The notes below the pieces were generated by a model. It was given only the letters and a program-made list of their open reading frames with translations, was not told the origin of the DNA and searched no databases. This document shows, piece after piece, positions 1 through 64,000 of a DNA stretch of 64,000 bases. How positions within the stretch are numbered: the first letter of the stretch is position 1; the number at the start of each line of letters is the position of its first letter. The position numbers and the translations under genes are program-made. Origin of the DNA: Paraspadella gotoi (Eukaryota > Animalia > Chaetognatha); assembly GCA_051294375.1 (NCBI GenBank), contig CM119269.1:6035531-6099530 (forward strand). Direction: 5' to 3'.

Positions 1-372
1 ATTTCTTTCGGATAGTTTGATTAAATTCATTTGTTTTTTAAATACGGGACGATTTTTATAAGCGAATTCGTTGTCGAGAGTCAAAATTCGTTGTTCCGGG
101 AAAAATTTGTTCATAGGTGGCATTGGAGATTGCAAGAAGAAAGAGACACAAAATCGTAAAAGTCGAATGGGAAAAAGTTATGACCCCTTAACTGTCACTC
201 ATTAATTCGATCGTTAACTTTTGTAGACTCTTTTATTCGTTCATTCATTCATTTACTTTCGTTAGGTTTTATGAAAGGCTCCTCCATTCGTTTATTAATT
301 GAATCCATTCATTAATTGAATCGTTAATTCGTTCATTCATCAAAACCTCGTTCATATCATTCCCTCTTTCAG

Positions 373-609
373 AGCGAATCCTCTTTGCAGAAAATCTTGA
401 TTAACGATTGCAAAACAGAAACAGATGAGGCAATTATTTTCAGAAGAAGAAAGATTAAATCAGACGCAGATGAGAGTTGGATTCTCGCGGGATGCGAATT
501 TAATATCGAACGCGCTCGGCCCAAGTCGCGAAGCGAGGGAAGACTGAGAAACTCTTGGTACGATCTTGATGCAATGTACTCGAAATATGAGAGTAAAAAG
601 GAAAAATGA
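373..609 (+). CDS. Possible terminal coding exon of an unidentified gene (SESSLQKILIND...YESKKEK*)
   Basis: Pyrimidine tract and acceptor tccctctttcAG at 361-372, then an open non-repetitive frame to TGA at 607-609. No recognisable domain. Confidence 0.3.
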   Translation, partial: SESSLQKILINDCKTETDEAIIFRRRKIKSDADESWILAGCEFNIERARPKSRSEGRLRNSWYDLDAMYSKYESKKEK

Positions 610-2070
610 AAATCCTTATAATGTAGTTATAGGAAATGCCAAGAGCATAGGCTTTTTTTTGGTAAATTGCAATTTGCGAATTTATCATTGAGTCGCGCGT
701 GTGAGTTGTGACAAACGTGAGATGCAAATAATACAAAGCAGAGAACGTGATTTGAAACAAAGATGGTTATGAGTTTTAACAATGAAAATAGATGTGAGAT
801 GCCAATGTATTTCTTAGCATTAGGTGGGATTAAAAACAAAGATGGTATTATAAATTCAAAAGCCTTCTCGCGCCAAAATTTAGAGTCGCACCGCCTTCCG
901 GTGCCGTATTTTCTAGTCCGGCGCCGATTCTCATCCTCGCGCCGATTTTCGATCTTCGTCATTTTCGTCGTCGTCGTCGTCGTCGTCGTCATCGTTGACG
1001 TCGTCGTCGTCGTCGTCGATTCAATTCTATGTTTTCAATTCGATAAAATTTCTAAAAATAAAAATAAAAGGATAATATTTTGGTTTTTTGCGAAGTTTCG
1101 CTTCTCTCGGACGATTTCGGGACTGAGCCGATAAATTTGGCTGCGTAATCGTAAAAATCGTGAGAGAGAAAGAGAGAGGGGAGGAGAGAGAGACGACGAC
1201 GAGAGAGAGAGAGAGAAGAGAGGAGAGAGGAGAGAGAGAGAGACGACGACGACGAGGAGTTGAGAGAGAGAGAGAGAGGGAGAGACTATTGCTTGTTGCC
1301 AGTTTGTTATCTTATTTACGTCCTTTTCTCTCGCTTTTTTTTATCGACCCTTGATTAAATTAAGATTTTTTTTTCCTTTTCTATTATGTTTAGGTTAACG
1401 AGTTTTAATCCCCGACACAATAATTTCAAATTTAATGCTGAGTGTCAAACATCGCGCGACATGGCGACCACGAATTTAGTAAAATATTTTGTTGTCTCGA
1501 CGTCAGTTTTAATTTTAAAACATTAACAACATTAGTTTCATTACCGGTTTCTAAAAAGAAAAAAATATCGCCCTGCGGCTACATAGTGTGATAAATTTTT
1601 TTTAACTGAAATTTTGATAAAGAACAATTTTAATATTAATAACAAAATTGTTATGTTATAATTGAATAAAAGGGATTTATCCATTTTTTTATCGCTTTTG
1701 CCCAAAATTGTTTAATCCAATCATTTGTGTTTACTTTCCTTTTTGTTGCGTTTGAAGTTTAATTTCAAGACGACGAAATCTTGTTTTAAGGGTCAATAAA
1801 AAGCGTTTTTTTTTATTATTTCTCGAAGCCAAATTTCAAATTTAAAAAAAATCATAAAGCGAATCCCCTTTTCTCCTCAAAATGGTCAAGAGTCACACAA
1901 AGCAGAAAAAGGGGCGTCGTTTTCAGTGAGGGTGAAAAACGTGAAAGAATTTCCTCGAGGGCAAATGTCTCACCTTAACTCTTTCACCAAAACAAAATCG
2001 TGAAGGAAAACTTGACACTAACTCGTTGCTAAGCTTCTTTTTACACCTCTTTTTTTTTGCCCTTTTAACA

Positions 2071-2196
<126 letters not shown>

Positions 2197-2828
2197 TTCT
2201 ATTTTCCTTCCTGGAAATTCATCACTTTTTTTTTTACCTCGGAACTTCAAGCGCAAAGCCTCAGGGGGAAATTGACCGCATCTTCTTTCTTCTTAGTGAA
2301 TGTTTCGCCTTTCTCAGGTTCCTTTCTCCTTTTTTTCTACCTTTATTTTTGTACCATACTTTTTCGTAATTTTTCTACTCACTTTTTAATAAATGTTTTT
2401 TTCTTCTTCATTTTGTTTTTCGTATCATCACGTTTTTTTGTTTTTTTTTAATTACACTTACCTTCAATATAATCTATAATTTCCAATGTTCCGGTTTTTT
2501 ATTTTTTTTTATTCTAGATTTTTCTTTCATTATTTCGCTTTCCACTTTTACTTTTTAATTTCTCAATTTTTCCATTTCCGTCCTCAATTTTTTTTTCTTT
2601 TCCCTTATTTTTCCTTTATTATTCCTCTCAATTTCCTGCTCTCATTTTATTCTTCTTTTTTTAACCTTTTTTTTCCTTTTCTGCCGACAATCCTCGTGAA
2701 ACCTTCCCTTATTCCAGTTATTATCTCTATTTTATCCTTTTTTTTTGCTTTAATCTTTTTCTCCTTAATTATCTTTTTTTTTCCTCTTTACGAATGACTC
2801 AATTAAGATCGCGTCCTTCTTCGATCTA

Positions 2829-2951
<123 letters not shown>

Positions 2952-3629
2952 GAATCCTGTACCAGAGTACCACGCCCAATCTCCCGAACCTTATTTTCGT
3001 CCGTCTCGTCTGGTGACTTGTTTTTTGACAAGTTAGGTTGTAAATAAAATCCTTGAATCCGTGACTAAAACTTATTCTTGTGACTAAGTATCGATTAAAA
3101 ATGAAAGTCAGAAAATTAATGTCACTGAACGACTAATGTTTCCTTCATTAGTAAACGGTCGTTGATCTTATAATCACAAGACTACCTGTGATTGGTGACC
3201 TCTAATTGACCCGGTCGGTGGTTAGACGTTTATTTTTTTTGTTTTTTTTTTTGTTTTTTGCAAAGGAGAAAAAGAGAAAGAGAAAGAGAAAGAGAGAGAG
3301 AGAGCGAGAGAGAGAGAGAAAGAGAGATGTACCTTCGCGTCAGAATTAATTAATGATTCCCCCATTTTTCACCGAATAACGAATGTTGTTGTTGTCGTTG
3401 CCCTAATTCGTCGTATCAAGTGCCTCTGTCCCTCCGACCGTCGATAAACAAACATTTATCTCATTAAGGTCGACGTCTTTGGCGCCAGAGCGAAAAAGAA
3501 AAAAAAAAAGAATTTCACTTTAAAAAAAAAACAAAGGATCGAATATCCTGGATCTACAGACCTCCCAACCACGGCGCCACGATCCGAATCGACCGCGTTA
3601 CGACGCCGCCAGAAATAGTNNNNNNNNNN

Positions 3630-4446
3630 AACCCGCCGCTATAAAAAAAATCGTCGTTTGCAAACCTTTGAAGATTTTTTTTGAATAAAAACCAAAGTCA
3701 TTTATATATTCTAATTTCATATTGATTGGTTATGATTTGACTTGGCAATGACCGGAGAAAAGTTGCCTTAAAAATCGACTTTCATTTTAAATCTTTTTGT
3801 CCAACTCTCTGAATATTTTTTAAAAAACTTTTACATAAAAAGTTATCATTATTTACATCTTCTGAAAGCTCTTTGAAATTTAAAGATAATGACATATTTA
3901 AGAATATTGTAACATAAAATTGAAATAATAAAATCATCAAATATATTTTTTCAAATAGCTGACCTATTTAAACTATTTTGATCAAACCAATTATTGTTTA
4001 TATAGGTATCATAAAAACTCTTGAGGAAGACTAAATTAAAATGGTTAAAAATAATTTAATAATTATTCAAAACCTTTGTTGATTTACAGCTGAATAGCCT
4101 AATTTTTATATTATAGGATTTTTAATTATGCCATTCTTTTCATATTTCCGAGAACTTTTAGAAGAGATTAATAATGATATATTTTTCTATAAACGTTTTT
4201 GAAAAAATATTCAGAAAGTTAAATGAAAAGATTAAAGAAAAAAAAAGAATTTTAAAATGAAACAGGATTTTTAAGGCAACTTTTCTCTGCTCATTTGCCA
4301 AGTCAAATCCTAACAAATCAATATAAAAATAAAATATATAAATGAATTTACTTTTTACTACAAAAAATATTTTTAGATTAAAAAAATCTTCAAAGGTTTG
4401 CAAATTACTATTTTTTTCTAGCGGCGAATTGTCGTGTGTCACCTTG
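3630..4446. mobile_element. Tc1/mariner-type MITE, first copy (left end lost in N gap)
   Basis: Long imperfect inverted repeats (tttgcaaacctttgaagattttt / aaaaatcttcaaaggtttgcaaa; gatttgacttggcaa / ttgccaagtcaaatc). Right end is gtcaccttg followed by TA. Confidence 0.7.
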
Positions 4447-5923
4447 TATATTGTACAACTCATAAAACCCAAGTAGTAAATAATTCTATCCACACACGCA
4501 AAAAAAAAAAAACCCGAGACGCCCACTTTCTTTTTTTAACGATTACGACTATAGACAAAGAAAATGAGTCGCGATAAAAATTTCGTCAATTTAAAAAGAA
4601 AATAAGAGAAGAGGGTAATAAAAGTGAGAAAGAATTAGAAAGCAATAAAACAATAAAACGAGTTGTATAAGCGGGCGTGGTTGCCTTTCCATTTTTTTAA
4701 ACCACGCGGTTTTTTNNNNNNNNNNNNNNNNNNNNNNNNNCTGCCACAATCCTTCGTGGAAACCTTCCCTTATTCGCGTTATTATCTCTATTTGTATTCC
4801 TTTTTTTTGCTGTTAATCTTTTCTCCTTAATTATCTTTTGTTTCCTCTTTACGAATGACTCAATTTAAGTCGCGTCCTTCTTCGGATCTACATTCTCTCT
4901 CTCTCCGTCTCTCTCAACTCCTCTCTCTGCTCTCCTTCTCTCCTCCTTCTCTCTCTCTCTCTCTCCTTCTCTCTTTCTCTCTTCCGGAATCCTGTACCAA
5001 GAGTACCACGCCCAATCTCCCAACCTTATTTTCGTCCGTCTCGTCTGGTGACTTGTTTTTTGACAAGTTAGGTTGTTAAATAAAATCCATTGGAATCCGG
5101 TGACCTAAAACTTATTCTGTGATCAGTACATCGATTAAAAATGAGAAGTCAAAAAATTAATGTCACTGAACGACTATGTTTCCTTCATTAGTAAACGGTC
5201 GTGTGAATCTTATATATCACAAGACTAACCTTGTGATTGGTGACCTGCTAATGACCGGTCGTGGTTGAGACGTTTATTTTTTTTTTTGTTTTTTTTTTTT
5301 GTTGTTTTTGCGCAAGGAGAAAAAAGAGAAGAGAAAGAGAAAGAGAGAGAGAGACAGAAAGAGAAGAGGAGAATAGAGAGATTGTACCTTCGCGGTCAGA
5401 GTTAATTAATGAATTCCCCATTTTTCACCGAATAACGAATGTTGTTGTTGTCTTGCCCAATTGTTCGTACAATCAAGTGCCTCTGTCCCTCCCGTCCGTC
5501 CGATAAACAAACATTTATCTCAATTAAGGTCGACGTCTTTGGCGCCAAGAGCGAAAAAGAAAAAAATAAAAATTTACTTTAAAAAAAAAACCAAAGGATC
5601 GAATATCCTTGGACTCTACAGACCTCCAACGAACGGCGCCCGATCGAATCGAGCCGCGTTACGACGGCCGACAGAAATAGTTTTTTTTTTTTTGGGTGGG
5701 CACCCCGAGGTCAAACCGTAAATCGCCTCCTCGGGAATTCGGTTCGAACAATTTATGGTTTTTTAACTACTTTGTAATCGCTTTTTCGCGACGGTGTGCG
5801 CGTTGAGGGAGAAGATTTTTTTTTTTTTTTTTTTGTGATTTATAGTTTATGAACAGTTTGACTTTTTACACACAAGGAATTTTTTTTTTCTTTTTAATTT
5901 GTGTGAAAATTAATAATTAAGTA

Positions 5924-6748
5924 CAATGGTGACATACGACAAACCGCGCCGCTATAAAAAAAATCGTCGTTTTGCAACCTTTGAAGATTTTTTATTTAAT
6001 AAAACCAAAGTGCCATATTATATATTCTAATTTCAATATTGATTGCGATGATTTGACTTGGCAATGCCGCGAGAAAAGTTGCCTTAAAAATCGGACCTTT
6101 CATTTTAATCTTGCAATATTTTTAAAAAACTTTTACATAAAAAAGTTATCAATTATTTACATCTTCTGAAAGCTCTTTGAAATTTAAAAGATAATGACAT
6201 ATTTAAGAATATTGTAACATAAAATTGAAATATAAATCTCAAATATATTTTTCAATAGCTGACCTATTTAAACTATTTTGATCAAACCAATTATTGTTTA
6301 TATAGGTATCATAAAAACCTGTTGAGGAAGACTAAATTTAAAATGGTTAAAAATAATTTAATAATTATTTCAAAAACCTTTGTTGATTTACAGCTGAATA
6401 GCCTAATTTTTATATTATAGGATTTTTAATTATGCCATTCTTTTCATATTTCCGAGAACTTTTAGAAAGAGATTAATAATGATATATTTTTATATAAACG
6501 TTTTTGAAAAAAATATCAAGAAAGTTAATGAAAGATTAAAGAAAAAAAAAGAATTTTAAAATGAAACAGGATTTTTTAAGGCAACTTTTCTCTGCTCATT
6601 TGCCAAGTCAAATCCTACAAATCAATATAAAAAAAAATATATAAATGAATTTACTTTTACTACAAAAAATATTTTTAGATTAAAAAAATCTTCAAAGGTT
6701 TGCAAATTACTATTTTTTTTCTAGCGGCGAATTGTCGTGTGTCACCTG
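5924..6748. mobile_element. Tc1/mariner-type non-autonomous MITE (~825 bp)
   Basis: Ends read TA|CAATGGTGACATACGACAA ... TTGTCGTGTGTCACCTG|TA. Imperfect inverted repeats extend ~250 bp inward. TA flanks, no ORF. Confidence 0.75.
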
Positions 6749-7269
6749 TATATTGTACAACTCATAAAAACCCAAGTAGTAAATAATTCTATCCACACAC
6801 GCAAAAAAAAAAAAAACCCGAGACGCCCACTTTCTTTTTTAACGATTACGACTATAAGACAAAGAAAATGAGTCGCGATAAAAATTTCGTCAATTTAAAA
6901 AGAAAATAAGAGAAGAGGGTATAATAAAAGTGAGAAAGAATTAGAAAGCAATAAAACAATAAAACGAGTTGTATAAGCGGGCGTGGTTGCCTTTCCATTT
7001 TTTTAAACCACGCGGTTTTTTTTTTTTTTTTTTTTTTTTTTTGCGTTGTTGTTTGTTTCTTAAAGTTTTTCGTTTCGTTTTGTTTTTTTTTTTTTTTGGT
7101 TTTGTTCTCTTTCTGCGTCGTCGCCGTCGATGTTGCGAATCTCATTTTCTGTTCCTCGATTTTTCGCTTTTAAGTAAAACCGCAACGAAGACTCGTCGGA
7201 CAAACGAAGAGGCTCCTCCTCTTCCTCCTCCTCTTCCTCCTACACTCGTGCCTGGTCTCTCTCTCTCTC

Positions 7270-7331
<62 letters not shown>

Positions 7332-7765
7332 GTTTCTTCCTTCTTTCCTTCTTCTTCCCAGATTTGCCCTCCGCCTCACACCTCCTGATCTCTTCTTTCT
7401 CTTCCGCTTGATTCAGTTCTTCTTCCTCCTCCTCCTCCTCCTCCTCCTTTTCTCCTTCTCTCCATCCCCCTTCTCCCCCCTCCCCCCCAAAAACCGGAAA
7501 AACCCTCTTATTTTTCGCCCACCTCGTCCTCTAAAATTGCCCACCACCCGAAGCTCATTAATTCTCTTCTCCCACTCATTTCTTCTCTATTTCTATTTAC
7601 ATATCTATTTCTCTTCTCTTCTCTTTTGTTCTTTACTCTTCGCTCTCACAATATGAAATCTATTCAATATAAAATTATCCATTGATCCAATAAACAAGCA
7701 ATCTGGCCCCTGACTTTGAAAAGGCTATTAATTAAGGCCTCTCTCTCTATCACGAGACAATAACT

Positions 7766-7866
7766 TGGAGGCCTTAAACCACCAAAGCCTGTCCAAAGTC
7801 AGGGACAAGATAGTTTATTTATTAAATGAATGGATAATTTTTTATATTGGTTGTACCAATTTCATA
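7766..7866 (+). repeat. ~105-bp dispersed repeat, copy 1
   Basis: tggaggccttaaacca(c/t)caaagc...ttattaaatgaatggataatttt(t)tatattggttgtaccaatttcata recurs at 9609-9716 and 51134-51247. Fragments occur near 7705, 21025, 27485 and 41481. Confidence 0.85.
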
Positions 7867-8308
7867 GCAACTAGAAAGACGAGGCAACTTGTCAAGCAAT
7901 ATTCTATCACAGTCTCGTTCACTGAGGCCACCTGTTATAATCTTTTTATAAACTGTTTCAATTGTAATAAATTGGCCACTCCTCAAGTATTAGACTAGAA
8001 TTTGTATAAGATATTCTACTCCCTCTCTTACTCTAATAATCTATCCTTTGTTATTCTCTTTTTGTTGATTACTTAATTTTATTATTTCCTTTTACCCTAA
8101 TTCTTTTAATTCCTTTTTTTTTCTTTCTTCCCTTTCCTCCTTTATCATCTTTCCTCTATCCTACTATAACTACTTTTCCTCCTACCTCCTCTTTGGTCCT
8201 ACTCATCCCTCCCTCCTCTTCCTCCTTCTACCGGGAGGCGAAGATCGCGAAGGCAAATCGAGTCGCGCGTTTTTTTCTCTTCCCTCTGTCTCTGTCTCTC
8301 TCTCTCTC

Positions 8309-8396
<88 letters not shown>

Positions 8397-8712
8397 GAGA
8401 ATCTAGTCCACTGACGTCACCAAGTTGTATGTTTCCCAGAGATCGAGCGAGCGATTCGATAAATTCTTCCCTACGACGTCAGCGTCGCGACTCTCTCCCT
8501 CTTTTTTCTTCCTGCAAATTAAAAAAAAAAACTGACAACAAAGTGGACTCGTCGAATTTGTAGCCTTCAAGTACGAAGGCAAAACAAAAAAAACATGTTC
8601 TTCTTTTTTTGTTGTTTCTTTTAACGTCGTTAACTCTTCTTTCTTTTTTTTTGTCTTCTTTTCGTTTTAACTTCGCTCGATTGCCTTCTGGTCGGACGTC
8701 CCAAAATATCCA

Positions 8713-8822
8713 CCAATCAGAGACGATTGAGAAATAACTGAGAAGGATTCAGCCAATGAGATTCGTTGGTTTCGCCCGGACGATACTGACCAATGGAGGA
8801 CGAGAACGAGTTGACCAATCAG
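8713..8822 (+). promoter_or_regulatory. Cluster of four same-strand CCAAT boxes
   Basis: CCAAT at 8713, 8753, 8790 and 8815 in NF-Y-like context (RRCCAAT(C/G)RG-like). Confidence 0.3.
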
Positions 8823-9057
8823 GTTCGAGGGAAAGAAAGAAAGAAAAGAAAACGGAAGTGAGAGGGGATGGAAGGTGTTGTTTGGCTGATGAGAATGTGA
8901 GTTGGTGGAAAGTGTGGTGATTAAATCAGAGTAGGAAGATTATTGTACAATGCGTATGTTGATGAGAAATGTTCAGAATTAAGATTGGATCGTCTAACTA
9001 AGAAGAGAGGAGATAGTCAATAAGAAGGGGTGGGGATTCTAAAACGGGAAATAAAGT

Positions 9058-9186
<129 letters not shown>

Positions 9187-9278
9187 GGTGAAAACGAGGG
9201 TAAAAACGAGTCTGAACCAGGAAGAGAGGAATGTTTCCGATGAAGCGTGTAAGTGCTGTGAGAGAAAGATAGTAGTAA

Positions 9279-9346
<68 letters not shown>

Positions 9347-9608
9347 CAGAAAGACGAAATTGAGGGACATGTAGAGAGAATGAGGGGATTACAATGCGAG
9401 AAAAAAAACGGCGGCAGTGACTCGTGAGAGAAAGAGAAAAAAGAGAGTGAATGAGAGCAGAATGTGAATAAATGGGAGACGACGCGAAATCTGCTGATTC
9501 TTCACAATCACAGCCGCGTGAGAGAGAAGACATCGTGAATCGCGAAGATGAATTTCGTAAAAACTTAAGATTAACAAAATGAAAAAAATGACTAAATCAT
9601 ACATAATA

Positions 9609-9716
9609 AGAGTGATGGAGGCCTTAAACCATCAAAGCTTGTCCTAAGTCGGAAGCAAGATAGCTTGTTTATTAAATGAATGGATAATTTTTATATTGGT
9701 TGTACCAATTTCATAC
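9609..9716 (+). repeat. ~105-bp dispersed repeat, copy 2
   Basis: Near-identical to 7766-7866 and 51134-51247. Confidence 0.85.
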
Positions 9717-9921
9717 AATATAAAACAATTATGTATAATCGTCCACGAGGCAGGAGAGCGAATTCGAGCGAGGGATGGATGTGCGGTTGAAGTCCGACGT
9801 AATAATGATTTTATAAAAAAAGATTTGGGGTGAATGAAAATAAAAAGGAGTGAACGCGGGTGAACGCTGGTGAACGAGAAAGATGCAAAAGGGATCGATT
9901 CTCGTAAATTTGAGAAGGAAC

Positions 9922-10030
9922 GGGGCTGAGGGGTGAGTAGCTGAGGGGCTGAGGAGCTGAGGGCTGAGGGGCTGAGGAGCTGAGGGGCTGAGGGGCTGAG
10001 GGTCTGAGGAGCTGAGGGCGAGGGCTGGGG
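9922..10030 (+). repeat. G-rich 8-mer minisatellite (GAGGGGCT/GAGGAGCT)n
   Basis: Direct reading of tandem units. Confidence 0.9.
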
Positions 10031-10144
10031 CATCGAAGCGAAAGAGAAACGGGGTGAAAAAAAAAATCTTCAGAAGTGGGAAACGATGTTTTTCGCTCGA
10101 GGATCAAACATCGGGAGATTCGTCGATGATGGATAGAGCCGGGG

Positions 10145-10436
10145 GAACTCTTGCCCTTTTTTTACTTCTCGACCCTTTGACTTGACGGAACGCTTCCCAT
10201 TTTTTTACTTCTCGATCACTTAGCGTCTTGGCCTTTTTCACAACCTTCTATCCATGAATAGACACTAGACAGACTAATTGGCATTTTTCAGTTCTTTGAC
10301 AGTTCGAACACTTGGCCTTTTTCAGCACACTTCGATTAGTCTTACAATCATTGCAAACCTTCGCTCATGCGGAACGTTTGGCCTTTTTCACCACCTTCCC
10401 CTTTCGATTGGACGGAACGTTTGGCCTTTTTCACCA
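10145..10436 (+). repeat. Degenerate ~30-45 bp minisatellite (core ggaacgtttggcctttttcacca)
   Basis: The core ttggcctttttca recurs about seven times with variable spacers. Confidence 0.7.
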
Positions 10437-11105
10437 TCTCTCTCTTTGGATGCGAGAGAGAATCATCGGCGCGAAGTTTCGAGCGAAATCATCTCGATAA
10501 CAGCGAAATGGAGAGGAACGATAACAAATTAGCAATCATTTGGAGATTGAGAATGAAGAGTCATTAAGTTATTGAAGAAGTTTGTTGTTAAAAAGTTAAA
10601 AAGTGGAGAGTTGTTTTTACTACATTAGAATATGACTGCTGAATGTTGACAATTGCTTAACTAAAGCAAACAGTTTTTTTTCTCCCAGCTGATTTGTAGT
10701 TGTTTTATCCCTTCATCGAATCCAGATTAGGTTAAAAAAAAAAAAATTTTTTTAATTTTTTCAAGTGTATTTTTATTAATATTTTTTTAAATATTTTTAA
10801 AGTTATCGATCAGCGAGACTGCGATTTCAAATTTATCAGCCGTCAGCATAGTCATTCAATTTGCTCATTTTTGTCATTTCTACAAAACGTTGTATATAAA
10901 TTCCCGCCGGGGCCTCTGGCCTTAATGCATTCAATACAATTTATGCCGTCTCATTCTTATTCCGAGGAGAAGAAGAGAAAGAATCCAGATTAAATGCGGC
11001 GGAAAAAAAATGGAATCGTTTTCTCTCTTTTTTTAAAAAGATTTATATTATAAACAATGACCTTTAGGATGATCGGGAGATGGGTCGATAGGGGTAGGGG
11101 GGTTG

Positions 11106-11245
<140 letters not shown>

Positions 11246-12061
11246 GTATTTAGAGAGTTACAAGATAGTAAGCAGTATATAGGGTGATAGACAGACGCGG
11301 GTCTATTACCCCTTCCTCATTCACCTCCTCTTCATCCTCCTCCCAGGTATTCGGATTCGTGACTTTACTTCCGGTTAGGATATCTTTTCAGAGGTAAAAT
11401 ACATCAATTCAGATACTATTAATGCTTAATTCTATTAGCTTAATCCTTAACATCAGAATTTCGATTCTGCGCGTTTACATTATTAAATTTCTTGTAGTCA
11501 TCGATCTTCAGCGCAATGTGCAATTACATCCCCACATCCAGCAATTCTCTTCGATTCACGATTTCCCAGCAACTTTTCTTCCATCGATTTTTCTCCGGCG
11601 ACAAAAACTTTTTCTGTCAACTCAAAAGATAAAAAAAAAACCTCGAGAGAGAATATTCCCTCAAGATTCCATACTCAACCAATCAAAGGGCGGAAGAAAA
11701 ACCTCCTCACTCCTCAGCCAATCAACGAATTCTTCAACCGATGGAAGCCAATCATTAATTCTCTCTCTTCCTCTCGGAATATTAGACTGAATTTCCAGTC
11801 AATCATTTCAACTCGACCGTCGGAGTTTTGACGGTCGGAGTTTTAATGCAGAGATTGTTTTGACAATCATCAATTCTCCAGCAGCTCAACAATAGGCGAT
11901 GGAACGGGTGTGAAGAGTAGATGGGAGACAAGCACCCAAACCAAGCAAATAAAAAAGGAGACAAGCATCCAGCTTTGCCTCGGCTCAAAAATGGACTCTT
12001 TCTCAGCTGCGACTCTCTTCTGCGTCGCTTTAGATCAATGAGAAAATAATTATTTTCCAAA

Positions 12062-12146
<85 letters not shown>

Positions 12147-12251
12147 ACTTCTCTCTTTCTCTTTCCGTCTCTCTTCCTCTTTCTCTTTCCCTCTTTTCCC
12201 CTGAATCCATCTCTCATCCTCCCGCACTCAATTTTTTTTTTTAAATTTTAA

Positions 12252-12290
<39 letters not shown>

Positions 12291-14287
12291 TCTCTCTCCC
12301 TCTCTCTCTCTTCCCCTCTCTCTCAAAGAGCCTTTTTAAAATTCAAGGCCTCGGCGCTTTAACTTTCTCCGCTCGCTTTTTCCTCCTTTAAATCTCTTTC
12401 AAAAAAAAGAAAAGTTTTCTTGCTAGCAAAATGTAAACACAGACGATTTATAATGTTCCTTAAAAAGTTAACTATTAAATCAGCCTTTCGACTGAAATAG
12501 CCCGGCCAACCAGAAATGATCTCGTCTGCGGTCGAGCGCTGGTTGATTCCATGCGCCCGTTACATTCCTTACTCTCTTCTCACTTACCTTTCGCTGTCAC
12601 CTGTCTTACCCCTCCCCTCTTTGATCTTTTAGAAATCTGCGCTCTCGGGTGAAGGATGAAAAACCTTGAGCGCTCCGGTTGCAGGTGGAAGATCGAAAGA
12701 ATGATAATAAAATCAGAAACGCCAACGACTAACATTTATGTATTACGTAAGCCTATAATGTATCCACGAATTACGATTAAGACGACCAAGGCGACGATGA
12801 CGTCAATGAGAAACAGGAAGACAAATACAACGACGACAATGACGAAGAGAATGACAATGACAATTCGGATAACGACGACGACGACGAAGAAGAAAAGTAC
12901 AAAGTCATTCGTCGTATGGAATCGATTCTTCTTCAGATCCATGGAACTAAAATTGGGAAAAGGAAAAGGATTTTCTTATCTTATATCGATTGACGAACGA
13001 CGATGACAAACGACGATGACGAAAGACGTAGAAAGTCGCGTCTTTTGGCCATTAGGCATTTTATCATTTGTTTATCCCTTTGGGTTAGGAACTTGGGGTT
13101 TGGACATTGAGCTTTGGCCTTTCGATTTTGGCCTGAGGAGCTCATGTTTGGGCAACTCCTTCGTCGGTCGCCCTATTAATTTGTGGCTGGACCAGGCCCT
13201 GGTCAGTGGTCACTGGTCACTGGTCAGTGGTCACCTTACCATCTCATTTTTATGTCAATTCTTCGAATATTATTTAACCCAATTTATCTACTTGGTTCAA
13301 ATACTTTTACCTTTCTAAACATTTCAACCTACTTCGCGAAAATTGCTCATAGTATTTTTATACTAATAATTTATACATTCATCATTTTTGGAAGACAACT
13401 ACTTACTTACGTACTCCATCCACATGAGCTTAATTTTTTATCACCTTTTCTCCTTCCCTCTACTTTCTTCGACCCATGGTGCTCGTAGCGTCTCTATCTG
13501 AAGAAAATTGTTTCATATTTTTTATTACTAACACGGAGACGAAAATATTTCACCCGCCGTGGAATTGTTTAACGTGAGTCCCACTGGACTATCGAGATGA
13601 AAGTCGCTTCAAATTTGTAAACTTATATTTTCATAAAACGTCCGAAAAGCAAGCGAAACACTTTCGATGAGTTATCGAGTTTAAAACTAAATTAAATTAG
13701 TTATTTAAAGGTTAAAAATTCCCGCGAAAAGTGAAGCCTAAAATTTCACCGAACGTCTTCACAAGGTTACATCTTTCACGCTCTCCTTTCCCTCGGACAA
13801 CGGTTCTTCTGTCCTCAAATATTTGCCTCGTCCATCGTCCAACGTCCTGTCTTCCACAAAACGGGACTCACGGATATTCCTTTCTCGCCCTTTCTCTACT
13901 CACCTTTTGACCATTAGGTTAATCATTGGGGTTCCGAAGTAAGGTTAGGGTTATAGGCTTAGGTTAGGTTAAGTTTAAGTTTAACCATTAGGGTTAAATT
14001 TATGTTTAGGGATTGAGGAACCGAAAATGAGGCGCTTTTGGAAAACAGAGCTCTCCCTCACCTCCTTAAACTCACCCGCCTCCACCAGAAACCAGTTAAT
14101 CTCACAAAAAAATCTGGCTCGACCTACTAATCCCTCATTGATGAGCCCATTTGACCGACCATTTGAACGTCGCCGACATAACCCAAGGTTCCGCTCAACT
14201 TCTCCTCACACCCTCTTCTCCGCCCCCCCCCCGTCGCCTCCTGGCGAGTCGCCCGTTTCACATTCGGGCGACGATTGACCTTTTCGA

Positions 14288-14350
<63 letters not shown>

Positions 14351-14835
14351 GGAAGGACATCGTTTAAATCTCAATTCTTATTTCAAGTTCTCGTTCTTAT
14401 CTTTTTTTTAATCTTTAAAATTTTAATATCGAATTAGCTTTCCATCGTTAGTTTAATTTATAATCATTTCTTTATATTTTATATTTTTCTTATTCTTTCA
14501 CTCTTTTCTTTATATTTTATATTTTTCTTATTCTTTCACTCTTTTCTCCATATCTTTATAGTGACATAACTTACATTTTCATCATTTTCTTCATCCTCAT
14601 TCTATTCACCGAGAGGATCCGCCCCGAATCCGGCGAATCTCGGCCCAAACGACCGGAAAATATTGAGAACCGGAGAAGCGGAAACGAAGAAAGAAAAGAG
14701 AAAAGGGAGAAAATGGGAATATTAAATTGACATTAGCAATACATAATGTATTAAGTCGTGAATCTTTCTTGACTAAATATATTGCGCTTGTTGATACTTA
14801 TAAAGTTACGTGAGAGAGAGGAGAGAGAGAGAGAC

Positions 14836-14871
<36 letters not shown>

Positions 14872-15690
14872 GATAAAGGGTGCGACTGTTTTTTTTCTTT
14901 CTGACATCAGAACGAAGTAGAACTGAAGAAAATAAATTAGTCACACAAAATAAATTAGTCACACTGAAAGGTTTTTGGCAGTTTTGATTTTTTTTTCCGG
15001 AGTTGAAGGATCAAAAGAAAATACAATTTTGCGAGGCTTAAATTAAAACCTCCCATGGCATGCTTCTATTTTTTAGAAAGCGAAAAAAAAGAAGATTTCT
15101 TTGAATTTGTTTTTTTTTTTGGTTTTTTTTTTTTAGAAAAAAAAACCTTCTTTACATTTTTGCAAAATATGAGGAAAATTCAGCCTAAAAAAAAAAGTGG
15201 AAAGAAATTTCGGGGAAAAACTCTTCATTCCTTTCGTTTCATTTTATCCTCGGAAATGAGGTCATAAAAAAAAAAAAGAAAAAGAAAAAAAAGAGAGAAA
15301 ACCGAGTTTGGGGATTTAAAAAAGGGGGAAAAAATTGAGGAGAGAAGAGAGAGCGCTCGACGCTTCTCCCCCCCCCCCCGCCCTCAAAAAAAGTCAAGGG
15401 ATTAAAACTTGGGATCGAAAAAGGAGCAAAAAAAAAAGGTGACTAAGGCGTCAGGAAAAAAAAAGGCTTGAAATTGGCAGAGGATGAGCGGAAGTCGGAG
15501 AATAAAGCGAATAAAAATCGAGACTCAAATTGATAAAAACATTGAATTGTATTGTAAAATAACTAAAAAATAATTAGATTTAAAAATATTTCTAACAATA
15601 AACTTATCAAATGAGATGATTGAAATAATTGTATTGTGGCAGCAAGACTTAAAGCTGCCTCACTGCTGTCCGTCCTCAGCCTCGTCTCAA

Positions 15691-15747
15691 TGGCTGAGCA
15701 GGCTAAATCATCTCATTCCATCCGTGCGTCCCGGGTTCAATCCCTGG
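15691..15747 (+). promoter_or_regulatory. tRNA-derived Pol III internal promoter (A and B boxes) inside copy 3
   Basis: A-box-like TGGCTGAGCAGG at 15691-15702. B box GGTTCAATCCC at 15734-15744, within a T-arm CCGGG-TTCAATC-CCTGG. Confidence 0.6.
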
Positions 15748-15758
15748 GTATCCCGGTT

Positions 15759-15795
15759 CTGGCTTAAATGTGACGGTGCCGGTATAAACATGCCA
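15759..15795 (+). ncRNA. 5' half of a type-P5 twister ribozyme (copy 3)
   Basis: P5 CTGGC; P2' ATGT (15768-71); GA; T1 CGG; P1 TGCCGGTA; TAA (15785-87); P2 ACAT; GC; start of P3. Confidence 0.75.
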
Positions 15796-17056
15796 GGCAG
15801 TGATTTCTATGCGGGTATTTTCAACAATGCAATTGAAACTTATATAACTATTATTTATTTATTCCCACTGACAAAAGAGAGAGATTCAAATGGTCAACGA
15901 CAAAAGTTCAAAATGGACAAATGGACATAATTTTTTTATTAAAAGTAGCAAAAAATGGTATTTANNNNNNNNNNNNNNNNNNNNNNNNNNNNNNNNNNNN
16001 NNNNNNNNNNNNNNNNNNNNNNNNNNNNNNNNNNNNNNNNNNNNNNNNNNNNNNNNNNNNNNNNNNNNNNNNNNNNNNNNNNNNNNNNNNNNNNNNNNNN
16101 NNNNNNNNNNNNNNNNNNNNNNNNNNNNNNNNNNNNNNNNNNNNNNNNNNNNNNNNNNNNNNNNNNNNNNNNNNNNNNNNNNNNNNNNNNNNNNNNNNNN
16201 NNNNNNNNNNNNNNNNNNNNNNNNNNNNNNNNNNNNNNNNNNNNNNNNNNNNNNNNNNNNNNNNNNNNNNNNNNNNNNNNNNNNNNNNNNNNNNNNNNNN
16301 NNNNNNNNNNNNNNNNNNNNNNNNNNNNNNNNNNNNNNNNNNNNNNNNNNNNNNNNNNNNNNNNNNNNNNNNNNNNNNNNNNNNNNNNNNNNNNNNNNNN
16401 NNNNNNNNNNNNNNNNNNNNNNNNNNNNNNNNNNNNNNNNNNNNNNNNNNNNNNNNNNNNNNNNNNNNNNNNNNNNNNNNNNNNNNNNNNNNNNNNNNNN
16501 NNNNNNNNNNNNNNNNNNNNNNNNNNNNNNNNNNNNNNNNNNNNNNNNNNNNNNNNNNNNNNNNNNNNNNNNNNNNNNNNNNNNNNNNNNNNNNNNNNNN
16601 NNNNNNNNNNNNNNNNNNNNNNNNNNNNNNNNNNNNNNNNNNNNNNNNNNNNNNNNNNNNNNNNNNNNNNNNNNNNNNNNNNNNNNNNNNNNNNNNNNNN
16701 NNNNNNNNNNNNNNNNNNNNNNNNNNNNNNNNNNNNNNNNNNNNNNNNNNNNNNNNNNNNNNNNNNNNNNNNNNNNNNNNNNNNNNNNNNNNNNNNNNNN
16801 NNNNNNNNNNNNNNNNNNNNNNNNNNNNNNNNNNNNNNNNNNNNNNNNNNNNNNNNNNNNNNNNNNNNNNNNNNNNNNNNNNNNNNNNNNNNNNNNNNNN
16901 NNTTCTTGATTAGAAAATGCAGCAGATGACTTGAATTAATTCCAAGTCCAGCCCTCTTTGTCTTAGGATTCAAATTTAATCAATATTGTTGGTAATATTC
17001 TAGCAATATGGCAAAAAGTGGTTTTTTTGCTGAATTCCTCGATAGAAATCACTGCC
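15796..17056. mobile_element. Unclassified TIR DNA transposon (interior mostly N gap 15965-16902)
   Basis: Perfect 15-bp TIRs GGCAGTGATTTCTAT (15796-15810) and ATAGAAATCACTGCC (17042-17056). 4-bp TSD GCCA at 15792-15795 and 17057-17060. Confidence 0.8.
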
Positions 17057-17103
17057 GCCAGTGACAGGAGGCGGTCACTGAGGGTCCGCAGCCCCTACGC
17101 CAG
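17057..17103 (+). ncRNA. 3' half of a type-P5 twister ribozyme (copy 3)
   Basis: P3 CAGTGAC/GTCACTG; P4 AGGG/CCCT around loop T-CCG-CA-GC, where CCG pairs with CGG at 15774-76; P5' GCCAG. Confidence 0.75.
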
Positions 17104-17669
17104 TTGGTGAGATACCCCGCGCCCCGGGTATCACAGGCTATCCTCCCGTTGCCATAGTATTCCGATTTTCTTACAATTTACATTAAATAAATTCTGACCT
17201 TTTTGAAATTATCGTGCTTCTCTCGGAAACTAAATTTTTTGATTGAATTTTGGTTTAATTTGGTAAATGTTGTCAAAGATGAAGCCTTTTCAACGTCCGC
17301 CAGACAAAATTGTCGCGAAATTTTTTTTTTGCTAAACTTGGTTGTTTTGTGATCGAGTTGTAAAGTTGTTGTTGTTGTTGTTGTTATTTGGTCCGTTAAT
17401 GGTCGTCGTTTTTTTACCATAAAAATCAACAAATATAAATAAACGTAAATAATATAGTTTATTAAACATTATATCTTAGATCATCATACTATTAGATCAG
17501 AAACAGACATACGGACAAATAGAATCTTGAGTCGCGGCGACGACGACGACGACGACGTCGACGACGACGACGACGACTTCAAAACCCGACGTCGAATTTC
17601 AATTTAAATTTTGATGCTTTTCCTCATAAATCTCGGACGACGACGGCGAAACGTCAAAGTGAGACGTCG

Positions 17670-17822
17670 GGAGCGGCGTCGAGCGGCGTCGAGAGGCGTC
17701 GTGCGGCAACGAGCGGCGTCGAGCGGCGTCGAGCGGCCTCGAGCGGCGTCGAGCGGCGTCGAGCGGGGTCGAGCGGCGTCGAGCGGCGTCGAGCGGCGTC
17801 GAGCGGCGTCGAGCGGCGTCGA
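17670..17822 (+). repeat. GC-rich 10-mer minisatellite (GAGCGGCGTC)n, ~15 units
   Basis: Direct reading. It produces the ERRRAASSGV pseudo-ORF. Confidence 0.95.
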
Positions 17823-18090
17823 CCTTTAGTCAACTGGCGTCGAGTGACATTTAGCAGCGTCCTGAGACGTTTGGGTGGTAAATGGAGAAATGAAAATACG
17901 AAAGGGCGAAGCTGAATCACGAAACGAGCGCCCGATGAGGAATTCACGGTGCCAAAGACAAATGACAAATTTTGCGGCGCCATAAGACATTCGCGGCGCC
18001 AAATAACCAAAGACGCCTCGAATGACGCAGTCGCGCAAAATGAAGAACGAGGCGGGAATTACGACCCGGAAAATTCTCTTCTCTACTCTT

Positions 18091-18147
<57 letters not shown>

Positions 18148-18314
18148 TTCTTTTAACCCCCTCCTTCATTGCGGCAAAGGGGAACATTAATAAAAGCTGC
18201 ATGAGAAAAAACAGCGAAAAAAAGACGGAACAAAGTCAAAAAAAGAAAGGGAGAGAGAAAGAAAGATAGAAAGAAAGAAATACAGAAATAAAGAAAGAAA
18301 GCAATAAAGAAATA

Positions 18315-18386
<72 letters not shown>

Positions 18387-18654
18387 GAGAAAGAAAGAAA
18401 GGGGAAAAAAATAAAACAAAAAATAAAGAAAGAAGCATATTAAAATCTTTCAATCTAGAGATATTAAAGACATAAGTAGATTGAGAGATTTCAAGATGCA
18501 ATATTCATCGATGCAAAGGAAACAGCAAAAGACCGTGAGAGATTTCAGTGATGTTCCTCGTTGGTGAAAGCAGTGGTTAGCGTTGGTGGCGGTGGTGGCG
18601 TTGAGACAGGAATCACTTTTTGTGATATGTTTCTCAGTTATATTATCATTATTA

Positions 18655-18704
<50 letters not shown>

Positions 18705-18958
18705 TTATTAATATTATATTATTATTTTGTTGATATGTCGCTCAATTATATCGATTCCAGTTTCTCTTCATCAATATTTAAACTAAAGAAAAATAAAAAG
18801 AGCAAAAAAACAACAATGTTAACCTAAAATTAAGTCAACCAATTTTATAAAAAAAAAAATTAATTGTTAAAAGGTCAAAGAATTTTAAACCGAAACCGTT
18901 GGGAAGAGGATCGATAACAACGACAACGACAACGAATTCTGATGAAGAAATCACCTTC

Positions 18959-18990
<32 letters not shown>

Positions 18991-20684
18991 ATCTAAAATT
19001 TATGAACCCATAAAAGGCTAAGACGACGACGACGACGACGACGACAACGACATGATGGAAACATAAACCCGAATCCGAAATAGCAACTTGATCCACATCC
19101 CTAGTCGAATGGAGAGAGATGGAGAAAGAATCAGACAGACAGACCGATATACGGATAGGCGTACGGACAGACAGATTGTGGTTTCCGAATTTATACATAT
19201 ATAATCATATATATTTCCGCAAGAACGGCGCCGGCGATTGGACCGAGTATTAAGGGCCTCTCTCTCCCGATCGCGACTTTCGATAAGCGGTGGTTGGAAA
19301 ATGGCGCCCGGGCGGAAGAAGCAGAGATTTTAACAATGCACCCATTAATTTGGAAAGGGGGCGGGGAGAGAGGGCTAAGGGGATGGAAGATGGAAGATGC
19401 AGGGTGCAGGGGTGGAAGCGGTGTTGTGGCGCAGGGAAAGTGGAGTGAGGGTAAGTAGAAGATCGGGAAGTGAGAAGAAGACATTTAGACGAAGGACCGA
19501 ATGAAAATGGAGGCAGTTCACTGTGGATGGAGAGAGATTTGTTGGAAAGGAGAGACGAATGAAGAGATTATATGAGAAAAAGAGAGAGAGAGAGAGAGAG
19601 AGAATTGGAGGATCGAAAAGAGAGAGAGTCTGAAAGACAAATGGAGATAATGAAATCAAGGAGGAATTAAAGGATTTTTTTTTAGCCTTTTAAAAGTTAA
19701 AGACACGAGAAAGAAAGAAGGACAGAATGAAAGAAAGAAAGAAAAACTGAGAGAAAGATAGACAGAAAGCCATTAATTCCGTAATAATCAAATATTTTAA
19801 TGAATGAAAAAACTTCTATGATATCGACTTATGAAGCGCTTCTTAACGCGCGACCTAGATAATCCGAGATTATCGCAAATAAAACAAATCTAAGTTTCAT
19901 CTCTATTCTTCTAGAGTGCCCTAATTTGTGCCCTAATTAATTATTGAATTCAAATCCGTGTTCAACTGCTCTCAAATAAGTATCTTTGGAAACCAAACAG
20001 TTCTAACATGTAAAACACCTTAACTATAACCTTATATTCTTAGAACCATGTAATAAAGCAGAAATAGTAACCACATTTTGAGATAATACAATTTCCAATC
20101 TCAGGTACAAATATTCATGGTAATAGAAGGACAAGTAGGCAAGAAGAGGTTCAAGTAGATGGGGCAAGTGTGAGTTAAAACTACAAAAAATAGACAATGC
20201 TAAATTAGTATTAAATAAACTTTAAACCTTAAACTTATAAGTAACATATATAACCTAAGTACAATTCAATATAAATCCAATGTAAACTAACCTTCAATTT
20301 GGGTTCCAGAATAGAGAATAAAACATTGGCAGTAAAGTAGTACAAAACATTATTTAAAGTATTTTCCTTTTCATTTTTACACACGTGTTTGAATTGAGAG
20401 TAAAAGGCTTGTGAAAGATAAAACTGAAACACGCTCGTTCGTTAGCTCTAATAACAGCTGATCGCGGGGAAGAGTAAATTCAGATATTCAACGGAAACAA
20501 ATGATTCTATCGATCTAAACGAAACTAAACAATTATACGCGAATAAAAAGGGTATCGCTTTCTCCAACTTATGTGATAAAACGATCATCCAAACCGATCA
20601 AGTACTTGTAATCAAACGAACATTGTGAGGTATGTAGAACGGATTAACAATCCGTGACTGAACCAAGAACCGAAACCAGAATTC

Positions 20685-20750
<66 letters not shown>

Positions 20751-21371
20751 GAGAGACAGCGAGCGAGGGCGCGCCACGCGAACCGAGGAAACTTTTCGAC
20801 TTTTCGATGATTGATTAAACGAATTGTCTCGGAACGAAATCCCGCCCACGGAGGGGGGCGGGGGGGCGAGTAATTGGGCGGATACGTCGAGGGTGTAGGC
20901 AGTTATATATTTTATGTCATATATAGCACAAATATGATAATGATAATAATAATCTGCTGCACATACGCATATTTATGAAATATAAGATTATTCTTTTATT
21001 CAATACAGTATATAAATAAGCTATTTTGCCACTGACTTTGGACAGGATTGGTTAAGATAATAACATATCAATACTCTGCATTCTGCAAGCTTTCAATAAA
21101 GACTTTCTCACTTTAATATTTTAATAAAGATTACCGTCATTTTCTTGGACTCTATTATGTTGGGTAATACTGTTTGTTTACTATTTAGTTGAATTACAAT
21201 CTATATTATTTTCGTAATATTTTCTTTCGCTTTGCTTCGTGAGTTTTACATTTCTTCCCTCACAAATCAGCGACTGCAATCGATGACCGACGCAAATCTC
21301 TTGGCTCCACCACAAAAATTGGTTTCTCTGGATCGTTATGGAACGTTGCGGTGAGCGCTTCTTAGAATGGA

Positions 21372-21439
<68 letters not shown>

Positions 21440-22440
21440 ATCGCTCTCTCACTCTCACTCGTTCAAGTTCTATCGAGAAAGTCGTTCAGGTTCAAAGGAT
21501 CGAGATTCGAGACAAGAGGTAAATATGAAATTACATCCGGGAATTCGTTAAAAAAGGTGAGCATCAAACTCCATCCGGGGATTCGATAGAAGAGGTAAAG
21601 ATGAAATTATATACATACATTTAGTGAAAGAAAAAGATAAATTTTTATCCGTTGATTTTAAATACTAAATTTAGTCTAAAAGTTAAATTCACATCCGGGG
21701 AAGTTTGAAAATATCCGTTTAGCGAATGGATCGAATAAAATCTTTGCCCATTTTTTTGATCGCGTCGAATGTCCTTCCGTTTATAAATTTATTTCTCGTT
21801 TTTATTTTACTCTGACATTTTATTGTTGTTGTTTTTTTTTTTTGTACAGATATACATACATATAAAATAAAGCAAGCCTTACAAAGAAAATCTCTCTTTG
21901 AGCACAAGATCTTCGTTACAATAGTCAAACCTTTTTTCTCCAATTGTAACAATTGGCAAAAAGAAGACAATAGCATACAATACAATAAAATATAAAATAC
22001 AATACAATGCCTCTATAAGATTCTTTAATCGAGATTTAGTATCATTCTTAATCGTTAGGTAATCTACGAGACAAAAAAGTTCGGTTCATCCAATGTGTTG
22101 AGCCGAATTGACTCTTTTCACATAATATGACATGACATGACAAGACTTTCTTAGCTCGTGTATTTATTACATGCACTGAATCGAAATTCCGTCTTTTATT
22201 CTTTTTATTTTTAGGATTTCCTGAAGGCGGCGATAGCGGTCACTTAAATTTGATGTTTTTTCCTGTCTTAACAAATGAGCAACGAACTGTGGGCGATTTA
22301 TATGCATTTTTAATGTTAGTGGGACAGACCGACGGAGAGACATACCGACCGACCGACCGAAAAGTGACTTATAGAGCTTATAGAGGTTATATACTGATAG
22401 AGCTCCGCGAGTACTCCCGGCGTAACTAAAAATCGTTAAC

Positions 22441-22690
22441 TGTGGCGGTATATTCACACCGCCTCACGTCCACCGTCCTTCAGACAATCCCATTGGCTCA
22501 GAAGGGGAACACACAAAGCGTAGTGTTCCATCCACAGTCCTAACGACTTCCCTCTGCGTTGGCAAAGCGAGACCGTCCTAGGGTAACCGCGCCAGTGACT
22601 GGAGGCGTCACTGAGGGTCGGAAGCCCCCAAAGCCAACAGTGAGATGCCCCACCACAATGGGCATCACAGGCAACCCGGCTGTTGCCATA
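22441..22690 (+). mobile_element. 250-bp solo-LTR/retrozyme-like element containing a twister ribozyme (copy 1, complete)
   Basis: Ends TGTGGC...GCCATA form a short imperfect inverted repeat. 4-bp TSD TAAC at 22437-22440 and 22691-22694. Homologous to 24664-24901 (-) and 15635-17156 (+). Confidence 0.85.
22556..22634 (+). ncRNA. Type-P5 (circularly permuted) twister ribozyme; predicted cleavage between U22584 and A22585
   Basis: In order: GCGTTG(G) [P5], CAAA, GCGA [P2'], GA, CCG [T1], TCCTAGGG [P1], TAA, CCGC [P2], GC [T2], CAGTGAC..GTCACTG [P3], A, GGG, T, CGG [T1'], AA, GC [T2'], CCC [P4'], CAAAGC [P5']. This matches the twister core order UAA-P2-GC-P3-P4(U-NNN-AAGC) plus P2'-GA-NNN-P1. 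Confidence 0.8.
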
Positions 22691-24208
22691 TAACTCGTTA
22701 ATCTCTCCCTGAATTCCGCCAGAGCGAAAATACAATGGTTATATTGCATTACGCTCCGTCAATCTCTCAACTGGTCGGAGCCAGACCGGAAGACGATCGC
22801 GAAGCAAGTGGAAAGTAAGATTCCTTTATTTCTTATTTTCCGTTTTTCTTTTCTCTTATTTTTTTTTTCGTTTTTACTCCGCTTTATTTTCACTATCAAC
22901 ATCCAATTGTTATTGTTATTATTTTATTATTGTTATTGTTTTTAATCTCAATTATCATTATATCTCCTCGTGTATTTTACGTTAATACAACTTTTCTAAA
23001 TCATTCCTAATGAGAGACTTTTCGTGCTCCGGGGTCGAATCCGTAGACTTCAGTAAAGGCTCAAGGTCAAGGACCGGAAACGTCGTCAACTTGAAATGTC
23101 TCGAAGAAAGTTGCTAAAAAGCCGAAAAAATCTATCAAAAATCACTTGTACTGACAAGAGATTTTATTTGAGGAAAATGAGTGTATTTTTGAGTAGAGAA
23201 ATCAAACGATGAGTGGACTAATCAATTACAATGAGTGGGTAAATCTCCGAAACTATTTCGTAAAAGAATCGTTGAGGTCCCAGGCCATAAAATAAAATAA
23301 CTTTACTAAGAAGGAAAGGTTCCAAGAGAGGAAGAGAAAAAGAGCCCGCTTCACCTAAACTGCTTTGAGTAAGAGTGTGGAAAAAAAAGAGAGAGAGAGA
23401 GAGAGTTAGGTCAATCTCAGGTCACGTGAATGAGCCGGTAAATCACGAGATGAATGGTCCAGTAAATTTCGGGGATATCTGGAATGAATTTCCTCTGACT
23501 AGTGAAACTTCTTCTCACCAATGTTACTTAACTTCTTTGCTATCGCGATTTCCTTATGATCTTTTATCTTTTCTCGCTTCTTGCGAATTTTTAATTTCAT
23601 TTTATTTTCCATTTATTTTTTATCTTTCTTTCCCTTTCTTTCCTCTACCTAAAAAAACCATAAGACTAAGAAATACGATCAATAAATAAAAGCCTCGGAA
23701 TTCTGTAAATAAAACGCATGTTTTATTCTTCCCAGGAACTTTTCTTTTATTTACGTTAAAATATTCAATATCTCCGAACAGGTCTAACTTTTAAAAGGTT
23801 ACATTATTATTATTATTATCATTATTATTAATATTATTAAGTAGAAAAACTACGGAAAGAGGCAGCTCGTGATAAAAGATTCTGAAGCTAGCATATCGAC
23901 ATATTTACAAATCATTTTCTCGACGAACCAAATATTTTCAAAAACACAGTTGCTTTAGCTTTTTTCTCGATCACAAATTCTTTAGAAAAAAATATCGTCT
24001 GACTTTTGCTTAAATCTTTTTTAAGAACATTGCTCATTGCCCAACTGTTGCAAAGCCCTTGACCAACGTTGTCCCACTGTTGCCCGACTGTTGCGCGACG
24101 ACGAAAATACTTCTCTCTTTCGATTCTCAATTTCTGTCCGACGTCCGCCCACCAGTTTTCTCCGCTCCGCATCTTCGGTCGGACGGAGGAAAGGATCCGT
24201 CGAATCGA

Positions 24209-24244
<36 letters not shown>

Positions 24245-24663
24245 ATTTTCTCTTCTCTCATTCTCCCTCTTCCATTCTCCTCTTTCCTCTTTTCTCCTTT
24301 CTTCATCCTTCCTCCATTCCCTCTCCTTTCCTCCCTCTTCTTCTGTCCCATCGTTTACCCTTTCAGTTTCGACATTTTAATCCTTTTTCTTCCGCCATCT
24401 TGTTCCCAGCCTTCTATTCCTTCGTTTGTCTCTTCTCGTCCCACAATTAGAGTCTTTTCACTTCTGTCTATTAACTTATAGTAAAGCATCTCTAGCAATA
24501 TTCATAAATGTTTTCCGCTGTCCTTTATTATGTCGTTTCGCTACTGTTGCCTATATTAATTTCCTTTGCATCTTAAAACATCTTGACTTTTCTTCACAGC
24601 GACTTTCCAACATCATCTCAGCAGAATAACTTTCTTTTTAGCCCAAACTGAGACCCCCCGTCC

Positions 24664-24901
24664 ACAGCCGGGTTACCTGTGATGCCCATTGGGATGGTGC
24701 ATCTCACTGTTGGCGTTGGGGGCTTCCGACGCTCAGTGACGCCTCCAGTCACTGGCGCGGTTACCCGAGGACGGTATCGCTTTGCCAACGCATAGGGAAG
24801 TGTGGATGGAACACTACGCCTGGGATGGTGTGTTCCCCCTCTGAGCCAATGGTATTGGCTGAACGATGGAGGATGTGAGGTGGTATGAATATACCACCAC
24901 A
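24664..24901 (-). mobile_element. Twister-bearing element, copy 2 (last ~8 nt of the 3' terminus missing)
   Basis: The reverse complement aligns to 22441-22684 along its whole length. It starts TGTGGTGG preceded by GTAT. Indels fall in loops or linkers. Confidence 0.85.
24713..24791 (-). ncRNA. Type-P5 twister ribozyme, probably inactivated copy
   Basis: Same 79-nt layout with a perfect P5 (GCGTTGG/CCAACGC). However, GA is changed to TA at the conserved general-base G, and P4 GGG is changed to GCG. Confidence 0.7.
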
Positions 24902-26513
24902 ATACCCTCCCTGGCACAAACACCACGCCTCTCTACTGACGCAAATCTCGCTACCCTCTCCACTCAAATCTCAAATGCCCTCGCCCCACCTCCCGACTCC
25001 AATGCCCATTCCCGCATCGCGATATTTAATGGCCTTCTCCAAGTTGCGACAATTCCGGCAATAATGAGTTTCCAGGAAAATAAATGAGCATCGTCTCGAA
25101 CAGCGGATCTCGCGCTGAATTTTAAAGCCTTCTCTTTTGTGCTCTCAAAAATATGAGTCTCAACGTTTAATGTCGCTAATTTTTGCCTCATCTTTTGTTG
25201 TCACTTCCACCATTTTCGGCTTGCCTCTATCAAACTGGTAACTAGACAAGTTTCGTCCCCAAAGTCAGTCCAACCTAGTCGTTTGTCAGTCGTCATGCGG
25301 TTGCATCCTGCGTCACCCTCCCGCGTCTCGTATTAGTGCCTCCTTGCTCTAATTCTCCACCGTTTTTCCTCAGAGATTTTCTTCAGCATCTCAAACCCGA
25401 TCCTCTTCCCTTACCCTGCCCAAACTCTCTCACACTTCCCCACCGCCCCCGCTTCGCCTTACCTACTTCGCCCTCCATCGCGAGTTAATCTTCTCAATGA
25501 TGATGAATCGTCGGCGTCGGTCGACGCGCCGAAAGTCGGAGAGCCTGAGAGCCTGAGAGCCGGAGAGTCTGAGAGCGAACGAAGAGGTCGCTGCCATCCG
25601 AGAGCGATATCGCGGTGAGCATCTCGAAGCGAGGCTTTGTCACTCCAATTGTCTAGAATCTCCATGAAGAATTCATTTAGTCGAGTGAGTCTCTCTCTCT
25701 CTCTCTCTCTCTCTCCTACCACTTTAAATCTCCTGTGATAATGATAGTGACTTCTCACGAACTTTCTCCCCACTCTCCCCTCCACACCCCAAAGTTCACC
25801 AAAGATCACAAGACGCACAGGAATCACAAGATGGCGGAAGAGGAGAATTTGTTTCGGGTTCACTTTCGGCGTCGCCCGCGTGAGTCCTCGTTTATCACGG
25901 GTCAGACCTTTAGCCTCCGCGCCGAGCCCTTTTCCCATTCGCTTTTGTTTATGGCTTCACTTTTGCTTTTTTTTCCAATGTTTTAGTTAAATACTTTGCT
26001 TTTCGCTTCATTTCTCTTTGCATTTTGCTCTTTCTTTTAATCTTATTTTACATTCTCCGTTGCTTTTTTTTCTTTTTTCATTAACGAAATGGGGCCAAGG
26101 GCACTTTTCACGAGAATGGTGAGCGCGAATCTCGGTGTTGATCACGTGCCCTGGCACGACCATCGCGCTTCTCTCGGTTAGGGTCAGTCGGTCGGTCGAT
26201 CGGTGGCCCAGAAATTCAGAGCGCTGTGAACTCGTGGAAGAATGTGAGATAAAGAATCACTGGATGAATTTCCTCGTCTGGCCAATGAGCTGAATAACGA
26301 CAGTGACGATAACAACACACTGAGGTTTGTCGCTGTTTCAAAATCAGTGAAATCTTTAGGTTTGATGATTTTAGCGTCGTCGTCGTCGTGTCTTCGTCGT
26401 CGTCGTCTTCGTCGTCTCGTTGTCATTTGTTTTGTTTCTTATCATCCAGCGTAAGCATAATTCAATCATTAAAAAAACGAAAAGGCTGACTTGACGTACT
26501 TGAAAGGCAAAAT

Positions 26514-26544
<31 letters not shown>

Positions 26545-29500
26545 TCCGGCCCAGAAAATTAAATTTAGAAAAATTTTAAATCCAATTTTTCTCGATTTTT
26601 TCGATTTTTCATGAAACGAATCATTTGAGTTCATCTCAGTTTTCCTCATTCGTTTTAAATTTTTATCGTCGCGAATTTGTCTTCCGTTTTTATTTTCTTT
26701 CTTTCTTTTATTCTCGTTGATGCGTTGATGCGTCTTTATAGGGACTTTTTTTGGTTGCAGCTTAACTCCTCGATCGAACTTAGTAATAGGGAAATTTTTA
26801 CAACCAATGTAAAAATAATTGTCTCATTGAATAAATAGCCTATCTTGACTCTAACTATTGAACAGGCTATGTACGATTAAGCTAAACATCTTATTTTTTT
26901 TCATAAAATACAGTACGTATAATATAATTAAAACAAAAAGAGGAAATATCAATAGAGAGAGACTGACACGAAAAAAGGTTTAACTTACCCTCCGCAAGGA
27001 AAGGTCATAAAAGGTCAAAATAATCAGGCGAACGAGATTCCGTCTTTCTTATTAATTAGTTCTCGCCGAAGACGAATTGCCACGCCCACTTCCAACGTCA
27101 AATTTGACGTAAGATTAATTGCCACGCCCTCTTCGAACGTCAAATTTGACGTCGTTTCGCAAAATCGTACGACTTGAGGAAGAATTAACCTATAATTTCG
27201 AATCCGACCCAGTGCGACACACACACACACACACACACAACGCATTTGGCCTACGAGCCAGGCTGAAAAACTTGGCCCACCCCGATAGCTTTCGCCGTCG
27301 AATCGATTAGCATCCATGTCATTCACGGCATTTAATTATCATTATTGACTAATTAATCTATTCGTTGCAATTTGTGAAAGAATGAAGCTATATAGCTAAA
27401 ATATTATTTTGCTCCCTCTTTTCAAACCCCGGTCGCAAAACTTTATTTCGTTAAGTTATTCGGTATATTTTTCTAGACAAATGTATGAAATTGGTACAAC
27501 CAATATAAATATAAATATATTTGAATATATTTTCGTTTTCGCCACATTTTACAATTAGCCAACTCTCGATTTTGATTTCAATAAATCGATTCGTCTCATT
27601 TTATCTCGACCACCTCCGCTATCAGTTTTCTCATCTTCCATCTCTCTCTTTTATTTTCTCTCTCTGTATGATGTTCTTTTATTTTCGTCATAAATTCTAT
27701 TTCTAGTCATTAAATTCTTTTTCTTTTTATTTTCACTCTCCGTCCCATTCTCTTTCGTCATAAATTCTCGCACCAGCAATTTCCGAGAAATTCCTTTTTT
27801 TTCGTATTCTAAGTTACCATCATTCGCTTTCGTCTATCTCATACAATTAGAAATCACGTTTTGAGACTAGTTTACTACACATTCATTATTACTTACTTCG
27901 TCTTCCTCATCCTCTTCCTCCTTCTCCCTTCCTCTTACTTCACATTCCATCCTGCCTCCTTCTCCTCTTCATCTACCTCTCCCTCCTCTCCTCCTCCTCC
28001 TCCTCTCCTCCTCTGCCTCCCTCCTCAATCATTTCTTCGCGCTCCGATAATTCCGATTTCATCTTAAGTACTCGTAGGCCACTTCTAACCTCCCTCTTCT
28101 CTCTTCCTCCTCCCTCTTGCACATCCTTCCTGTGCCTCCCTCTTCCTTCCTCTCTTATCCAATCCTTCCTATCCTATTACCACCCGTCATCTTTTTCCTC
28201 TTACTATCACTCTCTCACTCCGTCCTCTCCTCACAACCAATCTTTCCTTTCTTCCCTCTTCCTCTCGCTTCTTTAAACATATTCTCCATTCACCCATTTC
28301 TGGCCGCTCCAATCCACTTATTTCATCCTCATTTCCTTCTACTCCTCCTCCTCCTCTAATGCTCTATGCCCTAAGATTCCCCTGCCCCCCCCCCCCGCCG
28401 CACGTTCCCCCACCGGATGCTCCCCCCTATAAAAAAAAACTTCCCAGAATCAAATCCGGCCCAGATGGCGTTCGACGTATCTAGTTATCTTGTCCATACA
28501 ATATTCGAAACGGCACTCGAAAAAAAGAGAGAGGGAAGCAAAAGAGAACTAATTTTTTTTAACCCGCACTGACCGTTTCGCGTGATCTAAGACACTTGGA
28601 CAGAGGAAGCATCTCGTTGACCTTTCCTCCTCCTTTTTTTCCTCGATTGGCTTATGTTTGTCCCGGTCTACGCAGCTCACAGTTTGTCTCCCTGGTCCCG
28701 ATCTCCGGTTCTGTTTTTCAGGCTTCTTCTCCGGAGTGTCGGGACAGCTATTTTTTTTTTTTTTTTTTTTGCGACTTCTCTCTTCGTCTTTTTGTCGTCA
28801 GTTCTTCCCGGGAATTTTAATACCAGCTCGTCCAACTCGCTTGAGCCTTTCCGTGACTATCCGCACATGATTGCATGCTTGAGCTATGAAACAGAGCGTT
28901 GTTTGCGTGCGCGCACGTTGCGCGTCAGCGTCTTATGAGAGCGACCGCACAACGTTGCGGTCGCGGAACGCTCAGAAAGAGATTTGGGGGCGTATTGGTT
29001 GAACGTTAACCTATGCCGAAATATTCATTTTTAGTACACCTTTTCGCTCCAGCTTGAGAGTAAGGAAGAGAGTAGATGAGAAAAGAGGAGAGAGAAGAGA
29101 GAGAGAGAGGAGAGAGACCAGAGCAGGAGAGAAGGACGAGAGAGACGAGGAGAGAGAGCGAGATGGAGAGGAGAGAGAGGACGAGCAAGAGAGAGAGAAA
29201 GAGAGAAGAGAAGAGAAGAGCGATAGCACAAAGCATCACTAGACGCAAGTTGGATGAGCCGAACGCTGAAGAATAATATTTGGTTAGCAAGGAGAAAGGT
29301 AATAGTATGGAGATTTTGCGGTAAAAGTGAAAGGTTTGTGAACGAAACGAGCTCCTCTGCTGCCTCACCGTGAGGAGCGTGAAAGTGAAAGAAGAAGAGA
29401 TAATGCGACCTATCAGAAGGACGAAACCAAAGCCGCCGAGCGATAGGGCGCTGCTTTACACGAAAATAGGGCTTTACTACTTCCAAAACTGAAATAAGGC

Positions 29501-32500
29501 TGCTCCACGAAAAGGGTCTGACTCGACGAACTAGTAGACAGGGAGCCTGCTACGCGAATAGTCGACAGTGAAATCACATACAACCCAATAGATGAGCAAA
29601 GGAATAAAGAAAGTAAGGATTTTCGCCGACATTTTCCCTCTAATTGAGAAGGTCATTAAATGATCGGAGAGGAAAGAAGGAAAGAGACAACCGTCGAGGC
29701 GAAAAAAAGTAATTGGAACGGGGAGGCAAATGATGGCTTCGAAGCGCCGTTGCAAAAATTTCATGGGAGTCAAAGGTTCGAATATACGAAGGACTCGTTG
29801 GCGGAAATGATGATGAAGATGAACTGATGATAGAAATTTGATGAATGAGATGCACTGAATCTGACTGATGAAACACTCTCATCATACATCTACAAAAAAA
29901 TGTGGTCACCTATATTTACTTACAGGCACCACGGTACACAACACCACGACAACCCACGGACACGACACCCGAACACAACCACAAAACCCAACAACATGGC
30001 ACGCACACACCATGCATCACCAACATTTTTATATGTGTCGACGCAACAGCCCCAAATAAGCAAACGCACACACACCACCCACACCTGGTGTGGGGTGTTG
30101 ATGGAGCACATCGAACGATGAATGATGAATGATTCAATTGATAAATGTAGAATGATGATGCATGATAAATGATGATGACGCATGCATGATGAACTGCATG
30201 ATCGATTACTCGTAGATGATCGAATGATGATGAAAATCAACGACGATGATGATGATACCGATAATGATGATGATCCACGATGAATGGATGAACGATCGAT
30301 GAACATCAACGATGATGATAATGATTGATCGATTATGATCGATGATGATGATGATCGATCGATTCACGACAAAATCAACGATGAATGGATAAGTGATGAC
30401 TGATAATGGATAAATGATGATGATAGATGATCGATGATGAAAATAACGATTGACGATGCATGATGATGATTGATGATGAGTGAATTATGAACTGATGACG
30501 GATGATGATGAATTGACTCGCACTGATGATGATGATGCATGATCGACAAGACGAAGTGCACCGATGACGACGCGCGCGGAGGAGCTGTGCAACACTTTGA
30601 GATTTCGCGTCTCCTTCTCAAACTTTTTTCTCTACTCGCTTAATTTTTTTTCTATCTCTTTTTTCTTCCCTAGCCTATCTCTTTTCTCCCTCTCTCCTCA
30701 AGGAGGAAAATGAGAGAGTGACTCCTAAAAACACACAAACCTCTGAAGCCCTTCCACCCAGTTTTCTCTCTCTTTTCTTCTTCTTATTTTCGTACCTCCA
30801 TTTCTTATCTCTATTCCTTTTTTTCCTCATTTATCACTTTTCACTTATATTACTATATTTCCGTCGGCGTCCCCTATTCCTCTGCCTCTTCGCTATTTTT
30901 GATAATCCATTTTCCGATTGAAACTCAAACGTGACTGGCATGAGCGAGGCCNNNNNNNNNNNNNNNNNNNNNNNNNTTTTTGATTCTCTCTTCGCTTTTG
31001 TCGTCAGTTCTTCCCCGGGAATTTTAAAAGCTCGCCCGCTCGCTTGGCTTTCCTTGCTCCGCTTGGTTGCCTGCTTGCTTGACAGCTTGTTTGCTTTCGT
31101 CGCGGNNNNNNNNNNNNNNNNNNNNNNNNNTTGTCTTCGTGTTGGAAATGATGATAGCTTCTTGTTTGTCATTTCCGCTTTCCTCTCTCCTCTCATCTCT
31201 CCTCTCTCTCTTCTCTCTCTTCTCTTCTCTCTCTCTCTCTCACTCGGTGCTTGCTTTTTACTTGAAATTTTTTCTATCATCTCCATTTATTTACATCGGA
31301 AAAAGGCGTTTTTCCTTTGTTTTTTAAAAGCTCTAGTTATCTCTTTGTTTGGAAATAGTCGATCTGGCTCTCTCATCTCTCCGTGCTGTCTAATTTCTAT
31401 CATTACCCGCTCTTTTCTTTCTCATCAAGGCTATAGGGATAAAGGGGCTACATTAAATTAAATCTGTTAATTTCGGCAAAACATATAGTCTAGAAAAAAA
31501 GCCGGCCTCATTTTCTTTATTTCTGATACGAAACGCCGCCCGCGACGGAAAGCAAACGAAGCTGTTCAAGCAAGCATGGCAAATAACCAACGCGGAGCAA
31601 GGAATGCCAGCCGGAAGCGGGCGCAGCTTTAAAAAGGATTCCCTGTGGTGGGAATGGAAACTGATCGTATAAAAAAACTGAAGAGGAGAATCAAAAAAAA
31701 AAAAAAAAAAAAAAAAAATAGCTGTCCCGAATCCGGAGAAAGGAAAGCCGGAAAAAACGAACCCGGAGATCGGGACCCAGGGAGATCAAACTGTGAGTGC
31801 GTTTGTAGAGACCGGGACAAAATAAAGCGCACATCAGAGGAAAAAAAGGAGGAAGGAAAAGGTCAACGAGATGCTTTCCTCTGTCCAAGGTCATAGTCAC
31901 GCGAAACGGTCGTGGGTTAAAAAAATTAGGGTTCTCTTTTTGCTTTCTCCTCTTCTCTTTTTTATCGAGTGTGCCGTTTCGAAATATTGTATGGCACAAG
32001 TTATGTAACCTAGATACGTCGAACGTCCTGCTGGGAGCAAACGGATTTTTGATTCTGGGAAGTTTTTTTATTATAAGGGGGGAGGAATCCGGTGGGGGGT
32101 ACGTGGCGGCGGGGGGGGGGGGCAGGGGAATCTTAGGGCATAGAGCATTAGTAGGAAGTGAGGGAGTTAGAAGTAATATGAGGAATGAAAAAGTTGGATT
32201 GTGACGGCCAGAAATGGGGAAGGATGAAATGAACTTTTGTTTATAAGAAGGAGAGAGACAGAGGAGAAGAAAAGGAAAGGAATTCGGTTTGTTGCCATGG
32301 GAGAGACGGAGTGAGAAGAGTGTATCATGTAAAGTAGGACAAAAGATGACGGTGGTATAGGAAAGGAGAGGAATGTGGAATCATAGAGTAGGAAGGAAGA
32401 GGGAGGTCACTAGGAATGGATCGTGATTAGAAGAGGGAGAGGAGGAAGAGAGAAGAGGGAGGTTAGAAGTGGCCTAACCGAGTAACTTAAGATGAATCGG

Positions 32501-34379
32501 AATTATCGGCAGCCGCGAAGAAATGATTGAGGAGGGAGAGAGGGATGGAGGGAGAGGAAAGAGAGGAGGCCAGGAGGGAGAAGGTAGTGGCACAAGTAAG
32601 GAGAAGGAAACGGAAGGAGAAATGGGTAGGAGGAAGAATGAATGAAGAGGAAGAGAGAGGAGAGAGGAGGAAAGAGTATGAGGAGAAGAAAGCGAGTAGG
32701 ATAGATGAATTGAAGAGGGTTAAATAGCGCAACTTATTTCGTGAATGACGCTCCAGGTAGACACGAAACACGAAATAAGAAGGTAAGATAGAAAAAAAAG
32801 GAGAATTTCTGAAAGTATTGGGCTGGTGCGAAGAATTTATGCGAAAAGAGAATGGGACGGAGAGTGAAAAATAAAAAGAAAAGAATTTAATGAACTAGAA
32901 ATATGAATTATAGATGGAAATATAAAATGATTTTCGATATCCATGAGAGTATGAAAATTGGAGAAGTAGAGAGAAGGAAGAGATTGAGATAAAACTGTAT
33001 TTATAAGCGGAAATGGTGGTCGAAAGATAACACTGAGTACTGACTATCCGATTAAATTGACATATCAAAATGCGAAGTTGGCTAATTGTAAAATGTGCGA
33101 AACGAAAATTAATTCAAATATATTATATATTATATATTTGTTGTACCCAATTTATACATTTGTCTGAAAATATTCCGAATCAAACAACGAAATAAAGTTT
33201 TGAAAAGAGCGGACGCAAAATTATATTTTCGCTATAATACGCTTCTTTCTTTCAATCAATTGCAAGAATGATTAATTAGGCCATAATGATAATTAAATGC
33301 CGGAATGACATGGATGCTAATCGAATTCGAACGGCGAAAGCTATCGGGTGGGCAAGTTTTTCAAGCTGGCTCGTAGGCCAAATGCGTTTGTGTTGGTGTG
33401 TGTGTGTGTGTCGCACTGGGTCGGATTCGAATTATAGGTTATTCTTTCCCCTCAGTCGTACGATTTTGCGAGACGTCAAATTGACGTTCGAAGAGGGCGT
33501 GGCAATTAATCTTAACGTCAATTTGACGTTGGAAGTGGGGCGTGGCTAATTCGTCTTCGGCGAGAACTAAATATAAAGAAAGACGGAATCTCGTTCGCCT
33601 GATTTTGACGTCTTTTTGACTTTCTTGCGGAGGGTAAGTTAAAACCTTTTTTTCGGTCAGTCTCTCTCTAGTTGATATTTCCTCTTTTGTTTTAATTATA
33701 TTATACGTACTTGTAGTTTATAGACAATAAAAATATAAGTATGTTATAGAAGCTAAATACGTACATAGCAATCCGTCTTCAATAGTTAGAGTCAGATAGG
33801 CTATTTATTCAATAGAACATTTTTTAGATGGTTGTAAAATTTCTCCGCTTAAACTCATGATGTATTCGATCGAGGAATTTGAACGACGTGGACACGGTAC
33901 CTAAATAAAGTCCCCTATATTAAGACGCGCATCAAATCTTGTGCAATTATTCTATAATCATGTGATAATACTATAGAAAGACAAGTAAAATTAAAGACTG
34001 GAGTAGACATTTGTGAGACGTATCAGGGATATCGTTAATTCAAATTTAAAAACACGAATGAGAAAAATTAACATGAGTGGATCGCTCTCTATAACATGGA
34101 TATGTCACAGCTATTTCTATATATATTGCAGAGGCTATCTTTTACAATTGGATTGAAAAGAGTGTGTTAGTATACTATTTGCTTTGGATATTTAAAGATA
34201 TGTTTTTTTATACTTCAAACTTAATTTTCTTCTCGTGTGGAGAAGTATCGTCCTGCCCGCGTGGTATAATCGAGACTGACGAGTTTTTATCGGAACTCCT
34301 TTTACTTTAGAAGAAGTCGTATATATATTGATCGTTTATACCGCTTGTTTTGTTTATAATATTCGTTTTGTATGCATTG

Positions 34380-37300
34380 GAGAAACGGATGTCGCTTGCC
34401 CCACGTTTTTTTTAAAAGTTTTTATTCTTTTTTAGGATTCGAGAAAAATTAGCGGTTTCTATCTTGTTATTTTTTAAGCTTTATATCTGATACTCTATTG
34501 GCGAGAAAAAGTCGTTTTTCTGGTGTATTTAACGGTTTTATCTATGAGAGTGAAACCGAAGAGAGAGCAGCATTACCATAAAATTTCAAGAGGAGTACAC
34601 GAAAGAGGAGCACGCAAAGTCAGGAGCAACAGTGAAAATAAAAGAAGGAAATTTGTGTTGTTTTCGACTATAATAAAGATATTTAATAACTGTGCTCTTT
34701 CTATCTTTCTATGAATGATCTAGCTCAATTTTAACATGCCGGAGGAGCTGACTGTTATGTGATGATAAGTAAGGTAATATCAAATATTAACAAGTTGGAT
34801 CGTATATCTTGTTAATCTGCCTATATATATGAATATCAATCTCGATATAATTTACCGGTGTTTTAGCACACATTTTTTCATCTTCTTTATGATTAGCTCA
34901 CTTGGAACTAAGCGTGTTATTTCTATTTGTTGTGTAAAAAGAGATTGTTATCGTATTTTGGAATATAGTGACCGTCTGCGGTTATTTACGTTTTTATTAC
35001 TTTTTAACTTTAGAAAAGGTTCGTTTTACTCGGGTGGACTTATTAATAGTTTAACATCTTCTCGTCACATTTTGGGAAATGTAAACGTTTGCGCGTTTGT
35101 TTTATTTTTTGTTTTAAAGATTTATATAATCTCTTTTTAGCGATTGGAATAAATCGTTTTCCTGTTATTGTTTAAGTTTCATATCTTTTACAGAGGACCA
35201 AGAATTAATGTTGTCGTGTTCTCGCGTGAGTATTTAACCGTTATTTATCCTATTGAGAAGTGAGAGAAAAGCTACATAAAACTTAAAGAGAGGGACCAGA
35301 AGAAGAGGAGAGAAGGAGACATAAAAATAAAAGAGCGGAAATTTTGTTTGTTTTGATAAAAAGGTATTGTCTGATATAAAATAACTGTCCTCATTCGTCG
35401 GTGCAGGTTTAAGACAACCTGCGATGAGGTGTTTATTTTGCAAAAAGTATCTGATAACCGTATTTTTATTTCTTTTTTCGTTAAGATAAAAAAAATTCGT
35501 TTCCGTCGTGTTTTAGAAATTATTTTATCTCTTTTTAAACATTGCGAAAACAGACGTGGTTTCTTTGTTTTTTAAAGTTTGTATCTCTTCTCTTTGGAAA
35601 TATCATTGTCTGCCGCTGTACTCTTTCACAGTTTTTATCAACTTTTGTACTTTAAGAAAAGTCTCGTTATATCGGTGTTTTTTTTATAACCTTTTTTTAC
35701 ATTGGAAAAAAAACGTTCTTGCCGTTTTTTTTAAAAAGTTTCCTTTATTTCTTTTTAAGCACACTTGATAAAAAAAATCGTCTTTTCGCTGTTATTTTAA
35801 AGTTTTCCCATATCTTTTTAAGGGTCGCGAGAAAAAGTTCGTTTTCTGGTGGTATTTTCTAAGCGTTTTTATCAAAAGTATTCGAAGTGAGAGAAAGCTA
35901 CATAAAATTAAAGAGGAAAAGAGAGGAGACGGAGACATAAAAAAAAAAGAGAGGAAATTGTTTGTTGTGAATAAAGAGGATATTTAATAAGCTGTCCCTC
36001 TGACCACAATTTTAAACAACCTTTGGATGATGTTATTTGCATGCTAGAAGTATTTAAACGTTTTTATTTGCTTTTTTCTCTTGAAAAATATCGTTTTCCC
36101 GGGTGTTTTAGGAGGGAGAGTGTTCTTTAAGTCTCTTTTTTACCTATTGAAAATCAGCGTTTTTCTTTGTTTTTAAATAGGTGTTATCGACGTCAAAGCT
36201 CTTTGGAAATATGCGTCTGCCGCTGTTATTTACACGGTTTTTATGCACTTTTTCACACTTGTGTAGAAGGAGTTCGTCTTACTCTCACAGTCAGTGTTTT
36301 CCATTCTGTATAATATGTTATTTTACGACATTTTGGAAAAAAACGCCTCTGCGCGATTGTTTTTTAAAAGTTTGTTAGTTTCTTTTTACATTGAAAAACA
36401 ATCGTTTCATGTGTATTTTTAAGTTTTTTCATATCTTTTTACAGAGAAAAGGACGTGAAGCTTTCCTGGTGTTTATTAACGTTTTTATCTTTTGAGGAGT
36501 GGAGGAAGAAGTTCTAGACCACTAAACATGTTAAACGAGTAAAGAGAAGGAGATTGTAAGACGAGACATGAAAAAATTTAACAAGTGAGTTAGGCAGGAT
36601 CTTGTCCTTGTTTTTGATTTAGGAAGAGTACTGTTAATACCCACCGTGCAATACACGCTTCCTCGACGATTTAACAACATTCGATGAATGTTATTGATGC
36701 AGATAGGTATGATTCTGTGGTTTTTTTTTTTTTTCTTTGAAAGTACTCTGTTTTTCCGGGTGTTAATTAATTTTGGAAAATTTTTTGTAAGTCCTCTCCT
36801 CTTTACATTGAATAAAACGCCTTGGTCTTATGATTTTTATAAACTGGTTGTTATCTCGTATAATGCCGTTGAAGGTGGTTTGTCTGCCAGCGGTCGTAAA
36901 TTTAAACCCGTTGTTATATTATTTTTAACTGTGTTAAGAAAAGTCCGTCTGTTTAGTTACGGTCTGATTTTCTTAAACCGTACGGAATCCTATCCTTTTA
37001 CAGGAAGGGAAATTACGTTTTGTCTGTCTGTAGCTGCTTTTGAAAGGTTTTGACTCTTCAATTCTATTCAGCTCTGGAAAATAGAGGGTTTCATGTTATT
37101 ATTTGAAAGTTTTTCATAGTTTTTATCAGTCCACGAGGACAAAGTTCGGTGTATCTGGTGGGTGGATTATCTAAAACGTTTTTATCTTTATTCAGAGTCG
37201 AGGAGATAAGACTATTTTCTATTTAAAATTTAAAGAGACAGAAAGAGTTAGAGGAGGAGGTCAAGGGAGTACTATAAACAATAAGTAAAGTTATTGAGGA
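34380..37300. repeat. Very noisy higher-order tandem repeat (~630-700 bp unit built from ~45-50 bp AT-rich subunits), ~4-5 units
   Basis: A gtgagagaaagctacataaa-like marker occurs near 34562, 35260, 35887, 36500 and 37198. The subunit is approximately gaaaaaatcgttttcctgttgttttttaaagtttttatctcttttacatt. Confidence 0.65.
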
Positions 37301-40172
37301 AATTTTGTTTTTTGTGTGCGTCCTCATCGCGGAAGCAATAATCATGGCATAAAAAACGAAAAGGGCTAGGACTTGACTTGACGTTGAAAAAGGGTGGCCC
37401 ATTTTCGGTCGGTCGGGGTCCGGGGTCGCTCCGTTTTGCGTTCCGTCCGTCGTCGTTCCGGCTCGCACGACAAATCTAAATTCAGAAATTAGTATTGTAA
37501 ATCCAGTCGATTGTTCTTCCGATTTTTTCGATATTTCATGAAACAATCCAATCTTGGGAAGTGATCACCCATTAAAGTTGATAAAGAAATAAAATTTTTT
37601 CCATCATAATCCCAGTCTTAAAAATTTTACTCGTGACGTCGGGGAGGAATTTTGATCATTCCGGTTGTTATAAGATAGTTTGATTACTTCTGGTCCATGT
37701 TATTCTTTTAAGATGTCTGCGGTAGTATTGGGCTTGGGATGCGGATTCGTTTAATATGGGGACTGGTAAAAGTGCGGACGAAGAGTGCCAATGTGTTATT
37801 GGGGCATGGCGCAGCTTATACTCGCGTCAGTATCGAACTTGTAAGTAAAATGGGAAATTTTTAGCAAACACAAGTGTAATAATAATAATGTCTCATTGAA
37901 TTATAGCTTCTTGACATGCTAAACTGATTGTGTAGGCTATGTACCGATTAGGCTAACATCTAGTAATTTTATTTCATAAAGATACATCAGATACGGTTAT
38001 AGAGTATAATGTAAGAAACAAAAGGAGGAAAATATAAGTGAGCAGAGAGGTACTGAACAGGAAACAAAGATTTAAACGCTCGTTACCCTGCCGGCAAGGG
38101 AAGGTCATAAAAGGCTCCTAAGAAATAAATCAGGCGGAACGGAAATAAGAGATTCAGCTTGTGCTTATGTTAATTAGGGTATCTCGCCGAAGGACGGAAT
38201 TGCCAACGGCCCATATCCAATCGTCTAATATTGCTGACGTAAGGATTTAAGTTGACCAACGCCCTCATTCGAAGGTCAATTTGACGAGTCTTTCGCAATC
38301 GTACGAAAATTGAGGAAGGAAGATTGCACCTAAATAATTTCGGATCCGACCGCAGTTGCGACACACAACACACACACACACAACAACGCATTTGGCCTAC
38401 GAAGCACCTAGAGGCTGAAAATAACTTGGCTGGAAAAAGCAAAACGTCGACACCAAGCCGAACTAGCTATTTCGCCGGTCGAATAAGATTAGAGATCCAT
38501 GTCATTGTCACGGCAGATTTAATATGAGACCTTGATCATCATATTGAGCTCTAGGCTTATATATTGCGTTGCAATTTGGAAAGAAAGAAGACTATAATAG
38601 CGAAAATATTATTTATGCTCACGTACTTTGTCAACTTTATTTCGTGTGCGATTATGCGGTGGCAAATAAAATTTGGTGTCATAAGACGAATGTATGAAAT
38701 TGGGTGCGCACTTGTGTCGGCGACAAACTATATTGAATATCAGATGATATGATGAGATGACTAAGTGATTTCTGAACTTCGTTTCCCGCGGCCGTGACAA
38801 TTATTTAAGCGAACTTTGGAAAACGGACCACTCTCGGATTTTGGGATTTACTAAATACGATGTAGGAGTTGCGCGTGGCTCCGATTAATCTCTTGCGGAC
38901 CCACCTCCGCTATCGTGTTTACTCAATGCCTTCCAGTGCTGCTATACTCTTTATTTCCCCTCCCGTCTAGGATACTGATGTTCTTTTGTATATGTTTCGG
39001 GGTCCTATAAATCTCCTCAATTTCTAGTCCATTGAAATTTCTTTTATCGCTTTTTATTTCGTCACTTTCCCCACGTCTCCGTCCCATTCTCTTTCGGGTC
39101 CATAATTGTCTCCGCACAGCACTGTTCCGTAGGACAATTCCTTGTTTTGTCTAGTTTCTAGGACACAGAATAAGAGAATCCTCCTCGTCGGTCTCCATAC
39201 ATTAGAAATAGGTTTTTTGCCTATCCGTTATTATCTTCTTCCATTATTACTATTGTCCTTCCCTCATTGTCTCTTTCTCCTTCTCTCCCCGTGTCCTCCC
39301 TCGTACTCCTTCCGGTATCCATGTCCCTCTTCTCTTCTTTTCTGTTGATCATTCCCCCCTCCTCCCCCTCCCTCCCTGTGCGCTTCTTCCTCCCTTGTCT
39401 GCCGCTGCCTCCTTCCCTTCCTTTCTTCTCGCGTTCTGACTTTTGGCTTGCATGCGGTGTCGAGCTCCTACATTGACGGCTTTCTTCGCCGTGGCCTTTG
39501 GTCTGGACGCGTCGCCTCGCTCAAAGATCGAGGATTCTCTGGCGCTCCGATAATTCCTGGATTCATGGCTTAAGTCATCGTAAGGCCACTGGCTAAAACG
39601 GTCCCCTCCCTCTTCCTCCTCCCTTCCGTCGCTTGCTACTGGGTGGCCCTCCCTCTTTGTCCTATCAAATCCCTACTAGTCTCTAACTTCTCTCCCTTCC
39701 TCTTCATTCCTTTTCCCCTTCGTTACTTTTTGTTGTTTTTCTCTCTACTTCCTCGTTCTTCTCTCCCATGGTCGCGCCCTGAACTGAGGTCACATATTCA
39801 TTATCCCACAAATTCAGGAGTATTAAATGCTGGCTCAGGAGAGAGAGAGAGAGAGACAGAGAGGAGGAATGAGGAGACGAGCAGTAGCAGGAGAGACAGG
39901 ACGAGACGAGGAGAGCATGTCCACTTAGGCAGAGCTTCTAGTAGATGCTAAGAGAGATAGAGCAGAGTCCTACTCACTCGCTAAATGAATACCCTCTCTT
40001 CATTTTGGAGAGCTTCTAGACAATTCATCACACGCAAAGAGGAAGAATATTTTTTCAAGGGAAAGGATTTGAGTTTTCGTAAAAGTGAAAGGTTGTGAAC
40101 GAAACGCTCTCTGTGCCTCACCGTGAGCGGCGTGAAGTGAAAGAGAGAGATTGCAAGAAGCGCCACCGCCAG

Positions 40173-40261
40173 CGAAATAGGGCTGCTCACGAAATAGGGC
40201 TGCTCACGAAATAAGGCTGCTCACGAAATAGGGCTGCTCACGAAACAGGGCTGCTCGCGAA
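40173..40261 (+). repeat. 17-mer minisatellite (CGAAATAGGGCTGCTCA)n, ~5 units; degenerate counterpart at ~29440-29560
   Basis: Direct reading. Confidence 0.9.
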
Positions 40262-40469
40262 TACACGTGAATCACATACAAAAATAGATGAGCAAAGGAA
40301 TAAGAAAGAAGGATTTTCGCCGACATTTCCTCTAATTGAGGGTCATAATGTGGAGGAAAGGAAAGAGACACGTCGACGAAAAAGTATTGGAACGGGGAGG
40401 CAATGTGGCTTTGCGAAGCGCCGTTGCAATTTCTGGGAGTCAAGGTCGAATTCGAGGACTCGTTGCGGA

Positions 40470-41005
40470 AATGATGATGACGATGATGATGAATGATTTG
40501 ATGCAAATCAAACGCATGATTGTGTAATGAATGATTGATGATGATGATGATGATGATGATGATTGATGATGAAATCAACTGATGATGATGATTGATGATA
40601 ATGATAATGATGATTGATGATGATGATTAATGATGATGATGATGATGATGATGAAATCAACGATGATATGATTGATGATTATGGTGATTGATGATGATTG
40701 ATTGAAATCAACGACGATGATTGATGATGATAATGATGATGATGAGTGATGCATGATGATGATGATGATGAAATCAACGATGATGATAATGATGATGATT
40801 ATGATGATTATGATGATGATGATGATGAAAATTCAACGTTTTTGATGATGAAAATGAGATAATGATAATTGATGGATGATGATCTGATGATGAATGAAAT
40901 CAACGATGATGATGATGATGATGCATGATGATGATGATTATGATATGATGATGATGATTGATGATGATGATGATGATGTGATGATGATGATCAGACGATG
41001 ACGAT
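40470..41005. repeat. Imperfect (ATG)n/(GAT)n microsatellite with periodic gaaatcaac interruptions; counterpart at ~29800-30560
   Basis: Direct reading. Confidence 0.9.
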
Positions 41006-41827
41006 GACCCGAGGGCGGAGAAGCTTTGTGAATGAATTTGACATTTCGTCCTTAAATTTTTCTTTCTTTTTTTTCTTCTCTTTTTTTCCCGCCTCTCTTT
41101 TTCCCTCTCTCTCAAGGAGGAATGAGGAGCTGACTCCTAAAAAAAAAAATCTGCCCTTCACAGTTTTTTTTTTCTTTTCTTATTTTCGTATCATTTTTTA
41201 TTCTTTCTTTTTTTTCCTCATTTATACTTATTATATTATATTTCCGTCGGCGTCTATTCTTCCTTTCCTTTTTGAGTAATCCATTTTCGATTGAAACTCA
41301 ACGTGACTGATGAGCGAGCGAGGCTTTGAAAATTGGGCGTCGTCGTAGCCTCCATCATCGGGTGGGGGTTGCGTCGGGCGTCGGGCATCTAATGGTCAGC
41401 AGAGACGGCGTCGGGCTGGCGATGATTGATGCCGAGCGATGCAATTTCGATCCGATGATTATGATCGGATAATTGTAAATAGGTTGTACCAATTTCTTAT
41501 ACATGATGATCTTTTAAAAGGGCCCAAAAACCATATTCCTGCCCCCCCAAAACAATTGGTTCACTCCTCGCCACTGCACTGTTCGGATACGATATCATTT
41601 TTCCATTTCCGACTTCGAATAAAAAAAACTCCGCGCGCGATTTTCTCGCCAGCGTTTGTTCGCTCTGTGTTTGTTTTGTGTTTGTTTTGTGTTTGTTTTG
41701 TGTTTGTTTTGTGTTCTGAGTTTGGAGATGTTTTCCTGTTTTTCTGTTTCGCCAGAAGTTTTGTTATGATGCGAAATCGAATTCTGATCCCGACTTCCTG
41801 GACGTGAGTCCCTCGTCGTGTCGTGAT

Positions 41828-41946
<119 letters not shown>

Positions 41947-42140
41947 GTGCAGGCGAGCAGAAAGATTCATTTTTGGCTATGTATAATTTTTAGACATAGT
42001 ATTAACTATGAACAAGATACAAATTAGAATTTTACAATTTAAGAGATATTCTTATATGATTACAAAGCCTTGGTATAAATTATAAAGATTTATATAAAGA
42101 TTCTTTTTCGCCACTCCTAACGAACGAACCCAATCCTCTC

Positions 42141-42238
<98 letters not shown>

Positions 42239-43961
42239 TCTCTCTCTCTCCATCATCGATGTCACGGTCTATCACAGCAAACAAACTTCCTTGTCACTTC
42301 ATTAAATCCTTTCGATGTTCACAATTTTGAAAAGTCTTCCGTCATCGTCGATGTTACCCAATTTTTTTCTTCCCTTTTTTTTGAGAAAAAAATAATAATT
42401 TTTTTTTAAAAAAGATAAAACTTTGCCTCGATTGTGGGAGGTTCGTCATCAGATGATCTTTAAAGTAACTTCAGTCATTTAATTTTAGAACAATAAAAAA
42501 TACATTTTCTCTCTACAAAAACGACATTTTAGGGAGATTTGTAAAAGTATTCGAATTCTTTTTAATAGAAGACATCTTGGAGGGATGAGAGAGAGGTATT
42601 CAGATACGGCATATTCAGATTATTACAATTTTAGGTTGACTGATTCCTGGCCTTAGGATGGTTAAAATTTTATTGTCCTTTACTTTTGGTTTCTCTTTCT
42701 TTTTTGTACAATAAAATCTTTCAACCTTTTAAAGTCGAGATTTTAAAAAAAGTCAACTTACTTGGTTGAGATTTAAAGCGACATTCATCAAACTTTGGAT
42801 TTTTTTTTCTCTCTTCGATCTTTATGTGCGACCATTAGTTTCTGAGAACAAATGAGCAACGGTCCGTTTGACTTCGCACTTAGATTATTTTCCGTCTGAA
42901 AAGTCGAAAAAATTTATTAAGATCAATTTTCATTGTTTCGCCAATTAGTCAAATTTAAAGCAAACGAAATTCGTTTCGTTTTGGGTTGAATAATCTACGG
43001 TATAGAATATTTAATTGATATAATCCTTTTGGATGAGCGTGCAAGGTGCAACTGTTCTCAGAGACGGCGTAATTTCTTGTCGGCGTCTACATATGTTGTT
43101 GTTTAACTATGTATGTAGATATGTACAATTTTTTTTTCTATGTAGTCGTCGTCGTTGACATATCAATAGAATTCTTTCTTTTAAGTCCCCCTATCGGATG
43201 AATCTTAAATGTAAACGAAGAGTATCAAGTAATAAAACTGTTCAAAGACGAAAGCCCACTCGTCTCGATTCAGGGTGAATCAAGAGAAGCTTCTGTTTAT
43301 TGTCATTTGTTTTGTTCTTTTTTTTTTAAATTCTCGACCGACAGAAAAAAAGAAGAAGAAAAAAAAGAAAGGATAAAAAGGTAAATAAGGATAATGAAAA
43401 AGAGGCGGGGTAAGGTTTTAGCGGAAGGATGGTAAGGTGAGTCGCGAATGAAGAAGAAACCAATAGAGAAAAGGTAAGGAATAAGGACTAAGGACAAAGG
43501 AGAGTAAGGTAGGGTAAGGTAAGGTCTTGAGATAAGAGTTATAAAAATATAAATTAGGCAAAGTAGTAAAATTAGGGTTTGTATAGAATTGGCAGCAGTA
43601 GGAGGATGGGAAAATAACATATATGAAGTCGTTTTAACTTAAAACACGTAAGATATAATAATATTAATATCTACATTTTATCTTAAAAAAAGTACGAAAA
43701 AGTAAGATCGTTGAAATATTTTAACTAATTAGCTAATTGTACGGAGGCGAAGTGATAGATATCGGGGCTAAAGGCTAAAGGATCAGCAGGGAATTTTCAC
43801 CTCCACAATTTTTTTTTCAAAGTCGACCCCAACTTTGGTTTCGGTCCAAAGTTTCGCTTCGTCATAAATTAGAAAAGAAAAAAAAACGAACCACAATTTT
43901 CGCATAAATTTTCGAGGTTTGACGCGCGAGGTTTGGGTTTAAGTGAAAAGGGAGAGAGTTG

Positions 43962-44019
<58 letters not shown>

Positions 44020-44022
44020 AAA

Positions 44023-44058
<36 letters not shown>

Positions 44059-44299
44059 ATCTATCGGATAACTGAGTTGTTAAAGGTGCGACGAGTTAAT
44101 TTGAGGTTGAAAATATTAACTAAATAATTAATTATATTTATTATTATATTTAATATACATTTATACTTATATAAATTATTTTATTTATAATATTTTAAAA
44201 ATTTGCATGATTATTGGATATGGTGATAATTTAGTTACTAATGTTATCAAAAATATGTTTAGCCGATGAAAACCAAACAAAAAGGATTCAAACAAAAAT

Positions 44300-44414
44300 G
44301 TGAACGGTGAACGGTGAACGGTGAATGGTGAATGGTGAACGGTGAACGGTGAACGGTGAACGGTGAACGGTGAACGGTGAATGGTGAACGGTGAACGGTG
44401 AACGGTGAACGGTG
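44300..44414 (+). repeat. 7-mer minisatellite (GTGAACG)n, ~16 units
   Basis: Direct reading. Confidence 0.95.
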
Positions 44415-45179
44415 GACGATAAACCGAATCGAAAACCGGTCGATATTCACGAAGATCCCATTCATAATTTTTCCCGCCAAAATCTTCCGATCACCATTTA
44501 TACTCACGTCAATTTTCTAGTTCGTGACTTTCAAACTTTGACGTTTTTATCGTTTGTCTTAGTTAGAATCGCTTCCATTGTTACTTTTTAATCCATCCTA
44601 ATTACTTTTAACTATTCATTTGTAAATCTTTTCTACTAATGTTTCATTTATTGACTTTGTCATTTGAATTCTAAATTAAGATCAAATAGAACTGACATCG
44701 ATCTGCTCTAATCTCGTTGCTAAGAATTTCCGAGAAAAGACTTTTCCTGTTTTCCCTAAAGAAAAAATAAATAGGGATGATCTCGACAACGAGGGTGAGT
44801 ATAGGAACGACAACGACGATAACAATGACAACCAATCAACCAACCAATCAACCAAACAACCAACCAACCAAAGAAACTTTCCCTCGTCGTATTTCCTTTC
44901 TAATCACTTATTTATTCATACGATTCTTCTGTTCGGAGACAAAAAAAAAACCCCACAGAGAACTCGAATTTCAGTCATCAGACGGAGCCAGATGGCACCA
45001 GATGGCATCGGATGGCACCAGATGGCGCGCCAAAGACGTCGTTTCTCTCGTCACTTCCGGTCCGTTAGACGCCGCGAAAGCCACGCCCCTTGAGCCGCGG
45101 TTAAGCCAACAACTCTTGCGCGCCCGCCAGCGCCCGACGCGGAAATTTCACGTTTAAGTCTGCAGCGATAATCGCGCTT

Positions 45180-45420
45180 TAACGGCGGGCGACGGGCGCC
45201 CGGCGACGGGCGGCAGCGACGGGCGGCGCGGACGCGCTGCGGGCGACGCGGCGGCGCGACGGGCGCGGCACGGCAGGCGCGAACGGTGCGGGGCGACCGG
45301 GGCGGCGCGAACGGGCGCGACGGCCGGGCGACGGGCGGTGCGACTGGCGGCGACGGGGGGCGACAGGCGGGGCGAAGAGCAGGCGCGAAGAGGGGACGAA
45401 GAGCGCGCGAAGAGCGGGCT
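45180..45420 (+). repeat. Degenerate GC-rich short-unit repeat (GGCGCGAC-like)
   Basis: Recurrent ggcgacgg/ggcgcga motifs with very high GC against the AT-rich background. Confidence 0.7.
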
Positions 45421-48400
45421 AAGGGCAGGCAACATTAACACCTGATGCCTCTTATTCGCTTATGTCTTTTAAGCCATTGACGTCATGGGTGTTACACTGA
45501 CTTCGTCAATAAACTCATCGTTGCTTAATGCCAGGATCATCGTTCCTTTTCGGTTCGCTATTCACTTTCACTTGTTCTTCGAGTTTCACTGTGAAACTTC
45601 GATAGTGTTACTAATCGTTGTCCCCGAAAGCCAATGAAAAGAAAATACAGTAGTTTGGAAATGATAAGTTCTCCAGTTTAAGATTCCTCATAAAAAGTTA
45701 ATGCAGGAAATCATAAATCTCTTTCAAAAATTATGTCATTAAATAGGTTAAAATTACAAAATTCTTAATAAAAGATTTTTTTTAAAAGAATTATACTTTC
45801 TTTTATCAACTTTCTTTTTTAAACAAATCTAAAATAATGTATTTTTAAATTTTAGCCTATTATATTCTTATTACTATACATAAATATAGCTCACTGGTGC
45901 CCACGAATGTATAAAATTTAAAAAAAAAATTTTTCTATCGGTTTTTATTTTATGTCCTATATGCTAAATAAAAATCGTTGTAAAAATTCAAACTTTGCCA
46001 AGTTCTAATACAATCTACAAAAACACGAAAAAGAGAAAGGTGTGAATTCTACACAGTATTTCTGATATAGAGCACACATGAACGGAAATAACGTGGCGGT
46101 TTACAGGGTACCAGGTGCTCGATGTTTGTCCCTTTAAAATTGTTTCTGAAGCCAACATTAATTGCATTATTACTTTGGTAATATGTGCGATAATACACTA
46201 CTGGACATTACTGTGTCGACGCATAACCGACTTGACCATCAACAAAACTAACTAGAATCAAAAAATAGTAAAATAAGATGTAGCAATATAGCTCGAAACG
46301 CTTACAAAATTTTAAACATTGCTTTTATTAAATGCAAAAAAAATATTAATAAGTTATTAAAACAAAATTTTATAAAACGATAACTTAGACAGTTAAGCCG
46401 CGAAACCAAGATGAATATTTTTTACACCAGCATCAATTTCTTCAATTTATATGATCATATGTTGTAATTAGGTCAAATTAATCTAAATAGAAGAATATGA
46501 CAAAGTTCATTTTCAATTTTTTTTAATGAACTGGGAGTTTTTACTGCTTAACTACCCCTTGTGTTTAATATCTAATAATTTTTGAGGTATTTCCGAAGAA
46601 CCATTATATTAATTACAACTGATATTTTTCGCGCTTTTTTTCAATGTATTTCAAAGCAAGAAACAACATCATAAACAACATTTCAAATAATAAAAAAAAT
46701 TGATTGAATGATTTTTGGAAAAAAATATTTTGAAACTTGAGAATAATGGATTTCGAGTACTAGGAAAAAAATTTTGCCATTCTAAAAATCAGGCCTCTAG
46801 CCGTTTCGATTTTTCTAGAGGCTTCGATTTTTTTATTTTTTTGAATATTTTTGATTTTTCCTTTGCAAAACCATTATTTCTCAATGAGCAGTTAGGTCGA
46901 GGAAATTTTTTTTCAACAAATTAAAAAAAATTCAAGCTTGTTGTTAAATTAGGCTTTTTTTTGGGGAAATACAATATAATCAATTAATTATATGAATGCG
47001 TATAATCTGAAAGTGAAGTATGTCTCTAAAATGACAAAAAGAATTACAATATTTCTTCAAGTTTTATGGTAAAATTTAAGTATGTTGTATCAATTAGAAA
47101 TAAGTTGAGATACGTCCCGCCTTTGGGCCAAAATTTTTAGTTTAACAAAGATTTTCGTACTGGCGGTAGTTTGAAAAAAGTTGAATTTAATTAAATAACT
47201 TTTCAAAAGAAAGAGCGAGCAAGATGGGTGTAGTAAATCAAATTAAAGCCCTAATCATGGACACTCACCTTTCCTAAAAAAAGTTTTTTATTAAATTAAT
47301 CCAGTAAATCTTTACAACAGGCTTTTGTTTTAAATCAGAGATAAAAAGTAGTAACAGTTTTTTTGCTTAAATTTTGAATGAAGGCATAATGAAATTTTTA
47401 TTTTTCTTTTGTAAATCTTGAAAAAGGAAAGACTGAATTACATTTAGTATTATAAATTTTTTGATTCATAAAACTGGCTTATATTTTAAGTAAAAGTAAA
47501 GAAACAATCAAAAAGTTTTATATTGATAGCTTGATAAAAGTCTTTTATTAATATCAAAAAAATGATAAAATAAATGTTTTCAGCTTGATATACAACAGTC
47601 TGGGACATCTGACCTTCTTTGTCCTGTGAAAAAAAATCGGTATTTTTTTATATCTTTAACTGCAAACTAAAAGCTTGACACACTGCTTGTTTGATCATAA
47701 TAAAGTTTAAAAAAAATGTATATAGGCTGGCAAATATATTTGACAAAAGCAAGACATCTTGTGTTAAACATGTAATTTGATAAATTTTTTTTAAATATAG
47801 CAAGGAATTAATGTCTAATTATTTAATCAATACCATTTTAATTAAGAAAAATATTTCTGCGTAATAGCGCCATAGAAAGGGTTATCATTAACTAGACTTG
47901 AATGATGCGAATTTTTTAGATATCGATTTACTGCCCCCATTGTCACAAGATATAAAAGGTCGATGGTTATGAATGTCAGTCAAGCTTCCAGATTTATCTG
48001 TACCTTTATAAACCTGCATTCTGAATTTTCTGTTTTTTTCCCTTCAAAAATGTATAAATAAAAAAGAATTAATTATGAGAGAACAATCAGCGGTGGAGGT
48101 GCCATTGGTGAAGCCTTAGTCTAGCCAACCACTTCCCGATGCGAATTTTTAAATGAGGTTTTTTTTATTGCCATTTATTTGAGACATAACAAACGCTTTA
48201 AAACTTTTTATTTGGTTTAAACTATTATTATTTTTTATTTTTTTTGATTACAATTTCTAGGAATAATATGAATAAGATACACTTTTTAAAAAAGTTGTAT
48301 CATCTTTTCACCCTATAAACTTCGGTCATAATCGTAAAAAAACAAAAAAAGAGTTTTGCATTGAATTTGGATAATCGACATATGAAACTATAACGTTGGT

Positions 48401-48719
48401 CAAAAAAATAAAAAGAAACTATAAAATATTGAATCACGTGAAATTTTTTTTTTGCACGGGAACAGTAACGTTTACGTGCCATTTTTCATTGTGTCATAAT
48501 ATACAAATTTATAATATTGATAAAATTTTGAATATTTTTCCATGCAACTCTACTGACGATGGTAGCTAAAATTACTCAATAATCTACCAAGTAAAACTTA
48601 GTTTGATATATATTTTCTCACTATAAACTCCCTTTTACTCGAAATAACGATTTTTAACCACGGAAAAAAAAAATTTCTCTTCTAACTGAAATTTGAACCG
48701 GAGTTCAAATTTTGACGTC

Positions 48720-50122
48720 AAAACGGCCTCCCATGATTCATAAGCCACGAACGTGTACATCGCCCACGGCGTAACGGTCGATGATATTATTTGTGTTTGC
48801 CATTACATCTACATATGATGCATCGACTCAACCTTGACAACTCAAAGAATTACCGGCAGTTCGTAACCTTTTCTCGATATTTTCACTCGAGTCTGTAAGA
48901 AACATTTTCTTTCTGTCGTGAAGCAAAAATCTTCCACAAACAAAGAGGCCCGAAACGCCTGTCCCTCCGATGCCCCAATCCCTTCTCAACACAGTTGGCC
49001 ACTCCCACCCACATCACCCTTACCACCCCCGCCACCCTATATCCCCAGCCTCCCGCTCACCTTCGCCAGGATTTGTTATGATTAGCGTTGACGGTTGAGA
49101 CTTTTCGAGTTTTATTGCGAAAATCCTCAGTCGGACAGGAAGGGAGAGATTCGATGGGAATTTCAAACGCTGCTCTCTACTTGGTGATTGCAGAATGGTG
49201 GGGGTTAAGTAAGGGTTTTAGTATTATTAGTAATTAGTATTAATATTAGAAAAATATGTACCAAGGGGCACATTTTTATCAAGGGGATTAAAATATTTTT
49301 TTTTACTATTCATTATTATTCATTATTAATAACGATTTACCATTTATTGCTATTTATGACTACATAATACCTATGACTATCTAGCTATTAGCTATTATGT
49401 ATCTATTATCTATTTACCATCTACGACTATCTTGTATCTGTTATAAATATATCAGAATACCCGACTTCTTCGGCAAATCGCAGTTTTCACAGTACGTAGA
49501 TATAACAGCCCACCGCTGTACCACGGGGAGAATTTCTCTGGTCGCCCATTAATGTTAATGCGGTGAGGAAGCGAAAAAAGGGGGGGTGGGCGTATGGGCC
49601 TCTCCCATTGGTGACAGGGCAATCATTGCAACGGAAAGGGAGACATGGAGAGAAAAATGGGTAGATAATAAATAGAATAAAATCGCAGAAAAAAATGCAT
49701 TGGGTTGTATAAAAGGGTGGGAAGCTATTTGCCGACACGAAACTTTCCAGCCAAATGAGCGCAAGAACGACAAATAAATACGACTCGGCGCTAACGCGTC
49801 AGCAAATGAAGATGTTTTCGCCCAGCATGAAGCAATCGAGCAATGGAAGCCAGGTGAAGGAGGCGATATGGTTGCGGTAGATTAAATGCGCGGGCACAGG
49901 CGGTTCCGGCTCGAGCTGCAAGATCCCCAGCTTCTTTTTCTTGAAGCCTTGATACGCGACTAGGATATAACATAACGCTCAGCGAACGCAGCGGTCGCAA
50001 AAACTGGCAATCAGAGAGTCACAGACGTCGCGCCTTTGAGAATTTCGCAATAAGACAACAAGAAGAGAAAAGAATTGGGGTTCCCGTTTCGCTTCGAGTC
50101 TCGAGCGGAATACTTATTTCGA
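48720..50122 (+). CDS. Frameshift-noisy exons of a possible multi-pass membrane protein (GPCR-like TM5-loop-TM6 pattern); mirrored on the - strand at ~52362-54010
   Basis: A manual consensus of the two arms gives YIAHGVTVMILFVFAITSTYMMHRL (hydrophobic), a Pro/His/Ser-rich stretch, then RRSAFEILAKRQQKRTELSSLSLRVS.VILISECVLVTI. Donor AAG|GTAAGT at 52362/52361 (-). Indel correction is needed, so the call is tentative. Confidence 0.3.
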
Positions 50123-50412
50123 NNNNNNNNNNNNNNNNNNNNNNNNNNNNNNNNNNNNNNNNNNNNNNNNNNNNNNNTTTGAGTGGTTTATCAGTTATGG
50201 TTTATGTGTTGTCTAAGCTTATTTTTGTATATATTGTTATGAATGAAGTTATTCGTGCAACAAGCCTCTCAACAAGAAAATCTACAACGAGTCAGTATCT
50301 CAAAACTCTTCCACCCAAATACATAAAAAACATTATCTTCCACATTTTTATCGCATTTCTCGGAAAAGAGCACTTGGCCATTTTATCCTTCGCGGAACCG
50401 GAAGAGGCGTGG

Positions 50413-50464
<52 letters not shown>

Positions 50465-51133
50465 GAGAGAGAGAGAGAGCAAAGACGAGGACCCGAATTT
50501 ATTCCCCTTCTTTTCTTCTCTCTTCTCTCGCGATGATTCCGGGTTTATTTTCGGGATCACGAGTTTTTCCTTTTAAAAGAGGAAAGGACTGGAAGAGTTG
50601 GGGCGTGGCCCCTAGGGGGCAGTGAATAACGGCGTCTCCAACGCAGTTAAATTCCGAAAGTGACGTTAAACTTTGACCGGAAACGACTCGGCGTAATTCG
50701 CGACGGGCCGTCGCGCCTTGGCAACGAGGGTTCTTGGCTTAGACCGCCCTTGGCAACGATCGCCCTTAGCAACGTCGCTTCATGGAACCGACGCCCCTTG
50801 GCAACGTTACCACGGGCGTCTCGCTTCGGTGCGTCGCCCGCTTATTGAAGCGACAACACAGCCAAGTCTTCCACTTCGCTTTGCAATCACGACTCACATT
50901 ATCAGCTTTCTTTCATGACCAGTGAATGTCACTGCCTTCACGTCGGGGGAATCGTCGCCCGATCGTAGACGTTTAACGTGAGATTCTTNNNNNNNNNNNN
51001 NNNNNNNNNNNNNGTATAGTAAGTATTTTCCACTTCATTGATAGGGAAGCCAGGTACTCTGGGATGAATAAACGAGACTGTGAGAGAGTCTTGATTGAAA
51101 GCTTGCAGGGACTGCATGTCTCTATCTTGGTAA

Positions 51134-51247
51134 GAGTGATGGAGCCTTAAACCACCAAAGGCCTGTCAGCATAAGTCAGGGGCAAGATAGCGTTATTTAT
51201 TAAATGAATGGATAATTTTTTATATTGGTTGTTACGCAAATTTCATA
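51134..51247 (+). repeat. ~105-bp dispersed repeat, copy 3
   Basis: Matches 9609-9716 with indels. Confidence 0.8.
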
Positions 51248-54200
51248 ATATTAGCGAAAAACTAACTTTCTAAATGTATCTTTGAGTCTTTCTCTCTTTT
51301 AACTCGAAATTCAGTCGCGATTCAGATTCTTCGACACGCATCGAAGAATCTAACGTTAAACGTCTCGATCGGTGCCGACGATTCCCCCGAGCGTGAAAGG
51401 CCAGTGTACAATCACTGGTCAATGGTGAAGAAAGCTTGATAAATGTGAGTCGTGATTGCAAAGCGAAGTGGAAGATTTGGCTGTGTTGTCGCTTCAATAA
51501 GCGGGCGAACGCACCGAAGCGAGACGCCCGTGGTACGTTGCCAAGGGGCGTCGGTTCCATGAAGCGACTTGCTAAGGGGCGACGTTGCCAAGGGCGGTCT
51601 AAGCCAAGAACCCCTCGTTGCCAAGGCGCGTTAACGGCCCGTCGCGAATTAACGGCGAGTCCGTTTCCGGTCAAAGTTTAACGTCACTTTCCGGAATTTA
51701 ACTGCGTTGGGAGACGCCGTATTACACTGCCCCGTAGGGGCACGGTCCCAACTCTTCAAATCCTTTCCTCTTTAAAAGGAAAAACTCGTGATCCCCGAAA
51801 ATAAACCCGGAATCATCCGCGAGAGAAGAGAGAAGAAAGAAGGGGAATAAATTCGGTCCTCGGTGCTTTGCTCTCTCTCTCTCTCTCTCTCTCTCCCTCT
51901 CTCTATCTCTCTGCTCTCTCTCTCTCCTCTCTCTCTCTTCTCTCTCTCTCTTCTCTCGCGCGCGTGACAAAATGGTATCATGCCTCCCGCTCGTGAACCT
52001 TTGTACCTCTCCTCTCGTCTCGTCTATCACCAATCATCTCCTCTCTCTCATCGGCCAACGCCTCTTCCGGGTTTCCGCGAAGGATAAAATGGCCAAGTGC
52101 TCTTTTCCGAGAGAAATGCGATAAAAAATGTGGAAGATAATGTTTTTTATGTGATTTGGTGGAAAAGAGTTTTGAGATACTGGACTGCGTTGTAAGATTT
52201 TCTTGTTGAGAGGGCTTGTTTGCACCGATAACTTCATTCATAACAATGATATACAGAAAATAAGCTAGACAAACACATAAACCATAACTGATAAACCAGC
52301 TCAAATAGATTTGGGTGTATATTTTTGTTAATATAATAAGTCGCACTCATACATAACTTACCTTATGCACATCTTTAAAGCGCCCCATTTGTTTCAAAAG
52401 GAAAGACGTCCTCGACTCTTCTGTCTCGAAAAGTCAATCATCGTTATCGCGCAATCGTCGTCCCCATGCGTCGTCGTCTGTCGTCATCGTCTCTATGGTA
52501 ACGAGGACGCATTCCGAAATAAGTATTACCGCTCAGAGACTCGAAGCGAAAGGGAACTCAATTCTGTTCTCTTTTGTTGTCTTTTTGCGAGAATCTCAAA
52601 GGCGGAGCGTCGTTGACTCCTGATTGCAGTTTCGCGACCGTGCGTCGCTGAGCGTTAGCGCGAAGTGTTATATCCTAAGTCGCGTATCAAGGCTTCCCGA
52701 AAAAGAAGCTGGGATCTTGCAGTCGAGGCCGACCGCCAGTTCGCATAATCTTCGCAAAACAATGGCCGTTCTCACACTGGTTCCATTGCCTCGAATTGCT
52801 TTTATTTGCGGAGAGGCGTAAACACATCTTCATGTGTGAAGTGCTGGACGCGTTGCCGAAGTCGTTTATTTGTCCGTCTTGCGTCATTTGCTGGAAAGTT
52901 TCGGTGTCGCAATAGCTTCCCACCCTTTTATACAACCAATTGATTTTTTGTTTTTTTTTCTGGATTAATTCCTTGTCGAAGCTATTTGATTTAAAAAATA
53001 ACATTTTAGAAGGCAAGTATTTAATTATCTAACCATTTTCTCTGCCATCATCCCTTTCGTTTGCAATGATTGCCGTCACCATGGGAGAGGCCCATGCGCC
53101 CCCCCCTTTTCGCTCCTCACGCATTAACATTAATGGGCGACAGAGAAATTCCTCCCCGTGGTACAAGGCGGTGGGACTGTTATATTCTAGCGTACGGTGA
53201 AAAACTGCGATTTGCCGAAGAATCGGTATTCTGATATAAGTTTTATAAGCAGATGAGCCAAGATAGTCCGTAGATGGTAAATAGATAATACGATACATAA
53301 TAGCTAATAGATAGATTAGTCATAGGTATTGATGTAGTCATATAATAGCATAAATGTAAATCGTTATTAATAATGATAATAATGAATAAGTAAAAAAAAA
53401 AATATTTAATCCCTGATAAAAACTGTGCCCCTTGGTACATATTTTCTCAAATAATTAATACTAATTACTAATAATACTAAAACCCTTACTTAACCCGCAC
53501 CAATTCTGGCAATCACAAGTAGAAGCAGCGTTTTTGAAATTCCCATCGAATCTCCTCCTTCCTGTCCGACTGAGGATTTTTGGGCAATAAAACAGACTCG
53601 AAAAGTCTCAACCGTCACGCCTAATCTAACAAATCCTGGCGAAGCGTGAGCGGGAGGACTGGGATATAGGTGTGGCGGGGGTGGGTAGGGTGATGTGGGT
53701 GGGTGGCCAACTGTGTTGAAAGGGATTGGGGGCATCGGAGGGACAGGCCGTTTCGGGCCGTCTTTGTCGCGGAAATTTTTGCTTCACGACAGAAAAAAAA
53801 AAGTGTTCTTGACAGACTCGAGTGAAAAAGTATCGAGAAAAGGTTACGAACCTGCCCGGTAATTCTTTTGAGTTGTCAAGGTTGAGTCGATGCATCAATA
53901 GGTAGAAGTGTAAATGGCAAACACAAAGAATACGCAATAGACCCGTTACGCGACGCCGTGGGGCTGATGTACATGTTTCGTGGCTTTATGAATCATGGGA
54001 GGCACGTTTTTACGTAAAATTTGAACTCGCCGGTTCCAAATTTTCAGTTAGATGAAGAATTTTTTTTCGCGTGGTTAAAATCGTTATTTCGAGTAAAAGG
54101 GAGTTTTATAGTGAGAGAATATATGTCAAACTAAGTTTTAAACTTCGGAGATTATTAAGCTAATTTAGCTATCAATCGGCAGTAGAGTGAGGGAAAAATA

Positions 54201-55960
54201 TTAAAATTTATAAAATAAAAAAAGTAAATTAAAAATAATAAAAATAAAAAAAAATACAAAATTTAAATACTATTAAAAGTTCCGTCAAACTGATATTGGC
54301 GCATTGTTCATTCTTCAAAAGAAATAAAAATTCCTTTTCTCTCTAAATATCGGCTTCTGCCAAAACAAAGACCGGTGAAAATAGTCGGCCGGCCAGATAA
54401 AAGACCGGTCAAACTTGATACTAATCAGTTTAAAAACGTGAGAGAGAGAAAGAGTGAGAGAGAGAGAGAAAGACAGACATACAGGCCAAGAGACTGCTAG
54501 AGCATTCTTTCTCTCGCGGTTCTTTCTTTCTCAGATTTACTTCATCTCACCAATCACGAATCACCGATGTTTTTCACCTTTGAGCGGGCAGCACTCGCGG
54601 CTGCGAAATCCTCGTCATAAAGTGATGTTTCACTTATTTCAACGTGAACGTCTTTTGAATCGCTTGTTCGGCGCCAAGGAGTAATTCTTTCCTTTTTTTT
54701 CCAACGAAGCGAAACTTTTATTCCATCTTCGTCTTTTTATGTCTCGACTCATGAAATCGAATTCCTTACGACTCAATCCTCTTTTCTACGGATATTCTTC
54801 ATTCCTCTTCTCTTTTCATTCGCTTTTCTTTTCTTTTCTTTTTCGCCATTTACTTTTCTTCTCCTCTAATATTTTTGTCTCCTCTCCTCTCCTCTCCTCT
54901 TTTGTCCCCTTTTTTTTCCAAACTCCTTTCTGCTTCTTTTCTTCTCTTCTCTTTTCTTCTCTTTCTATTCATCTTTTCTCTCCACTTCCCTCTAACGCAT
55001 CAGAACTGTAATCGCTGCGTCTCGTGAAGCGAAGCAATCTCGACCAGCATCACCACCGACCCGGACAACGATTTAAATCGCATCTTTTTATTTATTTATT
55101 TATTTAATTACACGACCACATCTTCATCCACAGGCATGCCACAGATTGCACACGCATGACAATTGACCACACGCGAATCCACCAGCATGATTATTGATTA
55201 AATCTATCATCAACAGTCATGACTTCTTTTTTTTATCATAGCCATTAGCCACATCCTCTTCCTGTAATAAACTGACGCGACCACATTCTAATTTTCGTCA
55301 CAACACAACAGTCATTTCCACGGATGGCGTGACCACTGACCAGTGACCACTGACCACTTACCACAACTAGCCAATCAATCATATCAATTGTTTCCCGGTC
55401 AATTTCCATCCCTTATCCTCCTCCTCCCTCTTTTCTCCTCATCCTTGCTAAACTTTCCTTCTGACTCTCGATGCTTGAATAACGAAAAACCCGCGACTGA
55501 CTCCCCCCCTCTTCGCCCCCCTCCCCCACGACTCTCCTTTATTCCTTTTCGTTGTTGTCTTGCGATCCTATTTACTACTACCTGAGACCGAGGTTCTTTT
55601 TTTTCTTCTCTCGCTCCCTTTACACCTTTACGCTTACATTTGCCGTCTCTCTCTGATTGTTTTGCATTTTGGGGTGAATTTATGTTATTTATTTAAATTC
55701 GTTAGTGAATTTTATTTGAATTTATGATTGATCATTCTTTTAACTATAGATAAGTAAGTTGTCTTAGTAAACTATGAATAAATTTTCCTCAGTTCCATTT
55801 TTTTTTTCATAGAAGCATTTTTTTTTAAAAACTTTTTGGTTTCTATGTAAAATTTTTACTGCGCAATATAAAAAAAACCCCATAATGTCCCGATGATACT
55901 CCCGATCGATTATCCCTTATATTCCCTCTCCCCCCCCCCCGCGCCTCCTCCCTCCTACCC

Positions 55961-56914
55961 CCACTATGAGCCATAGTAAGGTGGACAGCAGAAATTTCAT
56001 ACAGCCTCGCTACCCACCTGTAACCATACACTATGAAGCCATAGTTTAGGTGACAGCAGAAAATTTCATACAGCCTCGCTACCCCACCTGTAACCACTAC
56101 CCACTATGAAGCATAGTAAGGTGGACAGCAGAAAATTTTACATAACATGCCTCGCTACCCACCTGTTAACCACTACACTATGAAGCCATAGTAAGGTGGA
56201 CAGCAGAAAATTTATACAGCCTCGCTACCACCTGTAACACTACACTATGAAGCCATAGTAAGGTGGACAGCAGAAAATTATCATACAGCCTCGCTACCCA
56301 CCTGTAACCACTACACTATGAAGCCATAGTAAGGTGTGACAGCAGAAAATTTCATACAGCCTCGCTATCCCACCTGTAACCACTACACTATGAAGCCATA
56401 GTAAGGTGGACAGCAGAAAATTTCATACAGCCTCCGCTACCACCTGTACCACTACACTATGAAAGCCATAGTAAGGTGGACAGCGAGAAAATTTTCATAC
56501 AGCCTGCCTACCCACCTGTAACCACTACACTATGAAGCCATTAGTAGTGGACAGCAGAAAATTTCATACAGCCTCGCTACCCACACTGTAACCACACACT
56601 ATGAAGCCATAAGTAAGGTGACAGCAGAAAATTTCATACAGCCTCGCTACCACCCACTGTAACCACTACACTATGAGCCATAGTAAGGTGGACAGCAGAA
56701 AATTTCATACAGCCTCGCTACCCACCTGTAACCAATCACTACATGAAGCATAGTAAGGTGGACAGCAGAAAAATTTCATACAGGCCTCGCTACCCACACT
56801 GTACACTTACACTATGAAGCCCATAGTAAGGTGGACAGCAGAAAATTTCATACAGCCTCGCTACCCACCTGTAACCACTTACACTATGAAGCCAAGTAAA
56901 GGTGGACAGCAGAA
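55961..56914. repeat. 70-bp tandem array, ~13.5 units
   Basis: Consensus CCACTACACTATGAAGCCATAGTAAGGTGGACAGCAGAAAATTTCATACAGCCTCGCTACCCACCTGTAA. Differences between units are mostly single-base indels. Confidence 0.97.
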
Positions 56915-57394
56915 TTCCGCGCTATTTCTAATGCATTAAGCCACCAGCCCACCCACCTCCAATAATTTGTTTTTGATTTTATCTATTAGCAAAAAGCTTT
57001 ATCCTTGGAACTTGTTTGATTGAAAAGTAATTGCAGTATACCACTTATTTGCTTTGAAGTATCTTCAATTCTATTATGGTTTTAATGTTAGAATGCATAT
57101 CTAATTAATACTTTCACCTCCTATAATATGTAAGTTTCCTAAATATTTTTTTTATTTTTCATTCTTAAAAATAGAATACTACAATATGCAAATTGAGTTA
57201 TAAATACTCAAAGGTTTTTAAATAATGCAAAATACAGTCAGAGAAAAATTTTTATTACAAACGTTAAAAACTTATTAAGAAAGGATAATTACAAAAAAAT
57301 TGACATGGGACTGAGATAGCCAGGGATTTTTATATTAACGGTTTAACTAAAAAAGTATAATGTAATTTCTCTCGATTCGTTTTTGTTTGGTAAG

Positions 57395-57600
57395 TTTAGT
57401 TACAACGTTTTTATTATTTAAAAACAACGGTTAAATTTAAACAAAAATAACGGATATGTTTCGTCTCTGATGAGAGCCTTCTTCAGCGCGAAAAATATTG
57501 TTTTGTAAAAATAGTTTTTCACAGATTTGAAGAAGAGAGAGAGAGAGAGAGAAGAGGAGAGAGGGACAGAGATAAAAGTTTTCAACAAAGAATTTATTTC
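57395..57600 (-). mobile_element. Penelope-like element pLTR fragment
   Basis: On the minus strand: attctttgttgaaaacttt, a (CT)n tract, a minimal hammerhead, then AATAAA. Same order as 58020-58200 (+). Confidence 0.55.
57450..57489 (-). ncRNA. Minimal type I hammerhead ribozyme (Penelope-type)
   Basis: Minus strand reads GCG-CTGAAGA-A-GGCTCT-CATC-AGAGAC-GAAAC-AT-ATC-CGT. It has a 3-bp stem I (GCG/CGT), CUGANGA and GAAA cores, a stem II with one mismatch, a vestigial stem III and an AUC cleavage triplet. Confidence 0.7.
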
Positions 57601-57660
57601 ACTAAAATCTTTACTTATCTATCCCTCTGAATTAAACTCTTATATTTCAATTTCATTCAT

Positions 57661-57723
57661 TTCGGGATCAGGCTGTAACACCATGTACAGGCGATTTAAG
57701 CGCCCCGTCCTCTTAACTGCCAG
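57661..57723 (-). ncRNA. Degenerate, 3'-truncated twister-like motif directly downstream of a tRNA-like head
   Basis: Minus strand reads CTGGC..AAGAG-GA-CGG-GGCGCT-TAA-ATC-GC-CTGTA..TACAG..T-CCCG-AA. The order matches copy 3 and P1 is self-complementary, but P2 and P4 are imperfect. Confidence 0.4.
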
Positions 57724-57792
57724 ACGACCAACGGGCTAGAACCCGGACCTTTGGGTTGGGAGGCGAATGACTGCCTACGGCATCATGGCCGC
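57724..57792 (-). pseudogene. tRNA-derived sequence (Gly-like, CCC at the anticodon position); SINE-type head or tRNA pseudogene
   Basis: 7-bp acceptor stem GCGGCCA/TGGTCGT, T arm CGGG-TTCTAG-CCCG (degenerate B box) and variable loop AGGTC. The anticodon stem is broken. Confidence 0.6.
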
Positions 57793-58019
57793 TGATGAAC
57801 GTTTGGTGGTTTTTAGTCCACTATACAATTTTGGTATTAGACATACAATCAAGTTTGTTTAATCTTTGTTGTACATTGCTCAAATGTAATTGTTTATTTC
57901 TCTCATCTCTCTCTCTCTCTCTCTCTACTCTCTCACCTTCACCAAATTTCATTTCTTTTCACCACTTATTCTATCTAGCCTCAACTAAATCTGTCCTCTA
58001 AACTGACCACTAATCTCTC

Positions 58020-58052
58020 TCAATTCTTTGTTGGAAACTTTAACCTTTTCTA

Positions 58053-58083
<31 letters not shown>

Positions 58084-58200
58084 AACTCACAAATTGTCCC
58101 ATTATCACAACAGTCAAAAGCGCTGATGAAGGACTCGAAAATCTTTGAGGTCGAAAAACATGTCTGCAACTGTATTATAATAAAATTGTGTAACATCTCT
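58020..58200 (+). mobile_element. Penelope-like element pLTR fragment
   Basis: attctttgttggaaacttt, a (CT)n tract, a hammerhead, AATAAA at ~58179, then gtaac. It is a diverged inverted counterpart of 57395-57600. Confidence 0.55.
58120..58167 (+). ncRNA. Minimal type I hammerhead ribozyme (Penelope-type)
   Basis: GCG-CTGATGA-A-GGACTC-gaaaatcttt-GAGGTC-GAAA-(AA)CATGTC-TGC. Stem I is GCG/TGC, stem III is the palindrome ACATGT, and the cleavage triplet is GUC. There are two extra As after GAAA. Confidence 0.7.
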
Positions 58201-58455
58201 CTATCGATATTGATATCGATATTGATTGGGTGAGCTTCTTTGTGACGTAGTCGTCGTCGTCGTCGTCGGCGGCGTCACGCATTTTTATATAAAAACTACT
58301 ACGCTTTTATAGTTTTTGGCTGGGACTTACCGTTTTTTTTTAAATAAAAATTTTTATAAATTACAATGAAGTTTTATAAAACTGTGCTAGTAAGACAAAC
58401 CGTATTGTAGACCGAGACAGTACCCATAGCAATCAATCAAAACTCTTCTCTTTCT

Positions 58456-58502
<47 letters not shown>

Positions 58503-58596
58503 CTCTTTACTCTCTTTATATCTCTCTTTCTTTCTCTCTTTCTTTCTATTCTTTTCTTTCTTCTGGTTTTGTCGTGCTTTTTTAACTTATCTTCTT

Positions 58597-60035
58597 TCAC
58601 CTTGTTGTATGAAAGAAGCCGCCTCGACGGACACCGACGAAACTCCACTCTCCTCCAAAGTCCTGAAAACATATTTAAGATTAATAAATTTTAAACGAAT
58701 ATCACTTTCGATCGTTAAAATAAAGTTAATATATTAGAATTTGTAATATATAATTTTAATGAATAATTATAATAATAATAATATATCTAAGCACTAATAT
58801 AGTTGAAACAATTAATTTGGCTTATTCTTTCATTATTAATTTAAAAACAAACAAACATCTTCGCCCACAAACGTTTTCCCTTTTGTTCAAAACTCACTTC
58901 AGCAAAATTCCGACGTTGGATTTGCTGGTCGAACGCGAACCTGAGGGCCGCTGAAGGGGCCGGCCTGGGCCGGCCAGGGGGCTCAGAGCGGCTCGGGCTT
59001 AGGAGGCCGGTGGGGCGGTGTCCGGAAAAGGTCGCGTGGCGCTTTGTCGACGGCCAATTTGCTCGTTCGAGAAGCTCGTCCTCGTCTGGAAAATCATCGA
59101 CGGGGACCTGAGAAATATTTTTCAAATTTAGGCAATTATTAAAAAACTAATGTTTTATAAATTTTATCAAAACCTTTTTAAAAGTTTATAAAAGAACGAG
59201 GTCAGTTTTCTCCTGTCCAGCGCCGTTCAATAAAAAATAAGAATTAATAGCGCGCCGGTGAAACGCCTGACCTCATTGGACAACCAAACACGCAACCTGC
59301 AAAGACCTGAGTTGTTGGAAGTTGATGGCTGATGATGCTGCGTGGGTTATGCGACGCTTCCTCTCAACCACCGCGGAGCAGAAGAAGAAACCTCCGAATC
59401 TCGACTTGACACGCCTCCTCGCCCCTTGGAGCTGCGCGGTAGGCTGATGCTGCGCACTGTTGCTTGCAGCTGCCCCGGCGGCTAGGACTTGCAGCTGCAA
59501 GAAGAAATTACTCTTCTGCGCTGAAGCGGAAATCCGTGAGGGCTCGTTGCATGAATGATCGGCAGAGTCGTTCCGCTGAATCTGTGTCGAAGCAAATGAT
59601 TTAATTTAATTAATATTTTAATAAGCATGATTATGATATTTAACGGTGTGCTAAGAAACAAAAACATTCAGTTTTTCTCTGTGCTGCTTTATACTGATGA
59701 TAAGCATTAAGCAATTTAATGGCGAAATATTTGAGAAAACTTGTTCTGTTACTCGTTCACAGTTAAATCTTCATAAGGATGAGTTTTTTATTTTGCTGCA
59801 ATCATCACATCATACTACTTAATAAACACTGAAAATCGATTTATACCTTCAAACTATCTGAGATGTAACCCTGATTCACACACAATCACTCAATCGTCTA
59901 CTCACGTCCGTCGAGCTGAATGTTCCTGTCGGGCATGGAATCGTGGAAAAGCTTTCGCATCCGACGTAGCACCAATTCCCGTATTGTCGGTCGTCGTCGT
60001 CGTGGGTCGGTTACTGCCGCCGAAGAGCTCAAAAG
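58597..60035 (-). pseudogene. Multi-exon gene or pseudogene fragment, possibly BEN/DUF4806-like
   Basis: GC-rich islands are bounded by canonical splice sites: 60035-59906 (cag|...|gtgagt), ~59581-59290, 59107-58898 (70 codons, phase 0-0) and 58662-58597 (ends TGA). Peptides include LFGGS, IRELVLRRMRKLFHDS and EEACQVEIRRFL. Frame breaks are present in the upstream islands. Confidence 0.35.
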
Positions 60036-60387
60036 CTGTTTAATTAAAACAGTGATTGTTTTATATTTAAAAAAAAAAGTTTAAATCTAGAGAAAGAACT
60101 ATAATCAAAAAATTACCCACATTTACGTCAACTATGAGTACAAAAATGAGTACGAATTCAAAAACATTTAGAATTGAACGAAAGGAAAAAACAGATAAAT
60201 GAGAGCCAAAACAGAAAGATGAGAAACTCATAAAAATATTTTTGAGGAATGAAAATGAAAATGAGCGGACAAAAACTTTGAAAAATTTCTTATCTATGTT
60301 TTCTTAAATAAGTTTTCAATCAGACTTTTCTATTGCTACTTTTGTTTGATCATAGCGAAACTGCTACAATTAGTGTACACAGTTGTA

Positions 60388-61408
60388 CAACGGCTGCACA
60401 ATTTTACCAGAGCCGCCGGCTAATAATAATGCTGCTCATTTCAAAGCAGATGGTTATTCATTGCATTTTAAAAATTTAGTTGAGTAGCAAAACATTAAGT
60501 AATTTATATGCTTCAAATTTTATATTGATCAGTTAAGCATATGCCCTGACAAGTTGATGGAGAAAGTGGCTTTGTAAAATACGGCGTTCATTTCCAACTC
60601 ACTTTTTTTTAGATTTCAATTTTTTTCTTTCTTACTTTCAGTAAGTTTTCTGAATAAATTTGAAAAGATAAAAATAATTATTATAATATTATCTTCTGAA
60701 AGCCCTTTCAAACTTAAATAGAATGACTGTACATTACAAATGCTGTAAGATAAAAGGTATAACCGGTCCAGCCCTTTAATTTAATTAGTGCATTACTCAA
60801 TAAATGGCACATCTTTTCAAAATATCAATAACTGGAGGGTAAATTTAAGCATTTTTTATCAAATTGTGATTGGCTATCTTTAAATCTTCTTTTTTTCAGG
60901 TTTTACGATACTTATATAAACAATAATATTTATGTATATAATCAATTATAAACAGGTTCATATATTTTAAAAAAAGATTTAAAATTTTACCATAATTCCC
61001 TTTTAGGGATCTCTTAATTAAACCAAGGCTGCAGCATTTAATTTTTATGTTAGAGCTTTCGTAAGCTATATCATTCTCTTCATTTTTTCTAAGCCGCGCT
61101 TTCTGAGGAAGTAATATTTGTTTAATATTTTAATAAATACTTTGTTTAAAAAAGTGCTAAAAGTTGAAAAAAAAAAAGAATAAAAAACAGTTGAGTTGCG
61201 AAAATGAAACCGCGGATTTTGCAAGTCAACTTTCTAACCCCCCATTGTCAATGGCATATCTTAACTGATTAATATAAAATTTTAACACAAAAATTACTTT
61301 AATATTTTTTACTCAACTAATTTTTTAAAATCAATGAAAAATCAACCACTGGGTTGCCAAATGACAGCGTTTTTTTTACGGGCGCTCGCTTGTAAAATTG
61401 TCACCATG
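60388..61408. mobile_element. Tc1/mariner-type MITE (~1.0 kb) related to 5924-6748
   Basis: Ends read TA|CAACGGCTGCACAATTTTAC ... GTAAAATTGTCACCATG|TA. Imperfect inverted repeats span ~250 bp (ttagttgagta / tactcaactaa; atcagttaag / cttaactgat). The internal motif atcttctgaaagc is shared with the 5.9-kb MITE. Confidence 0.75.
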
Positions 61409-61801
61409 TACAATGTTAATTGTACAGTCTTTTCTAAACCTCATCTACGTAGATGCAAAGTTATTTTTTTATATTAATATTATGCAGAGTATGCCTTCCC
61501 ATTACAAAATACTCACAAAAAATTAACCACGATAATGCATACGCCATGTTATCGGCCTATGTTTTCGCCAATCCTGCGTATTTTTCCAACGTTAGCAAAA
61601 AGAATAGTGAGAGAATTGAGCAGAAATGAGAAATTCGAGAGCAATGAAATGAGGAGGAAAGAGAGAAAAAGAAAGGAAAGAAAGAAGAGAAAGAAAGAAA
61701 TAAAGAAATAAAGAAAAGAAAGAAAAAAAAGAAAGACAGTGAGAAAGCGAATTAAGAAATAAAAAAAAAGAAAATAAATAAGTAAGTTTTCCTTAAATAA
61801 C

Positions 61802-62380
61802 CTATTTCTTTAGAGACTTCACCCGCCCGAGACTGACTTTTCGTCTCCGACGGCGCCGTCCCCCCATGTTTCCAAAATCGCGCGCCCTCACATTGCTCCG
61901 CCGCTGGAGGGCGACGCTAAAGGACGACGCCAGCAGCTGAGACAAAAGGGATCCTGTTGTTGGCCAAGCAGTGAAGCTGCTCGCGTCGTCTTCGTCGTCT
62001 GTTCGTCGTCGTCGTTTGCTCATGGAGGGCGACGGTCGTCCGGCGACGTGACCTCGCGTCGGATCGATGTTGGCTCTAAGTTGATGGTGAGAGCGTGGAA
62101 GTGGCGCCGGGTGGGTAAGTGGGCAGGTGGATGTTGGCGCCGCCGGCAGGGGAATTATGAAGTGGGAGGTGATGTCGCCCGGCTCGGAGTGGGAGCCGTG
62201 GATAGTGGCGCCGGTTGGAGCCGTGGGAGACGGCGCCGCGATGAAGACGGGATGTGGTTGAGAGCTTTTCAGAAGACTGAAGAGGTTGTTTGCGGAAGTC
62301 GTCGTCGTCGGCCTCGCGAGATCAGAGGTGGCTGACTTTTCCAAGCTTGCCTCATTGCTCAGGCTTTGTACGGAGGCATC
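61802..62380 (-). CDS. Probable coding exon of an unidentified Pro/Ser/Thr-rich protein
   Basis: Longest non-repeat open frame in the window (>180 codons) and GC-rich. It contains basic clusters (SKRRRR, RRRRRRK) and an LLSQLL motif. No domain recognised. Confidence 0.4.
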   Translation of the reverse strand, partial: DASVQSLSNEASLEKSATSDLARPTTTTSANNLFSLLKSSQPHPVFIAAPSPTAPTGATIHGSHSEPGDITSHFIIPLPAAPTSTCPLTHPAPLPRSHHQLRANIDPTRGHVAGRPSPSMSKRRRRTDDEDDASSFTAWPTTGSLLSQLLASSFSVALQRRSNVRARDFGNMGGRRRRRRKVSLGRVKSLKK

Positions 62381-64000
62381 CAGGAGCGAGAGAGAGAGAG
62401 ATTGTAGAATGGGGTGGAGAAGTACGAGAGAGAGCAGAGAGAGAGCAGACAGCGATGAGAGAAGAGAGAGAGAGAAGAGAGAGACGAGAGAGGAGAGAGA
62501 GAGAGAGAGCAGAGAGAGAAACGAGAGACGCAGAGAGAGAGGCAGAGAGAGGGTAAATTAAGATTTAATTTCGTTACTAAATTTTTGATCCTATTCATAA
62601 TGCAAGTCAAAAAACCAAAATTAAATTAAAAATAAAACCAAATTCGTTTTCCAGTCTTCACTAACCGCTTATATGATATAAAACTACTATTTATATTAAT
62701 TATTAATTATTAATTATATAAATATAATTATTATACATATAACTTTTTAATGATATTTAATATCACGTTTGTATTCTATCAAAAGAGAGTGCGTTTGTTT
62801 TCGCCCCCAATATTGCCTTTCAGTTTAGATTAGACGCAATCATCTTTTTCAAAATAAAAATAAATATGCATGTGATATTTTACCAATGCCTTTACGGAAT
62901 TTACTGCCTTAAAGGGAAAAACAAGTTTGGCAAAAACAATGTCGGATCTGGCCTACGATAATTAATTAATTAATTTGACATTAATTATAATTTATATTCA
63001 GCTTTGTCATCATCGATGTCTTTAAAATTGAGTCACGCCGACAGTTATTAAATGCTTTTGTTTACATTTTATCAAAACAAACAAATATATCCTCTAATTA
63101 TCGAGCCAGGCCGGGCAAAGCCCGCGCTCCTGTCTCGATTTTTTTCGCGTTTTAGCTTTCGCGTCTCGCTTTTTTGCAGATCATGGCCTTCTGAAAAGTG
63201 TGATTATGCATTACAGGGAGTTGAATTTTTCATATAATGGCTTCTAATCATCAAAGGATCTTTTTAAACATTACTCATGTTTCATATCAATATTGTATTG
63301 TTTATTGTTTTTATTACAAAAAACAAAAACTGTATTTAATTATATTGTCGCTCTCTCTCTCTCTCTTTTATCTCCGTCACTGCTTCTCTAAAAAACGATG
63401 TTTCCGAGTCTCTGTTGCTGCCCGTCTGTCCAGCTTTCTATCATATAAGTTAAACTATTCTTACATTTACTGCGCTTCTCTCATCTACTGCTAACTCAGG
63501 TCTCTTGTGTATATATTTTTCTTATTAACTTTGGATTCAACAGTATGTATATTTTGATTTGAGTGAATGCTCCACCTTCGCATTATGATTTACCTACTGC
63601 AAGTGCTATGCAGAGATAGACTTATCAGTACTCATTTATTAATATCCAAATTAGTTATATAGAAACTGCTTAAATCTATTATACAGCTATTGCCAAGTTA
63701 CTCTCATATTGAAGATGAAATTCTCAAAAAAAAAAAATTATGTTAAATCGTTATACTGGCTGCATTTCATAAATTATTATTATACAGAACTGCTTTTAAA
63801 TAAAAATAGGGGGGACAATCAATCATGGAAGAAGCATATTATAGTGTAACTTTTTTGTAATAAGCAGAATGACCAGAAGAAGCCTAAGATTTTCGGGTTT
63901 ACAGTATGATTGGAAAAAATTGTACAACAATGGTAACATTTTTTTTTCCTTTTCTTTATTTCTCTCCTACTCTACTCTCCTCCTCTCCTCCTCTCTCCAT

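Follow-up and report, generated by a model that had tools for sequence, protein, structure and literature searches.

A candidate type-P5 twister ribozyme in the LTRs of a Ty3/Gypsy-type element family

Plant LTR retrozymes are the LTR elements for which RNA circles have been shown (Cervera et al. 2016, PMC4918200). In the accessible parts of the recent literature, LTR retrozymes are tied mainly to plants and the twister ribozyme to non-LTR elements (PMC7761336, PMC6765202, PMC9695139, PMC11722881, PMC5680766, PMC10085705, PMC13725137, bioRxiv 10.64898/2026.07.22.740005); one review alludes to insect elements that carry type III hammerheads (work in preparation). Among animal LTR elements, Helenus has A and B boxes in its LTR, a 4-bp target duplication (TSD) and a primer site (PBS) for a tRNA 3' end (Kojima 2024, PMC10886601). 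The CsRn1 clade of Ty3/Gypsy is marked by a 4-bp TSD, by TGT...ATA or TGT...AAA ends and by the tRNA-Trp PBS TGGTGA(G/C)CCC (Bae et al. 2008, PMC2582038). Within twisters, the P5 stem is found in 1% of cases according to the available text of a review (PMC6154101). A search confined to the open-access literature, without Repbase, Dfam or subscription papers, gave no report of a twister located in an LTR.

Here we describe a family of short LTRs that contains a candidate twister. An nhmmer search over the window, the whole stretch of 64,000 nt analysed here, gives three matches (copies 1, 2 and 3) and no further ones. Sequence and nhmmer both confirm what the initial annotation had proposed, namely three copies that start with TGTGG at the coordinates and strands of Table 1. 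It was also right about two intact copies with exact 4-bp TSDs, TAAC and GTAT: both intact copies (1 and 3) have TGT...ATA termini and an exact TSD, and from the window composition the two TSD matches would arise by chance with a probability of about 2e-5. Copy 2 is 85% identical to copy 1. Copy 3 is more distant. Its last 100 nt match at 77%, and in its 5' half 89 of 150 aligned letters are identical, which is above all 500 of 500 shuffles.

Copy 3 is a 257-nt unit once a nested TIR element is removed. The uninterrupted joint from 15791 to 17057 is present in 18, 11 and 5 contigs of three public sequencing runs, hence copy 3 is an intact unit that was split by a later TIR insertion. The nested element (15796-17056) sits inside the twister of copy 3. 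Judged by its sequence, copy 2 is likely dead: the catalytic G and one P4 pair are mutated and the 3' end is missing. GTAT is found at the left end of two of the three window copies.

The window itself is repeat-rich eukaryotic DNA without an identifiable gene. A Pfam search of 145 of the 238 candidate reading frames gave only low-complexity or sub-threshold matches, and ARAGORN found no tRNA in the window. Copy 1 is inserted in the end of a short repeat (22320-22436) with a (GACC)n-type microsatellite, which is multi-copy by depth in run X1 and resembles Helitron-related interspersed elements. Elsewhere the window holds a tandem array at 55962-56914 (71-bp unit, 13.5 copies, 89% alike) and degenerate kilobase-scale repeats without Pfam matches, direct and inverted and 67-82% alike (26793-28770, 31699-33842, 37832-41318; 48523-50121 versus 52515-54209).

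Table 1. Positions of the element copies and of their observed and predicted features in the window.
Feature	Position	Strand	Remarks
Copy 1 (solo LTR, subfamily 1)	22441..22690	+	TGT...ATA ends; TSD TAAC on both sides
Left 4-bp TSD of copy 1	22437..22440	+	repeats at 22691-22694
Copy 2 (subfamily 1)	24664..24901	-	last 7 nt absent; without 3' TSD
Copy 3, 5' part (subfamily 2)	15635..15795	+	left TSD GTAT at 15631-34; holds 5' hairpin, box A, box B and twister 5' half
Copy 3, 3' part	17057..17156	+	twister 3' half and tail; right TSD at 17157-60
Nested TIR element splitting copy 3	15796..17056		multi-copy; perfect 15-bp TIR; 4-bp TSD; 938-N gap inside
5' hairpin, 6 bp	22444..22463	+	preserved via two-sided changes in copies 2 and 3
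Two 3' hairpins	22644-66 and 22670-87	+	
Box A-like motif, copy 1	22494..22505	+	TRGCY..GG type; motif definition from Kojima 2024
Box B-like motif	22523..22533	+	single mismatch, a C at the R57 position, in copy 1 and copy 2; fails strict pattern
Box A, copy 3	15691-702	+	
Perfect box B, copy 3	15734-43	+	
Predicted type-P5 twister fold, copy 1	22558..22638	+	
P5, copy 1	22558-63/22633-38	+	
P2, copy 1	22567-70/22587-90	+	
GA, copy 1	22571-72	+	
T1 pseudoknot, copy 1	22573-75/22619-21	+	
P1, copy 1	22576-77/22582-83	+	
P1 octamer	22576..22583	+	2-bp hairpin or self-complementary duplex
UAA, copy 1	22584-86	+	
T2 pseudoknot, copy 1	22591-92/22624-25	+	
P3, copy 1	22593-99/22607-13	+	
P4, copy 1	22615-17/22626-28	+	
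Predicted cleavage site U/A, copy 1	22584..22585	+	by homology to Rfam P1 consensus
Predicted cleavage site, copy 3	15785/15786	+	

Twelve public runs contain parts of the stretch. The evidence that we take from them consists of assembled contigs, and summed contig depth was not taken as copy number. In run X1, 94 contigs diverge from copy 1 at 22441 and 170 at 22690, into unlike flanks. In run X10, 25 contigs share the 5' end of copy 1 and 39 share its 3' end, with many unlike genomic flanks. Runs X8 and X10 are presumed to be RNA runs; none of the runs is on record as RNA. Contigs compared with copy 3 likewise leave the reference at 15635 and 17156. Because the contigs break at the LTR ends into differing flanks, the family consists of two multi-copy subfamilies with precise ends. 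AT-alternating majorities flank both LTR ends in the run contigs, a hint of a target preference.

Some contigs continue into what lies beyond the LTR. A single contig of run X8 spans 22516-22690 with two differences and then enters, 2 nt past the LTR end, a tract headed by TGGTGAGCCC. The same TGGTGAGCCC-headed tract is entered, likewise 2 nt past the LTR end, by a contig of run X12, which comes from a separate study and carries a subfamily-2 variant. In another X12 contig a G-rich purine tract (PPT) lies 3 nt upstream of the TGTGG start. The same junction letters close the majority rows of 7 contigs (X10) and 26 contigs (X1). The tract behind the LTR matches the tRNA-Trp PBS TGGTGA(G/C)CCC in two contigs, and 11 of the first 13 PBS letters fit the tRNA-Trp shown in Kojima's Fig. 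S2, which is that of the bee and not of the host. These two are the only contigs in which the PBS is seen, and their samples are labelled organism B and biofilm metagenome, neither of them organism A; for organism A, mixed majority rows are the one place where a PBS could be concealed. PBS and PPT junctions occur in separate contigs. There is no two-LTR copy among the three window copies and the run contigs, which extend at most 30 letters beyond the LTR. The X12 contigs with the PPT-start and end-PBS junctions have depths of 20.6 and 24, close to that of the LTR body, a weak hint that most LTRs there lie between a PPT and a PBS (in tandem arrays or circles).

The PBS tract runs on into the complement of a tRNA T-arm, at a distance 3 nt shorter than a complete tRNA would give, which suggests a two-part primer site. 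When a longer T-arm pattern was searched, 60 of 62 matching loci were tRNAs, a fraction biased towards tRNAs by the added T-stem letters. The tRNAs found are from phage and of many isotypes. None is a tRNA-Trp, so the pattern speaks for a likeness to the T-arm and not for an isotype. The 14-letter T-arm motif alone is uninformative (2 tRNAs among 120 loci), and the PBS motif occurs in the window at chance level (2 matches versus 1.8 expected). The PBS pattern was matched 25 times in metagenomes, each time without the LTR. Viral contigs contained no match to the PBS and PPT motifs, and neither metagenome nor viral contigs matched the core motif.

All three cis marks of the CsRn1 clade are matched: the ends, the 4-bp TSD and the Trp-type PBS. 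On these signals we read the 250-bp unit as a solo LTR whose ends, TSD and primer site are those of CsRn1-clade Ty3/Gypsy elements. The initial annotation had read the copies as solo LTRs or monomers of a non-autonomous retroelement. The PBS and PPT junctions in the contigs, together with the three CsRn1-clade marks, support solo LTRs of a Ty3/Gypsy-mobilised element. As to monomers of a tandem type, no head-to-tail joint is among the joints listed.

In copies 1 and 3 the twister core blocks follow each other in the order P2'-GA-T1'-P1-UAA-P2-GC-P3-P4/L4, closed by P5. A structural descriptor of this P5 layout, composed after the sequence had been seen, matches copies 1 and 3; among 20000 dinucleotide shuffles of each it matches none for copy 1 and one for copy 3, and it finds one site in the whole window. 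Copy 2, in which a T (24776) replaces the G of GA and one P4 pair is disrupted (24731), does not match. Hence the original claim that each copy holds all twister core elements in P5 order stands for copies 1 and 3 and falls for copy 2. Both pseudoknots, T1 and T2, pair in copies 1 and 3, T1 with a two-sided change. Both copies have the catalytic G and the U/A site, where X1 shows no common variant. The cleavage sites are predicted by the rule given in the available text of PMC8501958.

The two subfamilies also covary. Seven of the 26 core pairs differ between copies 1 and 3, and all seven are paired in copy 3. Five of the changes are two-sided and paired in both copies (P5, P2 twice, T1 and P1; null p 0.0025 in a test of two sequences), which upholds the covariation of the core helices claimed at the outset. 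The helices of copy 1 need some redrawing. P5, first given as GCGTTG/CAAAGC, is better drawn as GTTGGC/GCCAAC, homologous to CTGGC/GCCAG in copy 3. P2, first given as the helix GCGA/CCGC, keeps three pairs, and its fourth position is an A-C mismatch in subfamily 1. UAA, GA, both GCs of T2 and the pseudoknot pairing are common to both subfamilies. Of the X1 substitutions listed at a frequency of at least 5%, the 117-nt 5' part holds 19, and the 81-nt ribozyme holds two, each of them within the P3 loop.

Covariance models, a check put forward in the initial annotation, back the twister only weakly. In narrow Rfam scans twister-P1 is the top match on both subfamilies, with 17.6 bits (E 0.12) and 14.1 bits, far below the gathering score of 67.2 bits for that model; the P5 and P3 models are absent from the scan's listing. 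The twister-P1 model aligns UAA, GC, P3, P4 and L4, as expected when a permuted form is compared with a P1 model. The Rfam scan of the whole window gave 18 matches, mostly microsatellite artefacts, and no ribozyme. Neither the whole-window nor the narrow scans contained a hammerhead match.

The twister helices are not the minimum-energy fold. They lie about 10 kcal/mol above it in copy 1 and 12-20 kcal/mol above it in copy 3, with pseudoknot energy excluded. In the isolated core of copy 1, P5 has a pair probability of 0.98-1.0, and the 5' strand of T1 can alternatively pair with P2. In copy 3 the predicted pair probability of P5 and P2 is near zero. On the sequence comparisons, the type-P5 layout is well beyond chance and covaries between the subfamilies, and we regard it as a candidate ribozyme.

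P1 of the candidate is weak. In copy 1 it has 2 bp with a 4-nt loop, and as a hairpin it is predicted at +3.6 kcal/mol versus -11.0 kcal/mol for a self-duplex. The P1 octamers differ between the subfamilies, yet both are self-complementary (about -11 kcal/mol as a duplex), and the majority loose-end rows of subfamily 2 show a perfect palindrome at the octamer. A CNNG tetraloop could account for the P1 palindrome; we estimate a chance of about 1 in 16 for both subfamilies. A P1 completed in trans is possible, but the tetraloop explains part of the palindrome. Natural twisters with a short or absent P1 do cut, as the available text of PMC8501958 reports.

Upstream of the twister lie putative Pol III promoter boxes, which the initial annotation had missed. 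The box A motif is present in all three copies, about 54-57 nt from the LTR start, and box B of copy 3 lies 43 nt beyond its box A. Promoter, ribozyme and PBS are on one strand and in the expected order. About 150 nt follow downstream of the promoter boxes, without a T-run longer than 2 in the window LTR copies. TTTT is also absent from 84% and 59% of shuffles, so the lack of a T-run is weak evidence alone. By sequence, the A and B boxes tie the element to Helenus/TRIMp3.

The likeness to Helenus/TRIMp3 comprises the A and B boxes in a short LTR, the animal-type 4-bp TSD, a PBS for a tRNA 3' end, a PPT and many solo LTRs. In contrast to Helenus/TRIMp3, about 150 nt with the twister follow the promoter here and there is no T-run. 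In most animal Helenus LTRs of the PMC10886601 supplement the tRNA part lies, by eye, near the LTR 3' end, often followed by a T-run. In the available text of that paper the word 'twister' is absent and 'ribozyme' appears only in a reference title. On the motifs searched, no Helenus family listed in the available supplement has a sequence match to our element. The Trp primer decamer does occur in two internal sequences of Kojima's consensus file, Helenus-2_SyJa and Helenus-2_SyUm, both from gall wasps (PMC10886601). According to supplement DataS1, these elements have 277-nt LTRs with a TGTGG start and A and B boxes in the 5' half, and internal parts of 485-487 nt. Behind the Pol III boxes their LTRs hold, when read by eye, an apparent type III hammerhead. 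It has a GUC site, the cores CUGAUGA and GAAA, three stems, and loops I and II that are complementary to each other. This hammerhead is identical in both species though the flanks differ, and the available text of PMC10886601 does not mention it. If this reading of the wasp LTRs is correct, Trp-primed elements carry ribozymes of two unrelated classes in one and the same slot of the LTR, which suggests that the ribozymes are interchangeable.

With plant LTR retrozymes, as far as described in the available text of PMC4918200, the element shares a ribozyme in the LTR (here a predicted one), the 4-bp TSD, PBS and PPT of a Gypsy helper and solo LTRs. It differs from them in having a twister and not a type III hammerhead, a Trp-type and not a tRNA-Met PBS, internal Pol III boxes and CsRn1-type ends; circles, shown in plants, are here predicted. 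The element would work like an LTR retrozyme, but with neither hammerhead nor Met PBS it falls outside that group; on the features compared it fits Helenus. The CsRn1 clade (PMC2582038) has the same TGT...ATA ends, 4-bp TSD, PBS TGGTGA(G/C)CCC and PPT. This likeness is one of cis signals, whereas autonomous members of the clade also encode Pol and a Gag with a CHCC motif. Unlike our element, the CsRn1 accounts in the available text of PMC2582038 contain neither ribozyme nor Pol III boxes. The twister T-variants of Perere-3 (RTE) in Schistosoma are likewise weak-P1 twisters in a retrotransposon (Liu et al. 2021, PMC8501958). Perere-3, in that account, is a non-LTR element with a type-P1 twister at its very 5' end and begins at the cut site, whereas here the predicted cut site is in the middle of the LTR and the layout is P5. 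Animal non-LTR retrozymes are small non-coding elements with a ribozyme, as is proposed for the element here, and some close a weak helix by forming dimers; in contrast, they are described with a type I hammerhead, in tandem arrays, without LTR, PBS or PPT, and as Penelope-dependent (available text of PMC7229834; bioRxiv 10.64898/2026.07.22.740005).

To explain this combination of features we propose, with moderate confidence, a non-coding mini-retrotransposon that is transcribed by Pol III, whose RNA is cut to unit length by the predicted twister and which is copied via a circle. Plant retrozymes (PMC4918200) and the ligase-driven circles of animal retrozymes (PMC7229834), as the available texts describe them, are the models from which we infer that the element is non-autonomous, is served by a helper, and has an RNA that is transcribed, cut and circularised as proposed. 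The DNA itself shows the anatomy: the LTR comprises a short leader, tRNA-like A and B boxes, the type-P5 twister layout and two hairpins, with the PBS after it and the PPT before it. Pol III would initiate near +48 of the 5' LTR and, as the window LTR copies hold no T-run longer than 2, would transcribe the internal region and continue into the 3' LTR. In both LTRs the twister would then cut at +144/+145, leaving an RNA equivalent to one LTR and without a terminal R repeat. Since a P5-type cut leaves two large ribozyme halves, the RNA ends could pair again via P5, P2 and T1 and be ligated to a circle, either by the ribozyme itself or by an RtcB-type ligase. With tRNA-Trp as primer, a CsRn1-type reverse transcriptase would copy round the circle, which would replace the first strand transfer, and a CsRn1-type integrase would insert the product and duplicate 4 bp of the target. 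Solo LTRs would arise via recombination between LTRs or from short cDNAs. More speculatively, two copies may pair with each other via the self-complementary octamer and so build the weak P1 in trans.

A wider proposal is more tentative, and we would lean against it for now: that there are overlooked LTR retrozymes outside plants which are CsRn1-dependent, primed by tRNA-Trp and driven by Pol III, with the ribozyme slot filled by unrelated ribozymes (a type-P5 twister in this element and a type III hammerhead in those of gall wasps). Such retrozymes would replicate via RNA circles, and a P1 completed in trans by the two LTR copies would make a double twister, like the double hammerhead.

Alternatively, the twister could merely form the 3' end of the transcript in place of a T-run terminator. 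The 5' LTR copy would stay mostly uncut, the R repeat would extend from about +48 to +144 and ordinary strand transfer would follow without circles. The spacing from promoter to cut site would give an R of about 97 nt, and the weak P1 and the competing fold would slow cutting. Furthermore, by eye, most animal Helenus LTRs in the available supplement end soon after the tRNA part, many with the T-run that is lacking here. However, the full LTR is not predicted to form the helices any better than a transcript beginning at the tRNA part does, and hence no switch is evident by which the 5' copy would be spared. The 5'-OH or the uncut heterogeneity would be wasteful, and plant LTR retrozymes of the same layout make circles (available text of PMC4918200). 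We consider a pure 3'-end former unlikely.

It is similarly improbable, in our view, that the copies are solo LTRs of an autonomous CsRn1-clade retrotransposon in which the ribozyme trims the RNA end or aids cap-independent gag-pol translation. All three cis marks are those of autonomous CsRn1 elements, whose LTRs measure 146-381 bp in the available text of PMC2582038. Help with translation is a role that ribozymes can have in viruses and non-LTR elements (PMC13725137, available text), and the contigs do not contain the internal region beyond 30 letters at most. The Pol III boxes, on the other hand, argue for a short transcript (Kojima 2024, PMC10886601), the Helenus elements that are primed by tRNA-Trp and offer a parallel are non-coding, and a Pfam search of 145 of the 238 reading frames gave no retroelement match, though in a window that has only solo copies.

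We doubt even more that the element is an ordinary Helenus-type TRIM which captured a twister and now carries it as a structural passenger that does not cut. Such a passenger would fit the low Rfam score, the 2-bp P1, the A-C mismatch in P2 of subfamily 1, the alternative folds and the loss of the catalytic G in copy 2. Against this, UAA, GA, the T2 GCs and the pseudoknot are kept though the 5' halves of the subfamilies share only 89 of 150 letters, common variants avoid the twister core, and a short or absent P1 leaves natural twisters able to cut (PMC8501958).

Short imperfect inverted ends and a 4-bp TSD are also compatible with Ginger elements, a tRNA-like promoter suits SINEs, and all three window copies are solo. 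Even so, a SINE of the non-LTR kind and a MITE derived from a Ginger-like DNA transposon are both very improbable and largely refuted by the PBS and PPT junctions in contigs, the internal promoter, the two precise ends and the lack of a tail.

Twisters are widespread and have few assigned roles, and in retroelements they have been reported for non-LTR (RTE) elements. For LTR elements, accounts of an RNA-circle cycle have so far been limited to plants and their hammerhead ribozymes. A twister that follows a Pol III promoter within a CsRn1-type LTR would join Helenus, retrozymes and CsRn1 helpers, and it names a helper clade that can be tested. Together with the wasp parallel, it suggests that self-cleavage as such is what is needed. 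A natural P5 twister with a near-absent P1, as predicted here, escapes current covariance models, so others probably remain uncounted. The family would offer a small, high-copy system for asking whether, in LTR replication, a circular RNA can stand in for the first strand transfer.

Follow-up and report, generated by a model that had tools for sequence, protein, structure and literature searches.

A self-complementary octamer lies at positions 22576-22583 of the window analysed here, a 64,000-nt stretch of the Paraspadella gotoi genome (contig CM119269.1), where it takes the place of the P1 helix of a predicted twister ribozyme, a class reportedly described by Roth et al. in 2014. The question raised by this locus is whether RNA of the motif would cleave as a single molecule or whether the palindrome makes cleavage depend on the pairing of two copies. 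A sequence-only reading proposed the second: tandem copies, such as the 5' and 3' LTRs of an element, would exchange strands to form an 8-bp P1. We lean, with modest confidence, towards the first. The octamer would represent the shrunken P1 of a type-P5 twister that likely cleaves itself as a monomer at U22584/A22585, within an abundant 250-bp element.

A short and very abundant interspersed element

Copy 1 of the 250-bp element occupies positions 22441-22690 of the plus strand. It was compared with contigs from four sequencing runs of the same organism (X1, X2, X5 and X9; the first three are DNA and the last RNA by guess). In each of the four runs, contig ends pile up abruptly at positions 22441 and 22690; beyond these borders, the loose ends of thousands of contigs enter unrelated AT-rich flanks. 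The termini of copy 1 read TGTGGC...GCCATA and are bordered by a 4-bp target duplication, TAAC, at 22437-22440 and 22691-22694. Copy 3, a member of a second subfamily, is bordered by GTAT (15631-34 and 17157-60). These termini together with 4-bp target duplications are common to both intact-ended copies of the window. Contig pieces matching copy 1 number 5951 in X1, 6791 in X2, 2544 in X5 and 409 in X9, while those matching the copy 3 subfamily number 818, 987, 458 and 100, respectively.

The element is non-autonomous, interspersed and very abundant. No open reading frame of note occurs between or beside its copies in the window, and ARAGORN identified no tRNA gene there. Its class may be SINE-like, MITE-like or solo-LTR/retrozyme-like. 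For a tRNA-derived SINE, the sole tRNA signal comes from a match of 12.8 bits near 57.7 kb. An LTR reading was also considered and rejected because the copies are either inverted or separately target-duplicated. Copies 1 and 2 form an inverted rather than a direct repeat whose arms are 1980 nt apart; copies 1 and 3 carry separate target duplications and belong to different subfamilies; and no direct-repeat pair sharing one target duplication is found in the window. Together with the loose ends in AT-rich flanks, this arrangement speaks against the tandem or LTR premise of the sequence-only reading.

The octamer occupies the P1 position of a predicted type-P5 twister

A circularly permuted twister motif of type P5 is predicted at positions 22558-22638 of the plus strand, from a table of segments and pairs, a weak Rfam match and a layout descriptor. 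From 5' to 3', the predicted motif of copy 1 comprises the P5 3' strand (GUUGGC, 22558-63) followed by AAA, the P2 3' strand (GCGA, 22567-70), a GA step (22571-72), a strand of pseudoknot T1 (CCG, 22573-75), the octamer TCCTAGGG (22576-22583), UAA (22584-86), the P2 5' strand (CCGC, 22587-90), GCC (22591-93), a 6-bp P3 hairpin (22594-22612) followed by GA, P4 (GGG at 22615-17 with CCC at 22626-28), which encloses loop L4 (U-CGG-AA-GC, 22618-25), and finally the P5 5' strand (GCCAAC, 22633-38). The L4 side of T1, U-CGG (22618-22621), would pair with A22572 and CCG 22573-75. The segment table thus agrees with the earlier placement of the octamer at the P1 position of a twister-like motif.

All the fixed twister elements are present in type-P5 order in copy 1: UAA, GC(C), GA before T1, the U...AAGC of L4 and the A-rich junction, judged by PMC8501958 and the Rfam consensus line. 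The canonical layout is given as UAA, GC, GUCCCAAGC, GUAAA and GAGGG (PMC8501958 Table 1), with T1 formed by UCCC of L4 and GGGA-type partners (PMC8501958). T1 is the sole departure of copy 1 from the conserved letters, with CGG:CCG instead of CCC:GGG. Here P2 consists of 3 bp with one C-A mismatch, and P4 of 3 bp. The T1 strands are complementary in all three copies, with non-consensus letters, and the T2 pairs G-C and C-G are formed in all three. The GA step before T1 carries a G in copies 1 and 3 and a U in copy 2; this position probably corresponds to G45 of the O. sativa twister. G45 (O. sativa numbering) is the invariant active-site guanine of twisters, with a role described in PMC5408937. 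A UAA cleavage loop with the conserved A at the predicted scissile step lies beside P1 at 22584-86, at 15785-87 and at the equivalent place in copy 2. Canonical twisters are reported to cleave at the U-A step of loop L1 (PMC8501958), and by analogy the scissile bond of copy 1 would join U22584 to A22585.

The motif could instead merely look like a twister or be an inactive relic, its conservation being due to the youth of the repeat family and its palindromes to chance. This fits the Rfam searches, in which no family reached its gathering threshold anywhere in the window. The best permissive match of copy 1 is a local one to twister-P1 (22590-22633, 15.2 bits), and copy 3 gives 14.1 bits with the same model (17049-17110), both far under the gathering score of 67.2, although neither score is exceeded by any other member of clan CL00120. 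Cleavage and expression of the motif are themselves predictions. Pseudoknot-free nearest-neighbour folding of the copy 1 monomer favours a non-twister fold (-31.5 vs -19.1 kcal/mol). A strict layout descriptor matched once in the window, at copy 1, and 1 of 200 shuffles contained any match, a comparison that is partly circular because the descriptor was written with copy 1 already seen. A family-specific pattern covering P3 and the start of P4 had no match in metagenome_contigs or in viral_contigs.

The distribution of variation among contigs argues against a look-alike. If sites varying in at least 5% of the copy 1 contigs are counted, the 5' part of the element has 22 out of 117, the ribozyme 2 out of 81 and the 3' part 2 out of 52. 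Both variable sites of the ribozyme fall in the P3 loop, and the comparison with the remainder of the element (24 of 169) gives a Fisher p of 0.003. Moreover, the conserved guanine, the cleavage-site A and the T2 letters are all kept in copies 1 and 3.

Compensatory changes between the two subfamilies

Copy 3 represents the second subfamily and is split. Its 5' half (15635-15796, plus strand) was delimited from the sequence and shows low contig variation between 15746 and 15796. Its 3' half (17062-17156, plus strand) was recognised from BLAST, Rfam and contig continuations; it holds the rest of P3, P4, L4 (U-CCG-CA-GC), the downstream hairpin and the end of the element. An insertion of about 1.26 kb (15797-17056) interrupts the ribozyme beyond 15796; it is bounded by terminal inverted repeats, GCCA(G) is duplicated where it joins the element, and from 15965 it includes an assembly gap (N). 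In other genomic copies 15796 runs directly into the sequence found from 17062 onward (24, 35, 19 and 11 loose-end records in X1, X2, X5 and X9, respectively). The region 17056-17156 is 77% identical to the 3' half of copy 1 (22590-22690) by BLAST. Copy 3 had been read as a further P1-bearing copy; the octamer is indeed present at 15777-15784, whereas the copy around it is not contiguous.

The segments of copy 3, all on the plus strand, are the P5 3' strand (15759-63), the P2 3' strand (15768-71) followed by GA, the T1 strand CGG (15774-76), the octamer TGCCGGTA (15777-15784), UAA (15785-87), the P2 5' strand (15788-91), GCC (15792-94) and, in the 3' half, the P5 5' strand (17099-17103). They would form a 4-bp P2 (ACAU/AUGU), P5 (GCCAG/CUGGC), T1 (CCG:CGG) and a 3-bp P4.

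On this predicted pairing, compensatory changes separate the two subfamilies. P3, P4 and T2 are identical in copies 1 and 3. From the copy 1 to the copy 3 lineage, CCGC/GCGA in P2 becomes ACAU/AUGU, A-U at the fifth pair of P5 becomes G-C, and T1 switches from CGG:CCG to CCG:CGG, both forms being different from the canonical CCC:GGG. Five core pairs in P2, P5 and T1 thereby differ in both partners, with no pair lost (rough p 0.005, from local base composition). The twister fold is accepted mainly because of these five two-sided changes and because T1 remains complementary in its canonical, copy 1 and copy 3 forms. The compensated pairs include those of the pseudoknot, which lies beyond any bias towards nested structures, and they are found at 77% identity. 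The copy 3 lineage has a C at position 6 of L4; changes at this position are associated with a mean cleavage of 0.42 vs 0.76 in a published screen (PMC11662667). We regard a look-alike or relic as unlikely.

A decayed copy and an unconfirmed relative

Copy 2 (24664-24901, minus strand) is, by sequence comparison, a decayed and 3'-truncated element. Its P1 position holds TCCTCGGG (24771-24764, minus strand). Three defects mark it: the invariant guanine is replaced by U (24776), P4 contains a C-C mismatch, and the octamer no longer pairs with itself at the centre. The loss of the palindrome in copy 2 says little, because it is one of three defects of a decayed copy. This plain decay is nevertheless what an inactive relic would look like.

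A distant relative had also been claimed near 57.7 kb. The candidate (57640-57792, minus strand), which remains unconfirmed, consists of a half-motif and a weak tRNA-like match (57792-57723, 12.8 bits) followed by GA-CGG, the hexamer GGCGCT (57704-57699, minus strand), UAA and GCC. The P4/L4 half is absent from this sequence, and the family profile does not match it. The half-motif has 5 matches in the window vs a mean of 6.65 in 100 shuffles, which is chance level and is in keeping with a look-alike. A local alignment is marginal, with 34 of 500 shuffles scoring as high, and the test is underpowered because the control alignment of copy 1 with copy 3 is itself reached by 47 of 500 shuffles. 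On these four grounds the 57.7-kb sequence was set aside and is not counted as evidence.

Self-complementarity of the octamer

The letters TCCTAGGG, TGCCGGTA, TCCTCGGG and GGCGCT were found as the sequence-only reading had given them, the last two on the minus strand. RNAfold and a pair table bear out what it said of their pairing. When G-U pairs are allowed, self-complementarity is complete in the octamers of copies 1 and 3 and in the 57.7-kb hexamer, and the copy 2 octamer fails at its centre. RNAfold leaves all four segments unpaired when they are folded alone. In cis, P1 would have at most 2 bp closed by a 4-nt loop, a hairpin whose predicted energy is neutral or unfavourable (+1.0, -0.2 and +2.9 kcal/mol in copies 1, 2 and 3). 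In contrast, an 8-bp self-duplex is possible between two copies for the octamers of copies 1 and 3. The predicted homodimer energies are -11.0 (copy 1), -6.1 (copy 2), -10.9 (copy 3) and -8.3 kcal/mol (57.7-kb hexamer).

The palindrome is retained despite sequence change, as had been claimed, in two diverged lineages with different letters. The octamers of copies 1 and 3 differ at 5 of 8 positions. Three of the four self-pairs are changed from copy 1 to copy 3 (U-G to U-A, C-G to G-U and U-A to C-G), the fourth, C-G, is constant and none is broken, which has a rough chance probability of about 0.04. Self-complementary 8-mers make up 1.8-1.9% of the window (1158 of 62841 on the plus strand and 1217 of 62841 on the minus strand), a background of about 2% that gives some room to palindromes arising by chance in a look-alike; for a fixed 8-mer the chance is 0.014-0.019. 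Retention of the palindrome in two lineages (rough p 0.01-0.04) is suggestive only, because a single changed pair distinguishes a duplex from a 2-bp hairpin. The outer two pairs are also explicable by a plain 2-bp hairpin. Of the inner two, which could form in a duplex between molecules only, one is constant and the other has undergone a single double change. No variant of the octamer reaches 5% among copy 1 contigs, and none reaches 2% in the region 15746-15796 of copy 3, which includes the octamer.

These observations bear on the model in which P1 would exist only as an 8-bp intermolecular helix and efficient cleavage would need two copies, whether carried by the same transcript or brought together at high local concentration. 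In such a pair, the 5' portion of one ribozyme (the 3' strands of P5 and P2 and the T1 strand) would anneal to the 3' portion of its partner. The changed but unbroken pairs of the two lineages and the poor hairpins of copies 1-3 are as this model expects. The designed strand-swapped dimer is nested and gains -13.4 kcal/mol in copy 1, -15.1 in copy 3 and -6.1 in copy 2. Unconstrained two-strand folding of copy 3 reaches its minimum in this same dimer, with all the twister helices formed (-65.3 vs 2 x -26.0 kcal/mol). However, the energy gain is not independent evidence because it follows by construction from the palindromy itself. The retained palindromy comes from two independent lineages, with one discriminating changed pair. 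The window copies are dispersed, and a head-to-tail joint on copy 3 was found in 1 contig of X9 and in none of X1, X2 or X5.

P1 in natural twisters

Natural permuted twisters were sampled with a canonical-core pattern, which gave at least 258 loci (20, at least 118 and at least 120 by scan), mostly chance matches. The matches listed include 51 distinct ones with P2 pairing and 9 distinct ones with both P2 and P4. Among these nine, five have P1 hairpins of 8-11 bp and two are doubtful. One family of two sequences among the matches listed (L013/L064) combines a canonical core with a closed 6-nt P1 segment that is not palindromic. Set against these controls, the shrunken P1 of the present motif is unusual, but it is not the only tiny closed P1. 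None of the nine listed matches has a self-complementary P1 segment, which counts against dimer dependence, although the set is small; no frequency estimate is drawn because only nine listed matches pass both filters.

P1 is described as typically at least 2 bp long in twisters (PMC8501958). According to PMC5408937 it is dispensable, the rate without P1 being almost that of the wild type. A screen of 2625 natural candidates, restricted to type-P1 permutations, reports that the length and imperfections of P1 have no effect on cleavage (PMC11662667). The published data concern open type-P1 or two-strand constructs, from which a closed 8-nt P1 differs. Within that scope, they undercut the earlier claim that a dimer is needed for cleavage (PMC5408937, PMC11662667). 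No description of a natural dimer-dependent twister was found in the literature searched. Intermolecular dimers are described in the crystal of the O. sativa twister and could be cited in favour of a dimer, though the same source calls them artefacts (PMC5408937).

Comparison with known systems

Stem III is required for hammerhead activity. The precedent invoked for a gated P1, minimal type-I hammerheads whose short palindromic stem III makes them cleave as dimers, is correctly described; they occur in Penelope-like elements, newt satellite 2 and amphibian retrozymes (PMC6765202, PMC7761336). The motif described here resembles them in being borne by a repeat and in having one helix shortened to a very small stem around a palindromic loop, so that two copies could share a longer helix. 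It belongs to another ribozyme class, in which P1 is reported to be dispensable (PMC5408937, PMC11662667), whereas the hammerheads need their stem III. Moreover, their elements are typically tandem and the copies described here are dispersed. The hatchet ribozyme provides a counter-example: a 4-nt palindrome in its L2 drives dimerisation in vitro, yet the monomers are reported to be equally active (PMC6561176). Both cases involve a short, non-conserved palindrome that would enable strand-swapped dimers of a self-cleaving ribozyme. The dimer was found unnecessary by experiment for hatchet, whereas the present motif is known from its sequence. In view of the evidence on both sides, a requirement for two copies appears quite improbable.

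The preferred reading remains that of a monomeric twister. RNA of the motif would cleave as a single molecule, probably without the need for a P1 helix, since published work finds the twister P1 dispensable. For the same reason, the 8-nt palindrome is read as what is left of a formerly longer hairpin or as a weakly useful extra, and not as an on-switch. One point stands against a pure vestige: the inner pair that changes from U-A to C-G could not form in a hairpin and is still paired.

A palindrome kept for a non-catalytic reason, such as pairing of element RNAs for propagation or a palindromic DNA site, with cleavage proceeding regardless, could account for self-complementarity in both lineages, for the perfect 4-bp DNA palindromes formed by the inner tetramers (CTAG and CCGG) and for a segment in which, in the two large subfamilies, no variant reaches 5% and 2%, respectively, but it is very unlikely: the idea has no partner, protein or process to point to, a young subfamily is expected to be homogeneous without selection, and the octamer has no conserved alternative partner within the element, the 5-7-nt partners being different between copies.

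Among known twisters, those of type P5 (clan CL00120; the permutation types are summarised in PMC5408937) are closest to the predicted monomeric twister. They share with it the order of elements opened at P5, UAA, the GC(C) partner of T2, GA before T1, P2, P4, an optional P3 and the L4 form U-xxx-AAGC; both pseudoknots are possible in the motif. The motif differs from them in its T1, which is CGG:CCG or CCG:CGG and not CCC:GGG, in its closed 8-nt P1, where five of the canonical-core controls listed have 8-11-bp hairpins, in scoring below the Rfam thresholds, and in its location inside a eukaryotic high-copy 250-bp repeat. A reduced P1 is also found in the mini-twister, which has little or no P1 and still cleaves (Kosutic et al. 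2015, cited in PMC5408937), and in the T-variants of Perere-3, a non-LTR retrotransposon that carries a twister with an open P1 at its 5' end (PMC8501958). These share with the present motif a small P1 and, for the T-variants, residence in a mobile element. They are of type P1 or two-stranded with an open P1, unlike the closed P1 described here.

Twisters of mobile elements are thus known, and they are described as cutting at the 5' end of the element (PMC8501958, PMC7761336). The predicted cut of the present element lies instead 144 nt inside its 250 nt, and a role of the Perere-3 type does not fit because the cut would fall in mid-element. Plant retrozymes are non-autonomous LTR elements in which each LTR, of about 350 bp, contains a hammerhead, and their target duplications are 4 bp long (PMC7761336). 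The element resembles them as a short non-coding mobile unit with an internal, here predicted, self-cleaving motif and a 4-bp target duplication. It differs in having a twister rather than a hammerhead and TG...TA termini, and the window holds no direct-repeat pair.

Implications

If the motif cleaves, it would constitute a twister variant missed by current models, combining a compensated T1, a closed 8-nt P1 and type-P5 order, and this variant would sit in a eukaryotic repeat of thousands of copies. A cut in mid-element raises the question of what self-cutting does for the repeat. The palindromic P1 also offers a test case for the gating of twisters by the pairing of two copies, as in minimal hammerheads. 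Should cleavage depend on two copies, this would be the first dimer-gated twister and a second, independent invention of the minimal-hammerhead trick. If the palindrome is irrelevant to cleavage, it would be the second documented harmless dimer-prone palindrome of a ribozyme, after that of hatchet.

Extra hairpins and structure of the 250-bp unit

Two hairpins accompany the predicted twister ribozyme of the 250-bp repeat. The 5' hairpin lies at 22444-22463 in copy 1 and has equivalents in copies 2 and 3, while the 3' hairpin lies at 22644-22666 in copy 1 and has an equivalent in copy 3. In copy 1 the 5' stem reads GGCGGU/ACCGCC and the 3' stem GAUGCCC/GGGCAUC. Copy 3, which represents a second subfamily, has GGCAGC/GCUGCC as its 5' stem and GAUACCC/GGGUAUC as its 3' stem, and the 5' stem of the decayed copy 2 is GGUGGU/ACCACC. 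Both carry two-sided changes between copies that maintain pairing, and the RNA of the entire 250-nt unit may be structured.

Two natural twisters with a canonical core were used for comparison (L013 and L064, from viral and metagenome contigs). Their units occur in a short tandem arrangement and carry an additional P4/L4 upstream and an additional P2/GAGGG downstream. Their closed P1 segment is the 6-nt, non-palindromic GAACGT.

Genomic context of the copies

Copy 1 (22441-22690) is not the majority form of the element outside the ribozyme because it carries a minority letter at five sites (22475, 22484, 22503, 22653 and 22655), where another base accounts for more than 96% of summed contig depth. 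Just 5' of this copy (22400-22435) the summed contig depth is very high. In sequencing run X1 it reaches about 20000, whereas downstream of the element it is 26. Copy 1 seems to have inserted into or beside another repeat. The repeat content of the window as a whole consists mostly of microsatellites, in long stretches of (GA)n and (GAAA)n (2011-2253, 8962-9400, 11030-11300 and 41790-41955 are examples among many), and a duplication of about 2.3 kb is present around 3900-4700 and 6200-7000.

Copy 3 is split by an insertion of about 1.26 kb (15797-17056). The inserted sequence is bounded by inverted repeats, each about 15 nt long, and GCCA(G) is duplicated at the junctions; an assembly gap (N) begins within it at 15965. 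The insertion is probably a small element of the DNA-transposon type.

A single 577-nt contig from X9, a run guessed to be RNA, jumps from 15795 back to 15635 when compared with 15630-15800. This joint would correspond to two head-to-tail copies or to a circle. No joint of this type was found in the three DNA runs compared over the same interval.

Possible ancestry of the element

A weak tRNA-like match (12.8 bits; 57723-57792, reverse strand) lies immediately upstream of the twister-like half of the 57.7-kb locus, an unconfirmed distant relative. Copy 3 contains GGTTCAATCCC at 15733-15743, which resembles a T-arm or B-box. Both resemblances hint that part of the element has a tRNA-related ancestry.
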